From contig CAZBMV010000004.1 of NCBI GenBank assembly GCA_964493145.1, forward strand, positions 1-43,468: a stretch of DNA of 43,468 nucleotides, given 5' to 3'. The translations under genes were made by a program, and so were the position numbers. Shown in pieces: positions 1-43,468 of this stretch. Positions within the stretch are counted from its first letter, which is position 1. Each line of letters starts with the position of its first letter. The notes under the pieces were generated by a model. That model ran no database searches, had not been told where the DNA came from, and saw only the letters and a program-made list of their open reading frames with translations. The stretch comes from an uncultured Candidatus Saccharibacteria bacterium. Its GTDB lineage: Bacteria > Patescibacteriota > Minisyncoccia > Phycocordibacterales > UBA918.

Positions 1-225
1 GTTTTCGTAGCCCGTGGTGTTGGAGTGGAGGGAGTAGTTTCCGTTGGCGGTGTTGGCCTGGCCGGTGGTGTTGGAGTAGAGAGAGTAGTTGCCGTTGGCG
101 GTGTTGTATAATCCCGTGGTGTTGGAGTAGAGAGAGTAGTTGCCGTTGGCGGTGTTTTCGTAGCCCGTGGTGTTGGAGTGGAGGGAGTAGTTTCCGTTGG
201 CGGTGTTGTTGTAGCCCGTGGTGTT
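1..225 (-). repeat. Coding tandem repeat, 51-bp period (17 aa, NTTGxxNTANGNYSL[H/Y]S), >=4.4 copies
   Basis: The cc[c/g]gtggtgtt core recurs at 11, 62, 113, 164 and 215. Units 1-51 and 154-204 are identical. Confidence 0.95.
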
Positions 226-3200
226 AGAAAAAAGTGCTTTGCTTCCAAATGCGCTATTACCCAAAATGTCACCCCCGAGCGAAAGCCATGCTTCATTATC
301 CCATCCAGTAACAATAAAAGATGGTGTGATGGTCGCCGCTTTTATGGAAACGTTATCTATAGTCCATGTACTATCAGAAATGAAATCGACATTTTCAAAT
401 GTAATTGTTTCCGTCCCAGTGTAATCTGTTGTGAACGCAACCAAATGTGTACCGTTCCCGAATGGTTCTTCATTGGATCCAACAAATTGTCCGACGTCTA
501 AATAAAAAGTAACAGTATCAGTCGCAACGTTTGTAAGAGTAAAGGTGAGAATGTATGTTTGACCAGCAACTGTTGAAAAATCTGTTGAAAGCGCAGGCGA
601 ATCAGCATCTCCCTGACACGTTGCGTCATACGTAACGGTAACGTTGTTACTGTTGTACACGGAACATCCACTCTGGAGTGTCCATCCTGTTGCTGAACCG
701 GTGAACGTGCCGTTTGTTACGAGTTCACTTCCCGTCTCTGGAGTATTCGCAACGGTGAGTTTTGCTGATGGTGTGGTGGTTCCAATACCAACATTCCCCC
801 CAAAGTACGCATTCCCCGTCGTCGTCGCACCACCGGAGATGGTGAGGCCTGTCGCACCGGTGCCACCACCGATGGTTGAGGAGGCGAGTGTGACAATCCC
901 AATTGCTGATGTTGAGGATGGGGTGAGGCGGGTGCCGTCAAAGAGCCAGTTGGAGACGCCGTCTCCCGCACCTCCGCTAAGACCGAGTGTTGACGTTGCG
1001 ACCCACGTGACACCACTTCCCGTCGTCTGGAGTACCATGCCGTTTGTGCCGGCGCTGTTTGCGCCATCGTAGAGAGCGCCGGTGAGAATCATGTCGCCGG
1101 CGACCGAGAGAAGGCGTGACGGTGATGAGGTACCGATACCCGTGTAGCCGTTGTACCCGACAACAAACTTTGAGTCGCCGGCGACTTGGAAATCAACAAA
1201 CTTTGCCGAAGAGCCGGTGAAGCTTCCCGTCGTGTTACCGAAGTTCATGAGGAGGCCGGTGCCGGTAAACGCGGAACCGTCGTGGTAGAACGAGACAAGT
1301 TCTTCCGACGTAATGGTGCCGGAGTACGCACGGAGTGCGTTACCCTGTGTCGTCCCTTGTGTCTCCGCAAAGACACCAGCAGGTTGGTACGTATCGCCCG
1401 CATCACCCAAGGTCGTACCGCGCACGCCGAAGGTGCGCGCGAAGCCGGAGAGTGCGGTATTTTCTCCCTTCGTGTTTGTCCCACGGTACGCCTGTACCTC
1501 AAGCCCGCGGACGGTGTTGCCGAGAGTGGAATTATCTTCAATGCGAAGCATGGAACCGACGAGCGTTGAGGTCGCCGTTGGTGCGTTCACTATGTAGGTG
1601 TTGTCCCCGTAGTAGACGGCGCTCAAGGTGTTGTTTGTAAATTGGAGGCGTTCCTTGATGCCGCCGATGACCGCGCCAGTGAGACCTGATTTATCAATGG
1701 TGAGAGTCTGTGATTCCGGCGTGGTGCTTCCAAGAGAGAGTTTCCCTCCAAAGTACGCATTCCCCGTCGTCGTCGCACCGCCGGAGATGGTGAGACCTGT
1801 CGCACCGGTGCCACCGCCGATGGTGGAAGAGGCAAGTGTGACAATCCCAATTGCTGATGTTGAGGATGGGGTGAGGCGAGTGCCGTTGAAGAGCCAATTT
1901 GAGGAGCCTCCCGACGCTGAAGCACTGAGGACGCCGTTTGTGACTGAGAGACCGGTACCGGTGATGTCCGTGATGACGTCGCTCCCTATCTTGAAGGAGC
2001 CGGTGACTGCGAGCGTGGTTGAGGTGGCGTTCGTTATCGTACTTGATGCGGCGGTCACGTTGTTGAGGACGTAGAGATCGCCTGCGACGGTGAGTTTGCG
2101 TGAGGGTGTCGTACTGCCGATGCCGATGTTGCCTGAGGAGACGCTGGTGCCCGTGCCGTCTATACCGGTACCGAAGATGAGGTTGCCGATGGTGAGTTGG
2201 TTTGAAGCGTTGTTGGATGGCAGGTCAATGTCGTACCCGATGGCGATGTTGTTGCTTCCTGAGGTGAGTGCGTCACCAACTTGGTACCCGAGGAGAAGGT
2301 TGCCCGAGCCGGTGGTGAGATTAAGGCCGGTTTGGTAGCCGACAAAGGTGCTTGAAGAATATGAATTATCAAAAACACCTCTTCCAGATTTGTATCCTAC
2401 ACCCACATTTGCATAACCGGTTTTATTGTATTCACCAGTGTAGTTTCCTACAAACAAATTATATGAACCAGTCGTATTGGTATAACCAGATTCATAACCT
2501 AAAAATGAATTATCAAAACCAGTTGTATTAAAATTGCCAGCATAAGAACCCATAAAAGAATTTCTAGCTCCTGTCGTATTTTTATGACCAGTTTGATAAC
2601 CTATAGCGACGTTATAATCTCCCGTCATGGGAACTGATGAAGAACCATAGAGCGCTTGGTAGCCGAGAGCAATGTTGTCAGTAGCACCGGAACCAAGATA
2701 TGAGAGTGTCTCGTTTCCAATACCGACATTGTTCGTGTTCGAAGAAAAAAGTGGATTTGTGGACGTTGGTCCTCCATTTATGAAAATATTGGAATTTGTG
2801 GTTGTACCAAACGTGAGACGACCGTCCCTGCCGAGGGAGAGAAGGTTGGAGCCGGTAGACGAGGCGAAGGAGAAGAGGTTTGCACCGCCCGAGCCCGTGA
2901 GGGCGAGGGCGGCTGATGGTGAGGTGGTGCCGATGCCGAGTCGTTTACTGGCATCGTCCCAAAATAAATTTGTATTGTCCTGTGCATAGACACCAGAGGT
3001 TGTCGCAAAAATAATACTCCCAGCAGTAAAATATGTTGTGGTACCAGTACCACCATACCCAACATCAATTACATCTCCTTCCCACGTTGCTGATGTGAAG
3101 GATTGCCCTCCATCAACCATTGCCACAGTACCTGAAGTGTCAGGAAATGTGTACGTTCTGTCTGCAGTAAGGTCAGTGACATCAAAAATGCCATAGTAAC

Positions 3201-4731
3201 TTGGTGAAACGTCTGATTCTATAATCCGAAGATACGCATTCTCATTGCCTATGCTCACACTACCATACCCATCAATAGAAAAATATGCGGGCACTTCATC
3301 ACTTTCATTAACACTGAATGCTAACGCTTCTCCTGTGGAATAAACCTGCAATTTAGCAATATCATTTGTACCAGATGTAGGAAACCCGATTTTCACCTTT
3401 CCGCTTGCATCAATGACAAATGGCGAAACGTCATTTGCGCTATCGTTGACAACAAAACTATTCCCCGTGCCACCATTCGTGAGTGTGAGGACCGCGGTAC
3501 CTGTTGCTGTGATCGTGGTAGAAGCATCAAGCAACAGTGAATCTTTGAACTCAGTAAAATCAAGTGAGTCAGGAGTGATGAACGAATTGGCGGTTGTGGT
3601 AACGCCCCACGTACCCGCCGAAATGTATGGGATGCCTGTCTCGCCGGAAGTGTCCATTCCGGTACCTCCGTACATTGCACCTATTTCGGTACCAATCCAC
3701 GAACCACTAATATTCCCTGATGCATCAACACTGAAACTATTGTTCTCAAAACTTCCATCTCCGTATATCCAAAAATTTTCCGATGCGAGTACGGTTTCCC
3801 AATTTGATCCTATGGAAATTGCCTCTTCGTATGCGCTCGTATCTGAATTAAGCCCATCAATAAGGAGCCCGTAGTATGTTTCATCTCCACTGGGAGTTCC
3901 AGTGGCATTGAGGTTGATGTGGATACCTGAATTCGTGTTCCCGGCACCATTACCAACTTGCATATTCACATACAAACCATCCACACCGTCGGCAATGATG
4001 CCGGTACCGGTTGCTGTTGACGTGTCAACAATCATCATGTCATCCGTTGGGACATCATTGACCCCGAAGTACGTACTCCCCATACCGATAATACCCGTGC
4101 TTAGAACAGAAAATATTTCTGTCGTACCCGAAAAAAGATTAAAGATATCGCCAGAACCTGATTGTGTAATTGTGAGAAGTGAGCTCGCACTTGAAGTGGC
4201 GATGGTGTTTGGTGCATCGGTACGCACAAACTGTGATGATGTGAGTCCGTCCAGTTTGTCTGCTTCAAATGCGGCGGGGACGGCGCCGAGTATTTTGCGC
4301 GGACTCATTTCGCCGTCCCATGTGGGAGTAGAGGTGCCGCCAATTTCCACGCCGAGGTACAGAGTTTGGTTGAAGTCCACACCCGTGAGCGGTGACGTAC
4401 TTCCGAGCATGATGCTGAAGAGGCCGTTCGTTACCTGTACCTTGTCGGTGCCCGTGAGTTCCTCACTCCAGATTGCGCTCGTCGTTGCGATGCTTGGCGA
4501 GGTGAGGAGCCAGAAGCGCATGTTGTATGTGCCGTCAGCGACCGCAACGTTTGATGCATTGGTAAGTTTACCTTGGTAGTTGATTTCGTAATTTGGGGCG
4601 GCATCCGTCACGCGCGCACCGAACGAGAGAAGAGCGAACGCAACACCGACGACACCGACGCCGATCATGCGAACTACGGACATCCGATGTCCATAATTCG
4701 CGTGTATTTGGTTTTTAGGATTGGTGTTCAT
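1..4731 (-). CDS. Giant secreted/surface adhesin or tail-fibre-like protein, >1577 aa, 3' end outside the window
   Basis: ATG at 4731 (alternative 4683) reads MNTNPKNQ..., a hydrophobic signal segment, then APNYEINYQGKLTNASNVAVADGTYNMRFWL...NGLFSIMLGS...EMSPRKILGAVPAAF. The same frame still reads NTTGYEN at nt 1, and the ORF track shows no stop-terminated ORF in this frame, so it is open to the edge. Contains recurrent GNVGIGTTTP-type motifs, NTTG repeats and a probable carbohydrate-binding beta-sandwich (ELVTNGTFTGSATGW...IDNVSIK, ~330-730). Confidence 0.9.
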   Translation of the reverse strand, partial: MNTNPKNQIHANYGHRMSVVRMIGVGVVGVAFALLSFGARVTDAAPNYEINYQGKLTNASNVAVADGTYNMRFWLLTSPSIATTSAIWSEELTGTDKVQVTNGLFSIMLGSTSPLTGVDFNQTLYLGVEIGGTSTPTWDGEMSPRKILGAVPAAFEADKLDGLTSSQFVRTDAPNTIATSSASSLLTITQSGSGDIFNLFSGTTEIFSVLSTGIIGMGSTYFGVNDVPTDDMMIVDTSTATGTGIIADGVDGLYVNMQVGNGAGNTNSGIHINLNATGTPSGDETYYGLLIDGLNSDTSAYEEAISIGSNWETVLASENFWIYGDGSFENNSFSVDASGNISGSWIGTEIGAMYGGTGMDTSGETGIPYISAGTWGVTTTANSFITPDSLDFTEFKDSLLLDASTTITATGTAVLTLTNGGTGNSFVVNDSANDVSPFVIDASGKVKIGFPTSGTNDIAKLQVYSTGEALAFSVNESDEVPAYFSIDGYGSVSIGNENAYLRIIESDVSPSYYGIFDVTDLTADRTYTFPDTSGTVAMVDGGQSFTSATWEGDVIDVGYGGTGTTTYFTAGSIIFATTSGVYAQDNTNLFWDDASKRLGIGTTSPSAALALTGSGGANLFSFASSTGSNLLSLGRDGRLTFGTTTNSNIFINGGPTSTNPLFSSNTNNVGIGNETLSYLGSGATDNIALGYQALYGSSSVPMTGDYNVAIGYQTGHKNTTGARNSFMGSYAGNFNTTGFDNSFLGYESGYTNTTGSYNLFVGNYTGEYNKTGYANVGVGYKSGRGVFDNSYSSSTFVGYQTGLNLTTGSGNLLLGYQVGDALTSGSNNIAIGYDIDLPSNNASNQLTIGNLIFGTGIDGTGTSVSSGNIGIGSTTPSRKLTVAGDLYVLNNVTAASSTITNATSTTLAVTGSFKIGSDVITDITGTGLSVTNGVLSASASGGSSNWLFNGTRLTPSSTSAIGIVTLASSTIGGGTGATGLTISGGATTTGNAYFGGKLSLGSTTPESQTLTIDKSGLTGAVIGGIKERLQFTNNTLSAVYYGDNTYIVNAPTATSTLVGSMLRIEDNSTLGNTVRGLEVQAYRGTNTKGENTALSGFARTFGVRGTTLGDAGDTYQPAGVFAETQGTTQGNALRAYSGTITSEELVSFYHDGSAFTGTGLLMNFGNTTGSFTGSSAKFVDFQVAGDSKFVVGYNGYTGIGTSSPSRLLSVAGDMILTGALYDGANSAGTNGMVLQTTGSGVTWVATSTLGLSGGAGDGVSNWLFDGTRLTPSSTSAIGIVTLASSTIGGGTGATGLTISGGATTTGNAYFGGNVGIGTTTPSAKLTVANTPETGSELVTNGTFTGSATGWTLQSGCSVYNSNNVTVTYDATCQGDADSPALSTDFSTVAGQTYILTFTLTNVATDTVTFYLDVGQFVGSNEEPFGNGTHLVAFTTDYTGTETITFENVDFISDSTWTIDNVSIKAATITPSFIVTGWDNEAWLSLGGDILGNSAFGSKALFSNTTGYNNTANGNYSLHSNTTGYENTANGNYSLYSNTTGLYNTANGNYSLYSNTTGQANTANGNYSLHSNTTGYEN
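800..948 (-). repeat. 149-bp intragenic direct repeat, copy A
   Basis: Matches 1748-1896 with 9 differences by manual alignment. Encodes WLF(D/N)GTRLTPSSTSAIGIVTLASSTIGGGTGATGLTISGGATTTGNAYFG. Confidence 0.95.
1748..1896 (-). repeat. 149-bp intragenic direct repeat, copy B
   Basis: Offset of 948 bp (in frame) from copy A, with only one amino-acid change. Confidence 0.95.
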
Positions 4732-4791
4732 TGTGTTGTACCTGTATTCTTCTTGTGCGTTTTTTTGTACGTAATATATTTTCAGCAATCA

Positions 4792-5337
4792 CTACGAAGA
4801 AGACCTCAGCGGAGTTCCGTCTCCACCGGAGGCCTTCTCTTTTGATTTCGCATCCCCTGTAACCGTACTTGACTTTTCTGGTGTGCCTGTGTAACCTTGT
4901 ATATACACATTGGCTTCGGCCCCCGAGGACCCCGCGCGAGCGGGGTCCGTTTTTGTTACCGCACCAGTAACAGCAGTGATTAGTTTTGCAAATACATCAT
5001 GAGGTACAACGCCTATCTGTCGTACGAGTCGTTTACGATCAAAAGCACGCATCTGAAGTATAAGTGCATCATTCTCTGTACCTTTCAAAATGAATCGCAC
5101 ACGGAATGGACGGTTTACTAACTTCGTTGTAAGTGGAATACCCCAGAACATATCTTCTGTAAATTGTCGCAGTACAATAACAGGACGACTAAAATCTCCT
5201 GTTTGTGAATGTTGCTCAGAACCAACATTCACTCCAATTGTGCACCACCACACTTCACGTTCATGACAGTGTGGACTATTCGTTGTTGAGTCAATTCTTT
5301 TTTTTCTTTTATTCCATCGGTCAAAATCTTTTCCCAT
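4792..5337 (-). CDS. PemK/MazF-family endoribonuclease-like toxin with no adjacent antitoxin ORF (alternative start 5391)
   Basis: EVWWCTIGVNVGSEQ...FSRPVIVLRQF...WGIPLTT...LQMRAFDRKRL match PemK/MazF-fold motifs, followed by a ~50-aa low-complexity tail. Confidence 0.8.
   Translation of the reverse strand: MGKDFDRWNKRKKRIDSTTNSPHCHEREVWWCTIGVNVGSEQHSQTGDFSRPVIVLRQFTEDMFWGIPLTTKLVNRPFRVRFILKGTENDALILQMRAFDRKRLVRQIGVVPHDVFAKLITAVTGAVTKTDPARAGSSGAEANVYIQGYTGTPEKSSTVTGDAKSKEKASGGDGTPLRSSS
4798..4838 (-). terminator. 41-nt hairpin at the 3' end of the toxin ORF
   Basis: Minus strand: AGAAGGCCTC-C-GGTGGAG-ACGGAA-CTCCGCT-GAGGTCTTCT, giving 10+7 bp stems whose non-WC pairs are G-U on this strand. 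Confidence 0.6.
4869..4897 (+). promoter_or_regulatory. Sigma70-type promoter antisense to the toxin gene
   Basis: TTGACT (4869-4874), 17-bp spacer ending TGTG, then TAACCT (4892-4897). Same geometry as the TA promoters at 18529-18557 and 20894-20922. Confidence 0.65.
4904..4954 (+). ncRNA. Predicted ~50-nt antisense small RNA (candidate RNA antitoxin)
   Basis: Downstream of the promoter lie GGC-TTCG-GCC (4912-4921), then the 9-bp stem GGACCCCGC-GCGA-GCGGGGTCC (4927-4948) followed by GTTTTT, an intrinsic terminator. Confidence 0.55.
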
Positions 5338-5395
5338 GAGAAAAATGGTATTGGTAGTTTCTGTATTCTTTTGTGGAAAATCGTTTCCCATAAAA

Positions 5396-6109
5396 TTAAT
5401 TGTGTTTTACCGGAACGAGCAAGAACCGATACGCATCTCCTTCACGTTCGTTCTTGAAGATTGGCGTGATGATACCGGTATCGGAATTTCCGGGATCAAC
5501 GGAAACGGAAACCGGGTCGGAGAAAGAGTCGCGAATTTCATCTACCGTCGTTGCGGTAAAAAGTTCATCCGGCGCAACGATGAGTGACGTGTGCGTCGTC
5601 GTCGCAATGCGCGCGCTTGTTGCATTTACCGGTGTTGTCGTCGGTACAGAAACAGCGATGTGGACTACCTCTGGCTCAGGTGAAATGAATGAATAGAAAG
5701 ACTTTGCGAGTGACGCAAGGAATCCTTCGTGTACGCTTGCCTGTTGCGAATTCTCTGCCACACCGAGGTACCCAGTCGCACCAATGGAAAGTCCAATAAC
5801 GACGATGACGAGAGTCTCCACGAGTGCCGTATGGTGTCCGTGAGATTTTTTCGCGTGCTCGTATTTTTTTATTTCCTCTCTGCGCTCAATGCTCAGCGAA
5901 CGCCTCCGAGCGATCTGTTCTTCCTTTGCATTTTTAAAATACCCTTCCGCGGATGGAAGGTGGACGTACCACTTGTTCCCGATTTTTTGCCCCTCAATGT
6001 ATCCCTGTTTAATGCGCAAAAGGAGGTAGTCTTTCGTGTACCCAAATTTCTTACCGGCGATAGTTGCCGGCACGTATTCTTTCCCTTCAATGGTGAGTAC
6101 GCTCGTCAT
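5396..6109 (-). CDS. N-terminal excisionase/MerR-like HTH + single TM helix + extracytoplasmic domain
   Basis: EYVPATIAGKKFGYTKDYLLLRIKQGYIEGQKIGNKWYV (winged HTH) and TM ALVETLVIVVIGLSIGATGYLGV. Confidence 0.8.
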   Translation of the reverse strand: MTSVLTIEGKEYVPATIAGKKFGYTKDYLLLRIKQGYIEGQKIGNKWYVHLPSAEGYFKNAKEEQIARRRSLSIERREEIKKYEHAKKSHGHHTALVETLVIVVIGLSIGATGYLGVAENSQQASVHEGFLASLAKSFYSFISPEPEVVHIAVSVPTTTPVNATSARIATTTHTSLIVAPDELFTATTVDEIRDSFSDPVSVSVDPGNSDTGIITPIFKNEREGDAYRFLLVPVKHN

Positions 6110-6334
6110 GTATAAATAACTTAAATGTACTTACATTGTAAAGGTTTTTCATTTCATTCTACATAGTTTTCATGTGTATAACCGGATATAAAATTTTCAC
6201 AAAAATAAAATAATTTTAAGAGCAATTTTTATCAGCTTCATTCTGCAACACCCGCACATCACACCGTAACAATCACCCACACCTAAGACACACAGGAAAA
6301 GAACCGTTTGAACAATGTTGATCAAATAATTCAC

Positions 6335-6366
6335 TTACTTTTAGCGACACGTGTCACAAAAAGTAA
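6335..6366. promoter_or_regulatory. Interrupted palindrome between the HTH genes
   Basis: TTACTTTT-agc-GACACGTGTC-aca-AAAAGTAA. Confidence 0.4.
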
Positions 6367-6504
6367 ACATGCGCGCACTTCTTGTTGCTATTTGGTATTA
6401 TTCTACGGAGCATTATGCGACGAATTGGGAAATATTTTGAAATACGAACATGACAACTTGTGTGTGAGTACAAAAATAATTACAACCTCGTTTGTCCGAG
6501 ATGT

Positions 6505-7401
6505 CTATATTTTCAGTTCTAGAATAGACAATGTATCCTCTAGCGAAATTGAGTATGAATGATTTTCTAAAACGCTACCGTCATCGCTAAATGAGTATGT
6601 ACTCGTTTTTGATGTACATGCGGTGGCAACTACCAGTATGAGTATTACAGCAACGAATGCAATGTACGCAAGTACCCCCATTTTTTCCTGTGATACCTCT
6701 CCTTCTTGCTGGTTTTCTGCAATGATTGGAGTTGTTTCATCCGTTTGCTCTGTGTTCTGCGATGCGACACGCTCAGCAAAACTCATTTTCTTTGCAATTA
6801 TTGGCGCGCTCTGCTCTTCTTCAGTGGGTACAACCTCTACCTCACGTACAATATTCTTGGGAGCCTCCTTAACTTTGGGGGTGCTTTTAAGAATTGTGGG
6901 GGTGAGTACGGTGGTATCACCGTCTATAACGCCATCGGTAACGTCAACGATCTTGATTTTGCCCTGCATCTGGACCTTCTCACCCTTGTTGATGATGGTT
7001 TTTTCATCACCAATATCCTCGTCAGCAGTAATTCTCGTTTTTTTGTTCTCTTTCTCTGAGCGTATGTCCAATTTTCTTGTTTCGGGTATGAGCGATTCAT
7101 CATCGTGCTCGTACTGAATCACTATATTTCTGGAGATATTTTTTGTTTCTGTGGATTGCTGTCTGTGTTCCTCAATTGAGCGCTTTGCGTACTCACGCGC
7201 CTTAACGCGCGCGATCCTCTTCTTCTCTACACGGTGCGTTCCGAGTTCGTCCTTATTCACATACCATGTTCGTCCGATGAGGTGGGCGTCAACTTGACCA
7301 CTCCGGCACAACTGCCCAACATAGTCAGACGCATAGCCGAGATCCTTTGCGGCCTTTGACGCCTTTACGTAGTCTTTTCCATCAAGAACAAGTACCTCCA
7401 T
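6505..7401 (-). CDS. Paralogous HTH protein with a charged linker and C-terminal TM helix
   Basis: DYVKASKAAKDLGYASDYVGQLCRSGQVDAHLIGRTWYV aligns with the HTH of 5396-6109. TM GVLAYIAFVAVILILVVATAC. Confidence 0.8.
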   Translation of the reverse strand: MEVLVLDGKDYVKASKAAKDLGYASDYVGQLCRSGQVDAHLIGRTWYVNKDELGTHRVEKKRIARVKAREYAKRSIEEHRQQSTETKNISRNIVIQYEHDDESLIPETRKLDIRSEKENKKTRITADEDIGDEKTIINKGEKVQMQGKIKIVDVTDGVIDGDTTVLTPTILKSTPKVKEAPKNIVREVEVVPTEEEQSAPIIAKKMSFAERVASQNTEQTDETTPIIAENQQEGEVSQEKMGVLAYIAFVAVILILVVATACTSKTSTYSFSDDGSVLENHSYSISLEDTLSILELKI

Positions 7402-7432
7402 AGTTCTATAGAGTATCCCACGCCTTTACAAA

Positions 7433-7456
7433 ATACACCAGTTGCAACTGGTGTAT
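7433..7456. promoter_or_regulatory. Perfect 24-bp palindrome (gatB terminator or HTH-gene operator)
   Basis: ATACACCAGTTGCAACTGGTGTAT. Confidence 0.55.
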
Positions 7457-7480
7457 ATCGTGGACACGAGATTCCTCTGT

Positions 7481-8887
7481 TTAGAGCCCTATTATTTCGC
7501 GGAGAAGCTTCATTGCGATCGCAGGATTCACCGAACCCTTAGAAAGCTTCATGCACTGACCAAGAAGAAACTGGAGTGCTGATTCTTTTCCACTTCGCAC
7601 ATCAGCAACAACACCGGCATTTTCGCGTATAACCTGATCAACAATGGTTCGCACCGTATCTTCGGAGTTATTCTGAAGCAGTCCACGCTCTGATACCAAC
7701 TGCATAGGATCCCTGTTCTCAAATACAACTTCAGGCAATATATCCTTCGCCACTCGGGACGTTACCGTGCCTTCAGTAATAAGAGCACACAACGAAACGA
7801 AGTTCTGAGTATCTGTTTGTGCTAGTGTTTTTCCTTCATGGAGTAACGGAACAAGGTCTGTTGAAATATAGTTCGCGGCAATTTTTACCACAGCCGGTTT
7901 ATCACCTGCACATTTTATTATTCCAGCAAAAAATTCATCAATATTTTTTTCAGAAATAATAGTTTCAATTTGTTCTCTCGTTAATCCGAGTTCCCTATAT
8001 TTATCGCGCTTGTATTGAGGTAATACCGGCATTTCCTCTTCTAGACGAGATAGTAAATCTGTTTTTGCAATATCAAGTTTTGGTAAATCAGGATCGGGAA
8101 AATACCTGTAGTCGTGTGCCGTTTCTTTCACCCGTTGCGAAAAAGTTCGTGATTTTGCTTCATCCCACCCACGTGTTTCCTGAATTACGGCTTCATTGCG
8201 CTCTAAAATCTCTATTTGACGCTTAATTTCGTACAAAATAGCGCTTTCTACCGATTTAAATGAGTTTAAATTCTTCACCTCTACCTTTGTTCCCCACTTT
8301 TCGGTATCGCTCACGGAAATGTTTGCCTCCACACGCATCTCCCCCTTTTCCATATTTGCATCGGAAACTCCGAGAGTGCGGAGGAGGAGTTGCAGTTCAC
8401 GTGCAAAGTCACCTGCGGTTTTTGCATCATGGATTACCGGTTCAGTCACCAACTCCATGAGAGGTACACCCGCACGGTTAAAGTCAATGATGCTTCCATC
8501 TCCCTGATCGTGGAGGGAGCGAGCGGTGTCCTCTTCAAGGTGAACACGGGTTATGGTGACACCATTAAGACTTCCGCCACTCACGAGCGGATACGCGTAC
8601 TGACTGATTTGGTACCCCTTCGGGATGTCAGGGTAAAAATAATTCTTGCGATCAAACTCTGTGTACGTTGCAAGTGTTCCACCGAGCGCGTGTCCGACCT
8701 TGAGTACATGCTTCACCGCTTCCATATTTATCGTCGGGAGTGTTCCTGGGTGTCCCATACAGATAGGACAGATGAGTGTGTTCTGCTCTGCGTGGTGCGG
8801 ATCGTTCTTTGAATCGCAAAACATCTTCGTCTCAGTCTTCAACTCTGCGTGGATTTCAAGACCGATGGTGGGCGTGTACGTTTTCAT
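7481..8887 (-). CDS. gatB: Asp-tRNA(Asn)/Glu-tRNA(Gln) amidotransferase subunit B
   Basis: IGLEIHAEL, FDRKNYFYPDIPKGYQISQ, HLEEDT, DFNRAGVPLMELVTEP, GEMRVEANIS, YRYFPDPDL. Confidence 0.98.
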   Translation of the reverse strand: MKTYTPTIGLEIHAELKTETKMFCDSKNDPHHAEQNTLICPICMGHPGTLPTINMEAVKHVLKVGHALGGTLATYTEFDRKNYFYPDIPKGYQISQYAYPLVSGGSLNGVTITRVHLEEDTARSLHDQGDGSIIDFNRAGVPLMELVTEPVIHDAKTAGDFARELQLLLRTLGVSDANMEKGEMRVEANISVSDTEKWGTKVEVKNLNSFKSVESAILYEIKRQIEILERNEAVIQETRGWDEAKSRTFSQRVKETAHDYRYFPDPDLPKLDIAKTDLLSRLEEEMPVLPQYKRDKYRELGLTREQIETIISEKNIDEFFAGIIKCAGDKPAVVKIAANYISTDLVPLLHEGKTLAQTDTQNFVSLCALITEGTVTSRVAKDILPEVVFENRDPMQLVSERGLLQNNSEDTVRTIVDQVIRENAGVVADVRSGKESALQFLLGQCMKLSKGSVNPAIAMKLLREIIGL

Positions 8888-8993
8888 AGTGCTTTATACT
8901 ACCGAGTCTACTCAAAAACAACAAGTTACAAACACACGAAAGAGAATTTTGTCAATACTTCCCTATCTGTGTTCGTTCATACCGGGTTATACA

Positions 8994-9021
8994 CAAAATG
9001 CCCGCGTCGGCGTGCATTTTG
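8994..9021 (-). terminator. Hairpin after obgE
   Basis: CAAAATGC-c-CGC-gtcg-GCG-t-GCATTTTG. Confidence 0.5.
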
Positions 9022-9040
9022 ATCCTCTCCATTATATGGC

Positions 9041-10024
9041 TTATATATTTACTTTTCTTGTACGTACGTGCTCGGTGAGCGCGTCACTTAAATCTTTTAC
9101 CCCCTCCATCGTCTCTCCTGAAACAATACGCAACGCAGTCACTCCGTGTGATTTAAACTGTTCACTCACCTTCAGAATGGCCTCTTTGGAACTCAAATCC
9201 GCCTTCGTGAGGACCACCCATTCCTCCTTTTTAAGGAGTTCGGGGTCGTATTTTTCAAGTTCGGTTCTGATACCAGCGTACTCTTGATACGGGTCATCGT
9301 GTTCAAGTGATACACAGTGGAGTAACATCTTCGTTCGCGACACGTGTTTTAGAAATTTATCACCAAGTCCTTTCCCCTCTGATGCGCCTTCAATGAGTCC
9401 GGGGATGTCTGCGATGATGAGCCCGTAGAGGTCGCCGAGGTGCGGCTCCGTTGTCGTGAATGGGTACGCTCCGACTTTTGATTTCGTATTTGTGAGTGCA
9501 TTGAGGAGCGTTGATTTGCCTGCATTTGGGAGACCGACGAGACCGACGTCAACGATGAGTGAGAGTTCAATGTGGAATGTTCCCTTCTCTCCCTTCTTAC
9601 CCTTTGTTGATTCTTCAGGTGAACGATTTGTGGATGACTTAAAGTGTTCATTTCCGAGCCCGCCATTTCCGCCTTTGAGAATGCGGTGCATTTCACCCTC
9701 TTCCATAAAAGTGTACGTTCGTTCACGGTCAACTTCCGTTACCGTAGAGCCAACGGGAATATCAATGGTGATGTCTTCTCCATTCTTTCCATGCCGGCTT
9801 CGCTTTTCGCCCGCGGCACCGTTTTGAGCCACAAAATCCTTTGATCCCGTGTACTTTGCGAGAAGGCCAAGATCTCGTACCGCACGCATGTACACGTCGC
9901 CACCACGACCACCGTCGCCACCTGCGGGGCCGCCTCTATCAACGAATTTCTCTTGACGCCAGCGCACGACGCCGTCGCCACCGTTGCCCGCTTTTGCTTT
10001 TATTACTAGTTCATCTACAAACAT
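9041..10024 (-). CDS. obgE: GTPase ObgE (327 aa, no C-terminal OCT domain)
   Basis: Start MFVDELVIKAKAGNGGDG, Gly-rich Obg fold, G1 GLPNAGKS, YPFTT, DIPG, TKAD. The ORF-track start at 10180 is overextended. Confidence 0.97.
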   Translation of the reverse strand: MFVDELVIKAKAGNGGDGVVRWRQEKFVDRGGPAGGDGGRGGDVYMRAVRDLGLLAKYTGSKDFVAQNGAAGEKRSRHGKNGEDITIDIPVGSTVTEVDRERTYTFMEEGEMHRILKGGNGGLGNEHFKSSTNRSPEESTKGKKGEKGTFHIELSLIVDVGLVGLPNAGKSTLLNALTNTKSKVGAYPFTTTEPHLGDLYGLIIADIPGLIEGASEGKGLGDKFLKHVSRTKMLLHCVSLEHDDPYQEYAGIRTELEKYDPELLKKEEWVVLTKADLSSKEAILKVSEQFKSHGVTALRIVSGETMEGVKDLSDALTEHVRTRKVNI

Positions 10025-10026
10025 AA

Positions 10027-10686
10027 TTACCGGTCTCGTTGCGTTTTGGATAGCGTACGTCGTACGTATACCCACGACACTGTGAGAATGACCACTGATG
10101 CTACACCGATACTCGCAAAAAGTACATAGTTTCCATTGAGTAGAGTTTCTCCAAGATATGCAAATGCAAATGAAAACCACGCTATGCCGACAGCGGTTGC
10201 GTATACGTACAATTTGAACGGGACGTGTGTCCCTATCCCGAGTGCATAACTGAGAATGTCTACCGGCACAATCATCCGAAGTGCGACAATATAGAAGAAA
10301 CTCATATCCGGATTAAGGTGTTTTTCGTATTCCCTTATTTTACCCATCGGTACGTACCTTTCAACGACGGGTTGCCCAAAGTGTCTCCCTACCGCAAATG
10401 ATACTACTGCCCCCAGTAGCCACCCAGTATACGCAGCGAGTCCTGTGATAAATGGTCCAAGAATCGGAGACAGGAGTGGTACGAGAGGAAGTGCGGTAAG
10501 TGGAGCAAAAACTGTTGTAAAAAACATGACAGACCCAAAAATCAGAGCACCAAAAATTTTGTGTTCCTCTGCAATATTTATTAATTGATCAGGCGAAAAT
10601 GTTCTCGTAAACGTATACCCAATTGAAATTACCACAACAATGATGCACGTGGGGTATGCGATTCGCTTATATGTATGTGCGGACAT
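10027..10686 (-). CDS. VTT-domain (TVP38/TMEM64/DedA superfamily) membrane protein
   Basis: Multiple TM segments, GAVVSFAVGRHFG, ALRMIVPVDILSYALG. Confidence 0.85.
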   Translation of the reverse strand: MSAHTYKRIAYPTCIIVVVISIGYTFTRTFSPDQLINIAEEHKIFGALIFGSVMFFTTVFAPLTALPLVPLLSPILGPFITGLAAYTGWLLGAVVSFAVGRHFGQPVVERYVPMGKIREYEKHLNPDMSFFYIVALRMIVPVDILSYALGIGTHVPFKLYVYATAVGIAWFSFAFAYLGETLLNGNYVLFASIGVASVVILTVSWVYVRRTLSKTQRDR

Positions 10687-10699
10687 ACATCAATACTAC

Positions 10700-11032
10700 T
10701 TATACACGGGAGTTTGCGAGGGTACTGATGATACTCACCAGAACTGAACCGAGGAGCGCACTCCAAAAGTTTTCAATGTACACACCGTCTACGAACGAAG
10801 ACACCCATATGAACATGGTCGCATTGATGACAAATATGAACAGGCCGAGTGTTGCAATGGTCACGGGTAACGTGAGAATGATGAGAATGGGGCGTACGAT
10901 TGCGTTGAGGATAATGAGAAAGACGGCTGCAACAATTGCAGAAAACCACCCAACAATCTCTATCCCCGGGAGAACGTAGGAGACGACCATGAGTGCGCCT
11001 GCGGTGATAATGACCCTAAAAAGAAAATTCAT
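10700..11032 (-). CDS. YvlD-like 4-TM 'phage holin family' membrane protein
   Basis: LNAIVRPILIILTLPVTIATLGLFIFVINA motif. Confidence 0.88.
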   Translation of the reverse strand: MNFLFRVIITAGALMVVSYVLPGIEIVGWFSAIVAAVFLIILNAIVRPILIILTLPVTIATLGLFIFVINATMFIWVSSFVDGVYIENFWSALLGSVLVSIISTLANSRV

Positions 11033-11112
11033 ATCTCAAGAATAGTATACCACTTTGCTCAAACAGCGCATGCCACTGTCTGAACCCACCCAACATAAAA
11101 TCATTCCTTCCA

Positions 11113-11162
11113 TTTCCATTTATACTATAATTCCCCATGGGGAATTATAGTATAAATGGAAA
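11113..11162. repeat. Perfect 50-bp loopless palindrome
   Basis: TTTCCATTTATACTATAATTCCCCA|TGGGGAATTATAGTATAAATGGAAA. Confidence 0.95.
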
Positions 11163-11220
11163 ATACTGTGTGTTAAGTGGAAGTATGTCTGTATGTATAA
11201 CATCATTTTCATTTTGAAAC

Positions 11221-11262
11221 CAAATATATCGTAAGGCACAATTGTGCCTTACGATATATTTG
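11221..11262. repeat. Perfect 42-bp loopless palindrome
   Basis: CAAATATATCGTAAGGCACAA|TTGTGCCTTACGATATATTTG. Confidence 0.95.
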
Positions 11263-11284
11263 AAATGATTCGTTTTTTGACTTC

Positions 11285-13822
11285 TTATTGCTTTTCAACA
11301 ATTTTCCACTCCCCACTCGCAATCAAGTCTTCAGCCTTTTTGTATTTCATGGTCTCTGTATCTGTTCCATTCGTGATGGTGACGAATTCGTTCCGTCCAA
11401 TCTTCTCGTCTTTCTTAATCGGGGTACGCATGCGCTCAATCTCCTTTGCGCGTACCTCACTGCCTCCACCGACAAACGCCATCCGCGCACGCGCTTTCTT
11501 GAGCGCCTCTTCCTCTTTCTCAACCGCTTCTACGCGAACAATGGGAACGAGTTCCGCAATGCGAATGTACGTCGCTTCCTGCATTTCCTTAAAGAGTCGT
11601 ATGGCCTCTTTGCGGTACTCAATGAGCGGATCTTGTTGACCGTACGCACGAAGTCCCACACTTGAGCGAGTGTGCTGCATGACCTCCAGGTGCTCAACCC
11701 AGAGTGTGTCGTTGACCTGAAGCATGAGCTTTCGCATAACTTCGTACCACGCATGTTCTCCAAATTCAGTAACGCGCGCCTCTATCTTTTCCGAAAGTTC
11801 GGGTACAAATGCGATGACCTCGCGTGCAACGTCTTTTACCGCTTCGGTGTCACCGAGGAGTAATTTTCGGCGCTTCGCGTATACCACCTTGCGTTGCAGA
11901 TTGAGTACGTCGTCATACGCGAGTACGTGTTTTCGTGAATCAAAGTGGAATCCCTCAATCTTCTTTTGCGCAGATTCAAGTGATTTTGTGATGACGCCGT
12001 TCTCAATCGGTTGATCTTCCGGAATACCGAAACGCCCCATCATCGCCTTTACAGTGTCTCCTGCGAATACCCGCATGAGCGCATCGTCCATGGAAACAAA
12101 GAATTGCGTCTCACCGGGGTCGCCCTGACGTCCCGAGCGCCCGCGAAGCTGGTTGTCTATGCGACGTGCCTCGTGCCGTTCGGTACCGAGCACAAAGAGC
12201 CCGCCGAGGGTCTTCACCTCCGCCGCCTCTTCGTCTGTCGCGTGTATGCCGCCGAGTTTGATGTCAACGCCACGTCCCGCCATATTGGTCGCAAGCGTTA
12301 CCCTGCCTCTCTTGCCCGCTTCGGCGATTATTTCTCCCTCGCGCTCGTGGTTCTTCGCGTTGAGCATCTCGTGACGGATATCCGCTTTCGTCAGTTCGGC
12401 GGAGAGGAGTTCGTTCTTATCAATGGACGCGGTGCCGATGAGAATCGGCTGTCCCTTCTCATTCACCTCGCGCACCTTGCGAATGATTGCCTGTATCTTT
12501 CCGCGCTCGTTTTGGAAGATGAGGTCGTTGTGATCTATGCGCTGTACCTTGCGGTGCGTGGGGACCGGTATGACGTCCAACTTGTACACGGAGTAAAATT
12601 CCTCCTGTGAGGTGAGCGCGGTTCCCGTCATACCCGAAAGCTTTTCATACATGCGAAAGTAGTTTTGGAACGTGATTGACGCGTACGTACGCGATTCCTG
12701 CTGAATGGTGACGCCCTCCTTCGCCTCAACGGCTTGGTGGAGGCCATCTGACCAGCGCCGACCGGGCTGAAGCCTTCCGGTGAATTCATCCACAATGACC
12801 ACTTCGCCATCCTTCACGACGTACTCTTTGTCACGCGTGTAGAGCGCCTTTGCCCGCACGGCGGTCTCAAGGTGGTGGACGTACTTAATGCCCTTGTCGG
12901 TGTATATGTTCTCAATGCCGAGCATTTTTTCCGCGGATTCAATGCCGTGGTCGGTGAGCGTTGCGCTCTTCAGTTTTTCATCAATGGTGTAGTCCTCTTC
13001 CGGAATGAGTTTTTCTGCAATTTTCGCAAAGGTAACGTACAGATTTTCAGAATCCTGTGCCGGAGCGGAAATGATGAGTGGCGTACGAGCCTCATCAATG
13101 AGGATGGAGTCCACTTCGTCAATAATTGCGTACGCGTGCTCGCGCTGGCGCAAATTTTGTGCATCAAATTCAATGTTGTCGCGGAGGTAGTCAAAGCCGT
13201 ACTCGTTGTTTGTTCCGTACGTAATATCTGCGGCGTACGCTTCTTTACGAGTACATGGGCGAAGGAAATCGTACACAACTTTGTACGAACCCTCTTCATC
13301 GCGCGCGCTGTCCTTTTCGCTGTGCGACGGATCATAGAGGTACGAACCACCTTGATTTATGACACCAACGGAAAGTCCAAGGAGTGCGTACACCTGTCCC
13401 ATCCACACCGCGTCACGACGTGCGAGGTAGTCGTTCACCGTAATGACGTGCACGCCTTTCCCCGTGAGTGCGTTGAGGTACGCGGGGAGTGTACCGACGA
13501 GTGTCTTTCCTTCTCCGGTGCGCATCTCGGTAATCTTTCCGCGGTGGAGAATGATACCGCCGATGAGTTGTACGTCGTAGTGGCGCTGATTGAGAGTTCG
13601 TTTTGCAGACTCGCGCACGAGCGCAAACGCGAGTGGGAGTGCTTCATCAAGAGACTTTCCCTCTTGTACCTCGCGCCTGAGCACGTGTGAGCGTTCCCTG
13701 AGTTCGGCGTCGGAAAGGGCGGTAATTTCCGCCTCGTGCGCGTTTATACGTGCAACAATGGGGCTGATTTCCTTAAGTTCCTTCTCGTACGTCGGTCCAA
13801 AAAATTTATCCAAAAATGACAT
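11285..13822 (-). CDS. secA: Preprotein translocase ATPase SecA
   Basis: EMRTGEGKT, DEVDSILIDEARTPLIISA, TNMAGRGVDI, RIDNQLRGRSGRQGDPG. Confidence 0.99.
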   Translation of the reverse strand: MSFLDKFFGPTYEKELKEISPIVARINAHEAEITALSDAELRERSHVLRREVQEGKSLDEALPLAFALVRESAKRTLNQRHYDVQLIGGIILHRGKITEMRTGEGKTLVGTLPAYLNALTGKGVHVITVNDYLARRDAVWMGQVYALLGLSVGVINQGGSYLYDPSHSEKDSARDEEGSYKVVYDFLRPCTRKEAYAADITYGTNNEYGFDYLRDNIEFDAQNLRQREHAYAIIDEVDSILIDEARTPLIISAPAQDSENLYVTFAKIAEKLIPEEDYTIDEKLKSATLTDHGIESAEKMLGIENIYTDKGIKYVHHLETAVRAKALYTRDKEYVVKDGEVVIVDEFTGRLQPGRRWSDGLHQAVEAKEGVTIQQESRTYASITFQNYFRMYEKLSGMTGTALTSQEEFYSVYKLDVIPVPTHRKVQRIDHNDLIFQNERGKIQAIIRKVREVNEKGQPILIGTASIDKNELLSAELTKADIRHEMLNAKNHEREGEIIAEAGKRGRVTLATNMAGRGVDIKLGGIHATDEEAAEVKTLGGLFVLGTERHEARRIDNQLRGRSGRQGDPGETQFFVSMDDALMRVFAGDTVKAMMGRFGIPEDQPIENGVITKSLESAQKKIEGFHFDSRKHVLAYDDVLNLQRKVVYAKRRKLLLGDTEAVKDVAREVIAFVPELSEKIEARVTEFGEHAWYEVMRKLMLQVNDTLWVEHLEVMQHTRSSVGLRAYGQQDPLIEYRKEAIRLFKEMQEATYIRIAELVPIVRVEAVEKEEEALKKARARMAFVGGGSEVRAKEIERMRTPIKKDEKIGRNEFVTITNGTDTETMKYKKAEDLIASGEWKIVEKQ

Positions 13823-13867
13823 ATGATTTTTTGCGTCCGCCTAGCATAGCATTATTTTGCGCCACAA

Positions 13868-13903
13868 ACAAAAACACCTTTTCGTGAGAAAAGATGTTTT
13901 TGT
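13868..13903 (-). terminator. Hairpin downstream of the Lys-rich peptide gene
   Basis: ACAAAAACA-c-CTTTTC-gtga-GAAAAG-a-TGTTTTTGT. Confidence 0.65.
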
Positions 13904-13925
13904 GTGCTGGAAGATGCTTAAAAGC

Positions 13926-14039
13926 TTACTTCTTTCGCTTTGCTGCCTTCTTCTTTGTTGCCTTCTTTGCGGTCTTCTTTGCAACTTTCTTCTTTGTTGC
14001 CTTCTTCGCAGCTTTCTTTGCTTTCTTTTTTGCTGGCAT
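13926..14039 (-). CDS. 37-aa Lys/Ala-rich histone-H1-like peptide (not in ORF track)
   Basis: MPAKKKAKKAAKKATKKKVAKKTAKKATKKKAAKRKK*. Clean ATG...TAA with its own downstream terminator. Confidence 0.85.
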   Translation of the reverse strand: MPAKKKAKKAAKKATKKKVAKKTAKKATKKKAAKRKK

Positions 14040-14179
14040 GATATCAGTTAAAATTTAACTCACTAACATTCGACCGCATTATTCTCTTTTCAAAGAGCAT
14101 TATTCAAAGAGAATCGTGCTTACATTCAATTATCATCCATATAAAAATTGTTACAACATTTTTTTTAAAAAATGTGTGG

Positions 14180-14207
14180 ATAAATATTTTTTTAAAAAAA
14201 TATTTAT
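14180..14207. repeat. Perfect 28-bp all-A/T palindrome
   Basis: ATAAATATTTTTTT|AAAAAAATATTTAT. Confidence 0.85.
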
Positions 14208-14222
14208 TTTATTTTTGTTGTC

Positions 14223-14267
14223 GCACTCGCACAAAAAATTTTTTTAAAAAATTTTTTGTGCGAGTGC
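14223..14267. terminator. 45-bp palindrome (22-bp arms, 1-nt centre) directly after the murB stop
   Basis: GCACTCGCAC-A6-T6-T-A6-T6-GTGCGAGTGC. Confidence 0.65.
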
Positions 14268-14269
14268 CT

Positions 14270-15292
14270 TCATGGAAGTGTGCGTACCTCCTCTTCAACA
14301 ACAATTCCTGTTCTTTCAAACACACACGCAATAACTTTTTTTGCGAACGCTTCAATCTCACGTGCGCTCGTTCCCTTCTCGCACACGAGAACGAGTGCCT
14401 GTCCTTCGTGAAGACCGACGTTTCCTTCTCTACATCCGCGGAGATTGCACACACGGTCAAGAATCCATCCGAGCGAAAGTTTTACGCCGCCGTTTTTTTC
14501 CGGGTACGCGGGAATGTCGGGGTACTTCTCTTTAAGTTTCTCCCACTCATGTACGCCGAGTATCGGATTCTTAAAAAAGGAACCTGCGGTCCCCACGACA
14601 TGCCAGTCGGGTAATTTTTTCTTTCGTATCGCAATAATCGCACTTCGCACTTCGTCTATGCTCGGCGACGCATTTAGACCGAAGTGCTCGCGCAACTCTT
14701 TGTACGAGAGTCGGGGAGACGTACGACGCGTCACCGCAAACCGTACGCGAAGAATGATGTATCGTGCGCCCTCAGGTTTTTTAAAAAGTGAATCGCGGTA
14801 TGCGAATTGGCATGCTTCGTTTGAGAGTTCACAAACTTCGTCGTTCACCATGTCATACGCAATGACGCTCTCAATTAATTCACGTGCCTCAACGCCGTAC
14901 GCACCAACGTTCTGTACGGGAACGGCACCAACCGTCCCCGGTATGTGAGAGAGGTTTTCAAGACCCCATAGTCCCCTTTCCACGAGCTCAGCGATGAAGT
15001 CGTCCAAGATTACCCCCGCATCAGCGGTGGCGATTGTCGTTTCATTTCCTTCTTCGTACGTGATTTCAGACGACACCATGCGGATGACGATTCCCGAAAC
15101 ACCCACATCTCGTATGAGCACGTTTGAACCGCCCCCCATAACGGTGATGCGGTACCCATTTTCTCGCGCCCATCGCACAACGGCAAAAAGATCCTCGTCG
15201 GTGCGCACTTCGGCAAAAAATTGAGCCGCCCCGCCACTGCCGAGTGTCGTGTATGGTGCGAGAGGTACGTTTTGTTGTATGAATGGTGGCAT
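14270..15292 (-). CDS. murB: UDP-N-acetylenolpyruvoylglucosamine reductase
   Basis: MGGGSNVL, GLENLSHIPGTVGAVPVQNVGAYG, FAYRDSLFK, TAGSFFKNP, HEGQALVLV. Confidence 0.97.
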   Translation of the reverse strand: MPPFIQQNVPLAPYTTLGSGGAAQFFAEVRTDEDLFAVVRWARENGYRITVMGGGSNVLIRDVGVSGIVIRMVSSEITYEEGNETTIATADAGVILDDFIAELVERGLWGLENLSHIPGTVGAVPVQNVGAYGVEARELIESVIAYDMVNDEVCELSNEACQFAYRDSLFKKPEGARYIILRVRFAVTRRTSPRLSYKELREHFGLNASPSIDEVRSAIIAIRKKKLPDWHVVGTAGSFFKNPILGVHEWEKLKEKYPDIPAYPEKNGGVKLSLGWILDRVCNLRGCREGNVGLHEGQALVLVCEKGTSAREIEAFAKKVIACVFERTGIVVEEEVRTLP

Positions 15293-15301
15293 ATAAATAA
15301 A

Positions 15302-15397
15302 AATTCATCGCTTTATACGACCAAGAGGTGCAACATCCAAATTAATTGAAAGTCTAATATTGTGAGTGCCGCCCTTGATCGTATGAAACGATGAATT
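15302..15397 (-). ncRNA. 26-bp stem / 44-nt loop hairpin ending 10 nt before the murB ATG (candidate structured leader or ncRNA)
   Basis: 15302-15327 pairs with 15372-15397. Three of the four non-WC positions are G-U on the minus strand. Confidence 0.55.
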
Positions 15398-15433
15398 CGT
15401 CTGTGTCAGGAAACAGTCCCAAAGTGGAACCTA

Positions 15434-15447
15434 CTGTAAGTATACAT
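15434..15447 (-). promoter_or_regulatory. Copy 2 of the 14-bp -10-containing element ATGTATACTTACAG
   Basis: Identical to 15609-15622 and contains TATACT. No clear -35. Confidence 0.5.
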
Positions 15448-15540
15448 AAATAAAGAAACTAGTGAGTATACGATCTCCACATAATGCAAAATCCCTTACA
15501 GGGACTGTACACCATCCTTGGGTACATTGAGTACTAAACA

Positions 15541-15608
15541 ACAAAAAAGTCCCCACCCCGGAGACCTCTTTGTTAGACTTTCATTTGAAGTGCGTCATGC
15601 ACTCACGG
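15541..15608 (-). ncRNA. Predicted ~70-nt small RNA with intrinsic terminator
   Basis: Follows TTGAAT-18-TATACT (15643-15614). Contains the hairpin GAGTGC-ATGAC-GCACTT and the terminator GTCTCC-GGGGT-GGGGAC-TTTTTT (15541-15573). Confidence 0.5.
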
Positions 15609-15643
15609 CTGTAAGTATACATCTATGTATACACATCATTCAA
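15609..15643 (-). promoter_or_regulatory. Promoter TTGAAT-18-TATACT with overlapping palindrome GTATACAT-ct-ATGTATAC
   Basis: Read directly from the sequence. Shares a 14-mer with 15434-15447. Confidence 0.5.
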
Positions 15644-15658
15644 GTTAACTAATCATCA

Positions 15659-17860
15659 CTACTGTGGAGTCACTTCATTTTGAATCCCAAGATTCGTCCC
15701 AATCATACTTGTCATAAACTGCTCCGCCTGCTCCTTGAAACTCGGAATGTCTTCTCCCGCTTTCTTCAAGATCTCAACGGCACGTGCGGTGTCACCGGAC
15801 TCATTGAGTACGTACGCGAGACTGGTGCGCTCTTGTGGATCGTTTGGTTTCGCTGCCACGCGCATCTCAAGCATTTCAATGAGGAGCGAGTACTGCTTTG
15901 CCATGTACGCCGCCTGCACCGCTCTATCATCCATCGCAAGCGCACGCTTCTCTTCCTCGGTCGTGATGATTTCACTCACGCGTTCCGGCATCTTCGCGTA
16001 GAGGAGCGACATCGCATAGAGAACGCGCGATTCCATAAACTGCGGACCAAGGTCGTACGCCTCCTTGAAGAGTGCGACACCTTTCTCCATATCCTGCTTC
16101 TGCAAGTGGGCAAAGCCCTGCTCGTAGATAATGAGTTGCTTTCGCGGTGAGAGTTCGCGAGCTGTGTTGAGGTGCTCAATCGCCTTGTCGGTGTTGCCGG
16201 TCATTCTGTAGAACGAACTGACGAAGACCTCAACGCGCGCGTCTCCCGGCTTTTCGTCAATTTGCTTGAGAAGCTCTTCCTCAACGCGCACCGCAAACTT
16301 TTGCTTGATCTCATCAGGCACGTTCTTGTCTTGGTAGAGCGACTGGAAGCGCTGGGTCATCTGTTCGCGAATTTCTTGGTTTCCGAATGAGTTTCGCGAG
16401 AGCGCGATGTTGAAGTGCTCAAGCATCGCACTCGGGTCTTGTGTCCTGAACGCGTCAATGATGTCACTCGCGGCTTTGATATTTGGCACGTTGACGTAGT
16501 AGACGGTTGCAAAGAGGACGACACCGATGATTGGTGTCACCACCTGCTCCACGACGCTCGTGTTCACCTTCCACGTTTCAATGTTCTGAACAGGTACGGC
16601 GACTCGTGCGTGAATGTACGCGAGTATCGTGCCGTAGAAGATGTAACTGACAATGTTGTCAAAGACGAAGACGTTGTGGACGAGGTACCCCGCGAGAAGT
16701 CCGAGGAGTACGGCACGCTCAATGGTGGAGAACGTCTCATCGTCTCTCCGCATGAGCGGACGAACGAAGAGGTAGTACACCGCCGCGCCGAGAATGGAGA
16801 AGTACGCAATGAGTCCGAGCGCACCTCCCGCAATGAGCCAATCCATGACAATGTTGTGCACGCGGTCAAACCACGCCTCCTGCCCATGGAGTTCCGGTTC
16901 GTAGTACTTGTTGAAGACGTAGTTGTAGTTGCTCTGCCCCCACCCGAGAATCGGACGCTCTTTCACGCCATTGAACGCCATTGACCATATATCAAAACGA
17001 GTTGACGCTTCTTTGAGTGAGATAGAGGCAATACGCTCAAGGTACGGATTCTCCTGTATGAATGCCGACTCCTTGAAGGTGACAAAGAGCGCCACGAGCG
17101 AGATGAGACCCACGATGCCTCCCGTCGCAACCTTGCGAACGATTGGGTACTCCCGCGCGAAGAGTGCCATGTACGCCACCATGATGAATGAACCGGTGAG
17201 GAGGCCGAGGACGGTACCGCGCGTTGCGGTCTGCACGAGGAGGTAGATGAAGAGGAGCGCGAGGCCGCCGTAGACGTACCGTGCGCCGACACTCTTTGTA
17301 CGGAAGAGCATGAAGAACGTAATGAATACGTGGAAGAGCATGTAGATAGCCATGTACGCCGAGTTTCCGAGTGTTCCATCAAGGCGCCATCCTCCCTGGT
17401 TGATGGTGATGTTGCCTGAGAGCTGCGCGAATGCGTAGAGTGAGAGAACGATGGCAACGCCGATTGTTGTGATGAAGAGTCTGTCCCACACTTTTTCCGT
17501 GCGGAGTACGCTCCCCGCGACGAGCATGTAGAGGAAGGTGTGCACCAAGGTGACGTACCCCTCCATACGCTCAAAGTTGCTCCAAAAACTTGCGTGAGAA
17601 TTCTCACCAAAGAGGTTGGCAAAAAACATCACGACGAGGAGTCCGCTGAAACAGGCGAGGATCCACGAGAAGCGCGGACGGTAGTACGGCTCGTAGAGCG
17701 CGAGTATGACCCACGCTGCAAAGATAATTTCAACAATAATGCGAAAGGCGAAGTTCTTTCCCGTAATAAATGGGAAGAAGAGCGGATTGGAAATGTACAG
17801 TACGATTGCGGGAATGATGAAAATTCCGGCGTACACGAGTGCTTTTGATATATCTTTCAT
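15659..17860 (-). CDS. O-antigen ligase (Wzy_C) family membrane protein with C-terminal TPR region; probable O-oligosaccharyltransferase
   Basis: About 12 TM segments, RLDGTLGNSAYMA, TATRG, RPILGWG, FDRVHN. Start MKDISK (ORF-track start 17920 probably overextended). Confidence 0.88.
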   Translation of the reverse strand: MKDISKALVYAGIFIIPAIVLYISNPLFFPFITGKNFAFRIIVEIIFAAWVILALYEPYYRPRFSWILACFSGLLVVMFFANLFGENSHASFWSNFERMEGYVTLVHTFLYMLVAGSVLRTEKVWDRLFITTIGVAIVLSLYAFAQLSGNITINQGGWRLDGTLGNSAYMAIYMLFHVFITFFMLFRTKSVGARYVYGGLALLFIYLLVQTATRGTVLGLLTGSFIMVAYMALFAREYPIVRKVATGGIVGLISLVALFVTFKESAFIQENPYLERIASISLKEASTRFDIWSMAFNGVKERPILGWGQSNYNYVFNKYYEPELHGQEAWFDRVHNIVMDWLIAGGALGLIAYFSILGAAVYYLFVRPLMRRDDETFSTIERAVLLGLLAGYLVHNVFVFDNIVSYIFYGTILAYIHARVAVPVQNIETWKVNTSVVEQVVTPIIGVVLFATVYYVNVPNIKAASDIIDAFRTQDPSAMLEHFNIALSRNSFGNQEIREQMTQRFQSLYQDKNVPDEIKQKFAVRVEEELLKQIDEKPGDARVEVFVSSFYRMTGNTDKAIEHLNTARELSPRKQLIIYEQGFAHLQKQDMEKGVALFKEAYDLGPQFMESRVLYAMSLLYAKMPERVSEIITTEEEKRALAMDDRAVQAAYMAKQYSLLIEMLEMRVAAKPNDPQERTSLAYVLNESGDTARAVEILKKAGEDIPSFKEQAEQFMTSMIGTNLGIQNEVTPQ

Positions 17861-17906
17861 AATGCCAAAAACTATATCACGTGTGGCACGAGGTGAAAAC
17901 GGTGAC

Positions 17907-17945
17907 AAAAACACCCGCAATCGCGAAGCGATTACGGTTGTTTTT
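17907..17945. repeat. REP-like hairpin R1, copy 1 (GCGAAGC on + strand)
   Basis: AAAAACACCCGCAATCGC-GAA-GCGATTACGGTTGTTTTT. Confidence 0.8.
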
Positions 17946-17967
17946 AAACAGGTCTTTCCTGTTTATT
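17946..17967. repeat. Hairpin R2, copy 1
   Basis: AAACAGG-TCTTT-CCTGTTT-ATT, identical 22-mer at 21022-21043. Confidence 0.85.
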
Positions 17968-17976
17968 CTACCACTC

Positions 17977-18243
17977 TCACACATTCTTATGGATGAGTGA
18001 AGTGATGAATGTTTGGTATGGTATTCCCTCTCGTGCGGCAGTTGCCTTAAGGTGCACCAAATCACGCTCGCTGAGACGAACACTGATAGTGCGTGTCTTC
18101 TCCAACGTATACCGCGCTATCGCAGCAAGTTCTTCTCTCTCCTCCTTGGTTGGTGGACGCGTCACAATTTCACCACTTTCAAGTGCATCTTCAATTTCTT
18201 GCTCTTCCGGTGTGAGGTTGTCAAAATTAGGTTCTTTAATCAT
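17977..18243 (-). CDS. CopG/RHH-type antitoxin (BrnA-like)
   Basis: C-terminal TRTISVRLSERDLVHLKATAAREGIPYQTFITSLIH, directly downstream of brnT. Confidence 0.85.
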   Translation of the reverse strand: MIKEPNFDNLTPEEQEIEDALESGEIVTRPPTKEEREELAAIARYTLEKTRTISVRLSERDLVHLKATAAREGIPYQTFITSLIHKNV

Positions 18244-18253
18244 GGTGTGTGTA

Positions 18254-18520
18254 TTACTTTGATAAATATTTCTTCGTCTCTTTCCTTGATGGGTATATTG
18301 TTTTGAGAAAAATTTTTTTGTCGTCTACTACGCAGGGAATTACGTATGCGTATCCGTGTAATGCAACAACGTATTTCATTTGGTGCGTATACGGTGGCTT
18401 ATTGTCTTCAACTGAAAGTATTCTATCTTCAACAATTTCAACCACACACATCTCAAATGAAACTCCCCTGTTCGCAATAAGCCATTCGTTCTTTTCCTTA
18501 TCCCAGTCAAAGTACTTCAT
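18254..18520 (-). CDS. brnT: BrnT-family toxin
   Basis: MKYFDWDKEKNEWLIANRGVSFE...KIFLKTIYPSRK. Confidence 0.88.
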   Translation of the reverse strand: MKYFDWDKEKNEWLIANRGVSFEMCVVEIVEDRILSVEDNKPPYTHQMKYVVALHGYAYVIPCVVDDKKIFLKTIYPSRKETKKYLSK

Positions 18521-18525
18521 TGTTT

Positions 18526-18557
18526 AGTATGATATACAATGTATATCATACTGTCAA
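18526..18557 (-). promoter_or_regulatory. brnT operon promoter (TTGACA-17-TATCAT) overlapped by a 27-bp operator palindrome
   Basis: Palindrome AGTATGATATACA-a-TGTATATCATACT (18526-18552); -35 at 18552-18557, -10 at 18529-18534. The ATG lies 8 nt after the -10, so the mRNA is leaderless-like. Confidence 0.8.
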
Positions 18558-18563
18558 TGTACA

Positions 18564-18600
18564 AAAACACCCGCAATCGCTTCGCGATTGCGGGTGTTTT
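18564..18600. repeat. REP-like hairpin R1, copy 2 (GCGAAGC on - strand)
   Basis: AAAACACCCGCAATCGC-TTC-GCGATTGCGGGTGTTTT, perfect 17-bp arms. Confidence 0.85.
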
Positions 18601-18611
18601 CTACAATAAAA

Positions 18612-20264
18612 CTACCCCTTTGCAAGGAATCCGCGGTCTCTGAGGTACGCGAGTATTTCCTCCACGAGTTCTTCCGGCGTCGCTTCCTCCGTCTTTGCGA
18701 CGAGTTCCGGATTCTCCGGTCGCTCGTACGGGTCATCAACACCGGTGAAGTTCTTAAGGAGTCCCTGCCGCGCCTTCTCATAGAGCCCTTTCGTATCGCG
18801 TCGCGCGCACTCATCAAGTGATGTGTCCACAAATATCTCAATGAACTCACCATGCTCCTCCACCATCGCGCGCACGCGGCGGCGTGCATCGCGATACGGC
18901 GCAATGAGTGAACAGATGACGATGCCACCGTGGCGAACGATTTCACTCGCCACAAACCCGACACGCTTCACGTTCTCATCACGATCCTCCTTTGAAAATC
19001 CGAGTCCCTTTGAGAGGTGTTCGCGAATGACGTCTCCATCAAGAAATGTGATGTTTCTGTCCTGAAGTTCCTGAAGACGCGAGAGAAGCAGTTGCGCGAG
19101 CGTTGACTTTCCCGAACACGAAAGTCCGGTGAAAAAGAACGCGATGCCGGGGCGTGAATCTTTGCTGACGCTGTCGCGCAAAATGGCAATACTCTCCTTG
19201 AACGAGAACCACTCCGGGATCTCTTCCCCTTCGCGAAGACGCCGACGAAACTCAGTTCCCGAAATAGTTTCAATTTCATCGTCAGGTGTCACCTCGTGTG
19301 ACGCCACGTACGCGTCGCGCGTCTTTGAGTACGCGAGTTCATCCGAAGGGACAACGGTGATACCAATCTCGTCTGCACATTTCTCTACGAGGTCACGTGC
19401 ATCATAGGGGCCGTAAAAATCCTTTCCATCGCTCCCTTTCCCCGGGCCCGCGTGATCCCTCCCCACAATGAAGTGCGTGCACCCGTAGTTCTTTCGTATG
19501 ATGGCGTGCCAGAGGGCCTCACGCGGGCCCGCCATGCGCATTGCGAGGGGCAGGAGCGAAAGTTCCATAAAATCCTTTCCGTGCGTGTTACACACCGCAT
19601 TGTACGTGCGCACACGGGTCACGTAGTCAATATCCCCCGGCTTCGTCATGCCGACGACGGGATGTACGAGAACGGGGGCACCAACCTTTTCATGAGCGCG
19701 CCTCACGAGTTCAAAGTGGGCACGATGCATCGGGTTCCGTGTTTGAAAGCCGACGACCTTGTCCCACCCACGTTCCTTAAAGAGCGCTTTGAGTTCTTGA
19801 GGCGTCTTCCGCAGGTGCGCAAAATCATTCCGCATAGGGAGTGCGATTTTGGTCACCGTACCGCCGAAGTACGTATCACCCATCTCATCAAAGAGGTACT
19901 GCACACCGGGGTGTGCCCGATCTTCGGTACCGTACACGTTTCGCGCCTCTTCGTTCTTGTCCGGGGTGTAGCGGGACGTAATGTGCATTGTCGCCAATGG
20001 ATTTCCAAACGGGTCGCAGAGGAGTACATCGTCACCAACCTTGTACGGACTGTCATTATGAACGTCAAGAACAATGGGAATAGGAAACAGCGTCCCATCG
20101 GGGAGGCGCATCGTTTCAACGACGGCGTTATACTCCTCTTCGGTCATAAAGCCCGTAACCGGCGCAAAACCACCTACGAGCATCACCTCCAAATCATGAA
20201 GCACCCTTCCACGCAAGTTAATTCTCGGTAAACGCACCATGTCGCTCTTTTGTGTTTCGTCCAT
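18612..20264 (-). CDS. sat: Bifunctional ATP sulfurylase / APS kinase (PAPS synthesis)
   Basis: QTRNPMHRAH, LPLAMRMAGPREALWHAIIRKNYGCTHFIVGRDHAGPG; C-terminal CysC domain GLSCSGKST, LDGDVIR, LYEKARQG..NFTGVDDPYE. Start uncertain (20264, 20240 or 20345). Confidence 0.95.
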   Translation of the reverse strand: MDETQKSDMVRLPRINLRGRVLHDLEVMLVGGFAPVTGFMTEEEYNAVVETMRLPDGTLFPIPIVLDVHNDSPYKVGDDVLLCDPFGNPLATMHITSRYTPDKNEEARNVYGTEDRAHPGVQYLFDEMGDTYFGGTVTKIALPMRNDFAHLRKTPQELKALFKERGWDKVVGFQTRNPMHRAHFELVRRAHEKVGAPVLVHPVVGMTKPGDIDYVTRVRTYNAVCNTHGKDFMELSLLPLAMRMAGPREALWHAIIRKNYGCTHFIVGRDHAGPGKGSDGKDFYGPYDARDLVEKCADEIGITVVPSDELAYSKTRDAYVASHEVTPDDEIETISGTEFRRRLREGEEIPEWFSFKESIAILRDSVSKDSRPGIAFFFTGLSCSGKSTLAQLLLSRLQELQDRNITFLDGDVIREHLSKGLGFSKEDRDENVKRVGFVASEIVRHGGIVICSLIAPYRDARRRVRAMVEEHGEFIEIFVDTSLDECARRDTKGLYEKARQGLLKNFTGVDDPYERPENPELVAKTEEATPEELVEEILAYLRDRGFLAKG

Positions 20265-20368
20265 ACGCTCAAATGTAACCACCACAATAGCACATTTGTT
20301 CCACTTCATAGAAAAACAGGGTGACGGAAATAATAAACAGATCAATCGTGTTTATTCCGTTTGGTCTG

Positions 20369-20641
20369 CTACCTATAGACATCCTTGCGATGTTTGATAT
20401 TCAAAATCATCAGAATAATAACGGAACCAGATTCATTTACTTCAAAGATTACTCTGTAGTCACCAACACGGTACCGGTATAATCCCACCAACGACCCAGT
20501 GAGTGCCTTTGCTCGTGTGAAAACAGTAGCATCTTCGCTAAACACCTTTACCTTTGCAACGATTCTCTGTGCGATCTTTTTATCAAGCGATTGAAGGTCT
20601 TTTAACGCCTTTGCAGTATATCGGCGAATCACCTTTTTCAT
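20369..20641 (-). CDS. relE: RelE/ParE-family toxin
   Basis: YTAKALKDLQSLD...LYRYRVGDYRVIF...IKHRKDVYR. Confidence 0.9.
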   Translation of the reverse strand: MKKVIRRYTAKALKDLQSLDKKIAQRIVAKVKVFSEDATVFTRAKALTGSLVGLYRYRVGDYRVIFEVNESGSVIILMILNIKHRKDVYR

Positions 20642-20643
20642 AT

Positions 20644-20886
20644 CTACGCAAGCATCTCAAGAACTTCTTCCTCACTATATACCCTCCCCTTTTTAGCGTC
20701 CTCTTTTGCTTCAAGAATTTCAGCAAAAAATGAATTAAGTGTTTCGTCCTCGCTAAACGGGGTCACCTCAAAGAGGGGCTTCTTGTGGCTCACAACAATA
20801 TACCGTGTTTTATTTTCACTTGCTTTTCGTGCGTATTCAGCAATTTTCTGACGAAAATCCTTAATTCCTACAAATTGTGTATTCAT
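20644..20886 (-). CDS. Phd/YefM-like antitoxin
   Basis: MNTQFVGIKDFRQKIAEYA...RYIVVSHKKPLF and acidic C-terminus EAKEDAKKGRVYSEEEV. Confidence 0.82.
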   Translation of the reverse strand: MNTQFVGIKDFRQKIAEYARKASENKTRYIVVSHKKPLFEVTPFSEDETLNSFFAEILEAKEDAKKGRVYSEEEVLEMLA

Positions 20887-20892
20887 GCATAA

Positions 20893-20922
20893 AAGTGTAC
20901 ACAATTGTGTACACTTCGTCAA
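20893..20922 (-). promoter_or_regulatory. phd-relE promoter (TTGACG-17-TACACT) with a perfect 24-bp operator palindrome
   Basis: AAGTGTACACAATTGTGTACACTT (20893-20916); ATG 7 nt after the -10. Confidence 0.8.
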
Positions 20923-20935
20923 CCGCCAAACGTCC

Positions 20936-20967
20936 ATAGAAAAAAAGAGCCAAAGGATTGGCTCTTT
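20936..20967 (-). terminator. Terminator hairpin R3, copy 1
   Basis: Minus strand AAAGAGCCAA-TCCT-TTGGCTCTTT followed by a T-tract. Near-identical to 24139-24169. Confidence 0.8.
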
Positions 20968-20982
20968 AATAACGAACGATTA

Positions 20983-21003
20983 CCCCTAGGGTTCCCCTAG
21001 GGG
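20983..21003. repeat. Hairpin CCCCTAGGG-TTC-CCCTAGGGG (GAA triloop on - strand)
   Basis: 9-bp arms built from a self-palindromic unit. Confidence 0.7.
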
Positions 21004-21021
21004 ATTTTTTAGTAGTTACAG

Positions 21022-21043
21022 AAACAGGTCTTTCCTGTTTATT
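21022..21043. repeat. Hairpin R2, copy 2
   Basis: Identical to 17946-17967 and abuts the stop codon at 21044. Confidence 0.85.
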
Positions 21044-21448
21044 TCATTGCGGGTTTTCCACAGAACGATACCCACGGACAATCTGAACAATTGAGCCGAT
21101 AACGAAGATTGAGTACATGAGTATGTGAGCAGGGATGTCGAATATGTCACTCGTGTTAAGGAACCCCCCGACAGTATGGTGAAACCCAAGATTAATGATT
21201 GTTGAAATAACGAGAATAACCGGTATGGCAACGCGGGCAAATTTCCACCATCTTTGATATACCTGATATGGTAAAAAAAATAGCAGTGCCAATATTAGCA
21301 AAACACCTCCAATAACGACAAGCCAATTGAATGCAATTCCATCATAATTTTGTAAGCATGAATAGCTGCAATATTTTCTACTACTTAATTGATCCATCAA
21401 AAATAATCCAAATGCAGCAATTCCAAAAAGCAGTGTTATTTTTTTCAT
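21044..21448 (-). CDS. Small multi-TM membrane protein of unknown function
   Basis: 134 aa with 3-4 hydrophobic segments, starting 6 nt after the lipase stop. Confidence 0.7.
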   Translation of the reverse strand: MKKITLLFGIAAFGLFLMDQLSSRKYCSYSCLQNYDGIAFNWLVVIGGVLLILALLFFLPYQVYQRWWKFARVAIPVILVISTIINLGFHHTVGGFLNTSDIFDIPAHILMYSIFVIGSIVQIVRGYRSVENPQ

Positions 21449-21454
21449 ATAAAT

Positions 21455-24001
21455 TTATTTTTTAATTAAACTCTCAATAATTCCAATGATACTTTGTCCT
21501 TCTGTTTGTGATAGAAATCGTAGACGCATATAGAGCACAACTTGTTGTTTTAGTGTATGAAGAATACGTAATTCAATCTTTGCATACTTTGGCTTCGTGA
21601 GTGATTTTTGGTGATGATGTTCTGCAACTTTTGCCGTTGCGAGGAGCACTTTCTTGAGTGCAAGCTTTAATGAAAGTGTGCTGATCGCATTTTTGAGCGT
21701 ATCGTAGGTAACTGATGCAGCAATCTCGCCACTTGTATTATATGCGATGTCTCCCGTTCCATCTCCATTGTAATCAACCTCAAGTACAGCATTTGCTATT
21801 GGAGTAGTATCCTGAATTTCCATTTGTACTCTTGTGCTCGTACTTGAGGGAATGCCCGCATAGGTGTGTCGCTCCTCCATTTTATTACTTTCCCATTCCT
21901 CAATCTCAAGTGTGAATGAACCGTCTAATAATCCATTCAAGACAAGTGTCGGCGTTTCGTCAGTGTCTCGTGGGAATGAGATGTACTGCAATTCACCATA
22001 CCGCCTGTACGTCGCTCCGCGAATGGTGTTTGTGGTGCTACTCACAACCCCATCTTGCGTGGTGACAGACATATCTAGTGGTGAGTGGAGATAGAGTACA
22101 AGCCGATCATCTTCCGGAAGTTGCGGGGGTGTGTCGCTAAAATATTCGTATGGAATGGTACTACTTGCCTGAATGGTATTTTGAACAAAATCAATCACAT
22201 CATTAACTTCAAATATATCCTTGTGAACTCTATCAAGGTTATTTTCATTATACCTAGACAAATTAACCCACCTCCTCTCAACATTCTCTGTACTCGTACT
22301 CATCGCGAGCGCGCTCGGCACCACCACCGTCCCATCTCCATCAATTACCATGTTTGGTCTATATCCAAGCTTTGCTTTATATTCAGTACATTGAAATAAC
22401 TTAAGGGGGTTTCGTGATACACACTCACGGTCGGTGAAGTACGTGATGCCTGCCGGTGTGTCTATGCCAGTACCAGCAATTTGGTATAACTTTATGTGTG
22501 ATGGTACTTCCCACTCACCGAGTAGCGTTTCTATCGTGTTTGCATAACCAAAAAGATACCCGTCAACTACTGCAGGGGTAAGGAGATCGTTAACATCAGG
22601 CACTGCCCTTCCACTCTCTTTGTGCATGAATGATTGCATGGTATCGGCATCTGCGATTTCCGTACCATACATTGATACCCACGGATTGGTTGCCGCTCCA
22701 TCTTCAAATGTAATAACTGGTGTTTGAACGCCGGAACCACTTCCAGAAAAATAATTTGCGTTTGGTAAGAGGTGATACGCAAATGGCATATTTGCCATTA
22801 ATTGACGAGTTGTTTCTTGAGAAATAATAGGCAAAATTTCTGTTCCATGAAGCATACCCATAAGTGCATCAGGAGTACCTACCTGTGGCGCGGCGACCAT
22901 GACAACAGTATCAATACTCAGAAGAAGTGGATCGTTATTGACATCCAGTGTGTGCAGAAATGCTTTTGCAAGCAATCCTCCATTCGAGTGCGTGACAATC
23001 GTTACTTTTCCGCCATCCTGATTCTCAGCAAGATCTTTCACTGTTTGATACATATAGCTTTCGTTGTATGGGGTGGTTATGTCATACACCACATGACCCT
23101 CTGAGTTCTTCTTCGTTTTCAGGATACTATCAAGACCAAGTCGCCAGTCATAGGGGAGCACAGCGTAATCTGCAATTAGTTCATTACCTTTCCAATCTTC
23201 AAGCGCATCGACAAATGTTTCGTATAAATTAAAAGCGGCGAACACATCCTCAACAAGCCCCGCTTCACCGGTTTTTGTGTATATTTCATTTTCACTCACC
23301 CCATCAATGCGCATCGCCATCTGCATCTGATCACACTCACTCATTGATACCCATCGCTCCTGCTCATCCACCTCAGAATCACACACATCACTCATTTCGT
23401 AGAGTCGCGACCCCATGATCCCCGGAATAAAAAGCACGCTTGAGGCGCCCGCCGGCTCCTCAACCGGTTCCGTGACCGTAAAGGTAACGGCGAGTGCCGG
23501 GCCGATGTAGCTGGCAAAGGCAGTTGGAATGAGGAGTTCACGGAAGCGTTCAAGAGCGCTTCCTCTTGTCATGACCGGAGAATACATTTCACTCACCACG
23601 AACGTGTATGTCCCCGCTTCGGTGAATCTGTACGATTCCCCGTTTGGGATGTACTGTTTCAAAATGTAATCACTTCCGCTGTGGAGGTAGAGCATACCTT
23701 CGGCGTATTCTGATGTGTACCCGGTGATGTTCCATGGATACGCGTTGCCGGTGAGAAATGCGTACGTGCTCCCGTGCTCAAGTGCTGTATCGCCGTACGT
23801 GACGACGAGCGCGGGATCCACTTCTGCAATGCCGAATGGATTGTCGCAATCCTCAATGGGAGTTTCACTGTCAATGACCGGACCGTCTCCATAGTCGTAG
23901 TACTCAATAATGCTTCCACAGGGCTCTTGTGCGAATACTGTTGCGGGAATACCCATACCTCCGATGAGTACGGCCACCGCAAGGAGAATGGCGTGTTTCA
24001 T
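21455..24001 (-). CDS. Secreted LCAT/PGAP1-like alpha/beta-hydrolase (lipase/acyltransferase)
   Basis: Signal peptide, VLFIPGIMGSRLY, LPYDWRL, nucleophile elbow VTHSNGG, AAPQVGTP, DGDGTVVVPSA, catalytic-type His in DRVHKDI. Confidence 0.85.
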   Translation of the reverse strand: MKHAILLAVAVLIGGMGIPATVFAQEPCGSIIEYYDYGDGPVIDSETPIEDCDNPFGIAEVDPALVVTYGDTALEHGSTYAFLTGNAYPWNITGYTSEYAEGMLYLHSGSDYILKQYIPNGESYRFTEAGTYTFVVSEMYSPVMTRGSALERFRELLIPTAFASYIGPALAVTFTVTEPVEEPAGASSVLFIPGIMGSRLYEMSDVCDSEVDEQERWVSMSECDQMQMAMRIDGVSENEIYTKTGEAGLVEDVFAAFNLYETFVDALEDWKGNELIADYAVLPYDWRLGLDSILKTKKNSEGHVVYDITTPYNESYMYQTVKDLAENQDGGKVTIVTHSNGGLLAKAFLHTLDVNNDPLLLSIDTVVMVAAPQVGTPDALMGMLHGTEILPIISQETTRQLMANMPFAYHLLPNANYFSGSGSGVQTPVITFEDGAATNPWVSMYGTEIADADTMQSFMHKESGRAVPDVNDLLTPAVVDGYLFGYANTIETLLGEWEVPSHIKLYQIAGTGIDTPAGITYFTDRECVSRNPLKLFQCTEYKAKLGYRPNMVIDGDGTVVVPSALAMSTSTENVERRWVNLSRYNENNLDRVHKDIFEVNDVIDFVQNTIQASSTIPYEYFSDTPPQLPEDDRLVLYLHSPLDMSVTTQDGVVSSTTNTIRGATYRRYGELQYISFPRDTDETPTLVLNGLLDGSFTLEIEEWESNKMEERHTYAGIPSSTSTRVQMEIQDTTPIANAVLEVDYNGDGTGDIAYNTSGEIAASVTYDTLKNAISTLSLKLALKKVLLATAKVAEHHHQKSLTKPKYAKIELRILHTLKQQVVLYMRLRFLSQTEGQSIIGIIESLIKK

Positions 24002-24078
24002 ATTCTGTCAATTATACACCTCGCCTCATCAATTTTTCCTGAAGAAGAGATAAAGAAAATTTTATGAAACGCAGATGT

Positions 24079-24139
24079 GTTCAAGGCCGGACCTTGTACG
24101 TGTAAGACCTTGTACGTTTAACGGACCTTGAACGTGTAA
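24079..24139. repeat. Short element of three tandem ~17-bp units inside an 8-bp inverted repeat (REP/MITE-like)
   Basis: GGACCTTGTACGTGTAA / GACCTTGTACGTTTAAC / GGACCTTGAACGTGTAA; GTTCAAGG (24079-86) is complementary to CCTTGAAC (24126-33). Confidence 0.7.
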
Positions 24140-24169
24140 TAGAAAAAAGAGCCAAAGGATTGGCTCTTT
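24139..24169 (-). terminator. Terminator hairpin R3, copy 2 (after gmhA)
   Basis: ATAGAAAAAAGAGCCAAAGGATTGGCTCTTT, differing from copy 1 only in A-run length. Confidence 0.8.
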
Positions 24170-24184
24170 TGAAAAGTACTTCCC

Positions 24185-24796
24185 TCACGTCCCGTGAAGA
24201 AAATCCACGGAATCTGCAAGAACGAAGTGTTGGTCTAGAAAATCGCAGAGAATGTGAATGAGCATGATGTGACACTCCTGAATGTGCGGAGTCTCGTCAG
24301 ACGGAACGATGATTGCCTCGTCACAGAGTCTGCGTTTATGCAGTTCTCCACCATCTCGTCCGAGGAGCCCAAAAACAAAGAGCCCCCGCGTATGCGCCAT
24401 CTCAGCGGCTTCAACCAAATTTCCGGAATTACCGCTCGTTGAAATGACGACGAGCACATCGCCCGCACACCCGTGTGCCTCAACCTGTCGTGCGAAAGCC
24501 GATGTGAATGAGTGGTCATTTCCCCACGCGGTGAGCGCCGAGGTGTCACAGTGGAGTGCGAGTGCGGGACGCGCCTTCCGCTTTGCCAAAAACTGACACG
24601 TAATCTCTGCGGCAAAGTGCTGTGCATCTGCGGCACTTCCACCGTTTCCGGCAATGAGCGTTTTTCTCCCACCTTCGTACACGTAGACGAGTTTCTCCGC
24701 CATACGAGAGACGGTGTTGAGTGCACTATCATCATGAAGTAGACGATTTTTCACTCTCACTGACTTCTCAATGGATTCACGAATATACCCGAGCAT
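24185..24796 (-). CDS. gmhA: Sedoheptulose-7-phosphate isomerase (SIS domain)
   Basis: AGNGGSAADAQHFAAE, WGNDHSF..FARQVEA, ISTSGNSGN, IQECHIMLIHILC; SD AAGGAGG upstream. Confidence 0.92.
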   Translation of the reverse strand: MLGYIRESIEKSVRVKNRLLHDDSALNTVSRMAEKLVYVYEGGRKTLIAGNGGSAADAQHFAAEITCQFLAKRKARPALALHCDTSALTAWGNDHSFTSAFARQVEAHGCAGDVLVVISTSGNSGNLVEAAEMAHTRGLFVFGLLGRDGGELHKRRLCDEAIIVPSDETPHIQECHIMLIHILCDFLDQHFVLADSVDFLHGT

Positions 24797-24877
24797 TACA
24801 TCCTCCTTGAAAGGAACAAAATACTACGTGACGGTACCATAGAGGTACGACACATTCAATGTATACGGGCGTTGTAC

Positions 24878-25588
24878 CTACTTATTGAGTTTAATACGTC
24901 GCTCTTTCTCCACTCCAAAATCACTATCCTCTTCCGAAATGCGACTGATGTCATCCTCGTCTGAAGGACCAACTTGAACCTCCATAACGTCAAGCGGTTC
25001 ATTGTCGGGCGCTTGAAGCACATGCCAGACACCAGGTAAATTCACCCGCACTTCACCATTCGGCATGAAAAAGAATTCGCTCCGTTTTGAGTGTTTCTGA
25101 AGAGAGAGACTCTTCCCCGCGTCAACGTGAATGAGCTTAACCTTTACCATCGGCATATCTATGATGACGTTGTAGTGTCCCCAGCGAGTTTCTACACGTG
25201 ACCGAGAATTCACAATTGAACTGGATGCGTACTTCCCTCCACCGAGTTCAAATACCGGCTCAATACCCAACTGTTCACAGAGCAGAAGTTCCGGCGTATT
25301 GCCAGGACCACGATCTCCACCGTTCCCAAAGTAATCCGGCTTGATTCTCGCAAGTGCCTCACACACCGTTCCGTCGGTGTCATCAACAGAATGAATGAAT
25401 GGGGTATACGCCTCAAGAATTTTCTTTCTATCAATCCACGGCTGAAATAGAAACCCCTTCTTACGAATGAGCCACGCATCACTATTGAGAATAATATGGA
25501 CCTCACCATACTCTCGCGCCGATTCAATCATTGCAATGTGCCCCGGGTGTATGGGATCAAATCCACCTGAAATCATTATTTTTTTCAT
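24878..25588 (-). CDS. Cytidylyltransferase-like (HxGH) domain fused to a cupin (type II mannose-6-P isomerase-like)
   Basis: SGGFDPIHPGH...FGNGGDR...GGGKYASSS, then ETRWGHY...KSLSLQKHSKRSE...EVQVG..DEDDISR. Confidence 0.85.
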   Translation of the reverse strand: MKKIMISGGFDPIHPGHIAMIESAREYGEVHIILNSDAWLIRKKGFLFQPWIDRKKILEAYTPFIHSVDDTDGTVCEALARIKPDYFGNGGDRGPGNTPELLLCEQLGIEPVFELGGGKYASSSIVNSRSRVETRWGHYNVIIDMPMVKVKLIHVDAGKSLSLQKHSKRSEFFFMPNGEVRVNLPGVWHVLQAPDNEPLDVMEVQVGPSDEDDISRISEEDSDFGVEKERRIKLNK

Positions 25589-25687
25589 ACAATCTGTAAC
25601 TCAAACAATACCATATTTGTTTCTTTTGATAAAAAGGTGGTAACTGAACGCTCTTGTGTTTTGTTAAATGGTAGACTGATTAAAATT

Positions 25688-26926
25688 ATGATAAACGCTT
25701 TACGAGAAGGGGTTAGAAAAAAAAGACAACACATTATACACTTTTCTTTTTTTTCACTTGGAACTGCCGTAATGACACTGGGTGGCTTTTTGTCTGTTGT
25801 AATCCTTGCCAACACAATAAGTGCAACTGACTACGGTAATTATAAATATATATTTTCTGTGGTTGGTTTGCTTGGAGTACTAGGTTTTACTGGCGGCTTC
25901 AGAAACATGATAATTCAGTCGGTCGCGCAGGGGTTGGACGGCATTTTTGTATCACTGTTGAGATCAAATTTACTCCTCAGTATACCTATGCTCCTCGGAG
26001 GAATTGGCGTTGGATGTTATTACATAATTCATGACAATGAACTTCTTGGGTATTCCATAATGATTGCAACATTGGGATCTATTCTTGGAAACAATGGCAT
26101 CCTCGCCTACGCATATCTTAACGGGAGAAAACTTTATACAAAACTTTTTAAATTTCAAGCGATACAGAGTGCAGTAAACGTAGTTGCCCTCGTATCCGTC
26201 ACACTACTTACGGAAAACCTTTTTATTATTATCCTCACGCAAGTAAGTACAACAGCAATACTGTTAACAGTATTTTACTACTTTATTAAAAAGACTATGC
26301 TCAGAAACGAAGATGTGAGCACGTCTATCACCACATATGGAAAACACCTCAACATTCTAAGTGTAATCACAACACTAATGATGAATATTGACAGTGTCCT
26401 TATATTCAAAATTATCGGGTCACACGGCTTGGCAACATATGCCCTCGCCACGCCGTTTGTTGATCGCATAACTGGTCTCCTCAAGGGCACCTATTTTTTT
26501 GCCCTGCCTTCATTTACTTCACAAGGACACACGCGCGCACGAATACGCCTCTACAAAAGAAGTCTTCTGGGGCTTTTTGTAGGCTTTATAATTTTTCTGA
26601 TATATTATTTCACCGCGCCTATTTTATTTAAATTCTTTTTTCCTAGTTACACAGAAGCAATTCAATTATCAAGACTCTTTGCGCTGAATATCCCACTTAT
26701 CGCTTTGTCCATTTTGCCTGATGCATTTCTTGACTCAATGGCGGAAGTAAAAAGTAAATATATAGTTAAGGCAACAACAACATCATTTCGTATTGTTTTG
26801 CTTTTATTATTCATTTACCCATTTGGTATAGTTGGGGTAATTTGGTCTGAATTGATTGCCCGTCTTGCTGGGTTGGTTATGACAATAATTCTAATTGAAC
26901 GATACATGAAACGTACTCAGTCATGA
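25688..26926 (+). CDS. Wzx/MATE-like oligosaccharide flippase
   Basis: About 12 TM segments, ANTISATDYGNYKYIFS, NIDSVLIFKIIGSHGLATYALA, YPFGIVG. Confidence 0.85.
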   Translation: MINALREGVRKKRQHIIHFSFFSLGTAVMTLGGFLSVVILANTISATDYGNYKYIFSVVGLLGVLGFTGGFRNMIIQSVAQGLDGIFVSLLRSNLLLSIPMLLGGIGVGCYYIIHDNELLGYSIMIATLGSILGNNGILAYAYLNGRKLYTKLFKFQAIQSAVNVVALVSVTLLTENLFIIILTQVSTTAILLTVFYYFIKKTMLRNEDVSTSITTYGKHLNILSVITTLMMNIDSVLIFKIIGSHGLATYALATPFVDRITGLLKGTYFFALPSFTSQGHTRARIRLYKRSLLGLFVGFIIFLIYYFTAPILFKFFFPSYTEAIQLSRLFALNIPLIALSILPDAFLDSMAEVKSKYIVKATTTSFRIVLLLLFIYPFGIVGVIWSELIARLAGLVMTIILIERYMKRTQS

Positions 26927-26941
26927 TTCAAATAACAAAAA

Positions 26942-26965
26942 AGTGGCACACTGAAGTGTGCCACT
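26942..26965. terminator. Bidirectional terminator between the convergent flippase and synthase genes
   Basis: AGTGGCACAC-TGAA-GTGTGCCACT. Confidence 0.75.
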
Positions 26966-26981
26966 AATATATATCTACGTG

Positions 26982-28043
26982 CTAAAAATTTTTTATGCGA
27001 CGCAATTTTTCCATCACGGGCACCTCGCGAGGAAGTACCTGTTTAGTGTCAACTCCAATCAAAATCGGAACACGAACCGATTCTTCTGGCAGTGCCCATT
27101 CTTCTGACGAGAGACAACGCTGCGTTCCGCGTTTCGTTTCAATGGAACGGATATCGTTTACCATCGCCTCAAACATCTGTGGTGTGATGCTTGCCTTCTG
27201 ATCGCTACCAGGAAGGTTTTGATCAAGCGTAATGTGCCGCTCCACCACAGTAGCTCCGAGTGACACTGCAAGTTTAGATGCGAGAATATCGCTTTCATGG
27301 CCACTATAACCAATCGGAACACCATGGAATTCATTCTTGAGCGACTTAATCACTGCAATATTTGCCTCCGCATCATTGCTCGGATACGTAGCCACACAAT
27401 GCAGGATTACAAGTTGCTCACGGCCAAGAATACTGACCGCTTTTTTTATCTGTTCCATGGTTGAACCGCCTGTTGAAAGAATCACCGGACGACCACAACG
27501 GCGCACACGACGTAAAAGATCTTCATGGGTAAGGCAGGCGGAAGCAATTTTGTGGAAATCGGGCTGAAAACCGTCAATCTCAAAAACACTGATCCCATCC
27601 CAAGCACTTACCCCCCATGCAACACCCTCTTCTTCGCAACACTGCCGAACCATGTCCCATTCCTTGGGACCAAATTCAAGAGCGTACTTCAGATCGCTAT
27701 TGTACGTTTGAACTTCTGCTCCACCGAGCCAAGATTCAAGACGCTCCCGTTGACCTTCTTCAGGAAACACCGGGTGAACGATACCCTCAATAACAGACCG
27801 TTTGAAAGCATTTTCAATAAAACTACGATCAAACGTACGCGGGGTGCGAAGTTCCAAACTAGAGTACACAATAGGTACGTCACGTTTTTGAAACTTCACC
27901 GCATTAGCACCGGCTTTTGCGGCGGCGCGAATGAGATTGCACGCCATCTCAATAGAGCCATTGTGGTTAATACCAATTTCAGCGATGACGAAACATGGTG
28001 CCCCATCGCCGACATTGCAATGCCCAATTTGCACTTGTGCCAT
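26982..28043 (-). CDS. neuB: N-acetylneuraminate/KDN-type nonulosonate synthase family protein
   Basis: FVIAEIGINHNG, NAVKFQKR, KIASA, ILSTGGS, LHCVATYP, GYSGHE, VERHITLD, GSDQKAS. Substrate unknown; SD GGAGG. Confidence 0.9.
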   Translation of the reverse strand: MAQVQIGHCNVGDGAPCFVIAEIGINHNGSIEMACNLIRAAAKAGANAVKFQKRDVPIVYSSLELRTPRTFDRSFIENAFKRSVIEGIVHPVFPEEGQRERLESWLGGAEVQTYNSDLKYALEFGPKEWDMVRQCCEEEGVAWGVSAWDGISVFEIDGFQPDFHKIASACLTHEDLLRRVRRCGRPVILSTGGSTMEQIKKAVSILGREQLVILHCVATYPSNDAEANIAVIKSLKNEFHGVPIGYSGHESDILASKLAVSLGATVVERHITLDQNLPGSDQKASITPQMFEAMVNDIRSIETKRGTQRCLSSEEWALPEESVRVPILIGVDTKQVLPREVPVMEKLRRIKNF

Positions 28044-28196
28044 AAGAACTTCCTCCACTTAGAGATGAAAGGATTAATTACCGAGTAGGATACTACCACT
28101 AGCATCACACAATATCAAGTATCACACGTCAATTGGGAATAGCGACCGATTCCCTACTTATGAGAACCATATTTCTGTACACTTGGTTGCACTTTT

Positions 28197-28712
28197 CTAA
28201 TAGTAGATAGGTACGTTCTTCGCATTTAAAACTATGTCACACAGTTCACGCAATGCATGGTCACCACCTTTTCTTGTAAGAACAATATCAGCGACTTTTT
28301 TTACTTCTTCGTGGCCATCGGCAACCGTCACACCAACGCCAGCGGAAACGAGTGCTTCAACATCATTCACATCGTCTCCGATGAAAGCAATCTGCTCCAT
28401 GGCAACCCCTTCACGCTCCGCAAGTGACTTGAGAATCTCCAACTTTCCGAATGCGTCGTGAACTCCGTGGAAACATTCGATATTAAGTTTTTTACAGCGC
28501 GCCGCGACCACCGAATTTTCCTCTTTCGATATGACAAACAGTTTTATACCGGCACATTTGAGCATATTGAGACCAAGACTGTCCTTGCGGCTGCATCTTA
28601 CTGTTTCAATACCATTTTGATCGACATACACAAAACCATCCGTGTGGACACCATCAAAGTCCATTGCTAATAAAGCGATGTTTTTTATTTTTTCGAAGGA
28701 ATCAACGGCCAT
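28197..28712 (-). CDS. KdsC/YrbI-family HAD phosphatase (KDO-8-P/KDN-9-P type)
   Basis: MDFDGVHTDG, IGDDVND, GGDHALRE. Confidence 0.9.
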   Translation of the reverse strand: MAVDSFEKIKNIALLAMDFDGVHTDGFVYVDQNGIETVRCSRKDSLGLNMLKCAGIKLFVISKEENSVVAARCKKLNIECFHGVHDAFGKLEILKSLAEREGVAMEQIAFIGDDVNDVEALVSAGVGVTVADGHEEVKKVADIVLTRKGGDHALRELCDIVLNAKNVPIYY

Positions 28713-28716
28713 GTGT

Positions 28717-29688
28717 TTACGCTTTATATAAAAAGGCGTTGAAAACGCGCTTTGATGTATACAATAAATCGCGCATGCACTCTAGGTCTGTTTCTTTAGT
28801 AAAGCCAGCAGGTTTTCCTGGTGCTCCTATTTTCTTATTTAGATATTTTAACAAAGCGTTCAGTTCTGACTTCGGATTCACTGTAATTACAACTTTATTG
28901 TAATGAAATTGCTTTAAAAGTTGCATAATCCTTTCCTTTTGCTTGTCGTTTAAGAACATTGGATGAAACTCAATCAGAAGAGTTGTGTTACCAGAGAGGG
29001 TTTTTTGCATACCTTCCAAAATTGAAATTTCGAACCCCTCAACATCCATTCTCAAAAAAGATGGCGCCTTCCCAATAATTTTTTCTACAAAAACATCAAC
29101 GGTAGTCATCGGTACTTTTTCCACTCCCACAACCCCACCGCGTGCATCTGATGGTAATTCTGTGAGTGAAGAAAGATTTTTCTTTGAACGAATGTAAATT
29201 GGTATTTCTCTTTCAGCATCGCCCATAGCCATCTGGAATGTTTTTACGTTATTCATCCCATTTAATTCAACATTTTTTTGCAATAACTCATAATTACTCT
29301 TCACTGGTTCAACCGCATATACAACACCGGTATCACCCACAAGTTTTGACTCTGGAAGAGCGTAGTATCCAATATTTCCTCCAATATCCAAAACGGTATC
29401 GCCAGTTTGTATGGTATTTGAGCTCAGCAAATAATCGACGGTGAGCACCTCCCTTTTTCCGTAAAGAATGAGTTCTTTTGATAAGCCATCATCATTTTTT
29501 AAATCTAAATGCATTTTAACACCATTAATTTCAAGAATGGCGTATCCAAAAACACACTTACGATACAGGTAATAAACGTACCTAAAATTATTTGGGATTA
29601 TTCTAACGAGCATTCTATAGAAGGAATCTCGTATTCCGTACTCTTTAATTTTTTGAACAAAAAAAGAAATGGTCATATGCTTAAACAT
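28717..29688 (-). CDS. FkbM-family methyltransferase
   Basis: VLDIGGNIGYY, YAVEPV, FLRMDVEGFE. Start 29688 or 29676. Confidence 0.9.
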   Translation of the reverse strand: MFKHMTISFFVQKIKEYGIRDSFYRMLVRIIPNNFRYVYYLYRKCVFGYAILEINGVKMHLDLKNDDGLSKELILYGKREVLTVDYLLSSNTIQTGDTVLDIGGNIGYYALPESKLVGDTGVVYAVEPVKSNYELLQKNVELNGMNNVKTFQMAMGDAEREIPIYIRSKKNLSSLTELPSDARGGVVGVEKVPMTTVDVFVEKIIGKAPSFLRMDVEGFEISILEGMQKTLSGNTTLLIEFHPMFLNDKQKERIMQLLKQFHYNKVVITVNPKSELNALLKYLNKKIGAPGKPAGFTKETDLECMRDLLYTSKRVFNAFLYKA

Positions 29689-29916
29689 AGAAAGTTATAT
29701 TGGTGATGTCGCTGTATTGTATACCACAGAGAGTAATATTCCACTCATCATGTTTTGTATAGTGAGGCTTATAACTATATAAAAATCAAAAAGTATACAA
29801 AAACCGTAATCACAACATCGAGAGACGCACTAGACGTAATAGGAAAACAATTGTACTATCACGCCAGTTGTTCTTCACATTCTTCCACATAACTCGTGTT
29901 TTTGAAAGGAAAATCC

Positions 29917-31620
29917 ATGGGAAAGACACTCATGCACTACTCTTCGGAGAACAAGCACCCGAGTGATCGGGTCGCTCTCCTTCCCCGAAATGCACTAAGT
30001 GGTATGCATGTGTGTTTCATCAACATGCCCCTCCGCGAAAGTGCACGACCGAATACGCCACCACAAGGTCCGGCACTCATGGCGGCACGTCTCCGTGAAT
30101 ACGGAGCGAACGTCACGATTGTTGACCTCAACGCGTATCGCATCACCGACACCTTTGCACATGAACGCAGTCTTGCAAACGGTCGCCACCTGAACGAAAA
30201 AGAGGCGGCGGATCTCTTGCTTGCTCACTTCAACGTTCATGGAGCACCTGATGTCATTGGGCTCTCGGGTAAAATAACGACGCTCAAATGGCAACAGTGG
30301 GTGACACGTTTCTGTGCGAAAGTCGTCCCCGATGCGTTTATTGTTTCGGGTGGCGGCCTCGCAACGGAGTTTCGTGCGGGTCTCTTTAACTGGATACCCG
30401 AACTTGATGCGGTTGGACACTCGGAAGGTGATGACATTATCCTCCTCTGTGTTCACGATGTGAAAACTGCCGGAAATAAGACATCGGCAATGACATCGTT
30501 ACCGAGTTACATCGGTGACCGCAACGGTAAGCCGAGGTTCATCTATGCCGGAGACAGGCCGAGAGACCTTGATGTGTTGCCATTCGCGGCGTGGGACTTA
30601 CTTGAAAGGGACGTGTACGGAAACCCGGTTCTTGAGTGGTACATCACCACTCCCGTGTGGGGCCTCGCCGCGAACAATTCATCTGCGGCGAATTTCATCA
30701 CGGAACGGAGTCTAACCACCGTCTCATCCCGAGGATGTCCGCACGCATGTGCGTTTTGCTACCGTGGAGCGCAAGGTGAACGTAACTGGGGCATCAGGAG
30801 CCCACAAAACCTCCGGGAGGAGGCTGAGTGGCTCATCAATGCGTACCGCATTGATTTCCTCGGATTCCCCGATGATAACTTTGCGGTTTCGCCCAAGCGG
30901 TGCCAAGCGTTGCCTGAAGCATTCAATGGTCTCAACTTCCGTTGGGGAACGCACACGCGACTAGATGAGTGCACCATGGACCGCCTTGAACCAATGGCGG
31001 AATCAGGGTGCATTTACATCGGCGTTGGTGCTGAGAGTGCCTCAAAGAACACCCTCTATCGCATGAAGAAGGGTGGACACATTATCAAGAAACACGGCGT
31101 GGAGCGCTTCACAACGGTTGACGGCTATGAGTTCCCCACCATGATGGTGGAAGGAATACAGAACTGCCGATCGGTGGGCATACACGTGAATGCGACATGG
31201 ATTATGGGGTACCCGAGAGAAACACTCGGAGATCTCAAGACGAGCGTCGCTTTCATCAAGTGGCAAGAGGAGCTCTACACGCAGGGGCTCGCGAACGGTA
31301 CGCCGGAGTTTGCACTCGCGATGGCATCAGTCAATAGGAGGATGTTCACCGCAACCGCATACCCCGGTACCGAGATGTTTCGTGATCCATTCGTGCAACA
31401 AGCGCTTCGGGAACACTTCGGTCTTTCGTTTGAACAAAATGGAGACCCCGTGTGCGATAGTGCCTTAGAGTGGTACGTACGCGAACTTGACGATGCAACG
31501 AAAGTCCTTACGGGAAAAGGTGGCGCACCGCTCAATTTTTCCGATATGTCTGAAGACGTTTTTCTTCAGGCGCGCGCGTACATTGATTCCGGTCAAACCG
31601 AAAAAATACTTGAGATGTAA
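29917..31620 (+). CDS. Cobalamin-dependent (B12-binding) radical SAM enzyme
   Basis: N-terminal B12-binding-like segment (PPQGPALMAARL...DVIGLSG...VSGGGLAT), SRGCPHACAFC (CxxxCxxC), FPDDNF, IGVGAES, WIMGYPRET. Confidence 0.9.
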   Translation: MGKTLMHYSSENKHPSDRVALLPRNALSGMHVCFINMPLRESARPNTPPQGPALMAARLREYGANVTIVDLNAYRITDTFAHERSLANGRHLNEKEAADLLLAHFNVHGAPDVIGLSGKITTLKWQQWVTRFCAKVVPDAFIVSGGGLATEFRAGLFNWIPELDAVGHSEGDDIILLCVHDVKTAGNKTSAMTSLPSYIGDRNGKPRFIYAGDRPRDLDVLPFAAWDLLERDVYGNPVLEWYITTPVWGLAANNSSAANFITERSLTTVSSRGCPHACAFCYRGAQGERNWGIRSPQNLREEAEWLINAYRIDFLGFPDDNFAVSPKRCQALPEAFNGLNFRWGTHTRLDECTMDRLEPMAESGCIYIGVGAESASKNTLYRMKKGGHIIKKHGVERFTTVDGYEFPTMMVEGIQNCRSVGIHVNATWIMGYPRETLGDLKTSVAFIKWQEELYTQGLANGTPEFALAMASVNRRMFTATAYPGTEMFRDPFVQQALREHFGLSFEQNGDPVCDSALEWYVRELDDATKVLTGKGGAPLNFSDMSEDVFLQARAYIDSGQTEKILEM

Positions 31621-31630
31621 CATATCTCAC

Positions 31631-31657
31631 AAAGGGGGTCACGCGACCCTCTTTTTT
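31631..31657 (+). terminator. Intrinsic terminator of the radical SAM gene
   Basis: AAAGGGGGTC-ACGC-GACCCTCTTT followed by TTT. Confidence 0.75.
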
Positions 31658-31676
31658 ATTTTTAATTCCGGATCAT

Positions 31677-32393
31677 TTATGAAGAAAAGCTCTCTCTTCG
31701 TTTTAGTATTTGCTCAATCAGCCAAAGTTGATACTCATTATCAATTTGAATAGAATCCTCTTCCGTCATTTCTACAATACCCATTCGTCCACCCCAACGA
31801 TGTCCGCACCCCATTAGGAAGTCACATTTAGTAACATAAAAAGCACCGTTTTCATGGTAAATCTTTGGAAGATCTTGGCGAACAACACGTTGCATTACAG
31901 GTCGCTCTGGCGTAAAGGATTGAAAACCCTCTGAGTTATTGTCAACAGACCATTTCCATTCATATGTGTCAGGAACAAACGCCGTGATACAAGAATCACA
32001 TTCATTATTAAACACCTTTCCTACACTTTCCTTAATGGTATTTGGCTTAAGAAGTGGCGAGGTTGGTTGGATCAGAGACACAATATCTGGAACATAATTT
32101 TCTTTTTCCTCAAGTTGTTTAAGGGCATCAAAAATAACGGGTTCAAGGGTAACCTTATCACCAGCAAGCTCAACAGGACGTTTAATAACTTCTGCTCCGC
32201 ATTCCAGTGCGACTTTTGCAATTTCTTCATCTTCTGTTGAAACAAACACCCTATCTATTACGCCTGATTCTTGTGCTGCTGAAATGGTATGTGCAATTAG
32301 TGGCTTATCATAGACACTCCTAATATTTTTCCTTGGTACACCCTTGCTTCCTCCACGGGCGGGGATGATACAAATTACTTTCTTTTTATCCAT
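31677..32393 (-). CDS. neuA: Acylneuraminate (CMP-nonulosonate) cytidylyltransferase
   Basis: IIPARGGSKGVPRKN, IKRPVELAGD, IQPTSPL, YHENGAFY, SIQIDNEY. Confidence 0.92.
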   Translation of the reverse strand: MDKKKVICIIPARGGSKGVPRKNIRSVYDKPLIAHTISAAQESGVIDRVFVSTEDEEIAKVALECGAEVIKRPVELAGDKVTLEPVIFDALKQLEEKENYVPDIVSLIQPTSPLLKPNTIKESVGKVFNNECDSCITAFVPDTYEWKWSVDNNSEGFQSFTPERPVMQRVVRQDLPKIYHENGAFYVTKCDFLMGCGHRWGGRMGIVEMTEEDSIQIDNEYQLWLIEQILKRRESFSS

Positions 32394-32413
32394 AACAAGA
32401 GTTAACTAAATAA

Positions 32414-33799
32414 TTATTCATTACAACATGCCTCATTGAGCAAAAGTTGTGTAATTCTTTCTGAGGCCTTTCCATCCATCTTCCACATGTGGGTCTCGGC
32501 AAATTTTCTACGTTCAGTTCGATGAGTTTCAGGATGTTGGAGATATGTATTAATCCACTCAGCCAACTCATCCGATGAACGAACAAGTGGTGAGGCTCCG
32601 TGTGAAAAGAAATATACAACACATTCTTCTGTTTGCCATCGAGCAAGACTTCGGAGAAAGGGTACTTCTTTTTCCCAACCATCAAATCCGATTGAAATAA
32701 CCGGCTTATCACAAATTACAGCGTCAACGATAATTGATGAGAACGTGTTAATCACAAGTGATGAGTGAGCGAGTGTATCCGCAAGGTGGAGCCTGTTCGC
32801 CTTCCCTTCCTCACGGGCTTTTGAACGTTCTCCCTTATACACTGTAAGATTTTCCTCAAAGATGAAGTTTTTATCGGGCGTAAATTTACTGTAATCAGTG
32901 TCGTTGTACGGATGCGGGCGAACGAGAAATTGAATACCTTGCGGGATTTTTCTTTCGTTATAAAGTTTTTGCAAGATAGCGAGTATTTGCCAATCAGTAT
33001 CAACAAAAACTCCTGACGCTGGGCACACGAGAATGATTGTTTTTGTTGGATCTAAATTCAATCCTCTACAAAATTCTTCACGTGGAGTTGGTTCATAATT
33101 AAGATATTCTTCAAATTGGGGTACACCACACGGAATAATGCGTGAAAAAGGCACATCATGAATTCTGTTTAATTCTTCTTTCATAACTTCGTTTTGCGTT
33201 ATTATTTTGTCTGGAATGGTACGCAAATACACTTTTGTAGTCGTATTGTCCCATGATCGTGTCATACCAACTGTACGAATCTTCCGCCTTTTTGCGCTAT
33301 GCAACAATGCAACATTTGAAGCATCAAAAATATCGGTTGCGAATACCACATCAGGACAATATTTTTCAAAAAGCACCTCAAAAGTTTTTGAACGTACAAT
33401 GTGATAATCAAAAAACCTAAACAACTGCTTAAAAAGGGTTGAATGTCCGAGAGTTTTGGTAATTGCCGTTTCAATAGAATATCGCAACTTACTGCCAGTT
33501 TGCTCACGACGTACCATGCGATGATATTTTTTTACTGTGGTATCAAGTAGTAAATCGGCAAAACGTTCAAAATGTAAATTCCACCAACGAGTAGCAATCC
33601 ATTCAAATGGAATACCTTCTATGATCACATTATCATAGTTTGCATACGTATCTACAAAGTATTGTTTTTTACTCTCCAAAACAAGAATAATCACTTTTGT
33701 TTGGGGAACAAGATAGTCAAGAACACCCGCATCAAGAATATTGCGTGTCACAAACGGATGAAAATTTGCTAAAAAGATTGTGTTTATTTTTTTTGGCAT
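32414..33799 (-). CDS. GT-B fold transferase (CDP-glycerol:glycerophosphate transferase-like), candidate nonulosonate transferase
   Basis: SWDN, GVPQF, VRPHP, INTFSSIIVDA..DKP. Confidence 0.7.
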   Translation of the reverse strand: MPKKINTIFLANFHPFVTRNILDAGVLDYLVPQTKVIILVLESKKQYFVDTYANYDNVIIEGIPFEWIATRWWNLHFERFADLLLDTTVKKYHRMVRREQTGSKLRYSIETAITKTLGHSTLFKQLFRFFDYHIVRSKTFEVLFEKYCPDVVFATDIFDASNVALLHSAKRRKIRTVGMTRSWDNTTTKVYLRTIPDKIITQNEVMKEELNRIHDVPFSRIIPCGVPQFEEYLNYEPTPREEFCRGLNLDPTKTIILVCPASGVFVDTDWQILAILQKLYNERKIPQGIQFLVRPHPYNDTDYSKFTPDKNFIFEENLTVYKGERSKAREEGKANRLHLADTLAHSSLVINTFSSIIVDAVICDKPVISIGFDGWEKEVPFLRSLARWQTEECVVYFFSHGASPLVRSSDELAEWINTYLQHPETHRTERRKFAETHMWKMDGKASERITQLLLNEACCNE

Positions 33800-34899
33800 A
33801 CCGCACGAACAACTGATATGGTTTTATTAACAATAAATTTCTGTTCAGCAATTGTAAGTTGTGTATAAAGAGGTAGCGTAATAGTACCTAAACCAATTTC
33901 TTCGGCATTTGGATACATCCCCTTCTTGTACCCGAGTTTTTTATAGTATGGTTCAAGATGAACGGGGTTGTAATGAATATCTGCAGGAACACCCACCTCT
34001 CTTAATTGTTTCCGGATTATATCCCTCTTTTTTACATCTACCACAATGGTGAACATGTGGCAGGCATTTTTTGCATTTTTCACCTCTTCAATAAGCCGTA
34101 TACCGGGAATATTTTTGAGTGTCTGCGCATAATACTGATATACTTTACGACGTTTTTTCCACTCGCTTTCAATACGATCAAGTTGACCGAGAAGCATCGC
34201 TCCTTGCATATTTGTCATACTATACTTGTAGCCAAGTCTTGTCATATGACGTATGGCACCACTTCTATCAGAGCCGGAATCATTGAGAAGTCGCACCTCC
34301 TTTTCAGTCTTGATCGTGTGAACACCCACTGCACCACCCTCTCCTGCCGTGATATTTTTTGCTGCATGGAAACTGTAACAACTTGCAAATGATAACTGCC
34401 CCGGTCGAATACCGTCACGACACGCCTCTAGAGCATGTGGTGCATCTTCAATAATTTTAAGTTTATGTTTTTTTGCAAGCGCTGCAAGTCCTTTCATGTC
34501 AGCCATTTGTCCGTAAAGATGAACAGGTATAATTGCTTTTGTTTTTTTTGTTATTGCTTTTTTGACCGCATCAACTGAAATGAGTCCTGTCTCAGGCTCT
34601 ACATCAACAAAAACAATTTTCGCTCTCACAAAAAGAATGACGTTGCTCGTTGCCCAAAATGTAAGCGGGGTTGTGATTACTTCATCACCTGGACCGACTC
34701 CGGCAGCAAGAAGTGCCGTATGAAGTGCCGCTGTTCCACTACTGTTTGCAACAATGTACGGAAGTCCAAGGTATGTCCCCAGTTTTTTTTCAAAAAGTTT
34801 GAGTTCGGGTCCTGTCGCAAGCCAGCCGGACCTGAGCGCTTTTGTGACCGCTTGTATATCTTGTGCTGTGAGATTGGGATTCAGAAATGATAATTTCAT
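33784..34899 (-). CDS. DegT/DnrJ/EryC1/StrS PLP aminotransferase
   Basis: NSSGTAALH, IIPVHLYG, IEDAPHA, SFHAAKNITAGEGG. Confidence 0.95.
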   Translation of the reverse strand: MKLSFLNPNLTAQDIQAVTKALRSGWLATGPELKLFEKKLGTYLGLPYIVANSSGTAALHTALLAAGVGPGDEVITTPLTFWATSNVILFVRAKIVFVDVEPETGLISVDAVKKAITKKTKAIIPVHLYGQMADMKGLAALAKKHKLKIIEDAPHALEACRDGIRPGQLSFASCYSFHAAKNITAGEGGAVGVHTIKTEKEVRLLNDSGSDRSGAIRHMTRLGYKYSMTNMQGAMLLGQLDRIESEWKKRRKVYQYYAQTLKNIPGIRLIEEVKNAKNACHMFTIVVDVKKRDIIRKQLREVGVPADIHYNPVHLEPYYKKLGYKKGMYPNAEEIGLGTITLPLYTQLTIAEQKFIVNKTISVVRAVCQKK

Positions 34900-34901
34900 G
34901 G

Positions 34902-35621
34902 TCAGATTTTTTCAAAAACGAGCAACTTATACTTTGACTTAGTATAACCAATAAAACAAAGAATGCGTTCCAACATTCTCGTGAGATGGTATGATACCGC
35001 GTTTTTGCCAAAATAAAAAAAAAGGAATCCATCAATAAAATTCACATGTTTAATTTCTTTTTGCACAAAACCTGACGCATTAAATTTTTCTGTAATTTCT
35101 TCAATTGTTTCCACTTTCTTATATGTCAGTTTTTTTTGAAAAACAGGAATTGAGTGCGGTACATACTCAAGAAGCATTACTCTACTTCCTTTTTTCATTC
35201 GGTTCACATAGGAATAAAATGTGGCGCGTACTTCTGGAGAAAAGTGTACGTACACAGTTGTTGTGACGACCCCGTCTGCTTTTTCAATTGCCTCACTGAT
35301 AGATTGGTGCGGTATAGAAAAAGGATGAAATGTGATTTGCAAATTATTCCCATAGCGTTCTTTTGCAATCTTAATATTGAATGGAAAATCAAATGCATCA
35401 ATGTGAGCCGTGGTGAGTTTCGCAATTTCCATAGTGTACTCACCGATACCGCAACCAATATCAACAATTTGACTCATGCCTACAAAATCAGACTTTTTGA
35501 ATGCACGGGTACGCATCCTAAAAGCATACAGGTCTTGCCATTTATTGTGATAGTGACATGGGTTATCACCCTTTTCAGTTTGTTCCTTCCAATATTCTTC
35601 TACACCTTGCGTATTGAGCAT
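34902..35621 (-). CDS. Class I SAM-dependent methyltransferase
   Basis: IVDIGCGIGEYT. Confidence 0.8.
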   Translation of the reverse strand: MLNTQGVEEYWKEQTEKGDNPCHYHNKWQDLYAFRMRTRAFKKSDFVGMSQIVDIGCGIGEYTMEIAKLTTAHIDAFDFPFNIKIAKERYGNNLQITFHPFSIPHQSISEAIEKADGVVTTTVYVHFSPEVRATFYSYVNRMKKGSRVMLLEYVPHSIPVFQKKLTYKKVETIEEITEKFNASGFVQKEIKHVNFIDGFLFFYFGKNAVSYHLTRMLERILCFIGYTKSKYKLLVFEKI

Positions 35622-35627
35622 ATTGTA

Positions 35628-36770
35628 TTAAATAATTGAGTTGTACACCTCAAGGTAATGAGTACTGATATCATCCCAAGAATGTTTCTTGGCCTCAGCG
35701 AGAGCATTTTCGGACATACGAGTACGAAGTATTGAATCACCGACTATTTTTTTGATTGCTTCGGCAAGGTCTACATAATCATTTTGTGGAACCAAAAAGC
35801 CGTTGTGGCCATTTTTAATGACATATTCTGAACCAAACCCGTATGTACTAATTACCGGAGCACCTAGAGCGTGTGCTTCATAAAACACCATGGGGAAACC
35901 TTCAAATGCCCCATCTACAGTTTGTGCTGCGAGCACGAAGGCTGTACAAGTACTGTAAAGTTCTAATAATTGCTCATCATTTACACGTCCCAAAAGTTCT
36001 ACCCTTCCCACCAGCCCCAGTTTCTTAATTTCGTTACGAAGTTCTTGCACGTACGGCGTTTCAATATATGAACCACCAATTTTGTATATGAGATCGGGGA
36101 ATTCATCTTTGAGTAACCCAAGAGCACGAATCGTATAGAGAGCACCTTTACGTGGTTTCACTGAACCAATAGTAAGAAGGAATGGCAGACTCGGCTTTGA
36201 GTATTCACGATTCTTATGGTATCTGTCTAAATCTACACCAAATGGCACAAATTTCCATTTATTTTTAAGAGGAACCACCTCTTCAATGAGTTCAATGTTT
36301 TTATGTGAACCAGTAGCAATAAACGTAGCCTGTTGATACATGAATTTCATAAGCATTCTTTTTACCCGTTCGCGGAAATGTCTCCCCTTAGGAACAACAC
36401 AGTAAGTACCCGCCAGCGTAATCACAAGCGGCTTCCTAAGACATTTCGCTGCAAGAGCGGCACCGGGAGCAAATGGTTCAATGAAAACATGAATAACGTC
36501 GCAAGAACGTAAGTACCTAAGAGTCGCAAAAAAGACTTGGAATTGAACGAGAAGAGAATACGAAGTGTGATGATTGGGAAGCACACGATGAATTGAATAT
36601 GGAACAGAATCGTTTTGAGCACCACGCGATGTAAGAACCACAACTGGTTGTTTTTTTGCAATTGCACCAATAATTCCCTTTGAGAGAGTGCCCCAACCAC
36701 CTTCATATGAGACTGATGAGGTGATACAACCGACGGTGTACTGCCTCTCCTTTTCTTTTGTTACATTCAT
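35628..36770 (-). CDS. GT4 glycosyltransferase
   Basis: VPFGVD, IGSVKPRKG, EGFPMVFYEA..LGAPVI; ATGA overlap with the upstream gene. Confidence 0.9.
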   Translation of the reverse strand: MNVTKEKERQYTVGCITSSVSYEGGWGTLSKGIIGAIAKKQPVVVLTSRGAQNDSVPYSIHRVLPNHHTSYSLLVQFQVFFATLRYLRSCDVIHVFIEPFAPGAALAAKCLRKPLVITLAGTYCVVPKGRHFRERVKRMLMKFMYQQATFIATGSHKNIELIEEVVPLKNKWKFVPFGVDLDRYHKNREYSKPSLPFLLTIGSVKPRKGALYTIRALGLLKDEFPDLIYKIGGSYIETPYVQELRNEIKKLGLVGRVELLGRVNDEQLLELYSTCTAFVLAAQTVDGAFEGFPMVFYEAHALGAPVISTYGFGSEYVIKNGHNGFLVPQNDYVDLAEAIKKIVGDSILRTRMSENALAEAKKHSWDDISTHYLEVYNSII

Positions 36771-37777
36771 GCTTTCTTCTTCTGATTCTTTACGTACCAC
36801 TCGTATGTATGTTGCAACCCAACATTCAATGAAGTCCTTGGAGTCCACCCAACGTCGGTTTTAATCTTTGCAATGTCCGCCGCCCGTCGTTTTACACTTC
36901 CAGCAGGTTCATCCTTGATTTCGATGTTTTTCGGTCTCCATCCGGCAATAGTAAATAATTTTTCTGCAAGATCATTCATTGAAATTTCATCTGCATACTC
37001 CTGCCCAATGTGGTACGTTTGACCGTCCGTTTTATGAGATTCCATAACCAATTGCATTGCCTCAACCGCATCACTCATATAGCAAAAGGTTCGTGTATTG
37101 TCTGCACCATAAATTGGGAATGGGTCAACTTTATTAACGATGCGCTCAATGAACTGCGGTATGACATGGTCGTACCCCGTGCGTGGGCCATAGAAATTAT
37201 GTGGGCGCACGATAACAGTTCTGAGCCCGAGTTGTTGTGCGTAATGAATATAAAAAAGTTCACCAATCAATTTTGTTCCGGCATACGTCCAACGAGGATT
37301 GTATGTGTCTGAAATAACAAGTGGAACCGCTTCAGGTGTTGGAATGGGAAGTGAATCAAATGAAGAAAGACCTCCTGCGTACGCTTCATTAGAAGATGTA
37401 TACAATATTTTTCCTTCGGGATTCTTGTCCTTCATCCACTCAAGACTATGTACAATGGTCTTGATGCCAATACGCAAGACCTCGCCTGGCATTTTATAGA
37501 AAAGACCTGTGCCATTAATACTTACAAGTTGATATATGTAATCATATCCGCCACCAAGTGCGTCCCATCCTTCACGTGTGGTAAGATCCCCTTCAATCAG
37601 AGTTACGTTGGGGTGGGTAAGAACCTCATGGAACATATGGTCGCGCTTCCCGCGAAAAAAATTATCGGCAATGGTAACCGCATATCCAGACTGTGCAAGT
37701 TTGTGTACGAGATAGAGCCCCACCGATCCAGCGCCTCCCGCAACAAGAACTTTCTTTTTTTGATCTTCCATACTCAT
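36767..37777 (-). CDS. NAD-dependent nucleotide-sugar epimerase/dehydratase
   Basis: VAGGAGSVG, YTSSNEAY, YAGTK, RPHNFYGP. Confidence 0.93.
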   Translation of the reverse strand: MSMEDQKKKVLVAGGAGSVGLYLVHKLAQSGYAVTIADNFFRGKRDHMFHEVLTHPNVTLIEGDLTTREGWDALGGGYDYIYQLVSINGTGLFYKMPGEVLRIGIKTIVHSLEWMKDKNPEGKILYTSSNEAYAGGLSSFDSLPIPTPEAVPLVISDTYNPRWTYAGTKLIGELFYIHYAQQLGLRTVIVRPHNFYGPRTGYDHVIPQFIERIVNKVDPFPIYGADNTRTFCYMSDAVEAMQLVMESHKTDGQTYHIGQEYADEISMNDLAEKLFTIAGWRPKNIEIKDEPAGSVKRRAADIAKIKTDVGWTPRTSLNVGLQHTYEWYVKNQKKKA

Positions 37778-39411
37778 TTACTCAATGTGAGCCAAATATT
37801 CTTTACACCGATAACTTGGTGATTTAGTACGGTGAAACCATTTTTTTCGGCAAGCGCAAGTGCTTCTTCGGGTGTAAATGAAACACCATACGACCATGCA
37901 AATCGTTTAACTCCCCTTCCCCCACGCAATTGAATTTTTGCCACACCTCCTTTCCTTAAGACACGGAAGAATTCGGCAAAATATCTATCCACATCATCTT
38001 TAGTTGGAATATGCTGTAACGTTTGGAAAGAAAAAATGAAATCAAAGTGATTGTCTGTAAATGGAAGATTTTTCCCATCAAACGCAGTAAAGGAAACGGC
38101 ATCGTCCTGCACACGCATTCTCGCTCTTTCTATCATTGCCGATGATACATCAATACCAGTAACTTCTCGGAAATGATTCGCAAAATATACGGTCATACGA
38201 CCAACGCCTGATCCGAAGTCCAGTGCTCGGCTTATATCACTCTTTGAAAGCACATCGGCGAGAAGCGGGTCACTCTCAACGAGCTCTTCATAATCTTTTT
38301 TACCCGTTTCGCAAAGTTCTTTTTCAGTAACATCAAACCCGCTCCTTGTACGAGTATTGCTATAGTAGAGTGGGTAAGTCATTGCTTTTGATTCCCAAAT
38401 AGAAATTGCTCGTTCCAAACTTCGTTCAGGAAAAAGTCGTGTCACCCAATCAACAAGAAACCGTAATTTCGTCCTGACTGATTTAACACTTTCGTTTTCA
38501 TTAAAGATACGCCAGATTTTCGAAGCAAAACCCTTGTTAATAATATTGTTATCCCAAAATGAATAAATTTTAGGAAGAGTTTGATACATCGCTTGAATCT
38601 CTTTGTGATGATTATTTGATGAATATGCGCCAATGAGCATATCAAGATTTTTTCCTTCCTTCTGATGCGCACCAATGAACGCACGCGTGTCTTTTGGTAA
38701 ACAATGCCCATCAAAACCTTGACCGTATCTTAGGTAACTTTTTCTCTCAAAAACAAAATTAAGGATGCGCTCTATTTTTTGTACCTCACTTTGATTACTG
38801 GGTATTGCAATACTGTCACCAATTTCATTCACAAACGCAATTCGTATTGTATTCCAAAGATTTGAAATATATTTAATATACGATGCTTCTTCCGGAGTAC
38901 CATTAAAAGTCTTGTACGCTCTCCGTTTCCATTCGTTCAAAAATGACGGAAGTTGTATACTATCTCGCAATCCTATTACAAAAAAGTACGGATTGAGACA
39001 TTCATCTACTGCATTTTTTTCATGCAAAAACTCAGGTACATATAAATGAAAATAAAGTTCCTTCAATTTTTGTGGCAAGACAGTTGAACGAAGAATGACC
39101 TTGCCACGTAGATTACGAAGTGAATCACAAGCTTTTCGTATCAAAGAAATATCTTGTTCTCTCTCCTCTGAAACCCTGTCCCCAACACAGACAATAAACC
39201 ACGTGTTATCACTGTCCCACTCCTCAAGTGAGGATACACGCTGAACACTGTCATATTCGTTTTCCCCTTCTACATAGTGGAATGCAGGTGTTTCGGCAGT
39301 ATCAAAATACGCAACACGGTAGCCGGTCTTCACAAGAGCCAGCGCATTTGCTTGACCAATCCAACCGTATCCGACAACGACTATTTTTTCCTTTTTATTT
39401 TGTACATTCAT
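37774..39411 (-). CDS. Fusion of a short UDP-glucose/GDP-mannose dehydrogenase-like domain and a class I methyltransferase
   Basis: N-terminal VVGYGWIG, LRSTVLP, VPEFL, GFDGHCLPKD; C-terminal ALDFGSGVGRM, FDFIFSFQTLQH, RVLRKGG. Confidence 0.85.
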   Translation of the reverse strand: MNVQNKKEKIVVVGYGWIGQANALALVKTGYRVAYFDTAETPAFHYVEGENEYDSVQRVSSLEEWDSDNTWFIVCVGDRVSEEREQDISLIRKACDSLRNLRGKVILRSTVLPQKLKELYFHLYVPEFLHEKNAVDECLNPYFFVIGLRDSIQLPSFLNEWKRRAYKTFNGTPEEASYIKYISNLWNTIRIAFVNEIGDSIAIPSNQSEVQKIERILNFVFERKSYLRYGQGFDGHCLPKDTRAFIGAHQKEGKNLDMLIGAYSSNNHHKEIQAMYQTLPKIYSFWDNNIINKGFASKIWRIFNENESVKSVRTKLRFLVDWVTRLFPERSLERAISIWESKAMTYPLYYSNTRTRSGFDVTEKELCETGKKDYEELVESDPLLADVLSKSDISRALDFGSGVGRMTVYFANHFREVTGIDVSSAMIERARMRVQDDAVSFTAFDGKNLPFTDNHFDFIFSFQTLQHIPTKDDVDRYFAEFFRVLRKGGVAKIQLRGGRGVKRFAWSYGVSFTPEEALALAEKNGFTVLNHQVIGVKNIWLTLSK

Positions 39412-39575
39412 GCTTCTGAACCAACGGCGACTCAAGGCCAATAGGCAACGTAGTATATACCATACTGGCGTTTATTACTAAATGAGAAGACGAAAGGTTC
39501 TGGAAAGAAAAATGTTCGTTAAAAGGTTGGTAATGGGCAAGAAACTTGGTTCGTTTACTAATCAAAACAAAACTA

Positions 39576-40724
39576 TTATTTTTCCAGACGTGCCAATATT
39601 CTTTTGCTACGCGCGACCCATGTGAATTGTTCCATGTATGCAATTCTAATCTGAGGTGAAGCAAGGCCATTATTGTTATTCACCACTAATTGTTGAATTT
39701 TGCCAACTAATGATTCGGTGTTATTTGATTTAATAAAAATAACCATAGAATTATCAACAATTTCACGAACTGACGGAAGGTCGCTTGTAACCACTATTTT
39801 TCCGCTCGCCATATAGGCAAAAAGTTTTGTGGGTGACATGAAGTTGCGGTAATGTTCCGTGTCCGGATAGTTCATAACGAGCACATCAGTCGCCTGTACG
39901 TACATGACAAAGTCCTTTTGTGCAAGTGACAGAAGAGACACGGCGCTCTCTTCAATACCAAGTGACACACACACTGTTTGAATGAGTGGGATTTCATGCG
40001 CTTCAAGGCCGGCAATGAGGAGGTGGGTATCGGGGACTTCTCTATGCACTGTTGCAAACGCTTGCACGAGGTCATCAATCCCCTTTTCCTCTCCCATTGT
40101 TTTATATTTACCAATATACCCAACAACCTTCGGTTCAGGAGGAATCCCAAGAAATTTCCTTGCATCTGATTGTGACGGGGCATTTTTGAATTGTTCCATG
40201 TTGACCCCGCTCGGCTCAACGGCTATTTTTTGCTTTGGCGCAATCTTTTCATAATGCTGTTTAAGTCCGTTTGATATGCAAATAATTTCGGATACATTAT
40301 TCGCAATCATTTTTACAAAAAATCCTTTCTGGACCTGGTGGGCTTCCCAGACGATAGTTTTCTTCTTTAAAAAAATAGTAGGCAAAACCAACATCCACGG
40401 GTCACGTGCATACAAAAGGTCAAAGTCGTTTCTGTTCTTGAGTAATGCAGCAAAGCTCACGAGCATCTGTGAGAAACGGGTAAGGTAAAATCCAAACTTC
40501 CAAAATGTATCAACGAGATCAACTGATGGGAACTCCCTAATGGCAAAATGTGTACCAATACCGTAAAAAGCAAAGGCATCTTCACGGATGTGGTTGTTTC
40601 GGTGAGGTTTTAAAAGGGTTACCTCGTGACCTATTTTTGCAAACGCCTCACACTGCCGCATGATGGCAAGCCCTGATGCTTTTTCATTTGGAATACGAAC
40701 GCTCGCAAGATACAGGATTTTCAT
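39576..40724 (-). CDS. GT4 glycosyltransferase
   Basis: EKASGLAIMRQCEAF, EPSGVN, SPTKLFAYMASGK. Confidence 0.9.
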   Translation of the reverse strand: MKILYLASVRIPNEKASGLAIMRQCEAFAKIGHEVTLLKPHRNNHIREDAFAFYGIGTHFAIREFPSVDLVDTFWKFGFYLTRFSQMLVSFAALLKNRNDFDLLYARDPWMLVLPTIFLKKKTIVWEAHQVQKGFFVKMIANNVSEIICISNGLKQHYEKIAPKQKIAVEPSGVNMEQFKNAPSQSDARKFLGIPPEPKVVGYIGKYKTMGEEKGIDDLVQAFATVHREVPDTHLLIAGLEAHEIPLIQTVCVSLGIEESAVSLLSLAQKDFVMYVQATDVLVMNYPDTEHYRNFMSPTKLFAYMASGKIVVTSDLPSVREIVDNSMVIFIKSNNTESLVGKIQQLVVNNNNGLASPQIRIAYMEQFTWVARSKRILARLEK

Positions 40725-40730
40725 GCAATG

Positions 40731-41567
40731 TTATTTCTCCCCGTATACCCCGCGGACGAGGTCTTGATCTTTGTTGGTTGACGCAAGAAGTTCAAGGTTT
40801 TTTGCTTCCAGAGCGCGGAGAACGGACTTCCCCTTTTCGTCGTTTGCATTGAAGATTTCATAGAGTTCAATGAATGCCGCCATGTCCTTGATGAAGCAGT
40901 GCCCTCCCGCACCACGACCACTCTTATGCGTCGGCGAGTTGTAGTACGGTGACATCATTGGATCAACGTTCATAATTTGCTCTACGTGTGTCCAATCAAC
41001 CTTGAGCGACTGCGCGAGGTCGTAAAAAAGGTTTGAGAGTATGACACGCGTGAAGCCGTGTATGTTGTGGATGTACTTAAAGAGTTCCGCCGCCTCGGTG
41101 GGAACAATGAACGTATTCTCCGAGTGCGGAAGAATGCTCATGATGGTCTCTGCGGAGGTGCGGTGTCCGGCAGAGTCTGAGAAAATGCCTATGATATTGA
41201 GAATCGGATGTGCGGCATCGTGTGCGGCGGTCGCTTCGCAGAGAAACTCCGGAGAAAAGAGTATGACGAGGTTCGGAAATGCATCCTGCAATTTTCGGGT
41301 CGTGCCGGGGAGAATAGTTGATTTGATGATAGCAATGGTACCGTCACAGAGAAGCGACAGCCCGTGCTCCACAATGCTGTAGTCAAATCCATTTGGTGTT
41401 GATGGCGTTGGGACCGCAATAAAAACCGCTTCACACTCCTTGAGCGCCTCCTTATTGTTTACATATTCGGCTTCCAGCGCGTAGCGCACGACACGATGTC
41501 CGCGTGACTCCACATCATTTGCGATATTCTTTCCTACAAACCCCTGCCCTATAAATCCTATATTCAT
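40731..41567 (-). CDS. Short UDP-glucose/GDP-mannose dehydrogenase family protein (no C-terminal UDP-binding domain)
   Basis: IGQGFVG, AVPTPS, IKSTILPG, SPEFL, GAGGHCFIKD. Confidence 0.85.
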   Translation of the reverse strand: MNIGFIGQGFVGKNIANDVESRGHRVVRYALEAEYVNNKEALKECEAVFIAVPTPSTPNGFDYSIVEHGLSLLCDGTIAIIKSTILPGTTRKLQDAFPNLVILFSPEFLCEATAAHDAAHPILNIIGIFSDSAGHRTSAETIMSILPHSENTFIVPTEAAELFKYIHNIHGFTRVILSNLFYDLAQSLKVDWTHVEQIMNVDPMMSPYYNSPTHKSGRGAGGHCFIKDMAAFIELYEIFNANDEKGKSVLRALEAKNLELLASTNKDQDLVRGVYGEK

Positions 41568-41573
41568 ACGTGT

Positions 41574-43409
41574 TTAATCAATTCTAATACTATTCTCTCG
41601 CGCCCAAATTTGAAGCACCATTATATTCCATAGGGGGTATAGATGGTACCCCTTTCTTGCAACGTGCTCATCAAGGTGTGCGCGGACGCGCTCCCAGTCG
41701 AAGACACCGCTCAGACCATCGTAGTAATCGGATGAGAACACCTGTTGCGCGAGCGCGTATATTTTTGGATCACGGAACCACTTTGCGGCGGGTGAGAGCC
41801 ACCCACGCTTCGGTTGATTGTAGAGATGTTTGGGAAGGTACGGTTTGTACACCTTGCGGATGACTCGCTTCCCCTCGTGGGGAAGCGTTTTCTTCCACAC
41901 AGATATTTTGTCTGAGAGTGCAACGACGTCGATATCAACAAACGGCACGCGAAGTTCAACGCCGTGCGCCATGGACGCATAATCGGAACGAATGAAACAC
42001 TCGTCGGGAAGCCACGTGCGACGATCCACTCGCATGAAGGTGTGAAGTGGGTGAACATCTTGTGTTGATTCGTGCCCGTACTCCTCATCAAAAAAATCGG
42101 TGACGGTTGCATTGATGCCGATGTCCCTCTTTAGGAATGGCAAGATCTTCTTTTCATCTTTCACCATGAGTGCGCGGTGGAGCAATGTTCCGAACGGAGT
42201 ACTCAGTTTTGCAATACGTGGACTCACGCGAGCACCGATAGTTTGCATGAAGTGCGGCAACTGCTGGTAGAGGTATGCTCCCATTGCGATGCGGTGGCGC
42301 GTGTATCCGCCGAAGAGTTCGTCACCGCCATCACCGCCGAGAACGACGACCGTGCCGTCCTTGCGCACAAAGTCACTCAAAAGGTATTGGGTGATGGCGG
42401 TGGAGTTGGCGACCGGTTCGTTCGCGAGAGTTGATGCAGTCTCTATCGTATTTCGCACATCTTCAAGCGTTATGGTGTACGTTGTGTGCTTTGTTCCAAA
42501 AAAGGCGGCGGTACGTTCTGCGAGGCGCGCATCGGCGTTAAATTTTACGCTCTCTCCTTCCTGCCCCTCCACCGATTCAAAATCAACCGAGTACGTCCGC
42601 GTGTGTGGCGTGTGCTTCGCCATGTGGTGCACGACGATGCTTGAGTCAAACCCTCCTGAGAGGTACGCGCCCACTGGTCTGTCTGAGACGAGTTGCCTTT
42701 TGACCGCTGAGTCAATCGTTTCGTATATCGTTCCGTGGGGAATGTCTTCTACATTTTCATCAGAATTAAAATATGAACGTGTGACAATGCTTCCATCTCT
42801 GTACGTGAGCATGTGCCCTGCGGGAAGTTTGGTAATTCCTCTCACGAGGGTACGCGGACTCGGCACGTACTCCATGGAAAGATAGAATGCGAGTCCGTTT
42901 GTATCAAGTGTTCGTTCTTTTTGCGCGAGGAGAAGCGCAGGCATTTCAGAGGAAAATGCGAGTACTCCGTCATCATGGGAGTAGTACAGTGGCTTCACCC
43001 CCATGTGATCGCGTGCGAGTATGAGTGTGTTTTCCTTCGCATCCCATATGCCGAATGCAAAAATACCGCGCAGGCGTGGGAAAACATCAGTTCCCCACTT
43101 CATGTACGCGGCGAGCAATACTTCCGTGTCGCTCTCGGTTTTAAACTCATACGTATACCTGAGTTCTTCACGCAGTTCCCGGTAGTTGTATATTTCCCCG
43201 TTGAATACAATCGTGTACCTGCCACCATTGTCGGTCATCGGCTGTGACGCACCTTCTGAGAGGTCAATGATGGCGAGGCGATTGTGCCCCAAGGTCACGC
43301 CCTTCCCCTCCCACACACAAGAACCATCGGGACCGCGATGCTTCGTCCGTTCATTCATTCTCTCTACGAGTCCCCTGTTATTTGTCGTAATGCCGTTTAT
43401 CGCACACAT
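41574..43409 (-). CDS. asnB: Asparagine synthase (glutamine-hydrolysing) family amidotransferase, probably glycan-modifying
   Basis: MCAING, HRGPD, GHNRLAIIDL, FNGEIYN, LSGGFDSS, GDGGDELFGGY, ELRVPF. Confidence 0.93.
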   Translation of the reverse strand: MCAINGITTNNRGLVERMNERTKHRGPDGSCVWEGKGVTLGHNRLAIIDLSEGASQPMTDNGGRYTIVFNGEIYNYRELREELRYTYEFKTESDTEVLLAAYMKWGTDVFPRLRGIFAFGIWDAKENTLILARDHMGVKPLYYSHDDGVLAFSSEMPALLLAQKERTLDTNGLAFYLSMEYVPSPRTLVRGITKLPAGHMLTYRDGSIVTRSYFNSDENVEDIPHGTIYETIDSAVKRQLVSDRPVGAYLSGGFDSSIVVHHMAKHTPHTRTYSVDFESVEGQEGESVKFNADARLAERTAAFFGTKHTTYTITLEDVRNTIETASTLANEPVANSTAITQYLLSDFVRKDGTVVVLGGDGGDELFGGYTRHRIAMGAYLYQQLPHFMQTIGARVSPRIAKLSTPFGTLLHRALMVKDEKKILPFLKRDIGINATVTDFFDEEYGHESTQDVHPLHTFMRVDRRTWLPDECFIRSDYASMAHGVELRVPFVDIDVVALSDKISVWKKTLPHEGKRVIRKVYKPYLPKHLYNQPKRGWLSPAAKWFRDPKIYALAQQVFSSDYYDGLSGVFDWERVRAHLDEHVARKGYHLYPLWNIMVLQIWARENSIRID

Positions 43410-43468
43410 ATTCTTTTCAACCTCTCAAAGAGGTCGTATCCGCCGAGCACCCACCGCTTGAGTTTCTT
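43397..43468 (-). CDS. 3' end of an upstream gene entering from the right edge
   Basis: Open frame KKLKRWVLGGYDLFERLKRICVR* overlapping the asnB start; too short to assign. Confidence 0.45.
   Translation of the reverse strand, partial: KKLKRWVLGGYDLFERLKRICVR

What the first reader, a model, noticed from the sequence alone, without database searches (positions are those of the whole stretch)
4792..5391. Orphan PemK/MazF toxin with an embedded antisense small-RNA gene: candidate RNA-antitoxin system
Seen: the toxin gene has no antitoxin ORF beside it. Its 3' coding tail hides, on the opposite strand, a complete transcription unit: TTGACT-17-TAACCT promoter (4869-4897), a C(UUCG)G hairpin (4912-4921) and a 9-bp GC stem plus T-tract terminator (4927-4954), predicting a ~50-nt RNA. 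The two protein-antitoxin TA operons in this window use the same 17-bp promoter geometry, which supports the call. The ~50-aa tail after the PemK fold is low-complexity, as if shaped by the overlapping RNA, and a second 41-nt hairpin (4798-4838) caps the toxin mRNA. Known: MazF/PemK toxins normally have protein antitoxins; the type III toxin ToxN shares this fold and is inhibited by RNA; 3'-overlapping antisense RNAs control type I toxins such as txpA/RatA. Inference: the toxin is held in check by this RNA, either by antisense pairing or by direct binding.
Basis: partly seen in the sequence, partly recalled or inferred. Interest (0 to 1): 0.8.

Follow-up and report, generated by a model that had tools for sequence, protein, structure and literature searches.

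The report
Small RNA gene partnering orphan PemK toxin
A MazF/PemK-type RNA-cutting toxin gene with no protein antidote is followed, on the opposite strand, by a ~53-base RNA gene that accompanies this toxin subfamily across many bacterial phyla, so the RNA is probably the missing antidote.

Summary
At 4869-4957 (+), inside the 3' tail of the PemK ORF (4792-5391, -), lie TTGACT-17-TAACCT, a GGC-UUCG-GCC hairpin and a 9-bp GC terminator with a U tract. It is not chance. The same unit sits just 3' of, and convergent to, PemK homologues in nearly all of 80 genomes, from Patescibacteria to Rickettsiales, Trueperaceae and Bdellovibrionales, whether or not the ORF reads into it. It was never found without PemK. 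The terminator stem covaries (7 of 8 pairs); 25 G.U against 1 A.C place the RNA opposite PemK. -35 and -10 boxes are conserved at fixed spacing. Third codon positions in the tail are 94% conserved against 55% in the core, so the tail mostly translates the RNA gene. No conserved protein antitoxin exists. No Rfam family matches. In C. jejuni pVir, a homologue is abutted by the Northern-confirmed 77-nt sRNA CJpv3, whose start-site signal is about 580 times the toxin's. The antitoxin role and its mechanism (antisense or protein binding) remain inferred. A published pVir type I pair (cjrA/cjpT) may be the same locus; I could not read that paper.

The parts
4792..5391 (-). Full open reading frame of the PemK/MazF-family protein (199 aa from the first ATG)
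   Evidence: ORF list. PF02452 hit at 35 bits against a 23.1 cut-off. 162 homologues, mostly 127-157 aa.
4951..5340 (-). Conserved PemK core (residues 18-147). Homologues start at the equivalent of M18 (MxKDFDRWN). The catalytic-type Arg69 (RPV motif) and Thr88 are invariant.
   Evidence: Alignment A1. Alignment to S. aureus MazF. AF2 model with core pLDDT 70-90. Foldseek top 50 are all MazF/EndoA/MoxT, TM 0.7-0.78.
4792..4950 (-). C-terminal tail (residues 148-199), predicted disordered. Its first ~17 residues (TKTDPARAGSSGAEANV) are the translation of the RNA gene. The following GYT and KSS residues translate the -10 and -35 boxes.
   Evidence: Residues 154-187 have pLDDT below 50. Third-codon-position conservation is 0.94 in the tail against 0.55 in the core, p = 1e-10. 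Many homologues stop before the element or right after ...EANV.
4869..4874 (+). -35 box TTGACT of the small-RNA promoter
   Evidence: TTGAC[AT] is at the equivalent place in 43 of 59 homologous loci. It is identical in 7 close relatives.
4892..4897 (+). -10 box TAACCT, after a 17-nt spacer. It is the weakest -10 of the family; close relatives have TATCCT.
   Evidence: Not passed by the generic promoter scan.
4905..4957 (+). Predicted ~53-nt small RNA: 5'-ACACAUU, hairpin 1, CCCGA, terminator hairpin, GUUUUUGUU. The start at about 4905 is inferred from the -10 position, not measured.
   Evidence: Covariance-model hit at 4904-4957, 67.8 bits, E = 3e-18. Fold of -25.5 kcal/mol. In the family the -10 ends 4-7 nt before the model start.
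4912..4921 (+). Hairpin 1, GGC-UUCG-GCC. Its sequence is invariant in Patescibacteria. In other phyla it is a 3-4 bp GC stem with other stem sequences and loops.
   Evidence: One of its 3 pairs shows compensatory change, GC to CG six times and to AU once.
4927..4957 (+). Intrinsic terminator of the small RNA: 9-bp stem (8 G-C), GCGA loop, then GUUUUUGUU
   Evidence: Scan. Seven of 8 modelled pairs show compensatory changes; 97% of cells are paired against 49-62% when slid. 25 G.U against 1 A.C fixes the strand.
4798..4838 (.). Long imperfect hairpin at the stop codon of the extended ORF. It may be the 3' end of the PemK mRNA or a two-way terminator. I did not examine whether it is conserved.
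   Evidence: -27.9 kcal/mol, z = -4.69 on the - strand. Terminator-like on both strands.

Best explanation
The locus is a two-gene toxin-antitoxin-like module. One gene encodes a MazF/PemK-fold endoribonuclease. The other is a convergent gene for a ~50-nt small RNA with its own strong sigma-70-type promoter and its own terminator. The terminator abuts the toxin's stop codon or, as in this window, lies inside the toxin's reading frame.

I propose that the RNA is the antitoxin and acts mainly in cis as an antisense RNA. PemK has no terminator of its own before the RNA gene, so its transcript must run through it and carry the full complement of the RNA. The RNA is made in large excess and would pair with that 3' segment. 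Its promoter also fires polymerases head-on into pemK. Together these would keep the amount of translatable toxin mRNA low.

In this window and its clade the duplex would fall inside the ORF. Cleavage there would leave a message without a stop codon. When RNA synthesis stops, the short RNA would decay and toxin would be made.

Shown: the gene pair, its structure and strand, its strict linkage, the lack of a protein partner, and expression of such an RNA in one homologous locus. Inferred: toxicity, neutralisation and the pairing mechanism.
For: (1) Strict linkage. The element follows PemK on the opposite strand in 60 or more of 80 genome loci by covariance model. By eye it is present in nearly all the rest, including Rickettsiales, Trueperaceae, Verrucomicrobiales, Saprospiraceae and Micavibrio.

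(2) Never alone. In a blind metagenome pattern scan, all 22 genuine elements with enough flank had a convergent PemK. Two more lay at contig ends. The other 20 hits were chance matches in GC-rich coding DNA.

(3) Tandem PemK paralogues each carry their own copy (L001, L004).

(4) It is a real RNA gene on the + strand. Its -35 and -10 boxes are conserved at a spacing of 16-18, and TGn precedes the -10 in 29 of 59 loci. The terminator stem covaries. G.U outnumbers A.C 25 to 1.

(5) No conserved protein partner. Upstream neighbours are unrelated housekeeping genes. No conserved small ORF lies on either side.

(6) The toxin looks active. Arg and Thr are invariant at the MazF catalytic positions and the fold is MazF.

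(7) Experimental precedent in a homologue. pVir0047 of C. jejuni 81-176 is 36% identical. It is abutted by sRNA CJpv3 (31119 to 31043 on the minus strand, 77 nt, Northern-positive). The sRNA start-site step height is 16164 against 28 for the toxin gene (PMC3656092 Tables S12 and S5).

(8) The convergent tail-to-tail layout is kept across phyla, with the stop codon often inside the complement of the U tract. A purely trans-acting protein ligand would have no need for this layout.
Against: No transcript data exist for this organism.

The leader and hairpin 1 are far more conserved in sequence than antisense pairing requires, since any sequence is complementary to its own opposite strand.

In most lineages the RNA overlaps only the untranslated 3' end of pemK, not the coding region or the ribosome-binding site.

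I found no cognate-specific pairing between the RNA and the pemK 5' region (p = 0.33; pVir).

Only 7 of 53 loci have a recognisable sense-strand terminator beyond the RNA gene, so the 3' end of the pemK mRNA is undefined.

The window's own -10 box is the weakest in the family.
Confidence: 0.4

Rival explanations
1. Same two-gene module, but the RNA neutralises the PemK protein directly, in the manner of a type III system. The conserved single-stranded leader (ACACAUU or ACAAAUU) plus hairpin 1 would sit in the RNA-binding groove of the MazF dimer as a poor substrate or a product mimic.
For: Leader, hairpin 1 and linker are conserved in sequence or shape across phyla, while the terminator stem drifts freely. 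This is the pattern expected for a protein-recognised motif. MazF-family proteins bind short single-stranded RNA, as in the solved complexes among the fold matches (5hjz, 4mdx). In most lineages the RNA does not overlap the coding sequence. Several loci carry two RNA genes in tandem, which would raise the dose (L009; L108; L032 and L047). The RNA is in large excess over the toxin mRNA in pVir.
Against: A trans-acting ligand gives no reason for the universal convergent, abutting arrangement. The known RNA-inhibited toxins (ToxN, CptN, TenpN) are a different sequence family and use processed repeat arrays. Neither applies here. Three PemK paralogues in one genome share an identical hairpin 1, which would allow cross-talk.
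Confidence: 0.25
2. The RNA is real and linked to PemK but is not an antitoxin. PemK might be a dedicated processing or turnover enzyme for the RNA. The RNA might regulate other targets. The pair might work together as a sensor or defence unit while PemK is restrained by other means, such as a protein encoded elsewhere or low intrinsic activity.
For: Nothing here shows toxicity or neutralisation. Solitary MazF homologues controlled by unlinked factors have been reported, for example MazF-mx and MrpC (PMC4803016). A DnaA-box-like 9-mer lies just upstream of the -35 box in 18 of 57 loci against a 1.5% background, which hints at regulatory wiring beyond a simple addiction module. The genomic contexts are housekeeping rather than mobile in many loci.
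Against: The catalytic residues are conserved. The module sits in unrelated contexts and on plasmids and prophages, as TA modules do. It occurs as tandem paralogous arrays. Pseudogenised PemK copies still keep the RNA gene (L036, L067), but I saw no intact PemK clearly lacking it. That asymmetry is what is expected if the RNA is the protective partner.
Confidence: 0.2
3. The conserved C-terminal tail is a functional peptide, for example an intramolecular inhibitor mimicking the acidic C-terminus of MazE. On this view the nucleotide features on the other strand are by-products.
For: The tail motif DPAxAGSSEAEANV is conserved in a clade and is mildly acidic.
Against: The same DNA element is present, untranslated, after a stop codon in many homologues. 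Third codon positions in the tail are 94% conserved against 55% in the core. The tail is predicted disordered. The promoter and terminator signals are conserved even where they are not translated.
Confidence: 0.04
4. A chance promoter-like and terminator-like coincidence, or merely a shared transcription terminator with no RNA product of its own.
For: In the window alone, the -10 box is weak and the generic scan did not call a promoter.
Against: Conservation, covariation, strand asymmetry and exclusive linkage across 80 or more loci. An expressed RNA at the homologous pVir locus.
Confidence: 0.02

Closest known systems
Type I toxin-antitoxin systems with 3'-convergent antisense RNAs: par of pAD1 (fst/RNA II, shared two-way terminator) and B. 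subtilis txpA/RatA and bsrG/SR4 (from my own knowledge of the field)
   Same: A short, abundant antitoxin RNA with its own promoter is transcribed convergently to the toxin gene. It overlaps or abuts the toxin's 3' end. The terminator hairpin is shared by the two transcripts.
   Different: Those toxins are small hydrophobic membrane peptides of under about 60 aa. Here the toxin is a soluble MazF/PemK endoribonuclease of 127-199 aa. The RNA here is only ~50 nt. Its leader and first hairpin are conserved across phyla, which is unusual for a purely antisense RNA.
Type III toxin-antitoxin systems (ToxIN, CptIN, TenpIN)
   Same: An endoribonuclease toxin with a Kid/MazF-related fold is paired with a non-coding RNA and has no protein antitoxin.
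   Different: ToxN-type toxins are a separate sequence family. None of the 38 aligned homologues hits anything but PF02452, and the fold matches are all MazF. Type III RNAs are tandem repeats upstream on the same strand and are processed by the toxin. Here the RNA is a single convergent downstream gene and no repeats are present.
Canonical type II MazEF / PemIK (Kid-Kis) modules
   Same: The toxin belongs to the same family and fold, and the catalytic Arg and Thr positions are conserved.
   Different: No MazE/PemI gene, or any conserved small ORF, is adjacent. The subfamily has an extra N-terminal helix (FDxWNxxKK) and a conserved RNA partner.
C. jejuni 81-176 pVir: sRNA CJpv3 next to CJJ81176_pVir0047 (Dugar et al. 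2013, PMC3656092), and the type I pair cjrA/cjpT reported on pVir (Shen et al. 2016, doi 10.1111/mmi.13431, not readable here)
   Same: pVir0047 is a homologue of the window protein, 36% identical over 80% of its length. CJpv3 is convergent and ends 5 nt after the pVir0047 stop codon. It was detected by dRNA-seq and Northern blot and is hugely more abundant than the toxin transcript. Nitratiruptor and H. suis plasmids and the CJIE4 prophage show the same layout.
   Different: CJpv3 is 77 nt with three hairpins, and my covariance model does not detect it. RNA homology is therefore unproven. Dugar et al. assigned it no function. I could not establish whether cjrA/cjpT is this pair or the other candidate on pVir, CJpv2 with the 41-aa hydrophobic ORF pVir0034.

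Membership tests
PemK/MazF toxin family (Pfam PF02452) | Significant match to the family profile | tested here: met
   35 bits against a gathering score of 23.1, residues 45-141. All 38 aligned homologues match.
PemK/MazF toxin family (Pfam PF02452) | MazF/Kid SH3-like barrel fold | tested here: met
   AF2 model with core pLDDT 70-90 (mean 65.8 including the disordered tail). The Foldseek top 50 are all MazF/EndoA/MoxT, probability 1.0, target TM 0.7-0.78.
PemK/MazF toxin family (Pfam PF02452) | Catalytic Arg (RPV motif) and Thr/Ser conserved | tested here: met
   R69, P70, T88 and T89 are invariant in A1. RPV and the Thr align to S. aureus MazF.
PemK/MazF toxin family (Pfam PF02452) | Sequence-specific RNase activity and growth inhibition | not testable with these tools
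   Needs expression and cleavage assays.
Type II TA module (MazEF/PemIK) | Adjacent co-transcribed protein antitoxin gene | tested here: not met
   Upstream neighbours are unrelated housekeeping genes. No conserved small ORF lies up- or downstream. The window's upstream ORF 5396-6109 has no family hit and is not conserved next to homologues.
Type I TA system | Antitoxin is a small RNA encoded opposite to, or complementary to, the toxin mRNA | tested here: met
   At the sequence level, the RNA gene at 4905-4957 (+) lies inside the ORF 4792-5391 (-). The promoter, terminator and strand are supported comparatively. Transcription is shown only for the pVir homologue.
Type I TA system | Toxin is a small hydrophobic peptide (the usual case; SymE and RalR are exceptions) | tested here: not met
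   A soluble RNase-fold protein of 127-199 aa.
Type I TA system | RNA blocks translation or destabilises the toxin mRNA | not testable with these tools
   The only indirect test was negative: no cognate-specific pairing with the 5' region.
Type III TA system (ToxIN/CptIN/TenpIN) | ToxN/AbiQ-type toxin | tested here: not met
   The only Pfam hit is PemK_toxin. No ToxN appears among the top fold matches.
Type III TA system (ToxIN/CptIN/TenpIN) | Antitoxin is a tandem repeat array upstream of the toxin on the same strand | tested here: not met
   No relevant tandem repeats in 4400-5900. The RNA gene is single, downstream and convergent.
Type III TA system (ToxIN/CptIN/TenpIN) | RNA binds and inhibits the toxin protein | not testable with these tools
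   Needs binding and inhibition assays.
Any curated RNA family (Rfam 15) | Match at or near the gathering score | tested here: not met
   No hit in the window at gathering thresholds. Only sub-threshold noise at 4500-5600. Nothing on the element in 10 diverse loci.
CJpv3 sRNA / pVir0047 pair of C. jejuni pVir | Homologous toxin with a convergent sRNA abutting its stop codon | tested here: met
   36% identity over 80% of the length. sRNA coordinates 31119-31043 against a CDS end at 31038.
CJpv3 sRNA / pVir0047 pair of C. jejuni pVir | Homology of the RNAs themselves | tested here: inconclusive
   Model R2 does not detect CJpv3. The layout and an AAUUGGC motif are shared.

The most novel reading that the evidence does not exclude
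This is the founding member, or a Patescibacterial member, of a phylum-spanning and so far uncatalogued class of toxin-antitoxin module. In it a genuine MazF/PemK endoribonuclease is neutralised by a dedicated ~50-nt convergent small RNA that binds the toxin protein itself through its conserved leader and first hairpin. That would be a hybrid of type I architecture and type III mechanism. In many lineages the RNA promoter may additionally be wired to DnaA through an adjacent DnaA-box-like site.
Probability: 0.2. Interest if true: 0.9.

Novelty: new variant of a known kind. Interest (0 to 1): 0.78.

Why it matters
More than half of MazF/PemK-type toxin genes in genomes are 'solo', and how they are restrained is a long-standing question (PMC2701414). 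This result gives one large solo subfamily a concrete and testable partner: a conserved small-RNA gene.

The module is about 0.5 kb. It occurs in minimal-genome Patescibacteria, in intracellular Rickettsiales and in predatory bacteria, as well as on Campylobacter and Helicobacter plasmids and prophages.

If the RNA is the antitoxin, RNA-controlled TA systems extend to the classic MazF fold. Type I and type III systems would be bridged. Annotation pipelines, which now label these genes 'type II toxin' with no partner, would gain a new RNA family to annotate. The work also yields a covariance model that could seed an Rfam family.

Tried and rejected
Rfam. There was no match at gathering thresholds for the window, and none at permissive E-values for 4500-5600 or for 10 diverse loci. 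There are no tRNA or tmRNA genes.

Viral contigs. All 120 hits to the bare 16-mer were coding-sequence coincidences with no PemK nearby.

Trans pairing of the RNA with the pemK 5' UTR or start region. Cognate pairs were no better than non-cognate pairs (p = 0.33). In pVir the pairing was no better than shuffles (105 of 300 reached it). The idea that the CCUCC in the linker masks a Shine-Dalgarno sequence was therefore dropped; many of these pemK genes have no obvious SD at all.

Hidden protein antitoxin. No conserved ORF lies on either side. One lineage-specific upstream ORF cluster (L012, L013, L018) and a weak RHH-like ORF after the Nitratiruptor copy have no significant family hits.

ToxN-like reading. 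Rejected by sequence and by fold. No repeat array is present.

Defence-system libraries. There was no PADLOC hit.

A conserved pemK-sense terminator beyond the RNA gene. Found in only 7 of 53 loci.

Literature. Ten searches found no description of a PemK-associated convergent sRNA family. One search was wasted on a badly chosen term. The key paper, Shen et al. 2016, is not held.
Full report
WHAT IS IN THE WINDOW

The window is a Patescibacteria-type contig. The closest homologues of its PemK gene come from Kaiserbacteria, Paceibacterota and Taylorbacteria assemblies.

Around 4.7-9 kb the long ORFs listed all lie on the - strand. They include a 468-aa ORF at 7481-8887 and two ORFs without family hits that share an N-terminal motif (6505-7401 and 5396-6109). 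The 199-aa ORF at 4792-5391 follows them.

That ORF matches PF02452 (PemK_toxin) over residues 45-141, at 35 bits against a cut-off of 23.1.

- TTGACT at 4869-4874, then a 17-nt spacer
- TAACCT at 4892-4897
- GGC-TTCG-GCC at 4912-4921
- GGACCCCGC-GCGA-GCGGGGTCC at 4927-4948
- GTTTTTGTT after the stem

The terminator is the best + strand hit of the generic scan. The promoter misses that scan's threshold because its -10 box matches the consensus at only 3 of 6 positions. The 53-nt RNA folds into two hairpins at -25.5 kcal/mol, z = -2.46. Taken alone, this would be suggestive but not compelling.

THE DECISIVE EVIDENCE IS COMPARATIVE

A protein search found 162 homologues. Most are 127-157 aa, and some carry tails. 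In the alignment the tail is more conserved than much of the enzyme: KTTDPAxAGSSEAEANV, then Y..GYT...KKS. Many ORFs stop right after ...EANV, and the 127-aa forms stop before the motif.

Translating back to DNA explains this:
- DPARAGS is the terminator stem.
- GAEA is the UUCG hairpin.
- GYT overlaps the -10 box.
- KS plus an A-initial codon is the -35 box.

I fetched 80 genomic loci and found the same nucleotide element immediately 3' of PemK in them. It is there whether it is translated or lies after a stop codon.

Within the clade that translates it, third codon positions are 94% conserved in the tail against 55% in the PemK core, p = 1e-10. AlphaFold predicts the tail to be disordered, with pLDDT below 50 for residues 154-187. 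The tail's conservation is therefore at the nucleotide level.

ANATOMY OF THE CONSERVED UNIT

Read on the strand opposite PemK, the unit has these parts.
- A -35 box, TTGAC[AT], in 43 of 59 loci.
- A spacer of 16-18 nt.
- A -10 box of the form TAnnnT in nearly all loci, preceded by TGn in 29 of 59.
- After 4-7 nt, a leader: UACACAUU in the window's clade, UAUUAGU or CUAUAC in others, and UACAAAU in most non-Patescibacterial lineages.
- Hairpin 1, a 3-4 bp GC stem. It is GGC-UUCG-GCC throughout Patescibacteria. Elsewhere it takes forms such as UGCC-GUUA-GGCA or GGC-ACUA-GCC.
- A short linker.
- A GC-rich terminator hairpin and a U tract.

The complement of the U tract often contains the pemK stop codon.

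Seven close relatives of the window carry TTGACT-17-TATCCT. The window has TAACCT, one base different.

STRUCTURE AND STRAND

A covariance model built from 36 sequences and rebuilt from 60 hits finds the element in 60 or more of the 80 loci. The hits lie on the strand opposite PemK and next to it. The model finds the element once in the window, at 4904-4957 (+), 67.8 bits.

On that alignment 97.4% of cells are paired, against 49-62% when partners are slid. Seven of 8 terminator pairs and 1 of 3 hairpin-1 pairs show compensatory changes (RNAalifold agrees). The alignment is fitted to the model, which favours the structure. The raw sequences show the same covariation by eye.

Wobble pairs settle the strand. 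There are 25 G.U against 1 A.C.

Most of the remaining loci show the same layout with divergent sequence. These include Rickettsiales, Trueperaceae, Verrucomicrobiales, Saprospiraceae, Micavibrio and Ardenticatenaceae.

LINKAGE

I scanned metagenome contigs for the promoter-plus-core pattern without reference to PemK. Of 44 loci:
- 22 had a genuine element (hairpin plus U tract), and every one of them had a convergent PemK ORF beside it.
- 2 genuine elements sat at contig ends.
- 20 were chance matches inside GC-rich coding DNA.

All 120 viral-contig hits to the bare 16-mer were such coincidences.

Two Kaiserbacteria-type contigs carry three PemK paralogues in a row. In L001 each has its own element, and in L004 the third copy's element is divergent. 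Two loci have a broken PemK that still keeps the RNA gene (L036, L067).

NO PROTEIN PARTNER

Genes upstream of PemK are unrelated housekeeping genes: an S41 peptidase, MnmA, an ABC-F protein, Trp/Tyr-tRNA synthetase, AlaRS, a NYN protein and topoisomerase I.

Clustering all small ORFs within 150 nt upstream, or within 450 nt downstream, gives only lineage-specific synteny.

The window's upstream ORF (5396-6109) has no family hit and is not a conserved neighbour. The RNA gene is therefore the only universally conserved companion of this PemK subfamily.

THE PROTEIN

By sequence and by fold it is a true MazF/PemK. Profile hits to solved structures are MazF/EndoA, E about 5e-4. The Foldseek top 50 are all MazF, EndoA or MoxT, with TM 0.7-0.78. 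No homologue hits ToxN.

Arg69 (in the RPV motif) and Thr88 are invariant. They align with the corresponding residues of S. aureus MazF.

The subfamily adds an N-terminal helix, FDxWNxxKK. The conserved start corresponds to M18 of the window ORF, at 5340.

EXPERIMENTAL PRECEDENT

tblastn found homologues on Campylobacter, Helicobacter and Nitratiruptor plasmids and in CJIE4 prophages. On pVir of C. jejuni 81-176 the homologue is CJJ81176_pVir0047, at 30634-31038 on the + strand.

Dugar et al. 2013 (PMC3656092) list sRNA CJpv3 on the minus strand from 31119 to 31043. It is 77 nt and was 'detected on Northern blot' (Table S12). Its transcription start has a step height of 16164, the highest listed for pVir. 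The pVir0047 start at 30608 has a step height of 28 (Table S5).

A convergent sRNA ending 5 nt after the stop codon of a homologous PemK gene is therefore made, in roughly 580-fold excess by that measure. The other Campylobacterota copies have the same layout, with an extended -10 box. My model does not detect CJpv3, so RNA homology is unproven.

A type I pair, cjrA/cjpT, has been reported on pVir (Shen et al. 2016, cited in PMC7826846 and PMC10470494). I could not read that paper. pVir has a second candidate pair: CJpv2 with the 41-aa hydrophobic ORF pVir0034. I therefore cannot say whether the published pair is this one.

HOW IT MOST LIKELY WORKS

Shown:
- a PemK gene with intact catalytic positions
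- a dedicated convergent sRNA gene, with its structure and strand
- exclusive linkage between the two
- no protein partner
- expression of such an RNA in one homologous system

Inferred: PemK is toxic and the RNA restrains it.

I favour cis-antisense control, at 0.40. The tail-to-tail abutting layout is kept across phyla. pemK has no terminator before the RNA gene, so its mRNA must carry the complement of the RNA. A strong promoter also fires head-on into pemK. In the window's clade the duplex would lie inside the ORF.

The main rival, at 0.25, is direct inhibition of the protein. It best explains why the leader and hairpin 1 are conserved far beyond what antisense pairing needs.

Some tests did not discriminate between the two:
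- There is no cognate-specific pairing with the 5' region.
- Sense-strand terminators beyond the RNA gene are rare (7 of 53).

A non-antitoxin role gets 0.20, a functional tail peptide 0.04, and chance 0.02.

COMPARISON AND NOVELTY

The architecture resembles type I systems with 3'-convergent RNAs, such as fst/RNA II, txpA/RatA and bsrG/SR4. The toxin, however, is an enzyme of the type II MazF family.

It resembles type III systems in pairing an RNase with an RNA. It fails both of their sequence-testable defining features, a ToxN-type toxin and an upstream repeat array.

No Rfam family covers the RNA. PADLOC has no model for the protein. Ten literature searches found no description of the family.

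I rate it a new variant of a known kind. It would fall to 'new member of a known kind' if cjpT proves to be pVir0047.

LIMITS

- There are no expression data for this organism.
- The transcription start is inferred from the promoter position.
- The covariation counts rest on model-fitted alignments.
- Presence of the element in the roughly 20 most divergent loci was judged by eye.
- The AF2 model is only moderately confident overall (mean pLDDT 65.8).

Noticed in passing
L001, L003, L009, L028, L048 and others (for example L003:3470-3490); absent from the window at 4820-4868: A DnaA-box-like 9-mer (TTATCCACA or its complement, at most 1 mismatch) lies just upstream of the -35 box of the small-RNA promoter in 18 of 57 loci. 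The background is 1.5% of random 60-nt windows. It may be a regulatory input to the RNA promoter.
   Followed up: partly
L008:2704-2758 (+): A type III hammerhead ribozyme match at 46.9 bits, just under the gathering score of 48.5, lies about 240 nt upstream of the PemK gene in a Patescibacteria contig.
   Followed up: no
L001:149-3446 and L004:1681-4770: Two Kaiserbacteria-type contigs carry three PemK paralogues in tandem, with a convergent RNA gene after each copy. Leaders and linkers differ. Hairpin 1 is identical in the L001 copies, while the third L004 element is divergent.
   Followed up: partly
L036:2992-3240 and L067:2974-3381: The PemK reading frames are truncated or split by a stop codon, yet the adjacent RNA gene is intact. 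This is the asymmetry expected if the RNA is the protective partner.
   Followed up: no
window 20369-20937 (-): An adjacent ParE-toxin ORF (90 aa, PF05016, E = 7e-12) and a Phd/YefM-like ORF (97 aa, sub-threshold) form a conventional type II pair elsewhere in the window.
   Followed up: partly
window 5396-6109 (-) and 6505-7401 (-): Two neighbouring ORFs share an N-terminal motif (GKxYV...GY..DY...G.I.......WYV). The shorter one also has a hydrophobic stretch. Neither has a Pfam or NCBIfam hit.
   Followed up: no
window 4798-4838: A very stable 18-bp imperfect hairpin (-27.9 kcal/mol, z = -4.69) covers the stop codon of the extended PemK ORF. It looks terminator-like on both strands. I did not examine its conservation.
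   Followed up: partly
L252:1175-1767 and L253:1126-1718: In two groundwater contigs the gene right after the PemK/RNA module matches PF22296 (bAvd), the accessory protein of diversity-generating retroelements.
   Followed up: no
L248:1055-1243 (+): On the Nitratiruptor plasmid a 62-aa ORF with weak, sub-threshold ribbon-helix-helix similarity starts within the RNA promoter region downstream of PemK. It may be a lineage-specific protein partner or an unrelated regulator.
   Followed up: partly
L251:785-910 (-) = pVir 25484-25609: pVir0034 is a 41-aa ORF with a hydrophobic N-terminus, no longer annotated in RefSeq. It faces the abundant sRNA CJpv2 (start site at 25268, step height 2740). This looks like a classical type I pair and is an alternative candidate for the published cjrA/cjpT.
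   Followed up: partly
L012, L016, L018 (about 3430-3490): In one Saccharibacteria-labelled clade the RNA core is present but no TTGAC/-10 pair is found at the usual distance. An extra hairpin precedes the leader, so the RNA may be longer or differently promoted there.
   Followed up: no

Follow-up and report, generated by a model that had tools for sequence, protein, structure and literature searches.

In CopA/CopT of plasmid R1 and RNA I/RNA II of ColE1, antisense kissing complexes mature into four-way junctions: a small RNA docks onto a loop in its target hairpin, pairing spreads from there, and a multi-helix junction results because the full duplex is topologically hindered. These partners are cis-encoded, fully complementary and plasmid-borne, and they act in replication control. 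Pairing between two bacterial small RNAs is also the basis of the sRNA sponges (SroC-GcvB, AgvB-GcvB, RosA-RoxS/FsrA and 3'ETS-leuZ-RyhB), in which there is one short seed, the sponge is not adjacent to its partner, and conservation is confined to genera or families. In T-box leader-tRNA and OxyS-fhlA recognition, a structured 5' leader is contacted by a small trans RNA through at least two separate sites, whose 5'-3' order the partners share; 6S RNA-ygfA is an example of a stable structured RNA with a strong promoter of its own directly upstream of a promoterless ORF.

The CPR/Patescibacteria account for a large share of bacterial diversity. To our knowledge, their RNA biology is almost unknown, and characterised small RNAs specific to these lineages are lacking. 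Herein, we describe the 366-nt minus-strand spacer between a wzy gene and murB in a 43,468-nt stretch of DNA (the window), which is likely to house two independent small-RNA genes, encoding RNA1 and RNA3, with products seemingly built to pair with each other.

Results

Departure of the spacer from chance expectation

The structured element in the murB spacer is real and lies far beyond chance expectation. When the 366-nt spacer was shuffled 1000 times by dinucleotides, 2% of the shuffles contained an exact inverted repeat of 11 nt or longer and 0.2% a direct repeat of 14 nt or longer, and none (0/1000) reached the 11 inverted 8-mer word pairs present in the native spacer (1.25 ± 1.44 expected). 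The fold energy of the spacer has a z-score of -5.1. Coding-type conservation was sought in its 41- and 44-aa small ORFs and was not found; conservation instead tracks RNA stems and loops. A 14-mer, ATGTATACTTACAG, is present twice on the minus strand, at 15622-15609 and 15447-15434; the repeat upstream of the hairpin had been noticed in the original prediction, with coordinates for the second copy alone.

RNA1: promoter, fold and terminator

The first promoter, TTGAAT-18-TATACT, was found by promoter scan exactly as originally described, with its -35 box at 15643-15638 and its -10 box at 15619-15614 (minus strand), the latter inside the 14-mer copy at 15609-15622. Both promoters of the spacer are kept in homologues. 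Upstream of RNA1, TTGACx-type -35 boxes are common ~17 nt before the -10 box (e.g., L060 and L062-L064), and a TANNNT box lies 3-10 nt (mostly 5 nt) before the RNA1 model start in 40/41 homologous loci. RNA1 itself is a predicted ~70-nt small RNA (15536-15607, minus strand), its 5' end placed from the -10 box and its 3' end within a U tract; covariance model R2 matches 15534-15607 at 67.6 bits.

RNA1 was found in 41 loci, in all of which it is predicted to fold into a 5' hairpin and a terminator separated by a single-stranded seed. At the 5' end lies segment A (GUGAGUGC, 15599-15606), the partner of A' in the RNA3 loop, with a GUGAG start that is almost invariant (39 loci). The 5' hairpin (P3, 15588-15604), predicted in all 41 homologues despite their differing sequences, overlaps segments A and C in free RNA1; segment C (UUCAAAU, 15583-15589) is the partner of C' (AUUUGGA) of RNA3. 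It is followed by the single-stranded seed, segment B (UGAAAGUCUAA, 15573-15583), an 11-nt exact complement of B' in RNA3 that is unpaired in the predicted folds of most of the 41 homologues, including the RNA1 of the window. The intrinsic terminator (15536-15572; stem CAAAGAGGUCUCC/GGGGACUUUUUUG, loop GGGGU, then the U tract), proposed earlier as the end of a ~70-nt unit, is kept in homologues and is backed by covariation: its 12-pair stem is 95.6% paired with compensatory changes at 9 pairs, for a covariation score of 0.64 versus 0.23 in shuffles, and U tracts are visible in the alignment. A promoter at fixed distance, an intrinsic terminator and an accessible seed with maintained complementarity are all present, which is the layout of an sRNA that acts in trans by base pairing. 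A sliding RNAduplex scan for other RNA1 targets within the window gave as top matches the antisense strand of RNA1 itself and long gapped artefacts.

RNA3: hairpin, loop and 5' extension

The -10 box of RNA3 (TATACT, 15439-15444, minus strand) lies inside the second 14-mer copy (15434-15447), and a TANNNT box is found 0-12 nt ahead of the RNA3 hairpin in 40/48 homologous loci. RNA3 is ~100 nt in size, or ~135 nt counting a clade-specific 5' extension of ~35 nt (15398-15435). The hairpin (15301-15397), matched by model R1 at 79.6 bits on the minus strand only, has arms at 15397-15372 and 15327-15302 and an apical loop of 44 nt at 15371-15328. The original prediction had described a 26-bp stem; the 26-nt arms and 44-nt loop are as claimed and are kept in homologues, but the stem includes one C·A mismatch. 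Across 42 homologues, the stem (24-26 bp) is 91.6% paired and displays compensatory changes at 22/26 pairs, with a covariation score of 0.69 versus 0.25 in shuffles and 0.13-0.21 with the partners slid. Hits of the RNA3 model reach ~46-94 bits on one strand and never exceed 22 on the opposite strand, and G·U pairs are frequent in the stem; the constraint therefore acts on RNA and not on DNA.

The 44-nt loop is almost invariant. Segment A' (GCACUCAC, 15362-15369) is unchanged in 48/48 RNA3 homologues, six of which were reached via Wzy homologues instead of via a sequence pattern; B' (UUAGACUUUCA, 15347-15357) co-varies with RNA1 segment B in L060-L064; and C' (15336-15342) reads AUUUGGA in the window and mostly UUUGGAG in homologues. 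In L001, the hairpin unit is 100% identical to that of the window, with a MurB protein that is only 79% identical. A U-rich tract (UUUUUAUUUAU, 15293-15303), probably a leaky terminator, follows the stem and is the sole spacer before murB; U tracts after RNA3 occur in many homologues, though not all.

The 5' extension is restricted to the window, L001 and L003. It contains GGGACUGU, one arm of a third pair that had been proposed to link the middle of the element. While GGGACTGT (15420-15413) is indeed complementary to 15508-15501 in the window, this pairing is not conserved: the proposed partner ACAGUCCC is missing in L001 and L003, which lack the arm ACAGTCCC yet have an identical hairpin. 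Also missing from these two loci is an optional middle hairpin (…GUCCC-UGUAA-GGGAU…UUUU; 15481-15515, minus strand) that lies between RNA1 and RNA3 in the window; homologous middle hairpins with covarying stems are found in L004, L012, L015, L018, L020 and L051.

Predicted pairing and co-evolution of RNA1 with RNA3

Two complementarities central to the original prediction have held up in homologues, namely those of GTGAGTGC (15606-15599) to 15369-15362 and, in crossed order, of TGAAAGTCTAA (15583-15573) to 15357-15347, both exact; these correspond to helices A and B. For the latter, GAAAGUCU:AGACUUUC of the window is replaced by AAUAUCU:AGAUAUU in L060, GAAAAUCU:AGAUCUUC in L061, UAAAUGUUCU:AGAACAUUUA in L062 and CAAAUGUA:UACAUUUG in L064. 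Next to helix B, the flanking pair takes the form U:A (15 loci), A:U (10) or C:G (4), and it is mismatched in 9/39 loci. A further helix, C:C', had been overlooked; it appears in duplex predictions for 29 loci, and its place is taken by CCAUC:GAUGG in L037 and by CUAUC:GAUGG in L059. Helix A is without positive covariation, because A' never varies and position 6 is a C·A mismatch in 9/39 loci.

In the divergent loci L060, L062 and L064, the duplex energy of each locus's own RNA1-RNA3 combination is the best by row and by column. As most loci were retrieved with a pattern fixing A' and B', the inter-RNA covariation rests mainly on 6-8 divergent loci. By sequence comparison, the complementary segments are conserved and co-vary between RNA1 and RNA3. 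Their order is A-hairpin-C-B in RNA1 and A'-B'-C' in the RNA3 loop; i.e., the first ~35 nt of RNA1 are a circular permutation of the complement of the RNA3 loop.

Distribution and genomic context

A MurB-based scan of genome contigs for close relatives found none, and relatives were instead gathered through look-ups of exact proteins and pattern scans of DNA. Some 45 Parcubacteria loci carry RNA1 together with RNA3 in the interval from a Wzy_C-TPR gene to secA, and the homologue search yielded both covariation and conserved complementary segments. Co-occurrence was recorded in 41 loci, six of them reached independently via Wzy homologues (Lloydbacteria, Pacebacteria and a marine lineage). Each locus has a single copy, and its syntenic position stays the same in lineages whose Wzy is as little as ~30% identical to the protein of the window. 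RNA1 precedes RNA3 on the same strand in most loci, whereas the two are convergent in L029, L033 and L050, where only RNA3 is inverted. In the window, RNA1 and RNA3 lie ~170 nt apart, start to start; the spacer between them varies from ~20 to 1000 nt across loci. RNA1 was sought and not found in the flanks examined of L015, L034 and L049, and neither RNA was found near murB in the Kaiserbacteria relatives L005 and L007, in which just 54 and 23 nt, respectively, separate wzy from murB. The organism is represented in sequencing runs from sludge, bioreactors, sediment and freshwater; runs labelled as RNA-Seq that carry the sequence behave like DNA, and the remaining runs carrying it are DNA.

In the window, the murB ORF (14270-15292, minus strand) begins with an ATG at 15292, 8 nt past the end of the RNA3 model. 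MurB homologues bear PF01565 and PF02873, and the distance from the RNA3 3' end to the murB start is -14 to +41 nt in ~20 lineages, the window included.

Searches for known RNA families

The original prediction had recognised no RNase P, tmRNA, SRP or riboswitch motif and had named Rfam as the check. No family matches were obtained from Rfam at gathering thresholds (whole window and 15 homologous loci) or at E <= 10 (the region and L032), the sole hits being noise from miRNA-precursor and leader families to which the hairpin and terminator gave rise, and ARAGORN reported no tRNA and no tmRNA on the window. A one- or two-piece tmRNA was set aside given that ARAGORN detected no tRNA-like domain or tag frame and Rfam no tmRNA match. 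In an informal comparison of consensus features by eye, none of SRP, 6S, Y RNA, group II domain V, 16S 3'-end/anti-SD mimicry, an H/ACA-like pocket, IS110 bridge RNA and TIGR/CRISPR guides fitted, and no associated protein genes were found nearby. Full-text literature searches did not yield a description of the RNA pair; a recent preprint on intergenic features names neither the taxa nor the genes. Judged from sequence and literature searches, RNA1 and RNA3 match no described RNA family.

Discussion

One RNA, two RNAs or a DNA element

The original prediction had offered two alternatives for the spacer, either a single RNA of ~310 nt or a pair of interacting RNAs. The variable spacer length between the units and the inverted RNA3 of some loci point to two RNAs and not one. 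A single pseudoknotted ncRNA running from the first promoter to the end of the hairpin, with the internal terminator and promoter as structural elements, would make sense of the crossed segment order (which would form the pseudoknot), of how well the whole region folds, and of the RNA1-then-RNA3 order on one strand in most loci. We nonetheless deem it very improbable: the inter-unit region is unconserved, being deleted in L003 and L001 and extended to 500-1000 nt in L004, L020 and L035; RNA1 ends with a canonical, covariation-backed stem and U-tract terminator; a -10 box sits at a fixed distance ahead of RNA3; and the units are convergent in three loci. The same evidence, together with the covariation between the RNAs, upholds the two-RNA alternative. 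A constraint at the level of DNA, whether a mobile or repeat element, an origin-proximal cruciform or a protein-binding site, is scarcely credible. It could draw on the perfect DnaA box ~1.1 kb downstream (directly downstream of RNA3 in the loci of group 2), on the duplicated RNA3 3' halves that flank inserts in some loci, and on the repetition of the GGGGUGGGGA terminator motif in L004, L012 and L017. However, the element is single-copy at its syntenic site even where Wzy identity has fallen to ~30%, viral contigs yield no pattern match, model scores are strand-specific (with each G·U becoming a C·A mismatch on the opposite strand), and each unit is framed by promoters and terminators. A diverged or split housekeeping RNA missed by Rfam also has to be weighed, the likeliest being a minimal two-piece RNase P in which P2, P3 and P4 would correspond to A:A', the RNA1 hairpin and GAAAGUC:GACUUUC, respectively. 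GAAAGUC is the CR-I motif of RNase P, which is universally conserved, and the order A-hairpin-B … A'-J-B' mirrors the P2-P3-P4 pseudoknot, although as a resemblance only. Moreover, the RNase P RNAs of CPR are diverged and often score below Rfam thresholds (PMC8172020). Against this, Lui et al. found RF00010-type RNase P RNAs in 35/35 circular CPR genomes, Paceibacteria included (PMC8172020). The RF00010 and RF00011 models were unmatched even at E <= 10 on short stretches, and ARAGORN detected no tmRNA. The P4-like helix varies (AAUAUCU in L060, AAAUGUUCU in L062, CAAAUGUA in L064), and is perfectly paired with no bulged U. Counterparts of CR-II to CR-V and of the S-domain helices (P10-P12) are missing; in place of a single ~300-400-nt transcript, the locus has two predicted transcription units, which are convergent in some loci and have nothing conserved between them. 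RNase P identity was rejected on the co-variation of helix B and the absence of a model match, in a group that retains RF00010-like RNase P RNAs, and housekeeping RNAs of this known kind are accordingly a most improbable source of the pair.

Relation to murB

For the two-RNA arrangement, the claim that it controls a peptidoglycan gene survives only in a weak sense. As read-through of the U tract is the only evident route for murB transcription, RNA3 would double as the murB 5' leader in this genome, and murB is probably co-transcribed with RNA3 here and in ~20 lineages, judging from gene spacing. A murB-specific riboregulator, with RNA3 as cis leader or attenuator and RNA1 as a dedicated trans switch of read-through, translation or stability, would account for the murB start lying so close to RNA3 in ~20 lineages over MurB identities of 36-100%, sometimes within the 3' strand of the RNA3 stem (L060, L062-L064) such that no room is left for a further promoter. 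It would also suit the resemblance of the 26-bp stem and UUUUUAUUU of the window to a leaky terminator, as well as the fact that Wzy-RNA1-RNA3-murB-secA is the most widespread arrangement. We nevertheless consider such a dedicated switch unlikely. Group-2 loci and L061 keep the pair equally well with no murB downstream, the inverted RNA3 of L029, L033 and L050 leads into no gene, murB is >800 nt distant in L012, L031 and L056, and L005 and L007 possess murB with the RNAs not nearby. This inconstant cis position also led us to reject a riboswitch, T-box or attenuator leader. The alignments show no conserved alternative (antiterminator) pairing, and the murB start codon abuts or overlaps the stem foot in many lineages. 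Contacts of RNA1 would be confined to the loop and the uppermost 2-3 bp of the 24-26-bp stem, so termination should be unaffected. Since the pair occurs without an adjacent murB, control of this gene is at most a secondary role; RNA1 binding could also affect the murB mRNA as a lineage-specific add-on.

Proposed pairing pathway and significance

For the two paired RNAs, we infer the following order of events. The free seed B would dock onto B' in the RNA3 loop, after which the lower part of the RNA1 5' hairpin would open, allowing A to pair with A' and C with C'. The product would be a four-way junction composed of the RNA3 stem, A:A', the remaining RNA1 hairpin, and C:C' continued by B:B', spanning nearly the entire RNA3 loop. 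The output could be a two-piece RNA or RNP, stable and serving a housekeeping function in Paceibacteria, or else the titration or processing of RNA3 by RNA1. Tentatively, and as a possibility that we would not call probable, RNA1 and RNA3 may be the subunits of a new, vertically inherited two-piece housekeeping RNA/RNP of Paceibacteria, separately transcribed and joined via the four-way junction, in which the invariant 5' GUGAGUG:CACUCAC and UUUGGAG would be catalytic or protein-binding, with a rank comparable to 6S, SRP and RNase P RNA.

Were this two-piece housekeeping RNP borne out, it would constitute a new class; were RNA1 instead to regulate RNA3 and the co-transcribed murB, CPR bacteria would have their first described sRNA circuit, and one touching cell-wall synthesis. 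The RNA pair outdoes its flanking essential genes in conservation (hairpin 100% identical versus 79% for MurB). Its clean, covariation-backed structure and co-evolving pairing provide a testable entry point into CPR RNA biology, consisting of two RNAs short enough to transcribe in vitro, for which natural compensatory variants are already known. The covariance models of RNA1 and RNA3 could also serve in the annotation of Paceibacteria genomes.

Comparison with described systems

The likeness of RNA3 to 6S RNA-ygfA is one of gene arrangement only, as RNA3 has no 6S-like central bubble architecture and no Rfam 6S match. With the RNase P P2-P3-P4 core, RNA1/RNA3 shares the segment order, and most members carry GAAAGUC; it differs in having no covariance-model match, a P4-like helix that co-varies, two predicted transcripts, and none of the other conserved regions. 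As in the T-box and OxyS-fhlA leaders, RNA3 in the window precedes a gene, murB, and would be touched by a small trans RNA at more than one site; unlike in those systems, RNA1 is not a tRNA, no conserved terminator/antiterminator alternative was seen in the alignments, and the pair persists without a downstream gene. RNA1 displays the seed and terminator layout that is classic for sRNAs, as among the sponge systems, but would form three helices spanning the entire 44-nt loop of its partner rather than use one short seed. With CopA/CopT and RNA I/RNA II, the pair would have in common the docking of a small RNA on a hairpin loop followed by spreading of the pairing, and its permuted segment order predicts a multi-helix junction of the same kind. 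In contrast to CopA/CopT, RNA1 and RNA3 are trans-encoded, tens to hundreds of nt apart and usually on the same chromosomal strand, with a complementarity that is segmental and permuted; since RNA1 is encoded either upstream on the RNA3 strand or separately on the opposite one, the full opposite-strand complementarity that characterises the CopA/CopT type is lacking. Unlike these plasmid systems, however, the RNA1/RNA3 pair has been conserved over many Parcubacteria lineages.

Locus and homologous loci

The spacer upstream of murB holds two predicted small-RNA genes, RNA1 (~70 nt, ~15607-15536 (-)) and the hairpin RNA3 (15397-15301 (-)), which belong to an undescribed, covariation-supported family pair of small RNAs in Parcubacteria. 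Every gene in this region is on the minus strand, with the 366-nt spacer (15293-15658 (-)) separating murB (14270-15292 (-)) from the gene for a 753-aa membrane protein (15659-17920 (-)), the product of which is 92% identical to a counterpart annotated Wzy_C plus TPR at the homologous locus L001; murB is followed downstream by a 37-aa Lys-rich ORF and then by secA. MurB relatives place the host among Candidatus Kaiserbacteria / Parcubacteria. All sequence statements of the original prediction were borne out by the window sequence, including a 14-mer repeat (the copy left without coordinates there is at 15609-15622) and a reported 26-bp stem, the 26-nt arms of which contain one C·A mismatch. 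These spacer features exceed chance within this one sequence alone: across 1000 dinucleotide shuffles, exact inverted repeats of 11 nt or longer arose in 2% and direct repeats of 14 nt or longer in 0.2%, none (0/1000) reached the 11 inverted 8-mer word pairs observed (1.25 ± 1.44 expected), and the fold z-score is -5.1.

No known RNA family was matched: with gathering thresholds, Rfam 15 gave no hit for the window or for 15 homologous loci, and at E <= 10 it gave hairpin and terminator noise only. ARAGORN detected neither tRNA nor tmRNA, literature searches turned up no account of such an RNA pair, and neither the taxa nor the genes concerned appear in a recent preprint on intergenic features.

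Gene order is the same at loci with MurB 95%, 79%, and 61% identical to that of the window. At 79% protein identity (L001), the DNA of the entire hairpin unit shows 100% identity; at 61% (L004), the loop is conserved and the two stem arms have changed yet still pair. Loop-core pattern scans recovered 8 Parcubacteria genomes and 40 metagenome contigs, with none among viral contigs. Six further loci (Lloydbacteria, Pacebacteria, a marine lineage, and others) were reached via Wzy_C-TPR homologues, i.e., independently of any RNA pattern, and both RNAs are present in 6/6. L005 (CP064968.1, a complete Kaiserbacteria genome) and L007 keep the Wzy-murB(-secA) order with spacers of just 54 and 23 nt, respectively, and neither RNA was found there in the 3 kb on either side; some close relatives have lost or relocated the pair.

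The sole perfect DnaA box of the 43-kb window (TTATCCACA, 14175-14183 (-)) sits within the AT-rich spacer 14040-14269, between murB and the 37-aa Lys/Ala-rich ORF (13926-14039, MPAKKKAKKAAKK…) preceding secA. In L022, L024, L032, and L037, the same box occupies the interval from RNA3 to the Lys-rich ORF or secA, a recurrence suggesting a conserved regulatory site or replication-origin proximity.

Structure of RNA3 and RNA1

In a MAFFT alignment of 42 sequences, compensatory changes affect 22/26 pairs of the RNA3 stem. Stem cells are paired in 91.6% of cases, versus 67.5% in shuffles and 40-49% with partners slid, for a covariation score of 0.69, versus 0.25 and 0.13-0.21, respectively. The apical ~44 nt are almost invariant, reading (G)GCGGCACUCACA-N1-5-UAGACUUUC-N-UUUGGAG-N3-4-GCACC. 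A TANNNT box precedes the hairpin by 0-12 nt in 40/48 loci; in the window clade, TATACT is found ~40 nt upstream, with a clade-specific 5' extension between. Just 3' of RNA3, L028, L030, and L047 carry a 20-31-nt direct duplication of its 3' half (e.g., GCTCGCACCCGTCCTCCACGATGCGTCGAAG in L047) flanking a GC-rich insert of ~190-230 nt, which resembles an insertion that duplicated its target; RNA3 is followed by an inverted copy of the 3'-half segment in L029, L049, and L050.

RNA1, the second conserved unit, lies upstream of RNA3 and was found in 41 loci by its covariance model, R2. In order, it comprises a canonical promoter, GUGAGYG at the 5' end, a variable hairpin, …GAAAGUC… in single-stranded form, and a stem plus U tract. 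Its -10 box is 3-10 nt (mostly 5 nt) before the model start in 40/41 loci, and TTGACx -35 boxes are frequent; the terminator stem has 12 pairs, 95.6% paired, with compensatory changes in 9. In Kaiserbacteria-type loci, the terminator loop and 3' arm GGGGUGGGGA (window 15551-15560 (-)) are invariant and the 5' arm varies (CUCC, CCCC, CCUC, CCCU); extra copies of this motif, some inverted, occur in long spacers of L004, L012, and L017, and group-2 loci (those without adjacent murB) have unrelated terminator loops.

Between RNA1 and RNA3, the window contains a third small hairpin (15481-15515 (-), AUGGUGUAC-AGUCCC-UGUAA-GGGAU-UUUGCAUUAU). Its homologues, of the form 'AAGGURUAC … NNNC-YGUAR-GNNN' and with stems that covary, are present in L004, L012, L015 (three copies), L018, L020, and L051, and absent from L001 and L003; the hairpin counts as an optional additional element or small RNA. 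Public runs X25, X26, X31, and X32, labelled 'METAGENOMIC RNA-Seq', contain the window locus or homologues; with contigs of 17-90 kb and evenly spread genic coverage, they behave like DNA data and are unusable as expression evidence. The organism was also found in many DNA runs.

Co-evolution of the two RNAs

The two complementarities first noted between RNA1 and the 44-nt RNA3 loop, A:A' (GUGAGUGC:GCACUCAC) and B:B' (UGAAAGUCUAA:UUAGACUUUCA), are both conserved in homologues. Our analysis adds a third helix, C, formed by (C)UUCAA(N) of RNA1, directly 5' of B, and UUUGGA(G) of RNA3, 3' of B'; through this adjacency, B and C make up a quasi-continuous duplex, interrupted on the RNA3 strand by a bulge of 2-6 nt; at many group-2 loci, the duplex runs on into GAGCUC.

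Because the pattern scans fixed A' and B', the divergent loci are the informative ones. Helix B (RNA1:RNA3) is GAAAGUCU:AGACUUUC in the window, AAUAUCU:AGAUAUU in L060, UAAAUGUUCU:AGAACAUUUA in L062 (a 2-nt insertion matched on both sides), CAAAUGUA:UACAUUUG in L064 (five compensatory pairs), and GAAAAUCU:AGAUCUUC in L061 (one compensatory pair and one mismatch). Helix C is swapped to CCAUC:GAUGG in L037 and CUAUC:GAUGG in L059. With RNA1 and RNA3 aligned independently, each by its covariance model, B is flanked by U:A in 15 loci, by A:U in 10, by C:G in 4, by G·U in 1, and by a mismatch in 9. In a duplex-energy matrix of own versus other loci's RNA3, L060, L062, and L064 score best with their own partner by both row and column. 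Helix A lacks positive covariation because A' is invariant, and has a C·A mismatch in 9/39 loci. The changes in B and C indicate that RNA1 and RNA3 co-evolve. GUGAGUG/CACUCAC and UUUGGAG stay strictly invariant even as B/B' drifts, which suggests that these elements have a role beyond joining the two RNAs.

Alternative readings and relation to murB

Of the original interpretation, two pairing RNAs stand; a single pseudoknotted RNA and a dedicated murB switch do not. One long RNA is very improbable: the RNA1-RNA3 spacer is unconserved (~20 to ~1000 nt), RNA1 has a terminator and RNA3 its own promoter, and in L029, L033, and L050, Wzy -> RNA1 -> secA share one direction with only RNA3 flipped against them, rendering the two genes convergent, all of which argues for two transcription units. 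RNA3 is likewise inverted in L034 and L049. Where the two genes are convergent, their 3' ends are 18-216 nt apart; RNA1 was not within the fetched flank of L034, L049, or L015. An element acting at the DNA level is scarcely credible, as R1, the RNA3 covariance model, gives ~46-94 bits on one strand and <= 22 bits on the opposite, and G·U pairs are frequent in the stem, placing the constraint on the RNA of that one strand; in addition, there is a single syntenic copy per locus and none in viral contigs. RNase P in split or diverged form, or some other housekeeping RNA, is no better placed. The P2-P3-P4 order and GAAAGUC are suggestive of RNase P; however, the helix co-varies, the bulged U is missing, no model matches, and CPR genomes, Paceibacteria included, retain RF00010-like RNase P RNAs (PMC8172020).

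The RNA pair is always found between the Wzy_C-TPR gene and secA. Where murB occupies this site, its start codon is -14 to +41 nt from the RNA3 3' end in ~20 lineages (+8 in the window), and in several it falls within the 3' stem strand; some lineages have a U tract after the stem and others do not. Given this closeness and no room for another promoter in between, the RNA3 promoter probably also drives murB, for which RNA3 would serve as leader. Such spacing would suit a murB-specific riboregulator, but we consider this unlikely, as murB is missing at the site in group-2 loci and L061, and is > 800 nt away in L012, L031, and L056; moreover, inverted RNA3 leads into no gene, and L005 and L007 possess murB without RNA3. 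The RNA pair would thus have a function of its own, with any murB effect a lineage-specific consequence.

Proposed architecture and output

RNA1 reads A-hairpin-C-B and the RNA3 loop A'-B'-C', making RNA1 a circular permutation of the loop complement (C-B-A). In the free RNA1 fold, GAG (from A) pairs with CUC or CUU (from C) at the 5' hairpin base, and B is single-stranded in most predicted folds, that of the window included. The most economical pathway would begin with B docking on B', upon which the lower part of the RNA1 5' hairpin would open, allowing A:A' and C:C' to form. A four-way junction would result, its arms being the RNA3 stem, A:A', what is left of the RNA1 hairpin, and C:C' running on into B:B'.

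Pairing could build a stable RNP from two pieces, let one RNA titrate the other, or lead to processing of the RNase III type; that the pair constitutes a new two-piece housekeeping RNA is less likely than not, yet a realistic prospect. Known kin of the pair are base-pairing small RNAs and kissing complexes. Among these, CopA-CopT has a stepwise pairing pathway that the proposed one would resemble; here, in contrast, it would be written into two trans-encoded chromosomal genes.

Follow-up and report, generated by a model that had tools for sequence, protein, structure and literature searches.

The question raised by this locus is how several small accessory gene sets, each next to repeated hairpins, came to lie side by side in the genome of an uncultured Candidatus Saccharibacteria bacterium (CPR-type, 0.78-Mb). 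The window, i.e. the whole stretch of DNA that was analysed, spans 43,468 nucleotides (GCA_964493145.1 CAZBMV010000004.1:1-43468). An initial annotation, made from the sequence alone, read part of it as cassettes bounded by three families of repeated hairpins (R1, R2 and R3), acquired at a hairpin-guided hotspot possibly served in trans by a HUH (RAYT/TnpA-Y1) or tyrosine recombinase. The reading of the three gene sets as accessory and as bounded by repeated hairpins is supported. Around the core gene sat-cysC the region is variable, with three self-contained low-GC modules inserted in short spacers. For two of these, brnTA and the lipase unit, insertion with duplication of the resident terminator hairpin, i.e. 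insertion with long target duplication (ILTD), is the explanation that we consider moderately probable.

15659-17860, - strand: Wzy_C/TPR O-antigen-ligase-like protein, core gene (Pfam; synteny)
17899-17871: Wzy promoter-like site, beginning 5 nt past R1a (promoter scan)
17905-17944, unstranded: R1a, apparent second, decayed copy of the sat-cysC terminator, now ending the brnTA operon
17945-18560, - strand: brnTA insert, 616 nt, 40% GC (Pfam; promoter scan; GC)
17946-17967: R2a, inside the brnTA insert
17977-18243, - strand: brnA/CopG antitoxin (Pfam)
18254-18520, - strand: brnT (Pfam)
18526-18552: putative palindromic operator in the brnTA insert
18557-18529: brnTA's own predicted promoter (promoter scan)
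18561-18600, unstranded: R1b, apparent resident, perfect bidirectional intrinsic terminator of sat-cysC
18612-20264, - strand: sat-cysC (ATP sulfurylase and APS kinase), core gene, 55% GC (Pfam; kept beside Wzy)
20335-20356, unstranded: R2', diverged R2-like hairpin (18/22 matches), 12 nt past the parE stop codon
20369-20886, - strand: phd-parE toxin-antitoxin (TA) module, 40% GC (Pfam)
20369-20641, - strand: parE (Pfam)
20644-20886, - strand: phd (Pfam)
20893-20916: putative palindromic operator of phd-parE
20922-20894: predicted phd-parE promoter (promoter scan)
20936-20967, unstranded: R3a, apparent distal SIS-terminator copy, direct repeat of R3b (31/32 nt)
20968-24138, - strand: lipase unit insert, 3171 nt, 44% GC
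20983-21003: hairpin H, inside the lipase unit insert
21022-21043: R2b, inside the lipase unit insert
21044-21448, - strand: membrane protein
21455-24001, - strand: LCAT-like lipase (Pfam)
24079-24139: element T, tandem/palindrome-derived, in the lipase unit
24139-24169, unstranded: R3b, apparent resident intrinsic terminator of the SIS gene and sole copy at the empty site
24185-24796, - strand: SIS-domain core gene, belonging to the upstream sugar-biosynthesis cluster (Pfam)

Pfam identities (brnT/CopG antitoxin, ATP-sulfurylase plus APS kinase, ParE/Phd, LCAT-like lipase and SIS) agree with the gene calls of the initial annotation, with ParE/Phd for the phd toxin module; an Rfam search of the window gave no match. 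The inserts have 40-44% GC vs 53-55% for flanking core genes. Repeat alignment placed R1, R2, R3 and all other noted repeats where they had been read; hairpins in the window, read by eye, are 19-43 nt and perfect. The GAA-triloop hairpin noticed at 20983 has its GAA loop on the - strand, and the tandem element near 24079 consists of three 17-18-nt units (24088-24139). Three local repeat pairs fall inside ~6.3 kb (17905-24169), most other repeated hairpins being on different contigs, and chance would give only ~4e-6 exact 22-mer pairs and ~4e-9 exact 27-mer pairs in 12 kb (our own arithmetic).

Identical 27-mers at 20941-20967 and 24143-24169 form R3, which with one T indel reaches 20936-20967 and 24139-24169. 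A genome-wide count gave two copies, both local, and R3 was absent from the 20 other genomes of the genus searched. Like R1, it is a canonical terminator on the coding strand and, judged from sequence, appears to be a duplicate of the SIS gene's resident intrinsic terminator, bracketing the lipase unit. In L154, a 1005-nt Logan contig from a near-identical strain, SIS is followed by one R3 and then phd, and exactly window positions 20968-24138 are missing: L154 1-697 matches window 24833-24139 and 667-1005 matches window 20967-20628, the 31-nt overlap being R3, so that the repeat edges coincide exactly with the presence/absence breakpoints. The two flanks of L154 differ in identity to the window (92.1% vs 98.8%). 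Logan contigs are presumably assembled at k=31 and, since R3 is itself 31 nt, the empty-site allele on this single short contig could possibly be a chimeric join. Synteny points to insertion at R3 in place of deletion between the repeats; the syntenic home of lipase-membrane pairs in relatives is near rplJ.

R1 also has two copies in this genome, both local by genome-wide count, and was absent from the 20 other genomes of the genus searched; it would be a duplicate of the resident sat-cysC intrinsic terminator, bracketing brnTA. In R1b, the 17-bp stem carries a loop that reads GAA on the transcript and is accompanied by a U-run; in R1a, the stem has two mismatches and the loop is flipped (GAA in one copy, TTC in the other; -21.8 kcal/mol vs -31.8 for R1b). 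The d(GCGAAGC) mini-hairpin reported for R1 is on the + strand in R1a and the - strand in R1b. As to the opposite orientations assigned to the two copies, the inverted alignment (17908-17950 vs 18558-18600) is 91% complementary over 43 nt, with a longest perfect block of 26 nt vs 20 nt read direct, and the direct alignment (17905-17944 vs 18561-18600) is 88% identical over 40 nt, orientation being ambiguous because R1 is itself a palindrome with a 17-bp stem. Neither the slightly better inverted alignment nor the flipped loop is predicted by plain fill-in, and both count against ILTD.

In relatives, Wzy lies directly downstream of sat-cysC, and at least 20 (genus genomes and metagenome contigs) have the two side by side without brnTA between them, and no genus genome or metagenome contig in this comparison has it there; a 96.4% identical strain (L152) has the same brnTA arrangement as here. 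Homology to brnTA copies elsewhere stops at ~17977 and ~18558, R1 and R2 lying outside. A near-strain empty site for brnTA was looked for and none was found; in G007, L036 and L054 the R1b position is occupied by a single terminator of different sequence. Empty sites, which the initial annotation had named as its own test, exist both for the lipase unit (L154) and for brnTA (relatives lacking it). Distant brnTA-empty sites carry terminators unlike R1, and other cargo in the sat-cysC/Wzy spacer of relatives (methyltransferase-like ORFs) has no flanking repeats, observations that count against ILTD. The third module, phd-parE, is absent in G007, where SIS abuts sat-cysC, and has homologues at other loci in relatives.

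The same architecture is found elsewhere in relatives. In G001, a 67-nt direct repeat encloses brnTA in the spacer that separates thrS from a convergent gene. Six genomes, among them the one studied here, have a single hairpin and no insert at this site, and the hairpin in G001 is similar to the one resident in G002. A DUF4258/DUF2283 pair (G013) and a single ORF (G016) lie within direct repeats of 71 nt and 45 nt, respectively. All these repeats (45-71 nt) contain a hairpin, and those of G001 and G013, the two checked genome-wide, have only two local copies each and include 33-40 nt of unique non-hairpin spacer. Duplication length is 31 to 71 nt across cases, and insert ends of five cases, compared by eye, have no common sequence. 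The brnTA cassettes of G001 and G020 are without R2, and spacers around sat-cysC differ between relatives.

The closest known phenomenon is ILTD, already described for restriction-modification (RM) units; an integron-like cassette system is not matched. ILTD, known since 2000 and mainly from RM units (Nobusato et al. 2000, cited by Furuta, Abe & Kobayashi 2010; PMC2853133), still lacks an established mechanism. Its criteria are absence of mobility genes, variable repeat length and a repeat of >30 bp that corresponds to one copy at an empty site; the repeats often span gene ends (PMC2853133). Here, no mobility genes lie in or around the inserts, and direct repeats exceed 30 bp (R3, 31/32 nt with one indel; R1, 40 nt at 88% with ambiguous orientation). 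Empty sites carry a single repeat copy for R3 (L154, one short contig), six sites correspond to G001 thrS, and R1 has positional equivalents only, in distant relatives. Repeat copy number is low (two each for R1, R3 and the G001 and G013 repeats). As in ILTD, small selfish gene units without a mobility gene lie between variable-length direct repeats (>30 bp) for which the empty site of a related genome has one matching copy, and the repeats are at gene ends, so neighbouring genes stay intact; a further parallel is that ILTD is seen mostly in naturally competent bacteria. Points of difference are that the host here has a 0.78-Mb CPR-type genome, an intrinsic-terminator palindrome forms the centre of the duplicated segment, the R1 pair has a flipped loop, and the cargo comprises type II TA pairs and a lipase/membrane pair instead of RM genes, so that a break by the cargo's own nuclease, as proposed for RM units, is inapplicable.

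Under ILTD, a palindromic terminator at which the DNA breaks or replication stalls would capture the insert, with no site-specific recombinase involved, and the variable length of the duplication would result from staggered ends, or from template switching, and subsequent fill-in. Homologous recombination of the ordinary kind, either in the flanks or between the two direct repeats, could account for later spread or loss. With the duplication, the upstream gene would retain a terminator, the insert would gain one and the downstream promoter would stay intact; such preservation of terminator and promoter in a genome with 50-130-nt spacers probably explains the survival of these events.

R2 behaves differently from R1 and R3. 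Besides the identical 22-mers at 17946-17967 and 21022-21043 and the third copy at 20335-20356 (82% identical), the genome-wide count found an intergenic copy at C2:59367 (2 mismatches), i.e. 3-4 copies in this genome; R2 also occurs after trpS. Five of 21 genomes contain 13 copies, with 0 matches for a reversed control. R2 is a low-copy REP-like hairpin common to five species of the genus (22 nt, 7-bp stem), often in back-to-back doublets and with no constant orientation relative to genes. All three modules end in R2 or an R2-like hairpin, 0-12 nt past the last stop codon. Hairpin 20983 is one member of a dispersed family of five copies sited after core genes, and several hairpins in the genome have 2-10 dispersed copies after core genes. 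The three hairpin families originally proposed thus reduce to dispersed R2 and hairpin 20983, with R1 and R3 as apparent two-copy local terminator duplicates. R2 and hairpin 20983 may be separate dispersed REP-like or terminator-like hairpins carried within inserts. That two unrelated inserts carry identical R2 copies at their 3' ends, and that R2' follows the third, is not explained by target duplication and counts against ILTD. TA modules in related contigs are likewise followed by REP-like hairpins.

No transposase, integrase or phage genes were found by Pfam in ORFs from 15.6 to 25.6 kb, in line with the earlier statement that the window has no integrase, and recombinase matches genome-wide are all on other contigs. 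The only tyrosine recombinase in the genome, a class that had been suggested to serve in trans, is Xer-type, lies on another contig and scores 133.5 bits on the integron-integrase model, far below the cut-off of 265; IntI, serine recombinase and Ku were not found in the genome. Two Y1/RAYT-like (Y1_Tnp) genes are present, but are flanked by repeats other than R1-R3: C1:8428-9138 by ACAGAGGCAAGGCCTATGTAAA and C3:129-872 by ATGTGCGACGTCCGACGTCGCACAT. Their proteins score below the NCBIfam RAYT cut-off, and one gene is syntenic in G006.

Several known systems share features with the locus. Like integron cassettes and integrase-less attC clusters (CALIN), it has promoter-poor or minimal accessory units, often TA, in series with a hairpin repeat after each. 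However, there is no attI or IntI, the modules carry their own predicted promoters, bounding R1 and R3 would derive from the target, and R2 is only 22 nt; attC sites are ~57-141 nt and imperfect, with R''/L''-L'/R' boxes. In pdif systems, a single conserved 28-bp XerC-spacer-XerD sequence recurs in alternating orientation. Discrete modules, many TA pairs, short palindromic boundary sites and the lack of a recombinase gene in cis are also features of Acinetobacter plasmid dif modules (pdif/XerC-XerD sites; PMC6449649, PMC13141974), but the hairpins here are chromosomal, vary by site and have 3-5-nt loops and long perfect stems. R1, R2 and R3 are unrelated in sequence, and R1 and R3 are locus-unique. 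R2, hairpin 20983 and the ATGTGCGACGTCCGACGTCGCACAT hairpins resemble REP/REPIN sequences as short multi-copy extragenic palindromes, sometimes in back-to-back doublets, and both Y1_Tnp genes are flanked by repeats, as in REP/RAYT systems. Unlike REPs, R1 and R3 are not dispersed; R2 (13 copies) and hairpin 20983 (5) are weakly so, and R2 does not adjoin the Y1 genes. For a classical transposon or MITE, no shared terminal repeats are visible by eye, and duplications of 31 to 71 nt are not of fixed short length.

A structure-guided cassette system, comparable with the attC cassettes of integrons or the dif modules of Acinetobacter, in which a trans recombinase (Y1 HUH/RAYT-like or Xer) recognises 3' hairpins and inserts at terminator palindromes, would fit the closure of all three modules by R2 or an R2-like hairpin, the conservation and frequent doublets of R2, the hairpins after TA modules in related contigs, the presence of Y1_Tnp genes, and the trpS/aspS spacer, which contains a single R2 in G000 but two ORFs enclosed by inverted R2 copies in G006. 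This is nevertheless very unlikely: R2 is far below attC size with no fixed orientation to cargo, G001 and G020 brnTA cassettes lack it, the Y1 genes have their own repeats and one is syntenic in G006, and neither IntI nor a single conserved 28-bp Xer-type site accompanies repeats of such variable length. Guidance by a dedicated recombinase, as first envisaged, is improbable given that the duplicated sequence appears target-derived and differs from site to site, R2 has no constant orientation, and the inserts share no ends. Also very unlikely is a bolder version in which structure-dependent capture has terminator palindromes as its entry gate, in CPR genomes that are tiny and probably competent, and R2-like hairpins are cis handles for a Y1 HUH; the hairpin or cruciform would be cut, or replication stalled, on both sides, and a minimal promoter-to-stop module then installed with the hairpin copied. 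If true, this would be an integron-like cassette economy without integrase.

Repeat-mediated shuffling, with circles excised via flanking repeats re-entering at the same hairpin (Campbell-type), or strains exchanging modules by homologous recombination with crossovers at hairpins, would make the repeats portable homology and not an insertion footprint; together these versions are rather unlikely. Recombination between repeats fits the precise presence/absence at R3 equally well, the L154 identity shift across R3 suggests a crossover there, and R2, hairpin 20983 and GC-rich stems occur at several loci in several species. However, no third copy that could be a landing site exists for R1, R3 or the long repeats of G001 and G013, and one brnTA family lies between different, locus-specific repeats in G000 and G001, which a circle could not have carried before the first insertion. 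That mobility is not involved at all, with ordinary terminators made alike by local gene conversion or spread of a small REP-like element and genes arriving by unrelated routes, is very improbable as a whole. Dispersed hairpins after core genes, and R2 after trpS, are compatible with it, but not the unique spacer inside the G001 and G013 repeats, the exact coincidence of R3 edges with breakpoints, or the clustering of three local pairs.

If ILTD is the correct explanation, the ability to move in an ILTD-like manner extends to TA pairs and to an ordinary enzyme/membrane pair, such that a cargo-encoded nuclease is not required. Repeated duplication of an intrinsic-terminator palindrome would point to a structure-linked break or stall, or to strong selection preserving terminator and promoter in very compact genomes. 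The locus brings together two adjacent events of this kind and possibly a third, and the candidate near-strain empty-site allele, with the parallel cases in relatives, offers concrete junctions. For annotators, repeated hairpins beside TA genes should not be read as integron-like arrays.

The window, C4:1-43468, is part of G000, the studied genome (778 kb in 16 contigs, 49% GC); the source names of related proteins point to Patescibacteria/Parcubacteria. All genes from 15.6 to 25.6 kb of the window lie on the minus strand:

15659-17860, minus strand, Wzy_C/TPR protein
17977-18243, minus strand, brnA (CopG-type antitoxin)
18254-18520, minus strand, brnT
18612-20264, minus strand, sat-cysC
20369-20641, minus strand, parE
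20644-20886, minus strand, phd
21044-21448, minus strand, membrane protein, 134 aa
21455-24001, minus strand, LCAT-like lipase
24185-24796, minus strand, SIS-domain protein
24878-25588, minus strand, cytidylyltransferase/cupin protein

All repeats listed in the initial annotation were found in the window sequence. R1a (17905-17944) and R1b (18561-18600, the resident sat-cysC terminator) flank brnTA, and R3a (20936-20967) and R3b (24139-24169, the resident SIS terminator) flank the lipase unit; all four are canonical intrinsic terminators with U-runs on the transcribed strand. R1 is a palindrome with a 17-bp stem. Aligned as an inverted pair its copies agree at 91% over 43 nt, and as a direct pair at 88% over 40 nt; since nothing but the loop of 3 nt (GAA versus TTC) and two mismatches in the stem distinguishes them, their relative orientation is not secure. 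R3 is an exact 27-mer pair, extending to 31/32 nt once one T indel is allowed. Genome-wide, R1 and R3 have two copies each, both local, and neither was detected in any of 20 other genomes of the genus with up to three mismatches allowed.

R2 is an exact 22-mer pair (17946-17967 and 21022-21043), with a third copy (R2′, 20335-20356) matching at 18/22 positions. It forms a weak hairpin (7 bp, without a proper U-run), and has one further intergenic copy in the genome, after trpS (C2:59367). Across the genus, 13 copies turn up in five genomes (reversed control, 0), often as back-to-back inverted doublets beside core genes and once beside hicAB. Such doublets are present in G016, G018, G010 and G006, and the trpS/aspS spacer, with a single R2 in G000, has two ORFs (~1.7 kb) between inverted R2 copies in G006 (L141/L146, G006:C36:9472-11210). 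The hairpin at 20983 belongs to a set of five near-identical copies, which sit after core genes such as rplJ. R1 and R3 are local pairs only and R2 and hairpin 20983 are dispersed, so the elements do not form three hairpin families, as first proposed, but two local duplications and two dispersed REP-like or terminator-like hairpins. No Rfam family matched anywhere in the window. Upstream of the lipase, the first 23 nt of a tandem element (24079-24139) are shared with a 42-nt perfect palindrome, TTCAAGGCCGGACCTTGTACATGTACAAGGTCCGGCCTTGAA, at C12:1360-1401.

The genome also contains a dispersed family of ~10 perfect palindromes of 36-46 nt, TTATA(T/C)TATAATTCCCCATGGGGAATTATA(A/G)TATAA (window 11118-11158; C1:35498, 94729, 95379, 108217 and 166538; C2:87150 and 92990; C3:60015; C5:21421). 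A gene at C1:94777-95346 lies between two of them. A PaaX_M/Cas2-like domain is shared by two paralogous proteins of 189-190 aa, encoded at C4:52355-53016 (beyond the window) and C1:94730-95414; one of the loci is enclosed by a direct repeat of 38 nt, the other by two copies of the 36-nt palindrome, with the bracketing repeats ~620-650 nt apart. Four pairs of exact repeats 145-155 nt apart (55 nt at C1:9190-9399, C1:45303-45512 and C2:2225-2434; 45 nt at C3:62866-63055) were set aside as scaffolding artefacts; the one checked, at C1:9190-9399, flanks a run of ~100 N.

The reading of the initial annotation is supported in part: the genes are accessory and hairpin-bounded. The modules have a low GC content (40-44%; flanking core genes, 53-55%). 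In every genus genome or metagenome contig showing both genes, sat-cysC is followed by Wzy. In most of them the spacer spans about 40-330 nt and either lacks a hairpin or has one terminator that differs in sequence, and in no case was brnTA found there. In a few relatives (L040, L047, L055 and L021) other cargo of 0.7-3.2 kb occupies the spacer; read by eye, it consists of methyltransferase-like ORFs, and no flanking repeats were detected around it. Upstream, the neighbour of sat-cysC is not constant: it can be the cytidylyltransferase/cupin gene, SIS or a distant lipase homologue, and in G007 SIS directly adjoins sat-cysC, with 0/3 modules present. A possible short target duplication surrounds phd-parE (20925-20940 and 20305-20325): TTTTT(T)CTATG(G/A)A, read by eye after R3a, is seen again beyond R2′, just ahead of the promoter region of sat-cysC.

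Lipase-membrane protein pairs lie near rplJ in relatives, as does a paralogue on C1 of this genome, making this neighbourhood their syntenic home. TA modules or remnants (truncated brnA, a phd fragment, a PemK-like ORF identified by eye and a relB/parE-type pair) occur upstream of such pairs in L114 (217-1100; G016:C1:939.2-940.1 kb) and L115 (G013:C42). The lipase and its C1 paralogue are 42% identical overall as proteins, with a ~610-nt DNA patch of 83% identity (23418-24029 versus C1:7697-8305) that spans the 5′ end plus the 28 nt preceding it and looks like gene conversion; recent duplication of the paralogue was rejected as the origin of the lipase unit, given 42% protein identity outside this patch.

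An exact match to the phd protein was found on L154, a 1005-nt Logan contig from SRR11577119. Positions 1-697 match 24833-24139 of the window (92.1% identity) and 667-1005 match 20967-20628 (98.8%), and the 31-nt overlap between the two matches is a single R3, so what L154 lacks is exactly the segment between the two R3 copies, 20968-24138. L154, one short contig, is a candidate for the empty-site allele of a near strain; it was presumably assembled at k=31 and R3 is 31 nt long, making a chimeric join at R3 possible. Contigs from two other runs independently confirm three junctions: hairpin 20983/R3a/phd (L153, 98.6% identical), sat-cysC/R1b/brnT (L152, 96.4%) and brnA/R2a (L152). For brnTA, exact-protein look-ups of sat-cysC, SIS and the membrane protein gave no close-strain empty site, and a search with the Wzy N-terminus gave no match above 79% identity. 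Empty sites, as anticipated, do exist, in candidate form at R3 and as brnTA-free sat-cysC/Wzy spacers in relatives.

The same architecture recurs at other loci. In G001, G018 and G020, brnTA homologues occupy the interval from thrS to a convergent gene, and their homology to the window brnTA breaks off precisely at the stop codon of brnA and at the promoter. In G001 the cassette is enclosed by a direct repeat of 67 nt, which comprises the hairpin and 33 nt of spacer sequence. In G000, G002, G003, G004, G008 and G015 the thrS spacer measures 72-111 nt and contains one bidirectional terminator; the G001 hairpin resembles that of G002, so the repeat is target-derived. A DUF4258/DUF2283 pair lies within a 71-nt repeat in G013 and a single ORF within a 45-nt repeat in G016. 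The long repeats of G001 and G013 each have two local copies and no others genome-wide. Over the five insertion cases repeat length ranges from 31 to 71 nt, and no common sequence was seen by eye at the insert ends. In related contigs, repeated hairpins likewise bracket phd-parE homologues, which are located either close to rplJ or in the rpsJ-rplC interval. On L157 (1862-3621; Logan DRR213768) that interval, within the S10 ribosomal-protein operon, is occupied by a DUF4116 gene together with a phd-parE homologue, and three copies of the hairpin CACAAAC(A/T)AGGACATCCGATGTCCT(T/A)GTTTGTGT separate them.

Insertions with long target duplication (ILTDs) are defined operationally by lack of mobility genes, a repeat of >30 bp matching one copy at the empty site, a repeat length that varies, and a position at gene ends (PMC2853133). 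The features described here agree with that definition. Searches of the literature gave nothing specific on terminator duplication together with TA insertion. The ILTD reading does not account for the flipped R1 loop, the identical R2 copies at the 3′ ends of two inserts unrelated to each other (the third is followed by R2′) or the shift in identity to L154 across R3 (92.1% versus 98.8%), and these keep two other explanations in play. One, still a live alternative, is shuffling of modules by repeat-mediated or homologous recombination.

The other, a hairpin-recognising system acting in trans, is less likely. Guidance by a recombinase, which the initial annotation considered possible, is not supported. 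The one tyrosine recombinase of the genome is Xer-type (best models XerD, XerC and XerA), and serine recombinases and Ku are absent. Two Y1_Tnp/RAYT-like genes (C1:8427-9174 and C3:129-1429), both scoring below the NCBIfam cut-off and one syntenic with G006, are each flanked by their own repeats, distinct from R1-R3. One is flanked by inverted and direct copies of ACAGAGGCAAGGCCTATGTAAA; the other has a multi-copy hairpin, ATGTGCGACGTCCGACGTCGCACAT, both within its open reading frame and at a distance of 773 nt. An integron-like reading is not supported: IntI is absent from the genome, the sole tyrosine recombinase scoring far below the integron-integrase cut-off, and the idea of R2 as an attC-like site with a set orientation was rejected, since genomes differ in how R2 is oriented with respect to the cargo.

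Most likely, we infer, modules would be captured without a recombinase at a break or replication stall at the terminator palindrome, with fill-in as the next step. Selection would favour events leaving both the terminator and the next promoter intact, and the positions of the brnT promoter, starting 3 nt past R1b, and the Wzy promoter, 5 nt past R1a, are consistent with such selection.

Follow-up and report, generated by a model that had tools for sequence, protein, structure and literature searches.

The region at positions 24185-33799 of the window analysed here, a 43,468-nt stretch of DNA (contig CAZBMV010000004.1) from an uncultured Candidatus Saccharibacteria bacterium (GCA_964493145.1), appears from sequence comparison to carry this bacterium's version of a widespread, as yet uncharacterised cassette for a CMP-activated 3-deoxy-2-ulosonic acid made by a phosphorylated route. 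In the best reading of its chemistry, to which we give an even chance, heptose-7-phosphate would be condensed with phosphoenolpyruvate (PEP) into a ten-carbon (C10) 3-deoxy-ulosonic acid. The genome belongs to the Patescibacteria, has a size of 778 kb and is 99% complete, and the whole-genome absences given below rest on that assembly. Every gene named in the original prediction for this region was found where it had been placed. The features are the following:

24145-24170, minus strand: terminator-like hairpin 3' of gmhA, closing the transcription unit of the fusion gene and gmhA
24185-24796, minus strand: GmhA-type sedoheptulose-7-phosphate isomerase, 203 aa (SIS_2 match)
24878-25588, minus strand: fusion of a CTP_transf_like domain (small HxGH nucleotidyltransferase) and a PMI-type cupin (Pfam and NCBIfam matches)
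25637-26926, plus strand: Wzx-like flippase (Polysacc_synt domain match), conserved beside NeuB in relatives
26942-26965, no strand: hairpin terminator separating the convergent genes for flippase and NeuB
26982-28058, minus strand: SAF-less NeuB-family PEP-condensing synthase, 358 aa (NeuB domain PF03102, 210 bits)
28197-28712, minus strand: KdsC-type (C0 HAD-IIIA) ulosonate-phosphate phosphatase, 171 aa (TIGR01670, 118 bits)
28717-29688, minus strand: FkbM-family methyltransferase, probable tailoring enzyme (family match)
29896-31620, plus strand: class B (B12-type) radical SAM enzyme with a probable tailoring role, such as C-methylation
31631-31654: the radical SAM gene's own terminator
31677-32393, minus strand: CMP-ulosonic acid synthetase (CTP_transf_3, PseF-like; profile matches)
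32414-33799, minus strand: TagF-like (Glyphos_transf)/BFO_1060-like transferase, candidate CMP-ulosonate transferase or polymerase
33784-43409, minus strand: remaining glycan island (DegT aminotransferase, methyltransferases, two GT4 glycosyltransferases, SDR dehydratase/epimerase, two truncated UDP-sugar dehydrogenases, AsnB-like amidotransferase)

The genes at 33784-43409 provide the polymer with its other sugars and lie outside the ulosonate core.

The synthase, the only NeuB copy in the genome, aligns in two blocks to the structures 1VLI, 6NCS and 8H2C. It carries a lineage-specific insertion at approximately residues 62-125 and ends about 45 residues past the barrel, with a tail conserved in the subfamily alignment (GDGxKRV...KLRR); no match to the SAF (antifreeze-like) C-terminal domain was found in it. 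The phosphatase gene is separated from neuB by 138 nt, and its product exceeds the cut-off of TIGR01670 (107 bits). Against structures, it scores 107 bits with KdsC (4UM5) and 81 bits with the KDN-9-phosphate phosphatase 3E81. The CMP-transferase matches PF02348 at 98 bits and the PseF model at 141 bits, the latter below the model's cut-off. The original prediction had seen no UDP-GlcNAc 2-epimerase in the window; this is true and extends to the whole genome, where no match to PF02350 (Epimerase_2, the hydrolysing NeuC) was found. The combination of synthase, KdsC-type phosphatase and CMP-transferase with no NeuC supports the predicted phosphorylated route. We also looked at the pseudaminic/legionaminic (Pse/Leg) routes, in which a KdsC-type phosphatase has no part: the DegT aminotransferase of the island reaches 309 bits with the PseC model (cut-off 423), and an SDR dehydratase is present with no Epimerase_2.

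The association of these genes recurs in the relatives of the synthase. A KdsC-type HAD gene adjoins NeuB in 52 of 80 loci. Of the 47 loci flanked on each side by 6 kb or more, 33 have such a gene at most 6 kb from NeuB and 15 have a GmhA-like gene within that distance, so the co-localisation is not due to chance. Moreover, the 80 loci, which span many phyla, include gene fusions of KdsC-type HAD and GmhA (5/80) and of CMP-transferase and KdsC-type HAD (25/80), and these place GmhA in a single pathway with the phosphatase and CMP activation. The fully annotated operons (L014, L056, L065, L094 and L095) have neither a kinase nor an NDP-sugar nucleotidyltransferase. Against the C10 reading, in two loci of other phyla (L030 and L042) the GmhA near NeuB belongs to an ordinary NDP-heptose locus. 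The B12-type radical SAM gene is conserved with the module in Patescibacteria loci L003, L004, L006, L008 and L094, and the FkbM methyltransferase is also found in L003 and L095. The candidate transferase of the original prediction is plausible: it resembles the BFO_1060 family, and its counterparts always adjoin the CMP-transferase gene in L003-L008 and L094.

The isomerase is about 48% identical to the solved GmhA proteins 1TK9 and 2X3Y. It scores 169-181 bits with the GmhA equivalog models, under their cut-offs, and its zinc-binding and catalytic motifs are intact; NeuB-linked GmhAs in general keep all canonical active-site motifs. It clusters with the NeuB-adjacent Patescibacteria copies of L003, G138 and G148. 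A point against the C10 reading is that, in the window, gmhA shares a transcription unit with the cupin-fusion gene, has its own terminator and is separate from neuB.

The observation that no heptose kinase or phosphatase was visible holds genome-wide, and the search of the genome for neuC, hldE and gmhB found none. More precisely, there is no HldA/HldE-type kinase, no GHMP-type (HddA) kinase and no TIGR00213 match (GmhB) in the genome, and the only HAD protein of the cluster is of the KdsC type. The sole PfkB protein (contig C5) was considered as a candidate HldA and rejected: its gene adjoins that of a transketolase, it matches the ribokinase model at 87 bits versus 41 bits for rfaE_dom_I, and it gave no match at E<=1e-25. 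These absences exclude both known NDP-heptose routes, while the transketolase makes sedoheptulose-7-phosphate available. Since GmhA has no other possible use in this genome, the product may be an undescribed C10 acid rather than the nine-carbon (C9) Kdn.

The distribution of GmhA in a sample of 401 Patescibacteria genomes, including this one, is consistent with such a role. GmhA was found in 42 genomes, 40 of which also encode a heptose kinase, usually adjacent: the kinase is HldA-type in 28 (the immediate neighbour of GmhA in 24 of them) and, in 12 further ones, a GHMP kinase 0.6-7.5 kb away. The only two without any kinase are the present genome and G138, and these are the two whose GmhA adjoins this SAF-less NeuB subfamily. 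In addition, G148 has two GmhA copies, one adjoining NeuB and the other adjoining a GHMP kinase.

Taken together, the genes suggest the following route. Judging by its family, GmhA would isomerise transketolase-derived sedoheptulose-7-phosphate to D-glycero-D-manno-heptose-7-phosphate, which the SAF-less synthase would condense with PEP into 3-deoxy-dec-2-ulosonate 10-phosphate. The KdsC-type phosphatase, given its family and its adjacency, would then strip the terminal phosphate, and the CMP-transferase (31677-32393) would activate the acid. Tailoring by the FkbM methyltransferase and the B12-type radical SAM enzyme could follow, before the TagF/BFO_1060-like enzyme would attach the acid to a surface glycan exported by the Wzx-like flippase. 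NeuB-family enzymes accept the manno-configured phosphosugars mannose-6-phosphate (Man-6-P) and ManNAc-6-P (PMC6200933). Heptose-7-phosphate is the C7 homologue of Man-6-P, and by analogy this offers a chemical precedent for the proposed condensation. The speculative part of the original prediction, in which GmhA would supply the synthase and a C10 acid would result, has been strengthened by the comparisons (no kinase or GmhB, kinase-free GmhA only where linked to NeuB, gene fusions and canonical motifs). We hold a shade less firmly, at slightly under even, the full proposal: that PEP and GmhA-derived heptose-7-phosphate are turned by the cassette into a CMP-activated 3-deoxy-D-glycero-D-galacto-type dec-2-ulosonic acid. 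This would be a type of surface sugar of bacteria and archaea that lacks a described pathway, and in Patescibacteria it would be further O- and C-methylated (FkbM, B12-type radical SAM), then attached or polymerised by the TagF-like enzyme. A literature search found no paper on the cassette or on deculosonic acids.

The main rival is a Kdn pathway, which we consider possible but rather unlikely. Here, the cupin would make Man-6-P from fructose-6-phosphate, the synthase would yield Kdn-9-phosphate, the HAD would release Kdn, the CMP-transferase would produce CMP-Kdn, and GmhA would be dispensable or used otherwise. The three-enzyme set and the missing NeuC match the published route, and the HAD does match the KDN-9-phosphate phosphatase equivalog model (106 bits) as well as 3E81, although it stays under the cut-off of 180 bits of that model. 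The cupin, 1.4 kb from neuB, may be the source of Man-6-P: it is the only PMI-like sequence of the genome (a 34-bit match), in which no type I PMI was found. This part of the original prediction is nevertheless weakened, as the cupin motif (Q-K-H-S-K-R-S-E) is only partly canonical and the fusion gene is conserved beyond the island. It is an anchor of Paceibacteria at the island edge, with relatives at 70-75% identity in many genomes, including loci without NeuB or GmhA; no GmhA was found within 7 kb of these. The synthase itself provides arguments for Kdn. We found no GmhA within 10 kb of the 67% identical NeuB of L004/L005, and none in the whole genomes of three Saccharibacteria, nor in G315 and G121, all of which have close NeuB relatives. 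The NeuB of GmhA-free genomes must take another substrate. Furthermore, in the search for specificity-determining positions no alignment column splits GmhA-linked from unlinked members, so no adaptation of the pocket to a longer substrate is visible. On the other hand, with Kdn synthesis nothing would use the product of GmhA, in a 778-kb genome devoid of other heptose-pathway genes, and there would be no explanation for the fusions of KdsC and GmhA or for the NeuB-adjacent GmhAs of G138, which is kinase-free, and G148.

A second alternative, which we regard as improbable, is that the synthase uses another phosphosugar or a dephosphorylated free sugar (a modified heptose or hexose phosphate, ManNAc-6-P, arabinose-5-phosphate) to give a different C8-C10 acid. 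GmhA alone, or in relatives GmhA with an AP_endonuc_2 epimerase and dehydrogenases, would build the non-standard precursor. The operons of many relatives do add an L-ribulose-5-phosphate-3-epimerase-like (AP_endonuc_2) TIM barrel, a Gfo/Idh/MocA oxidoreductase and an SDR, which implies that precursor chemistry varies across the family, and the NeuB tree has several clades defined by gene context. However, extra precursor enzymes of the AP_endonuc_2 and Gfo/Idh/MocA types are missing from the window, the genome has no KdsA (no PF00793, DAHP_synth_1, match), no NeuC and no KdsD-type isomerase, and the GmhA motifs are canonical. The oxidoreductases and SDRs of these operons resemble PtmF and PtmA of the Leg pathway; the idea that PtmF is a SIS protein akin to GmhA proved wrong, since PtmF is listed as an oxidoreductase of 326 aa, and PtmA as a flagella modification protein of 254 aa.

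Finally, a non-canonical, NeuB-independent NDP-heptose route, in which a phosphomutase would turn heptose-7-phosphate into heptose-1-phosphate (we know of no such mutase route) for activation by the nucleotidyltransferase co-transcribed with gmhA, an N-terminal domain weakly similar to RfaE domain II (38 bits), is very improbable given that loci lacking GmhA within 7 kb contain the fusion gene at 70-75% identity, that only one of the genomes listed for the class of the window in the 401-genome sample has GmhA, weakly, that the GmhA of G138 lies inside the NeuB operon with no fusion gene nearby, and that the order of gmhA and the fusion gene differs between the window and L003.

The cassette can be compared with several known systems. 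With the CMP-Kdn pathway (Bacteroides thetaiotaomicron synthase BT1714 and phosphatase BT1713; Prymnesium parvum; PMC6200933) it would share the condensation of PEP with a phosphorylated manno-sugar by a NeuB-family synthase, and it has in common the KdsC-type C0 HAD for the terminal phosphate, the CMP-transferase and the lack of NeuC. It differs by a canonical GmhA wired into the cassette (and fused to the phosphatase in other phyla), by a SAF-less synthase with a lineage-specific insertion, by a HAD below the KDN-9-phosphate phosphatase cut-off and, possibly, by a heptose phosphate feedstock (C10) instead of Man-6-P (C9). The four-step logic is identical to that of Kdo synthesis (KdsD, KdsA, KdsC, KdsB), with a SIS-type ketose-phosphate to aldose-phosphate isomerase, PEP condensation, KdsC-type phosphatase and CMP activation. 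Yet the isomerase is GmhA-type (SIS_2) and not KdsD (SIS+CBS), the synthase is NeuB-type and not KdsA, and the cell envelope is of the monoderm type, with no LPS. The ADP-/GDP-heptose pathways (GmhA, HldE/HldA or HddA, GmhB, HldC/HddC) share their first step, a GmhA with conserved active-site motifs, whereas the present genome lacks the kinase and GmhB, and GmhA adjoins a kinase in other Patescibacteria. Relative to the canonical NeuC-NeuB-NeuA pathway, Epimerase_2 and the SAF domain of the synthase are missing. Bradyrhizose, a C10 sugar, was discarded as an analogue: its putative cluster is based on a dTDP-glucose dehydratase and is unrelated.

Ulosonic acids such as Kdo, sialic acids, Pse/Leg and Kdn are key surface determinants and, to our knowledge, all their characterised pathways end at nine carbons. 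Mass spectrometry has detected C10 CMP-linked ulosonic acids in Magnetospirillum gryphiswaldense (bioRxiv 10.64898/2026.04.20.719630; Kleikamp et al. cited therein), which is evidence that bacteria have CMP-activated ulosonic acids longer than nine carbons. No pathway is assigned to those acids and no gene cluster was proposed for them; they differ in being di-N-acetylated and Leg/Pse-like. If true, a NeuB/KdsC/CMP cassette fed by heptose would extend the ulosonic acids by a ten-carbon class and provide a genetic handle on these unexplained higher-carbon compounds, with kinase-free GmhA as a simple marker by which other genomes could be screened for the pathway. The retention of such a pathway in the 778-kb CPR genome of an episymbiont implies that the sugar is important at the cell surface or in contact with the host.

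The locus very likely encodes a CMP-ulosonic acid pathway that runs by the phosphorylated route. It lies on contig C4 (the window) of a genome that totals 777,909 bp over 16 contigs, is 99% complete and matches Patescibacteria in our homologue searches. The locus is part of a glycan island that spans from about 24.2 kb to the window end; at low coordinates, inserted accessory genes and a Sat-CysC gene border the island. As first noted, a synthase, a KdsC-type HAD, a CMP-transferase and a candidate transferase are all present.

Genes and terminator-like hairpins of the island
24145-24170, terminator-like hairpin after gmhA
24185-24796, reverse strand, GmhA-type SIS_2 protein
24878-25588, reverse strand, HxGH nucleotidyltransferase::PMI-type cupin fusion (236 aa)
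25637-26926, forward strand, Wzx-like flippase
26942-26965, terminator-like hairpin separating the flippase gene from neuB
26982-28058, reverse strand, NeuB-family synthase
28197-28712, reverse strand, KdsC-type HAD
28717-29688, reverse strand, FkbM methyltransferase
29896-31620, forward strand, class B (B12-type) radical SAM enzyme
31631-31654, terminator-like hairpin after the radical SAM gene
31677-32393, reverse strand, PseF-like CMP-transferase
32414-33799, reverse strand, Glyphos_transf/BFO_1060-like (TagF-like) transferase
Beyond the Glyphos_transf gene, reverse strand, DegT, methyltransferases, two GT4, an SDR dehydratase, two truncated UDP-sugar dehydrogenases and AsnB

The positions of the hairpins imply that gmhA and the cupin-fusion gene form one transcription unit, and the FkbM, HAD and NeuB genes a separate one. 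A 16-nt overlap (33784-33799) joins the DegT stop region to the beginning of the gene for the TagF-like transferase and points to translational coupling between the aminosugar and ulosonate branches. The Sat-CysC gene (18612-20345), 4 kb from gmhA, encodes a PAPS synthase; no sulfotransferase was seen in the window, and in one relative's cassette a Sulfotransfer_1 gene (L045:11685-12701) stands between NeuB and an HAD::GmhA fusion. A sulfated glycan is possible.

The lack of a UDP-GlcNAc 2-epimerase, first noted for the window, extends to the whole 99%-complete genome, where we found no Epimerase_2/NeuC. Searches of the same scope found no second NeuB, type I PMI, KdsA/DAHP synthase or transaldolase, and one NTP_transferase is encoded on another contig. 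The heptose kinase and phosphatase missing from the window are also missing genome-wide: there is no GHMP kinase, no GmhB, and a single PfkB kinase that is ribokinase-like and adjoins the transketolase. Hence, each of the two known NDP-heptose routes is blocked, although a canonical GmhA is retained. Since a transketolase is encoded, sedoheptulose-7-P can form, and the absence of a transaldolase leaves its usual outlet in doubt. The transketolase gene is split and lies beside the PfkB kinase and a glyoxylate-reductase-like dehydrogenase (G000:C5:1-5405, loci L002 and L088 of the window's own genome).

The window SIS protein shares about 48% identity with the GmhA of Campylobacter jejuni (1TK9) and with that of Burkholderia pseudomallei (2X3Y). 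It has retained the motifs GNGGSAADAQH..AE, DTS.LT..GND, STSG.S.N and IQE.H....H, which also occur in NeuB-linked GmhAs of many phyla and in kinase-linked ones. The two kinds of copies interleave in the GmhA tree, where the window protein falls together with the copies that neighbour NeuB in L003, G138 and G148, all from other genomes (SH-aLRT 94). As far as motifs and tree can tell, nothing points to an altered substrate. The order of gmhA and the fusion gene (24185-25588) is swapped relative to L003:12583-13974, whose NeuB is 83% identical, which is suggestive of independent insertion or of a local rearrangement where the island ends.

Of 401 Patescibacteria genomes, 42 contain a GmhA-like gene. 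An HldA-type kinase is found in 28 of the 42: in 24 the two genes are immediate neighbours, in one they are 2.6 kb apart and in three they lie on different contigs. In 12 further genomes a GHMP kinase lies 0.6-7.5 kb from GmhA. These counts describe a pattern and not a statistic, as the sampled genomes include kin. Only the window's genome and G138 have a GmhA without any heptose kinase, and these are the two that combine this lack with a GmhA beside the SAF-less NeuB subfamily. The G138 operon reads SDR, AP_endonuc_2, GmhA, HAD and NeuB, accompanied by genes for a radical SAM enzyme, a CMP-transferase and Glyphos_transf. G148 has two GmhA copies, one abutting NeuB and the other 2.5 kb from a GHMP kinase.

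Judging from these gene contents, the best single reading, in which we place moderate confidence, is that heptose-7-P made by GmhA would be the feedstock of a C10 acid. Such an acid, C10H18O10, would have a calculated monoisotopic mass of 298.09, with 378.06 for its phosphate and a CMP adduct [M-H]- near 602.12, against 268.08, 348.05 and 572.11 for Kdn. A mass-spectrometric study of Magnetospirillum gryphiswaldense reports CMP-linked ulosonic acids built on a C10 backbone, with no pathway (bioRxiv 10.64898/2026.04.20.719630), and our literature search found no paper connecting GmhA with NeuB or dealing with deculosonic acids. The main rival, somewhat unlikely in our view, is that the product is Kdn, made by an established route from Man-6-P and PEP through a phosphatase and a CMP-Kdn synthetase (PMC6200933). 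The cupin had been proposed as the source of Man-6-P, and this part stands insofar as the fusion gene is the sole PMI-like sequence of the genome, so that Man-6-P may be available and Kdn is still a rival. However, the fusion (cupin motif 1, Q-K-H-S-K-R-S-E) is 70-75% identical across many Paceibacteria (including loci L089, L090 and L091) and is conserved at the margin of glycan islands that vary otherwise and contain neither NeuB nor GmhA. We class it as an anchor gene rather than as part of the cluster.

The proposed survey of gmhA-neuB co-occurrence covered 80 NeuB loci across many phyla. In 52 of them, NeuB has a KdsC-type HAD no more than 1.5 kb away, and in 20 it has a GmhA-like gene at up to 10 kb; of these 20, L030 and L042 are ordinary cases of NDP-heptose loci, situated 5-8 kb from NeuB. 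A recurring operon comprises HAD, NeuB, an L-ribulose-5-P-3-epimerase-like TIM barrel, Gfo/Idh/MocA, SDR, GmhA, CMP-transferase and, as transferase, Glyphos_transf or Capsule_synth (Kdo-transferase-like). The fully annotated operons (L014, L056, L065, L094 and L095) yielded neither a kinase nor an NDP-sugar nucleotidyltransferase. KdsC-HAD::GmhA (5/80 loci) and CMP-transferase::KdsC-HAD (25/80) occur as single proteins, and together these fusions join isomerase, phosphatase and CMP activation in one pathway. Six Patescibacteria loci (window 29896-31620, L003, L004, L006, L008 and L094) have a class B radical SAM gene beside the CMP-transferase/NeuB module; its product might, for instance, C-methylate the acid. 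Some Acidobacteriota NeuB/HAD/GmhA loci include a ThDP-dependent, acetolactate-synthase-like enzyme (L054:11349-13268, L013:17053-18855).

Compared with solved NeuB, PseI and SpsE, the window synthase aligns in two blocks with an additional segment (residues ~62-125) between them and stops about 45 residues past the barrel; a profile search of the protein found no SAF domain. Its homologues number in the thousands and all share a C-terminal GDGxKRV...KLRR tail. The insertion is present in the closest ones (64-96% identity, ~353 aa), which are Patescibacteria wherever a source name or traced contig is available, most carrying no name. A shorter form (~287 aa) occurs in Saccharibacteria, Melainabacteria, Chloroflexota, Acidobacteriota, Myxococcota and other phyla. 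Elsewhere, a canonical NeuB+SAF is fused to AP_endonuc_2, a xylose-isomerase-like TIM barrel, in proteins of ~630 aa (L014:16249-18138, G022:C2:67468-68298) and in about 20 further Patescibacteria genomes of family f40; this hitherto undescribed arrangement connects the barrel family with the making of ulosonic acids.

Some synthases of the NeuB subfamily are not accompanied by GmhA: none was found within 10 kb of NeuB in loci L004/L005, nor anywhere in the genomes of three Saccharibacteria, G315 and G121, all of which encode such synthases. Since, in addition, the NeuB tree requires at least four switches in GmhA linkage and we found no alignment column distinguishing GmhA-linked from unlinked NeuBs, it is probable that substrates vary within the family or that GmhA is an optional addition.
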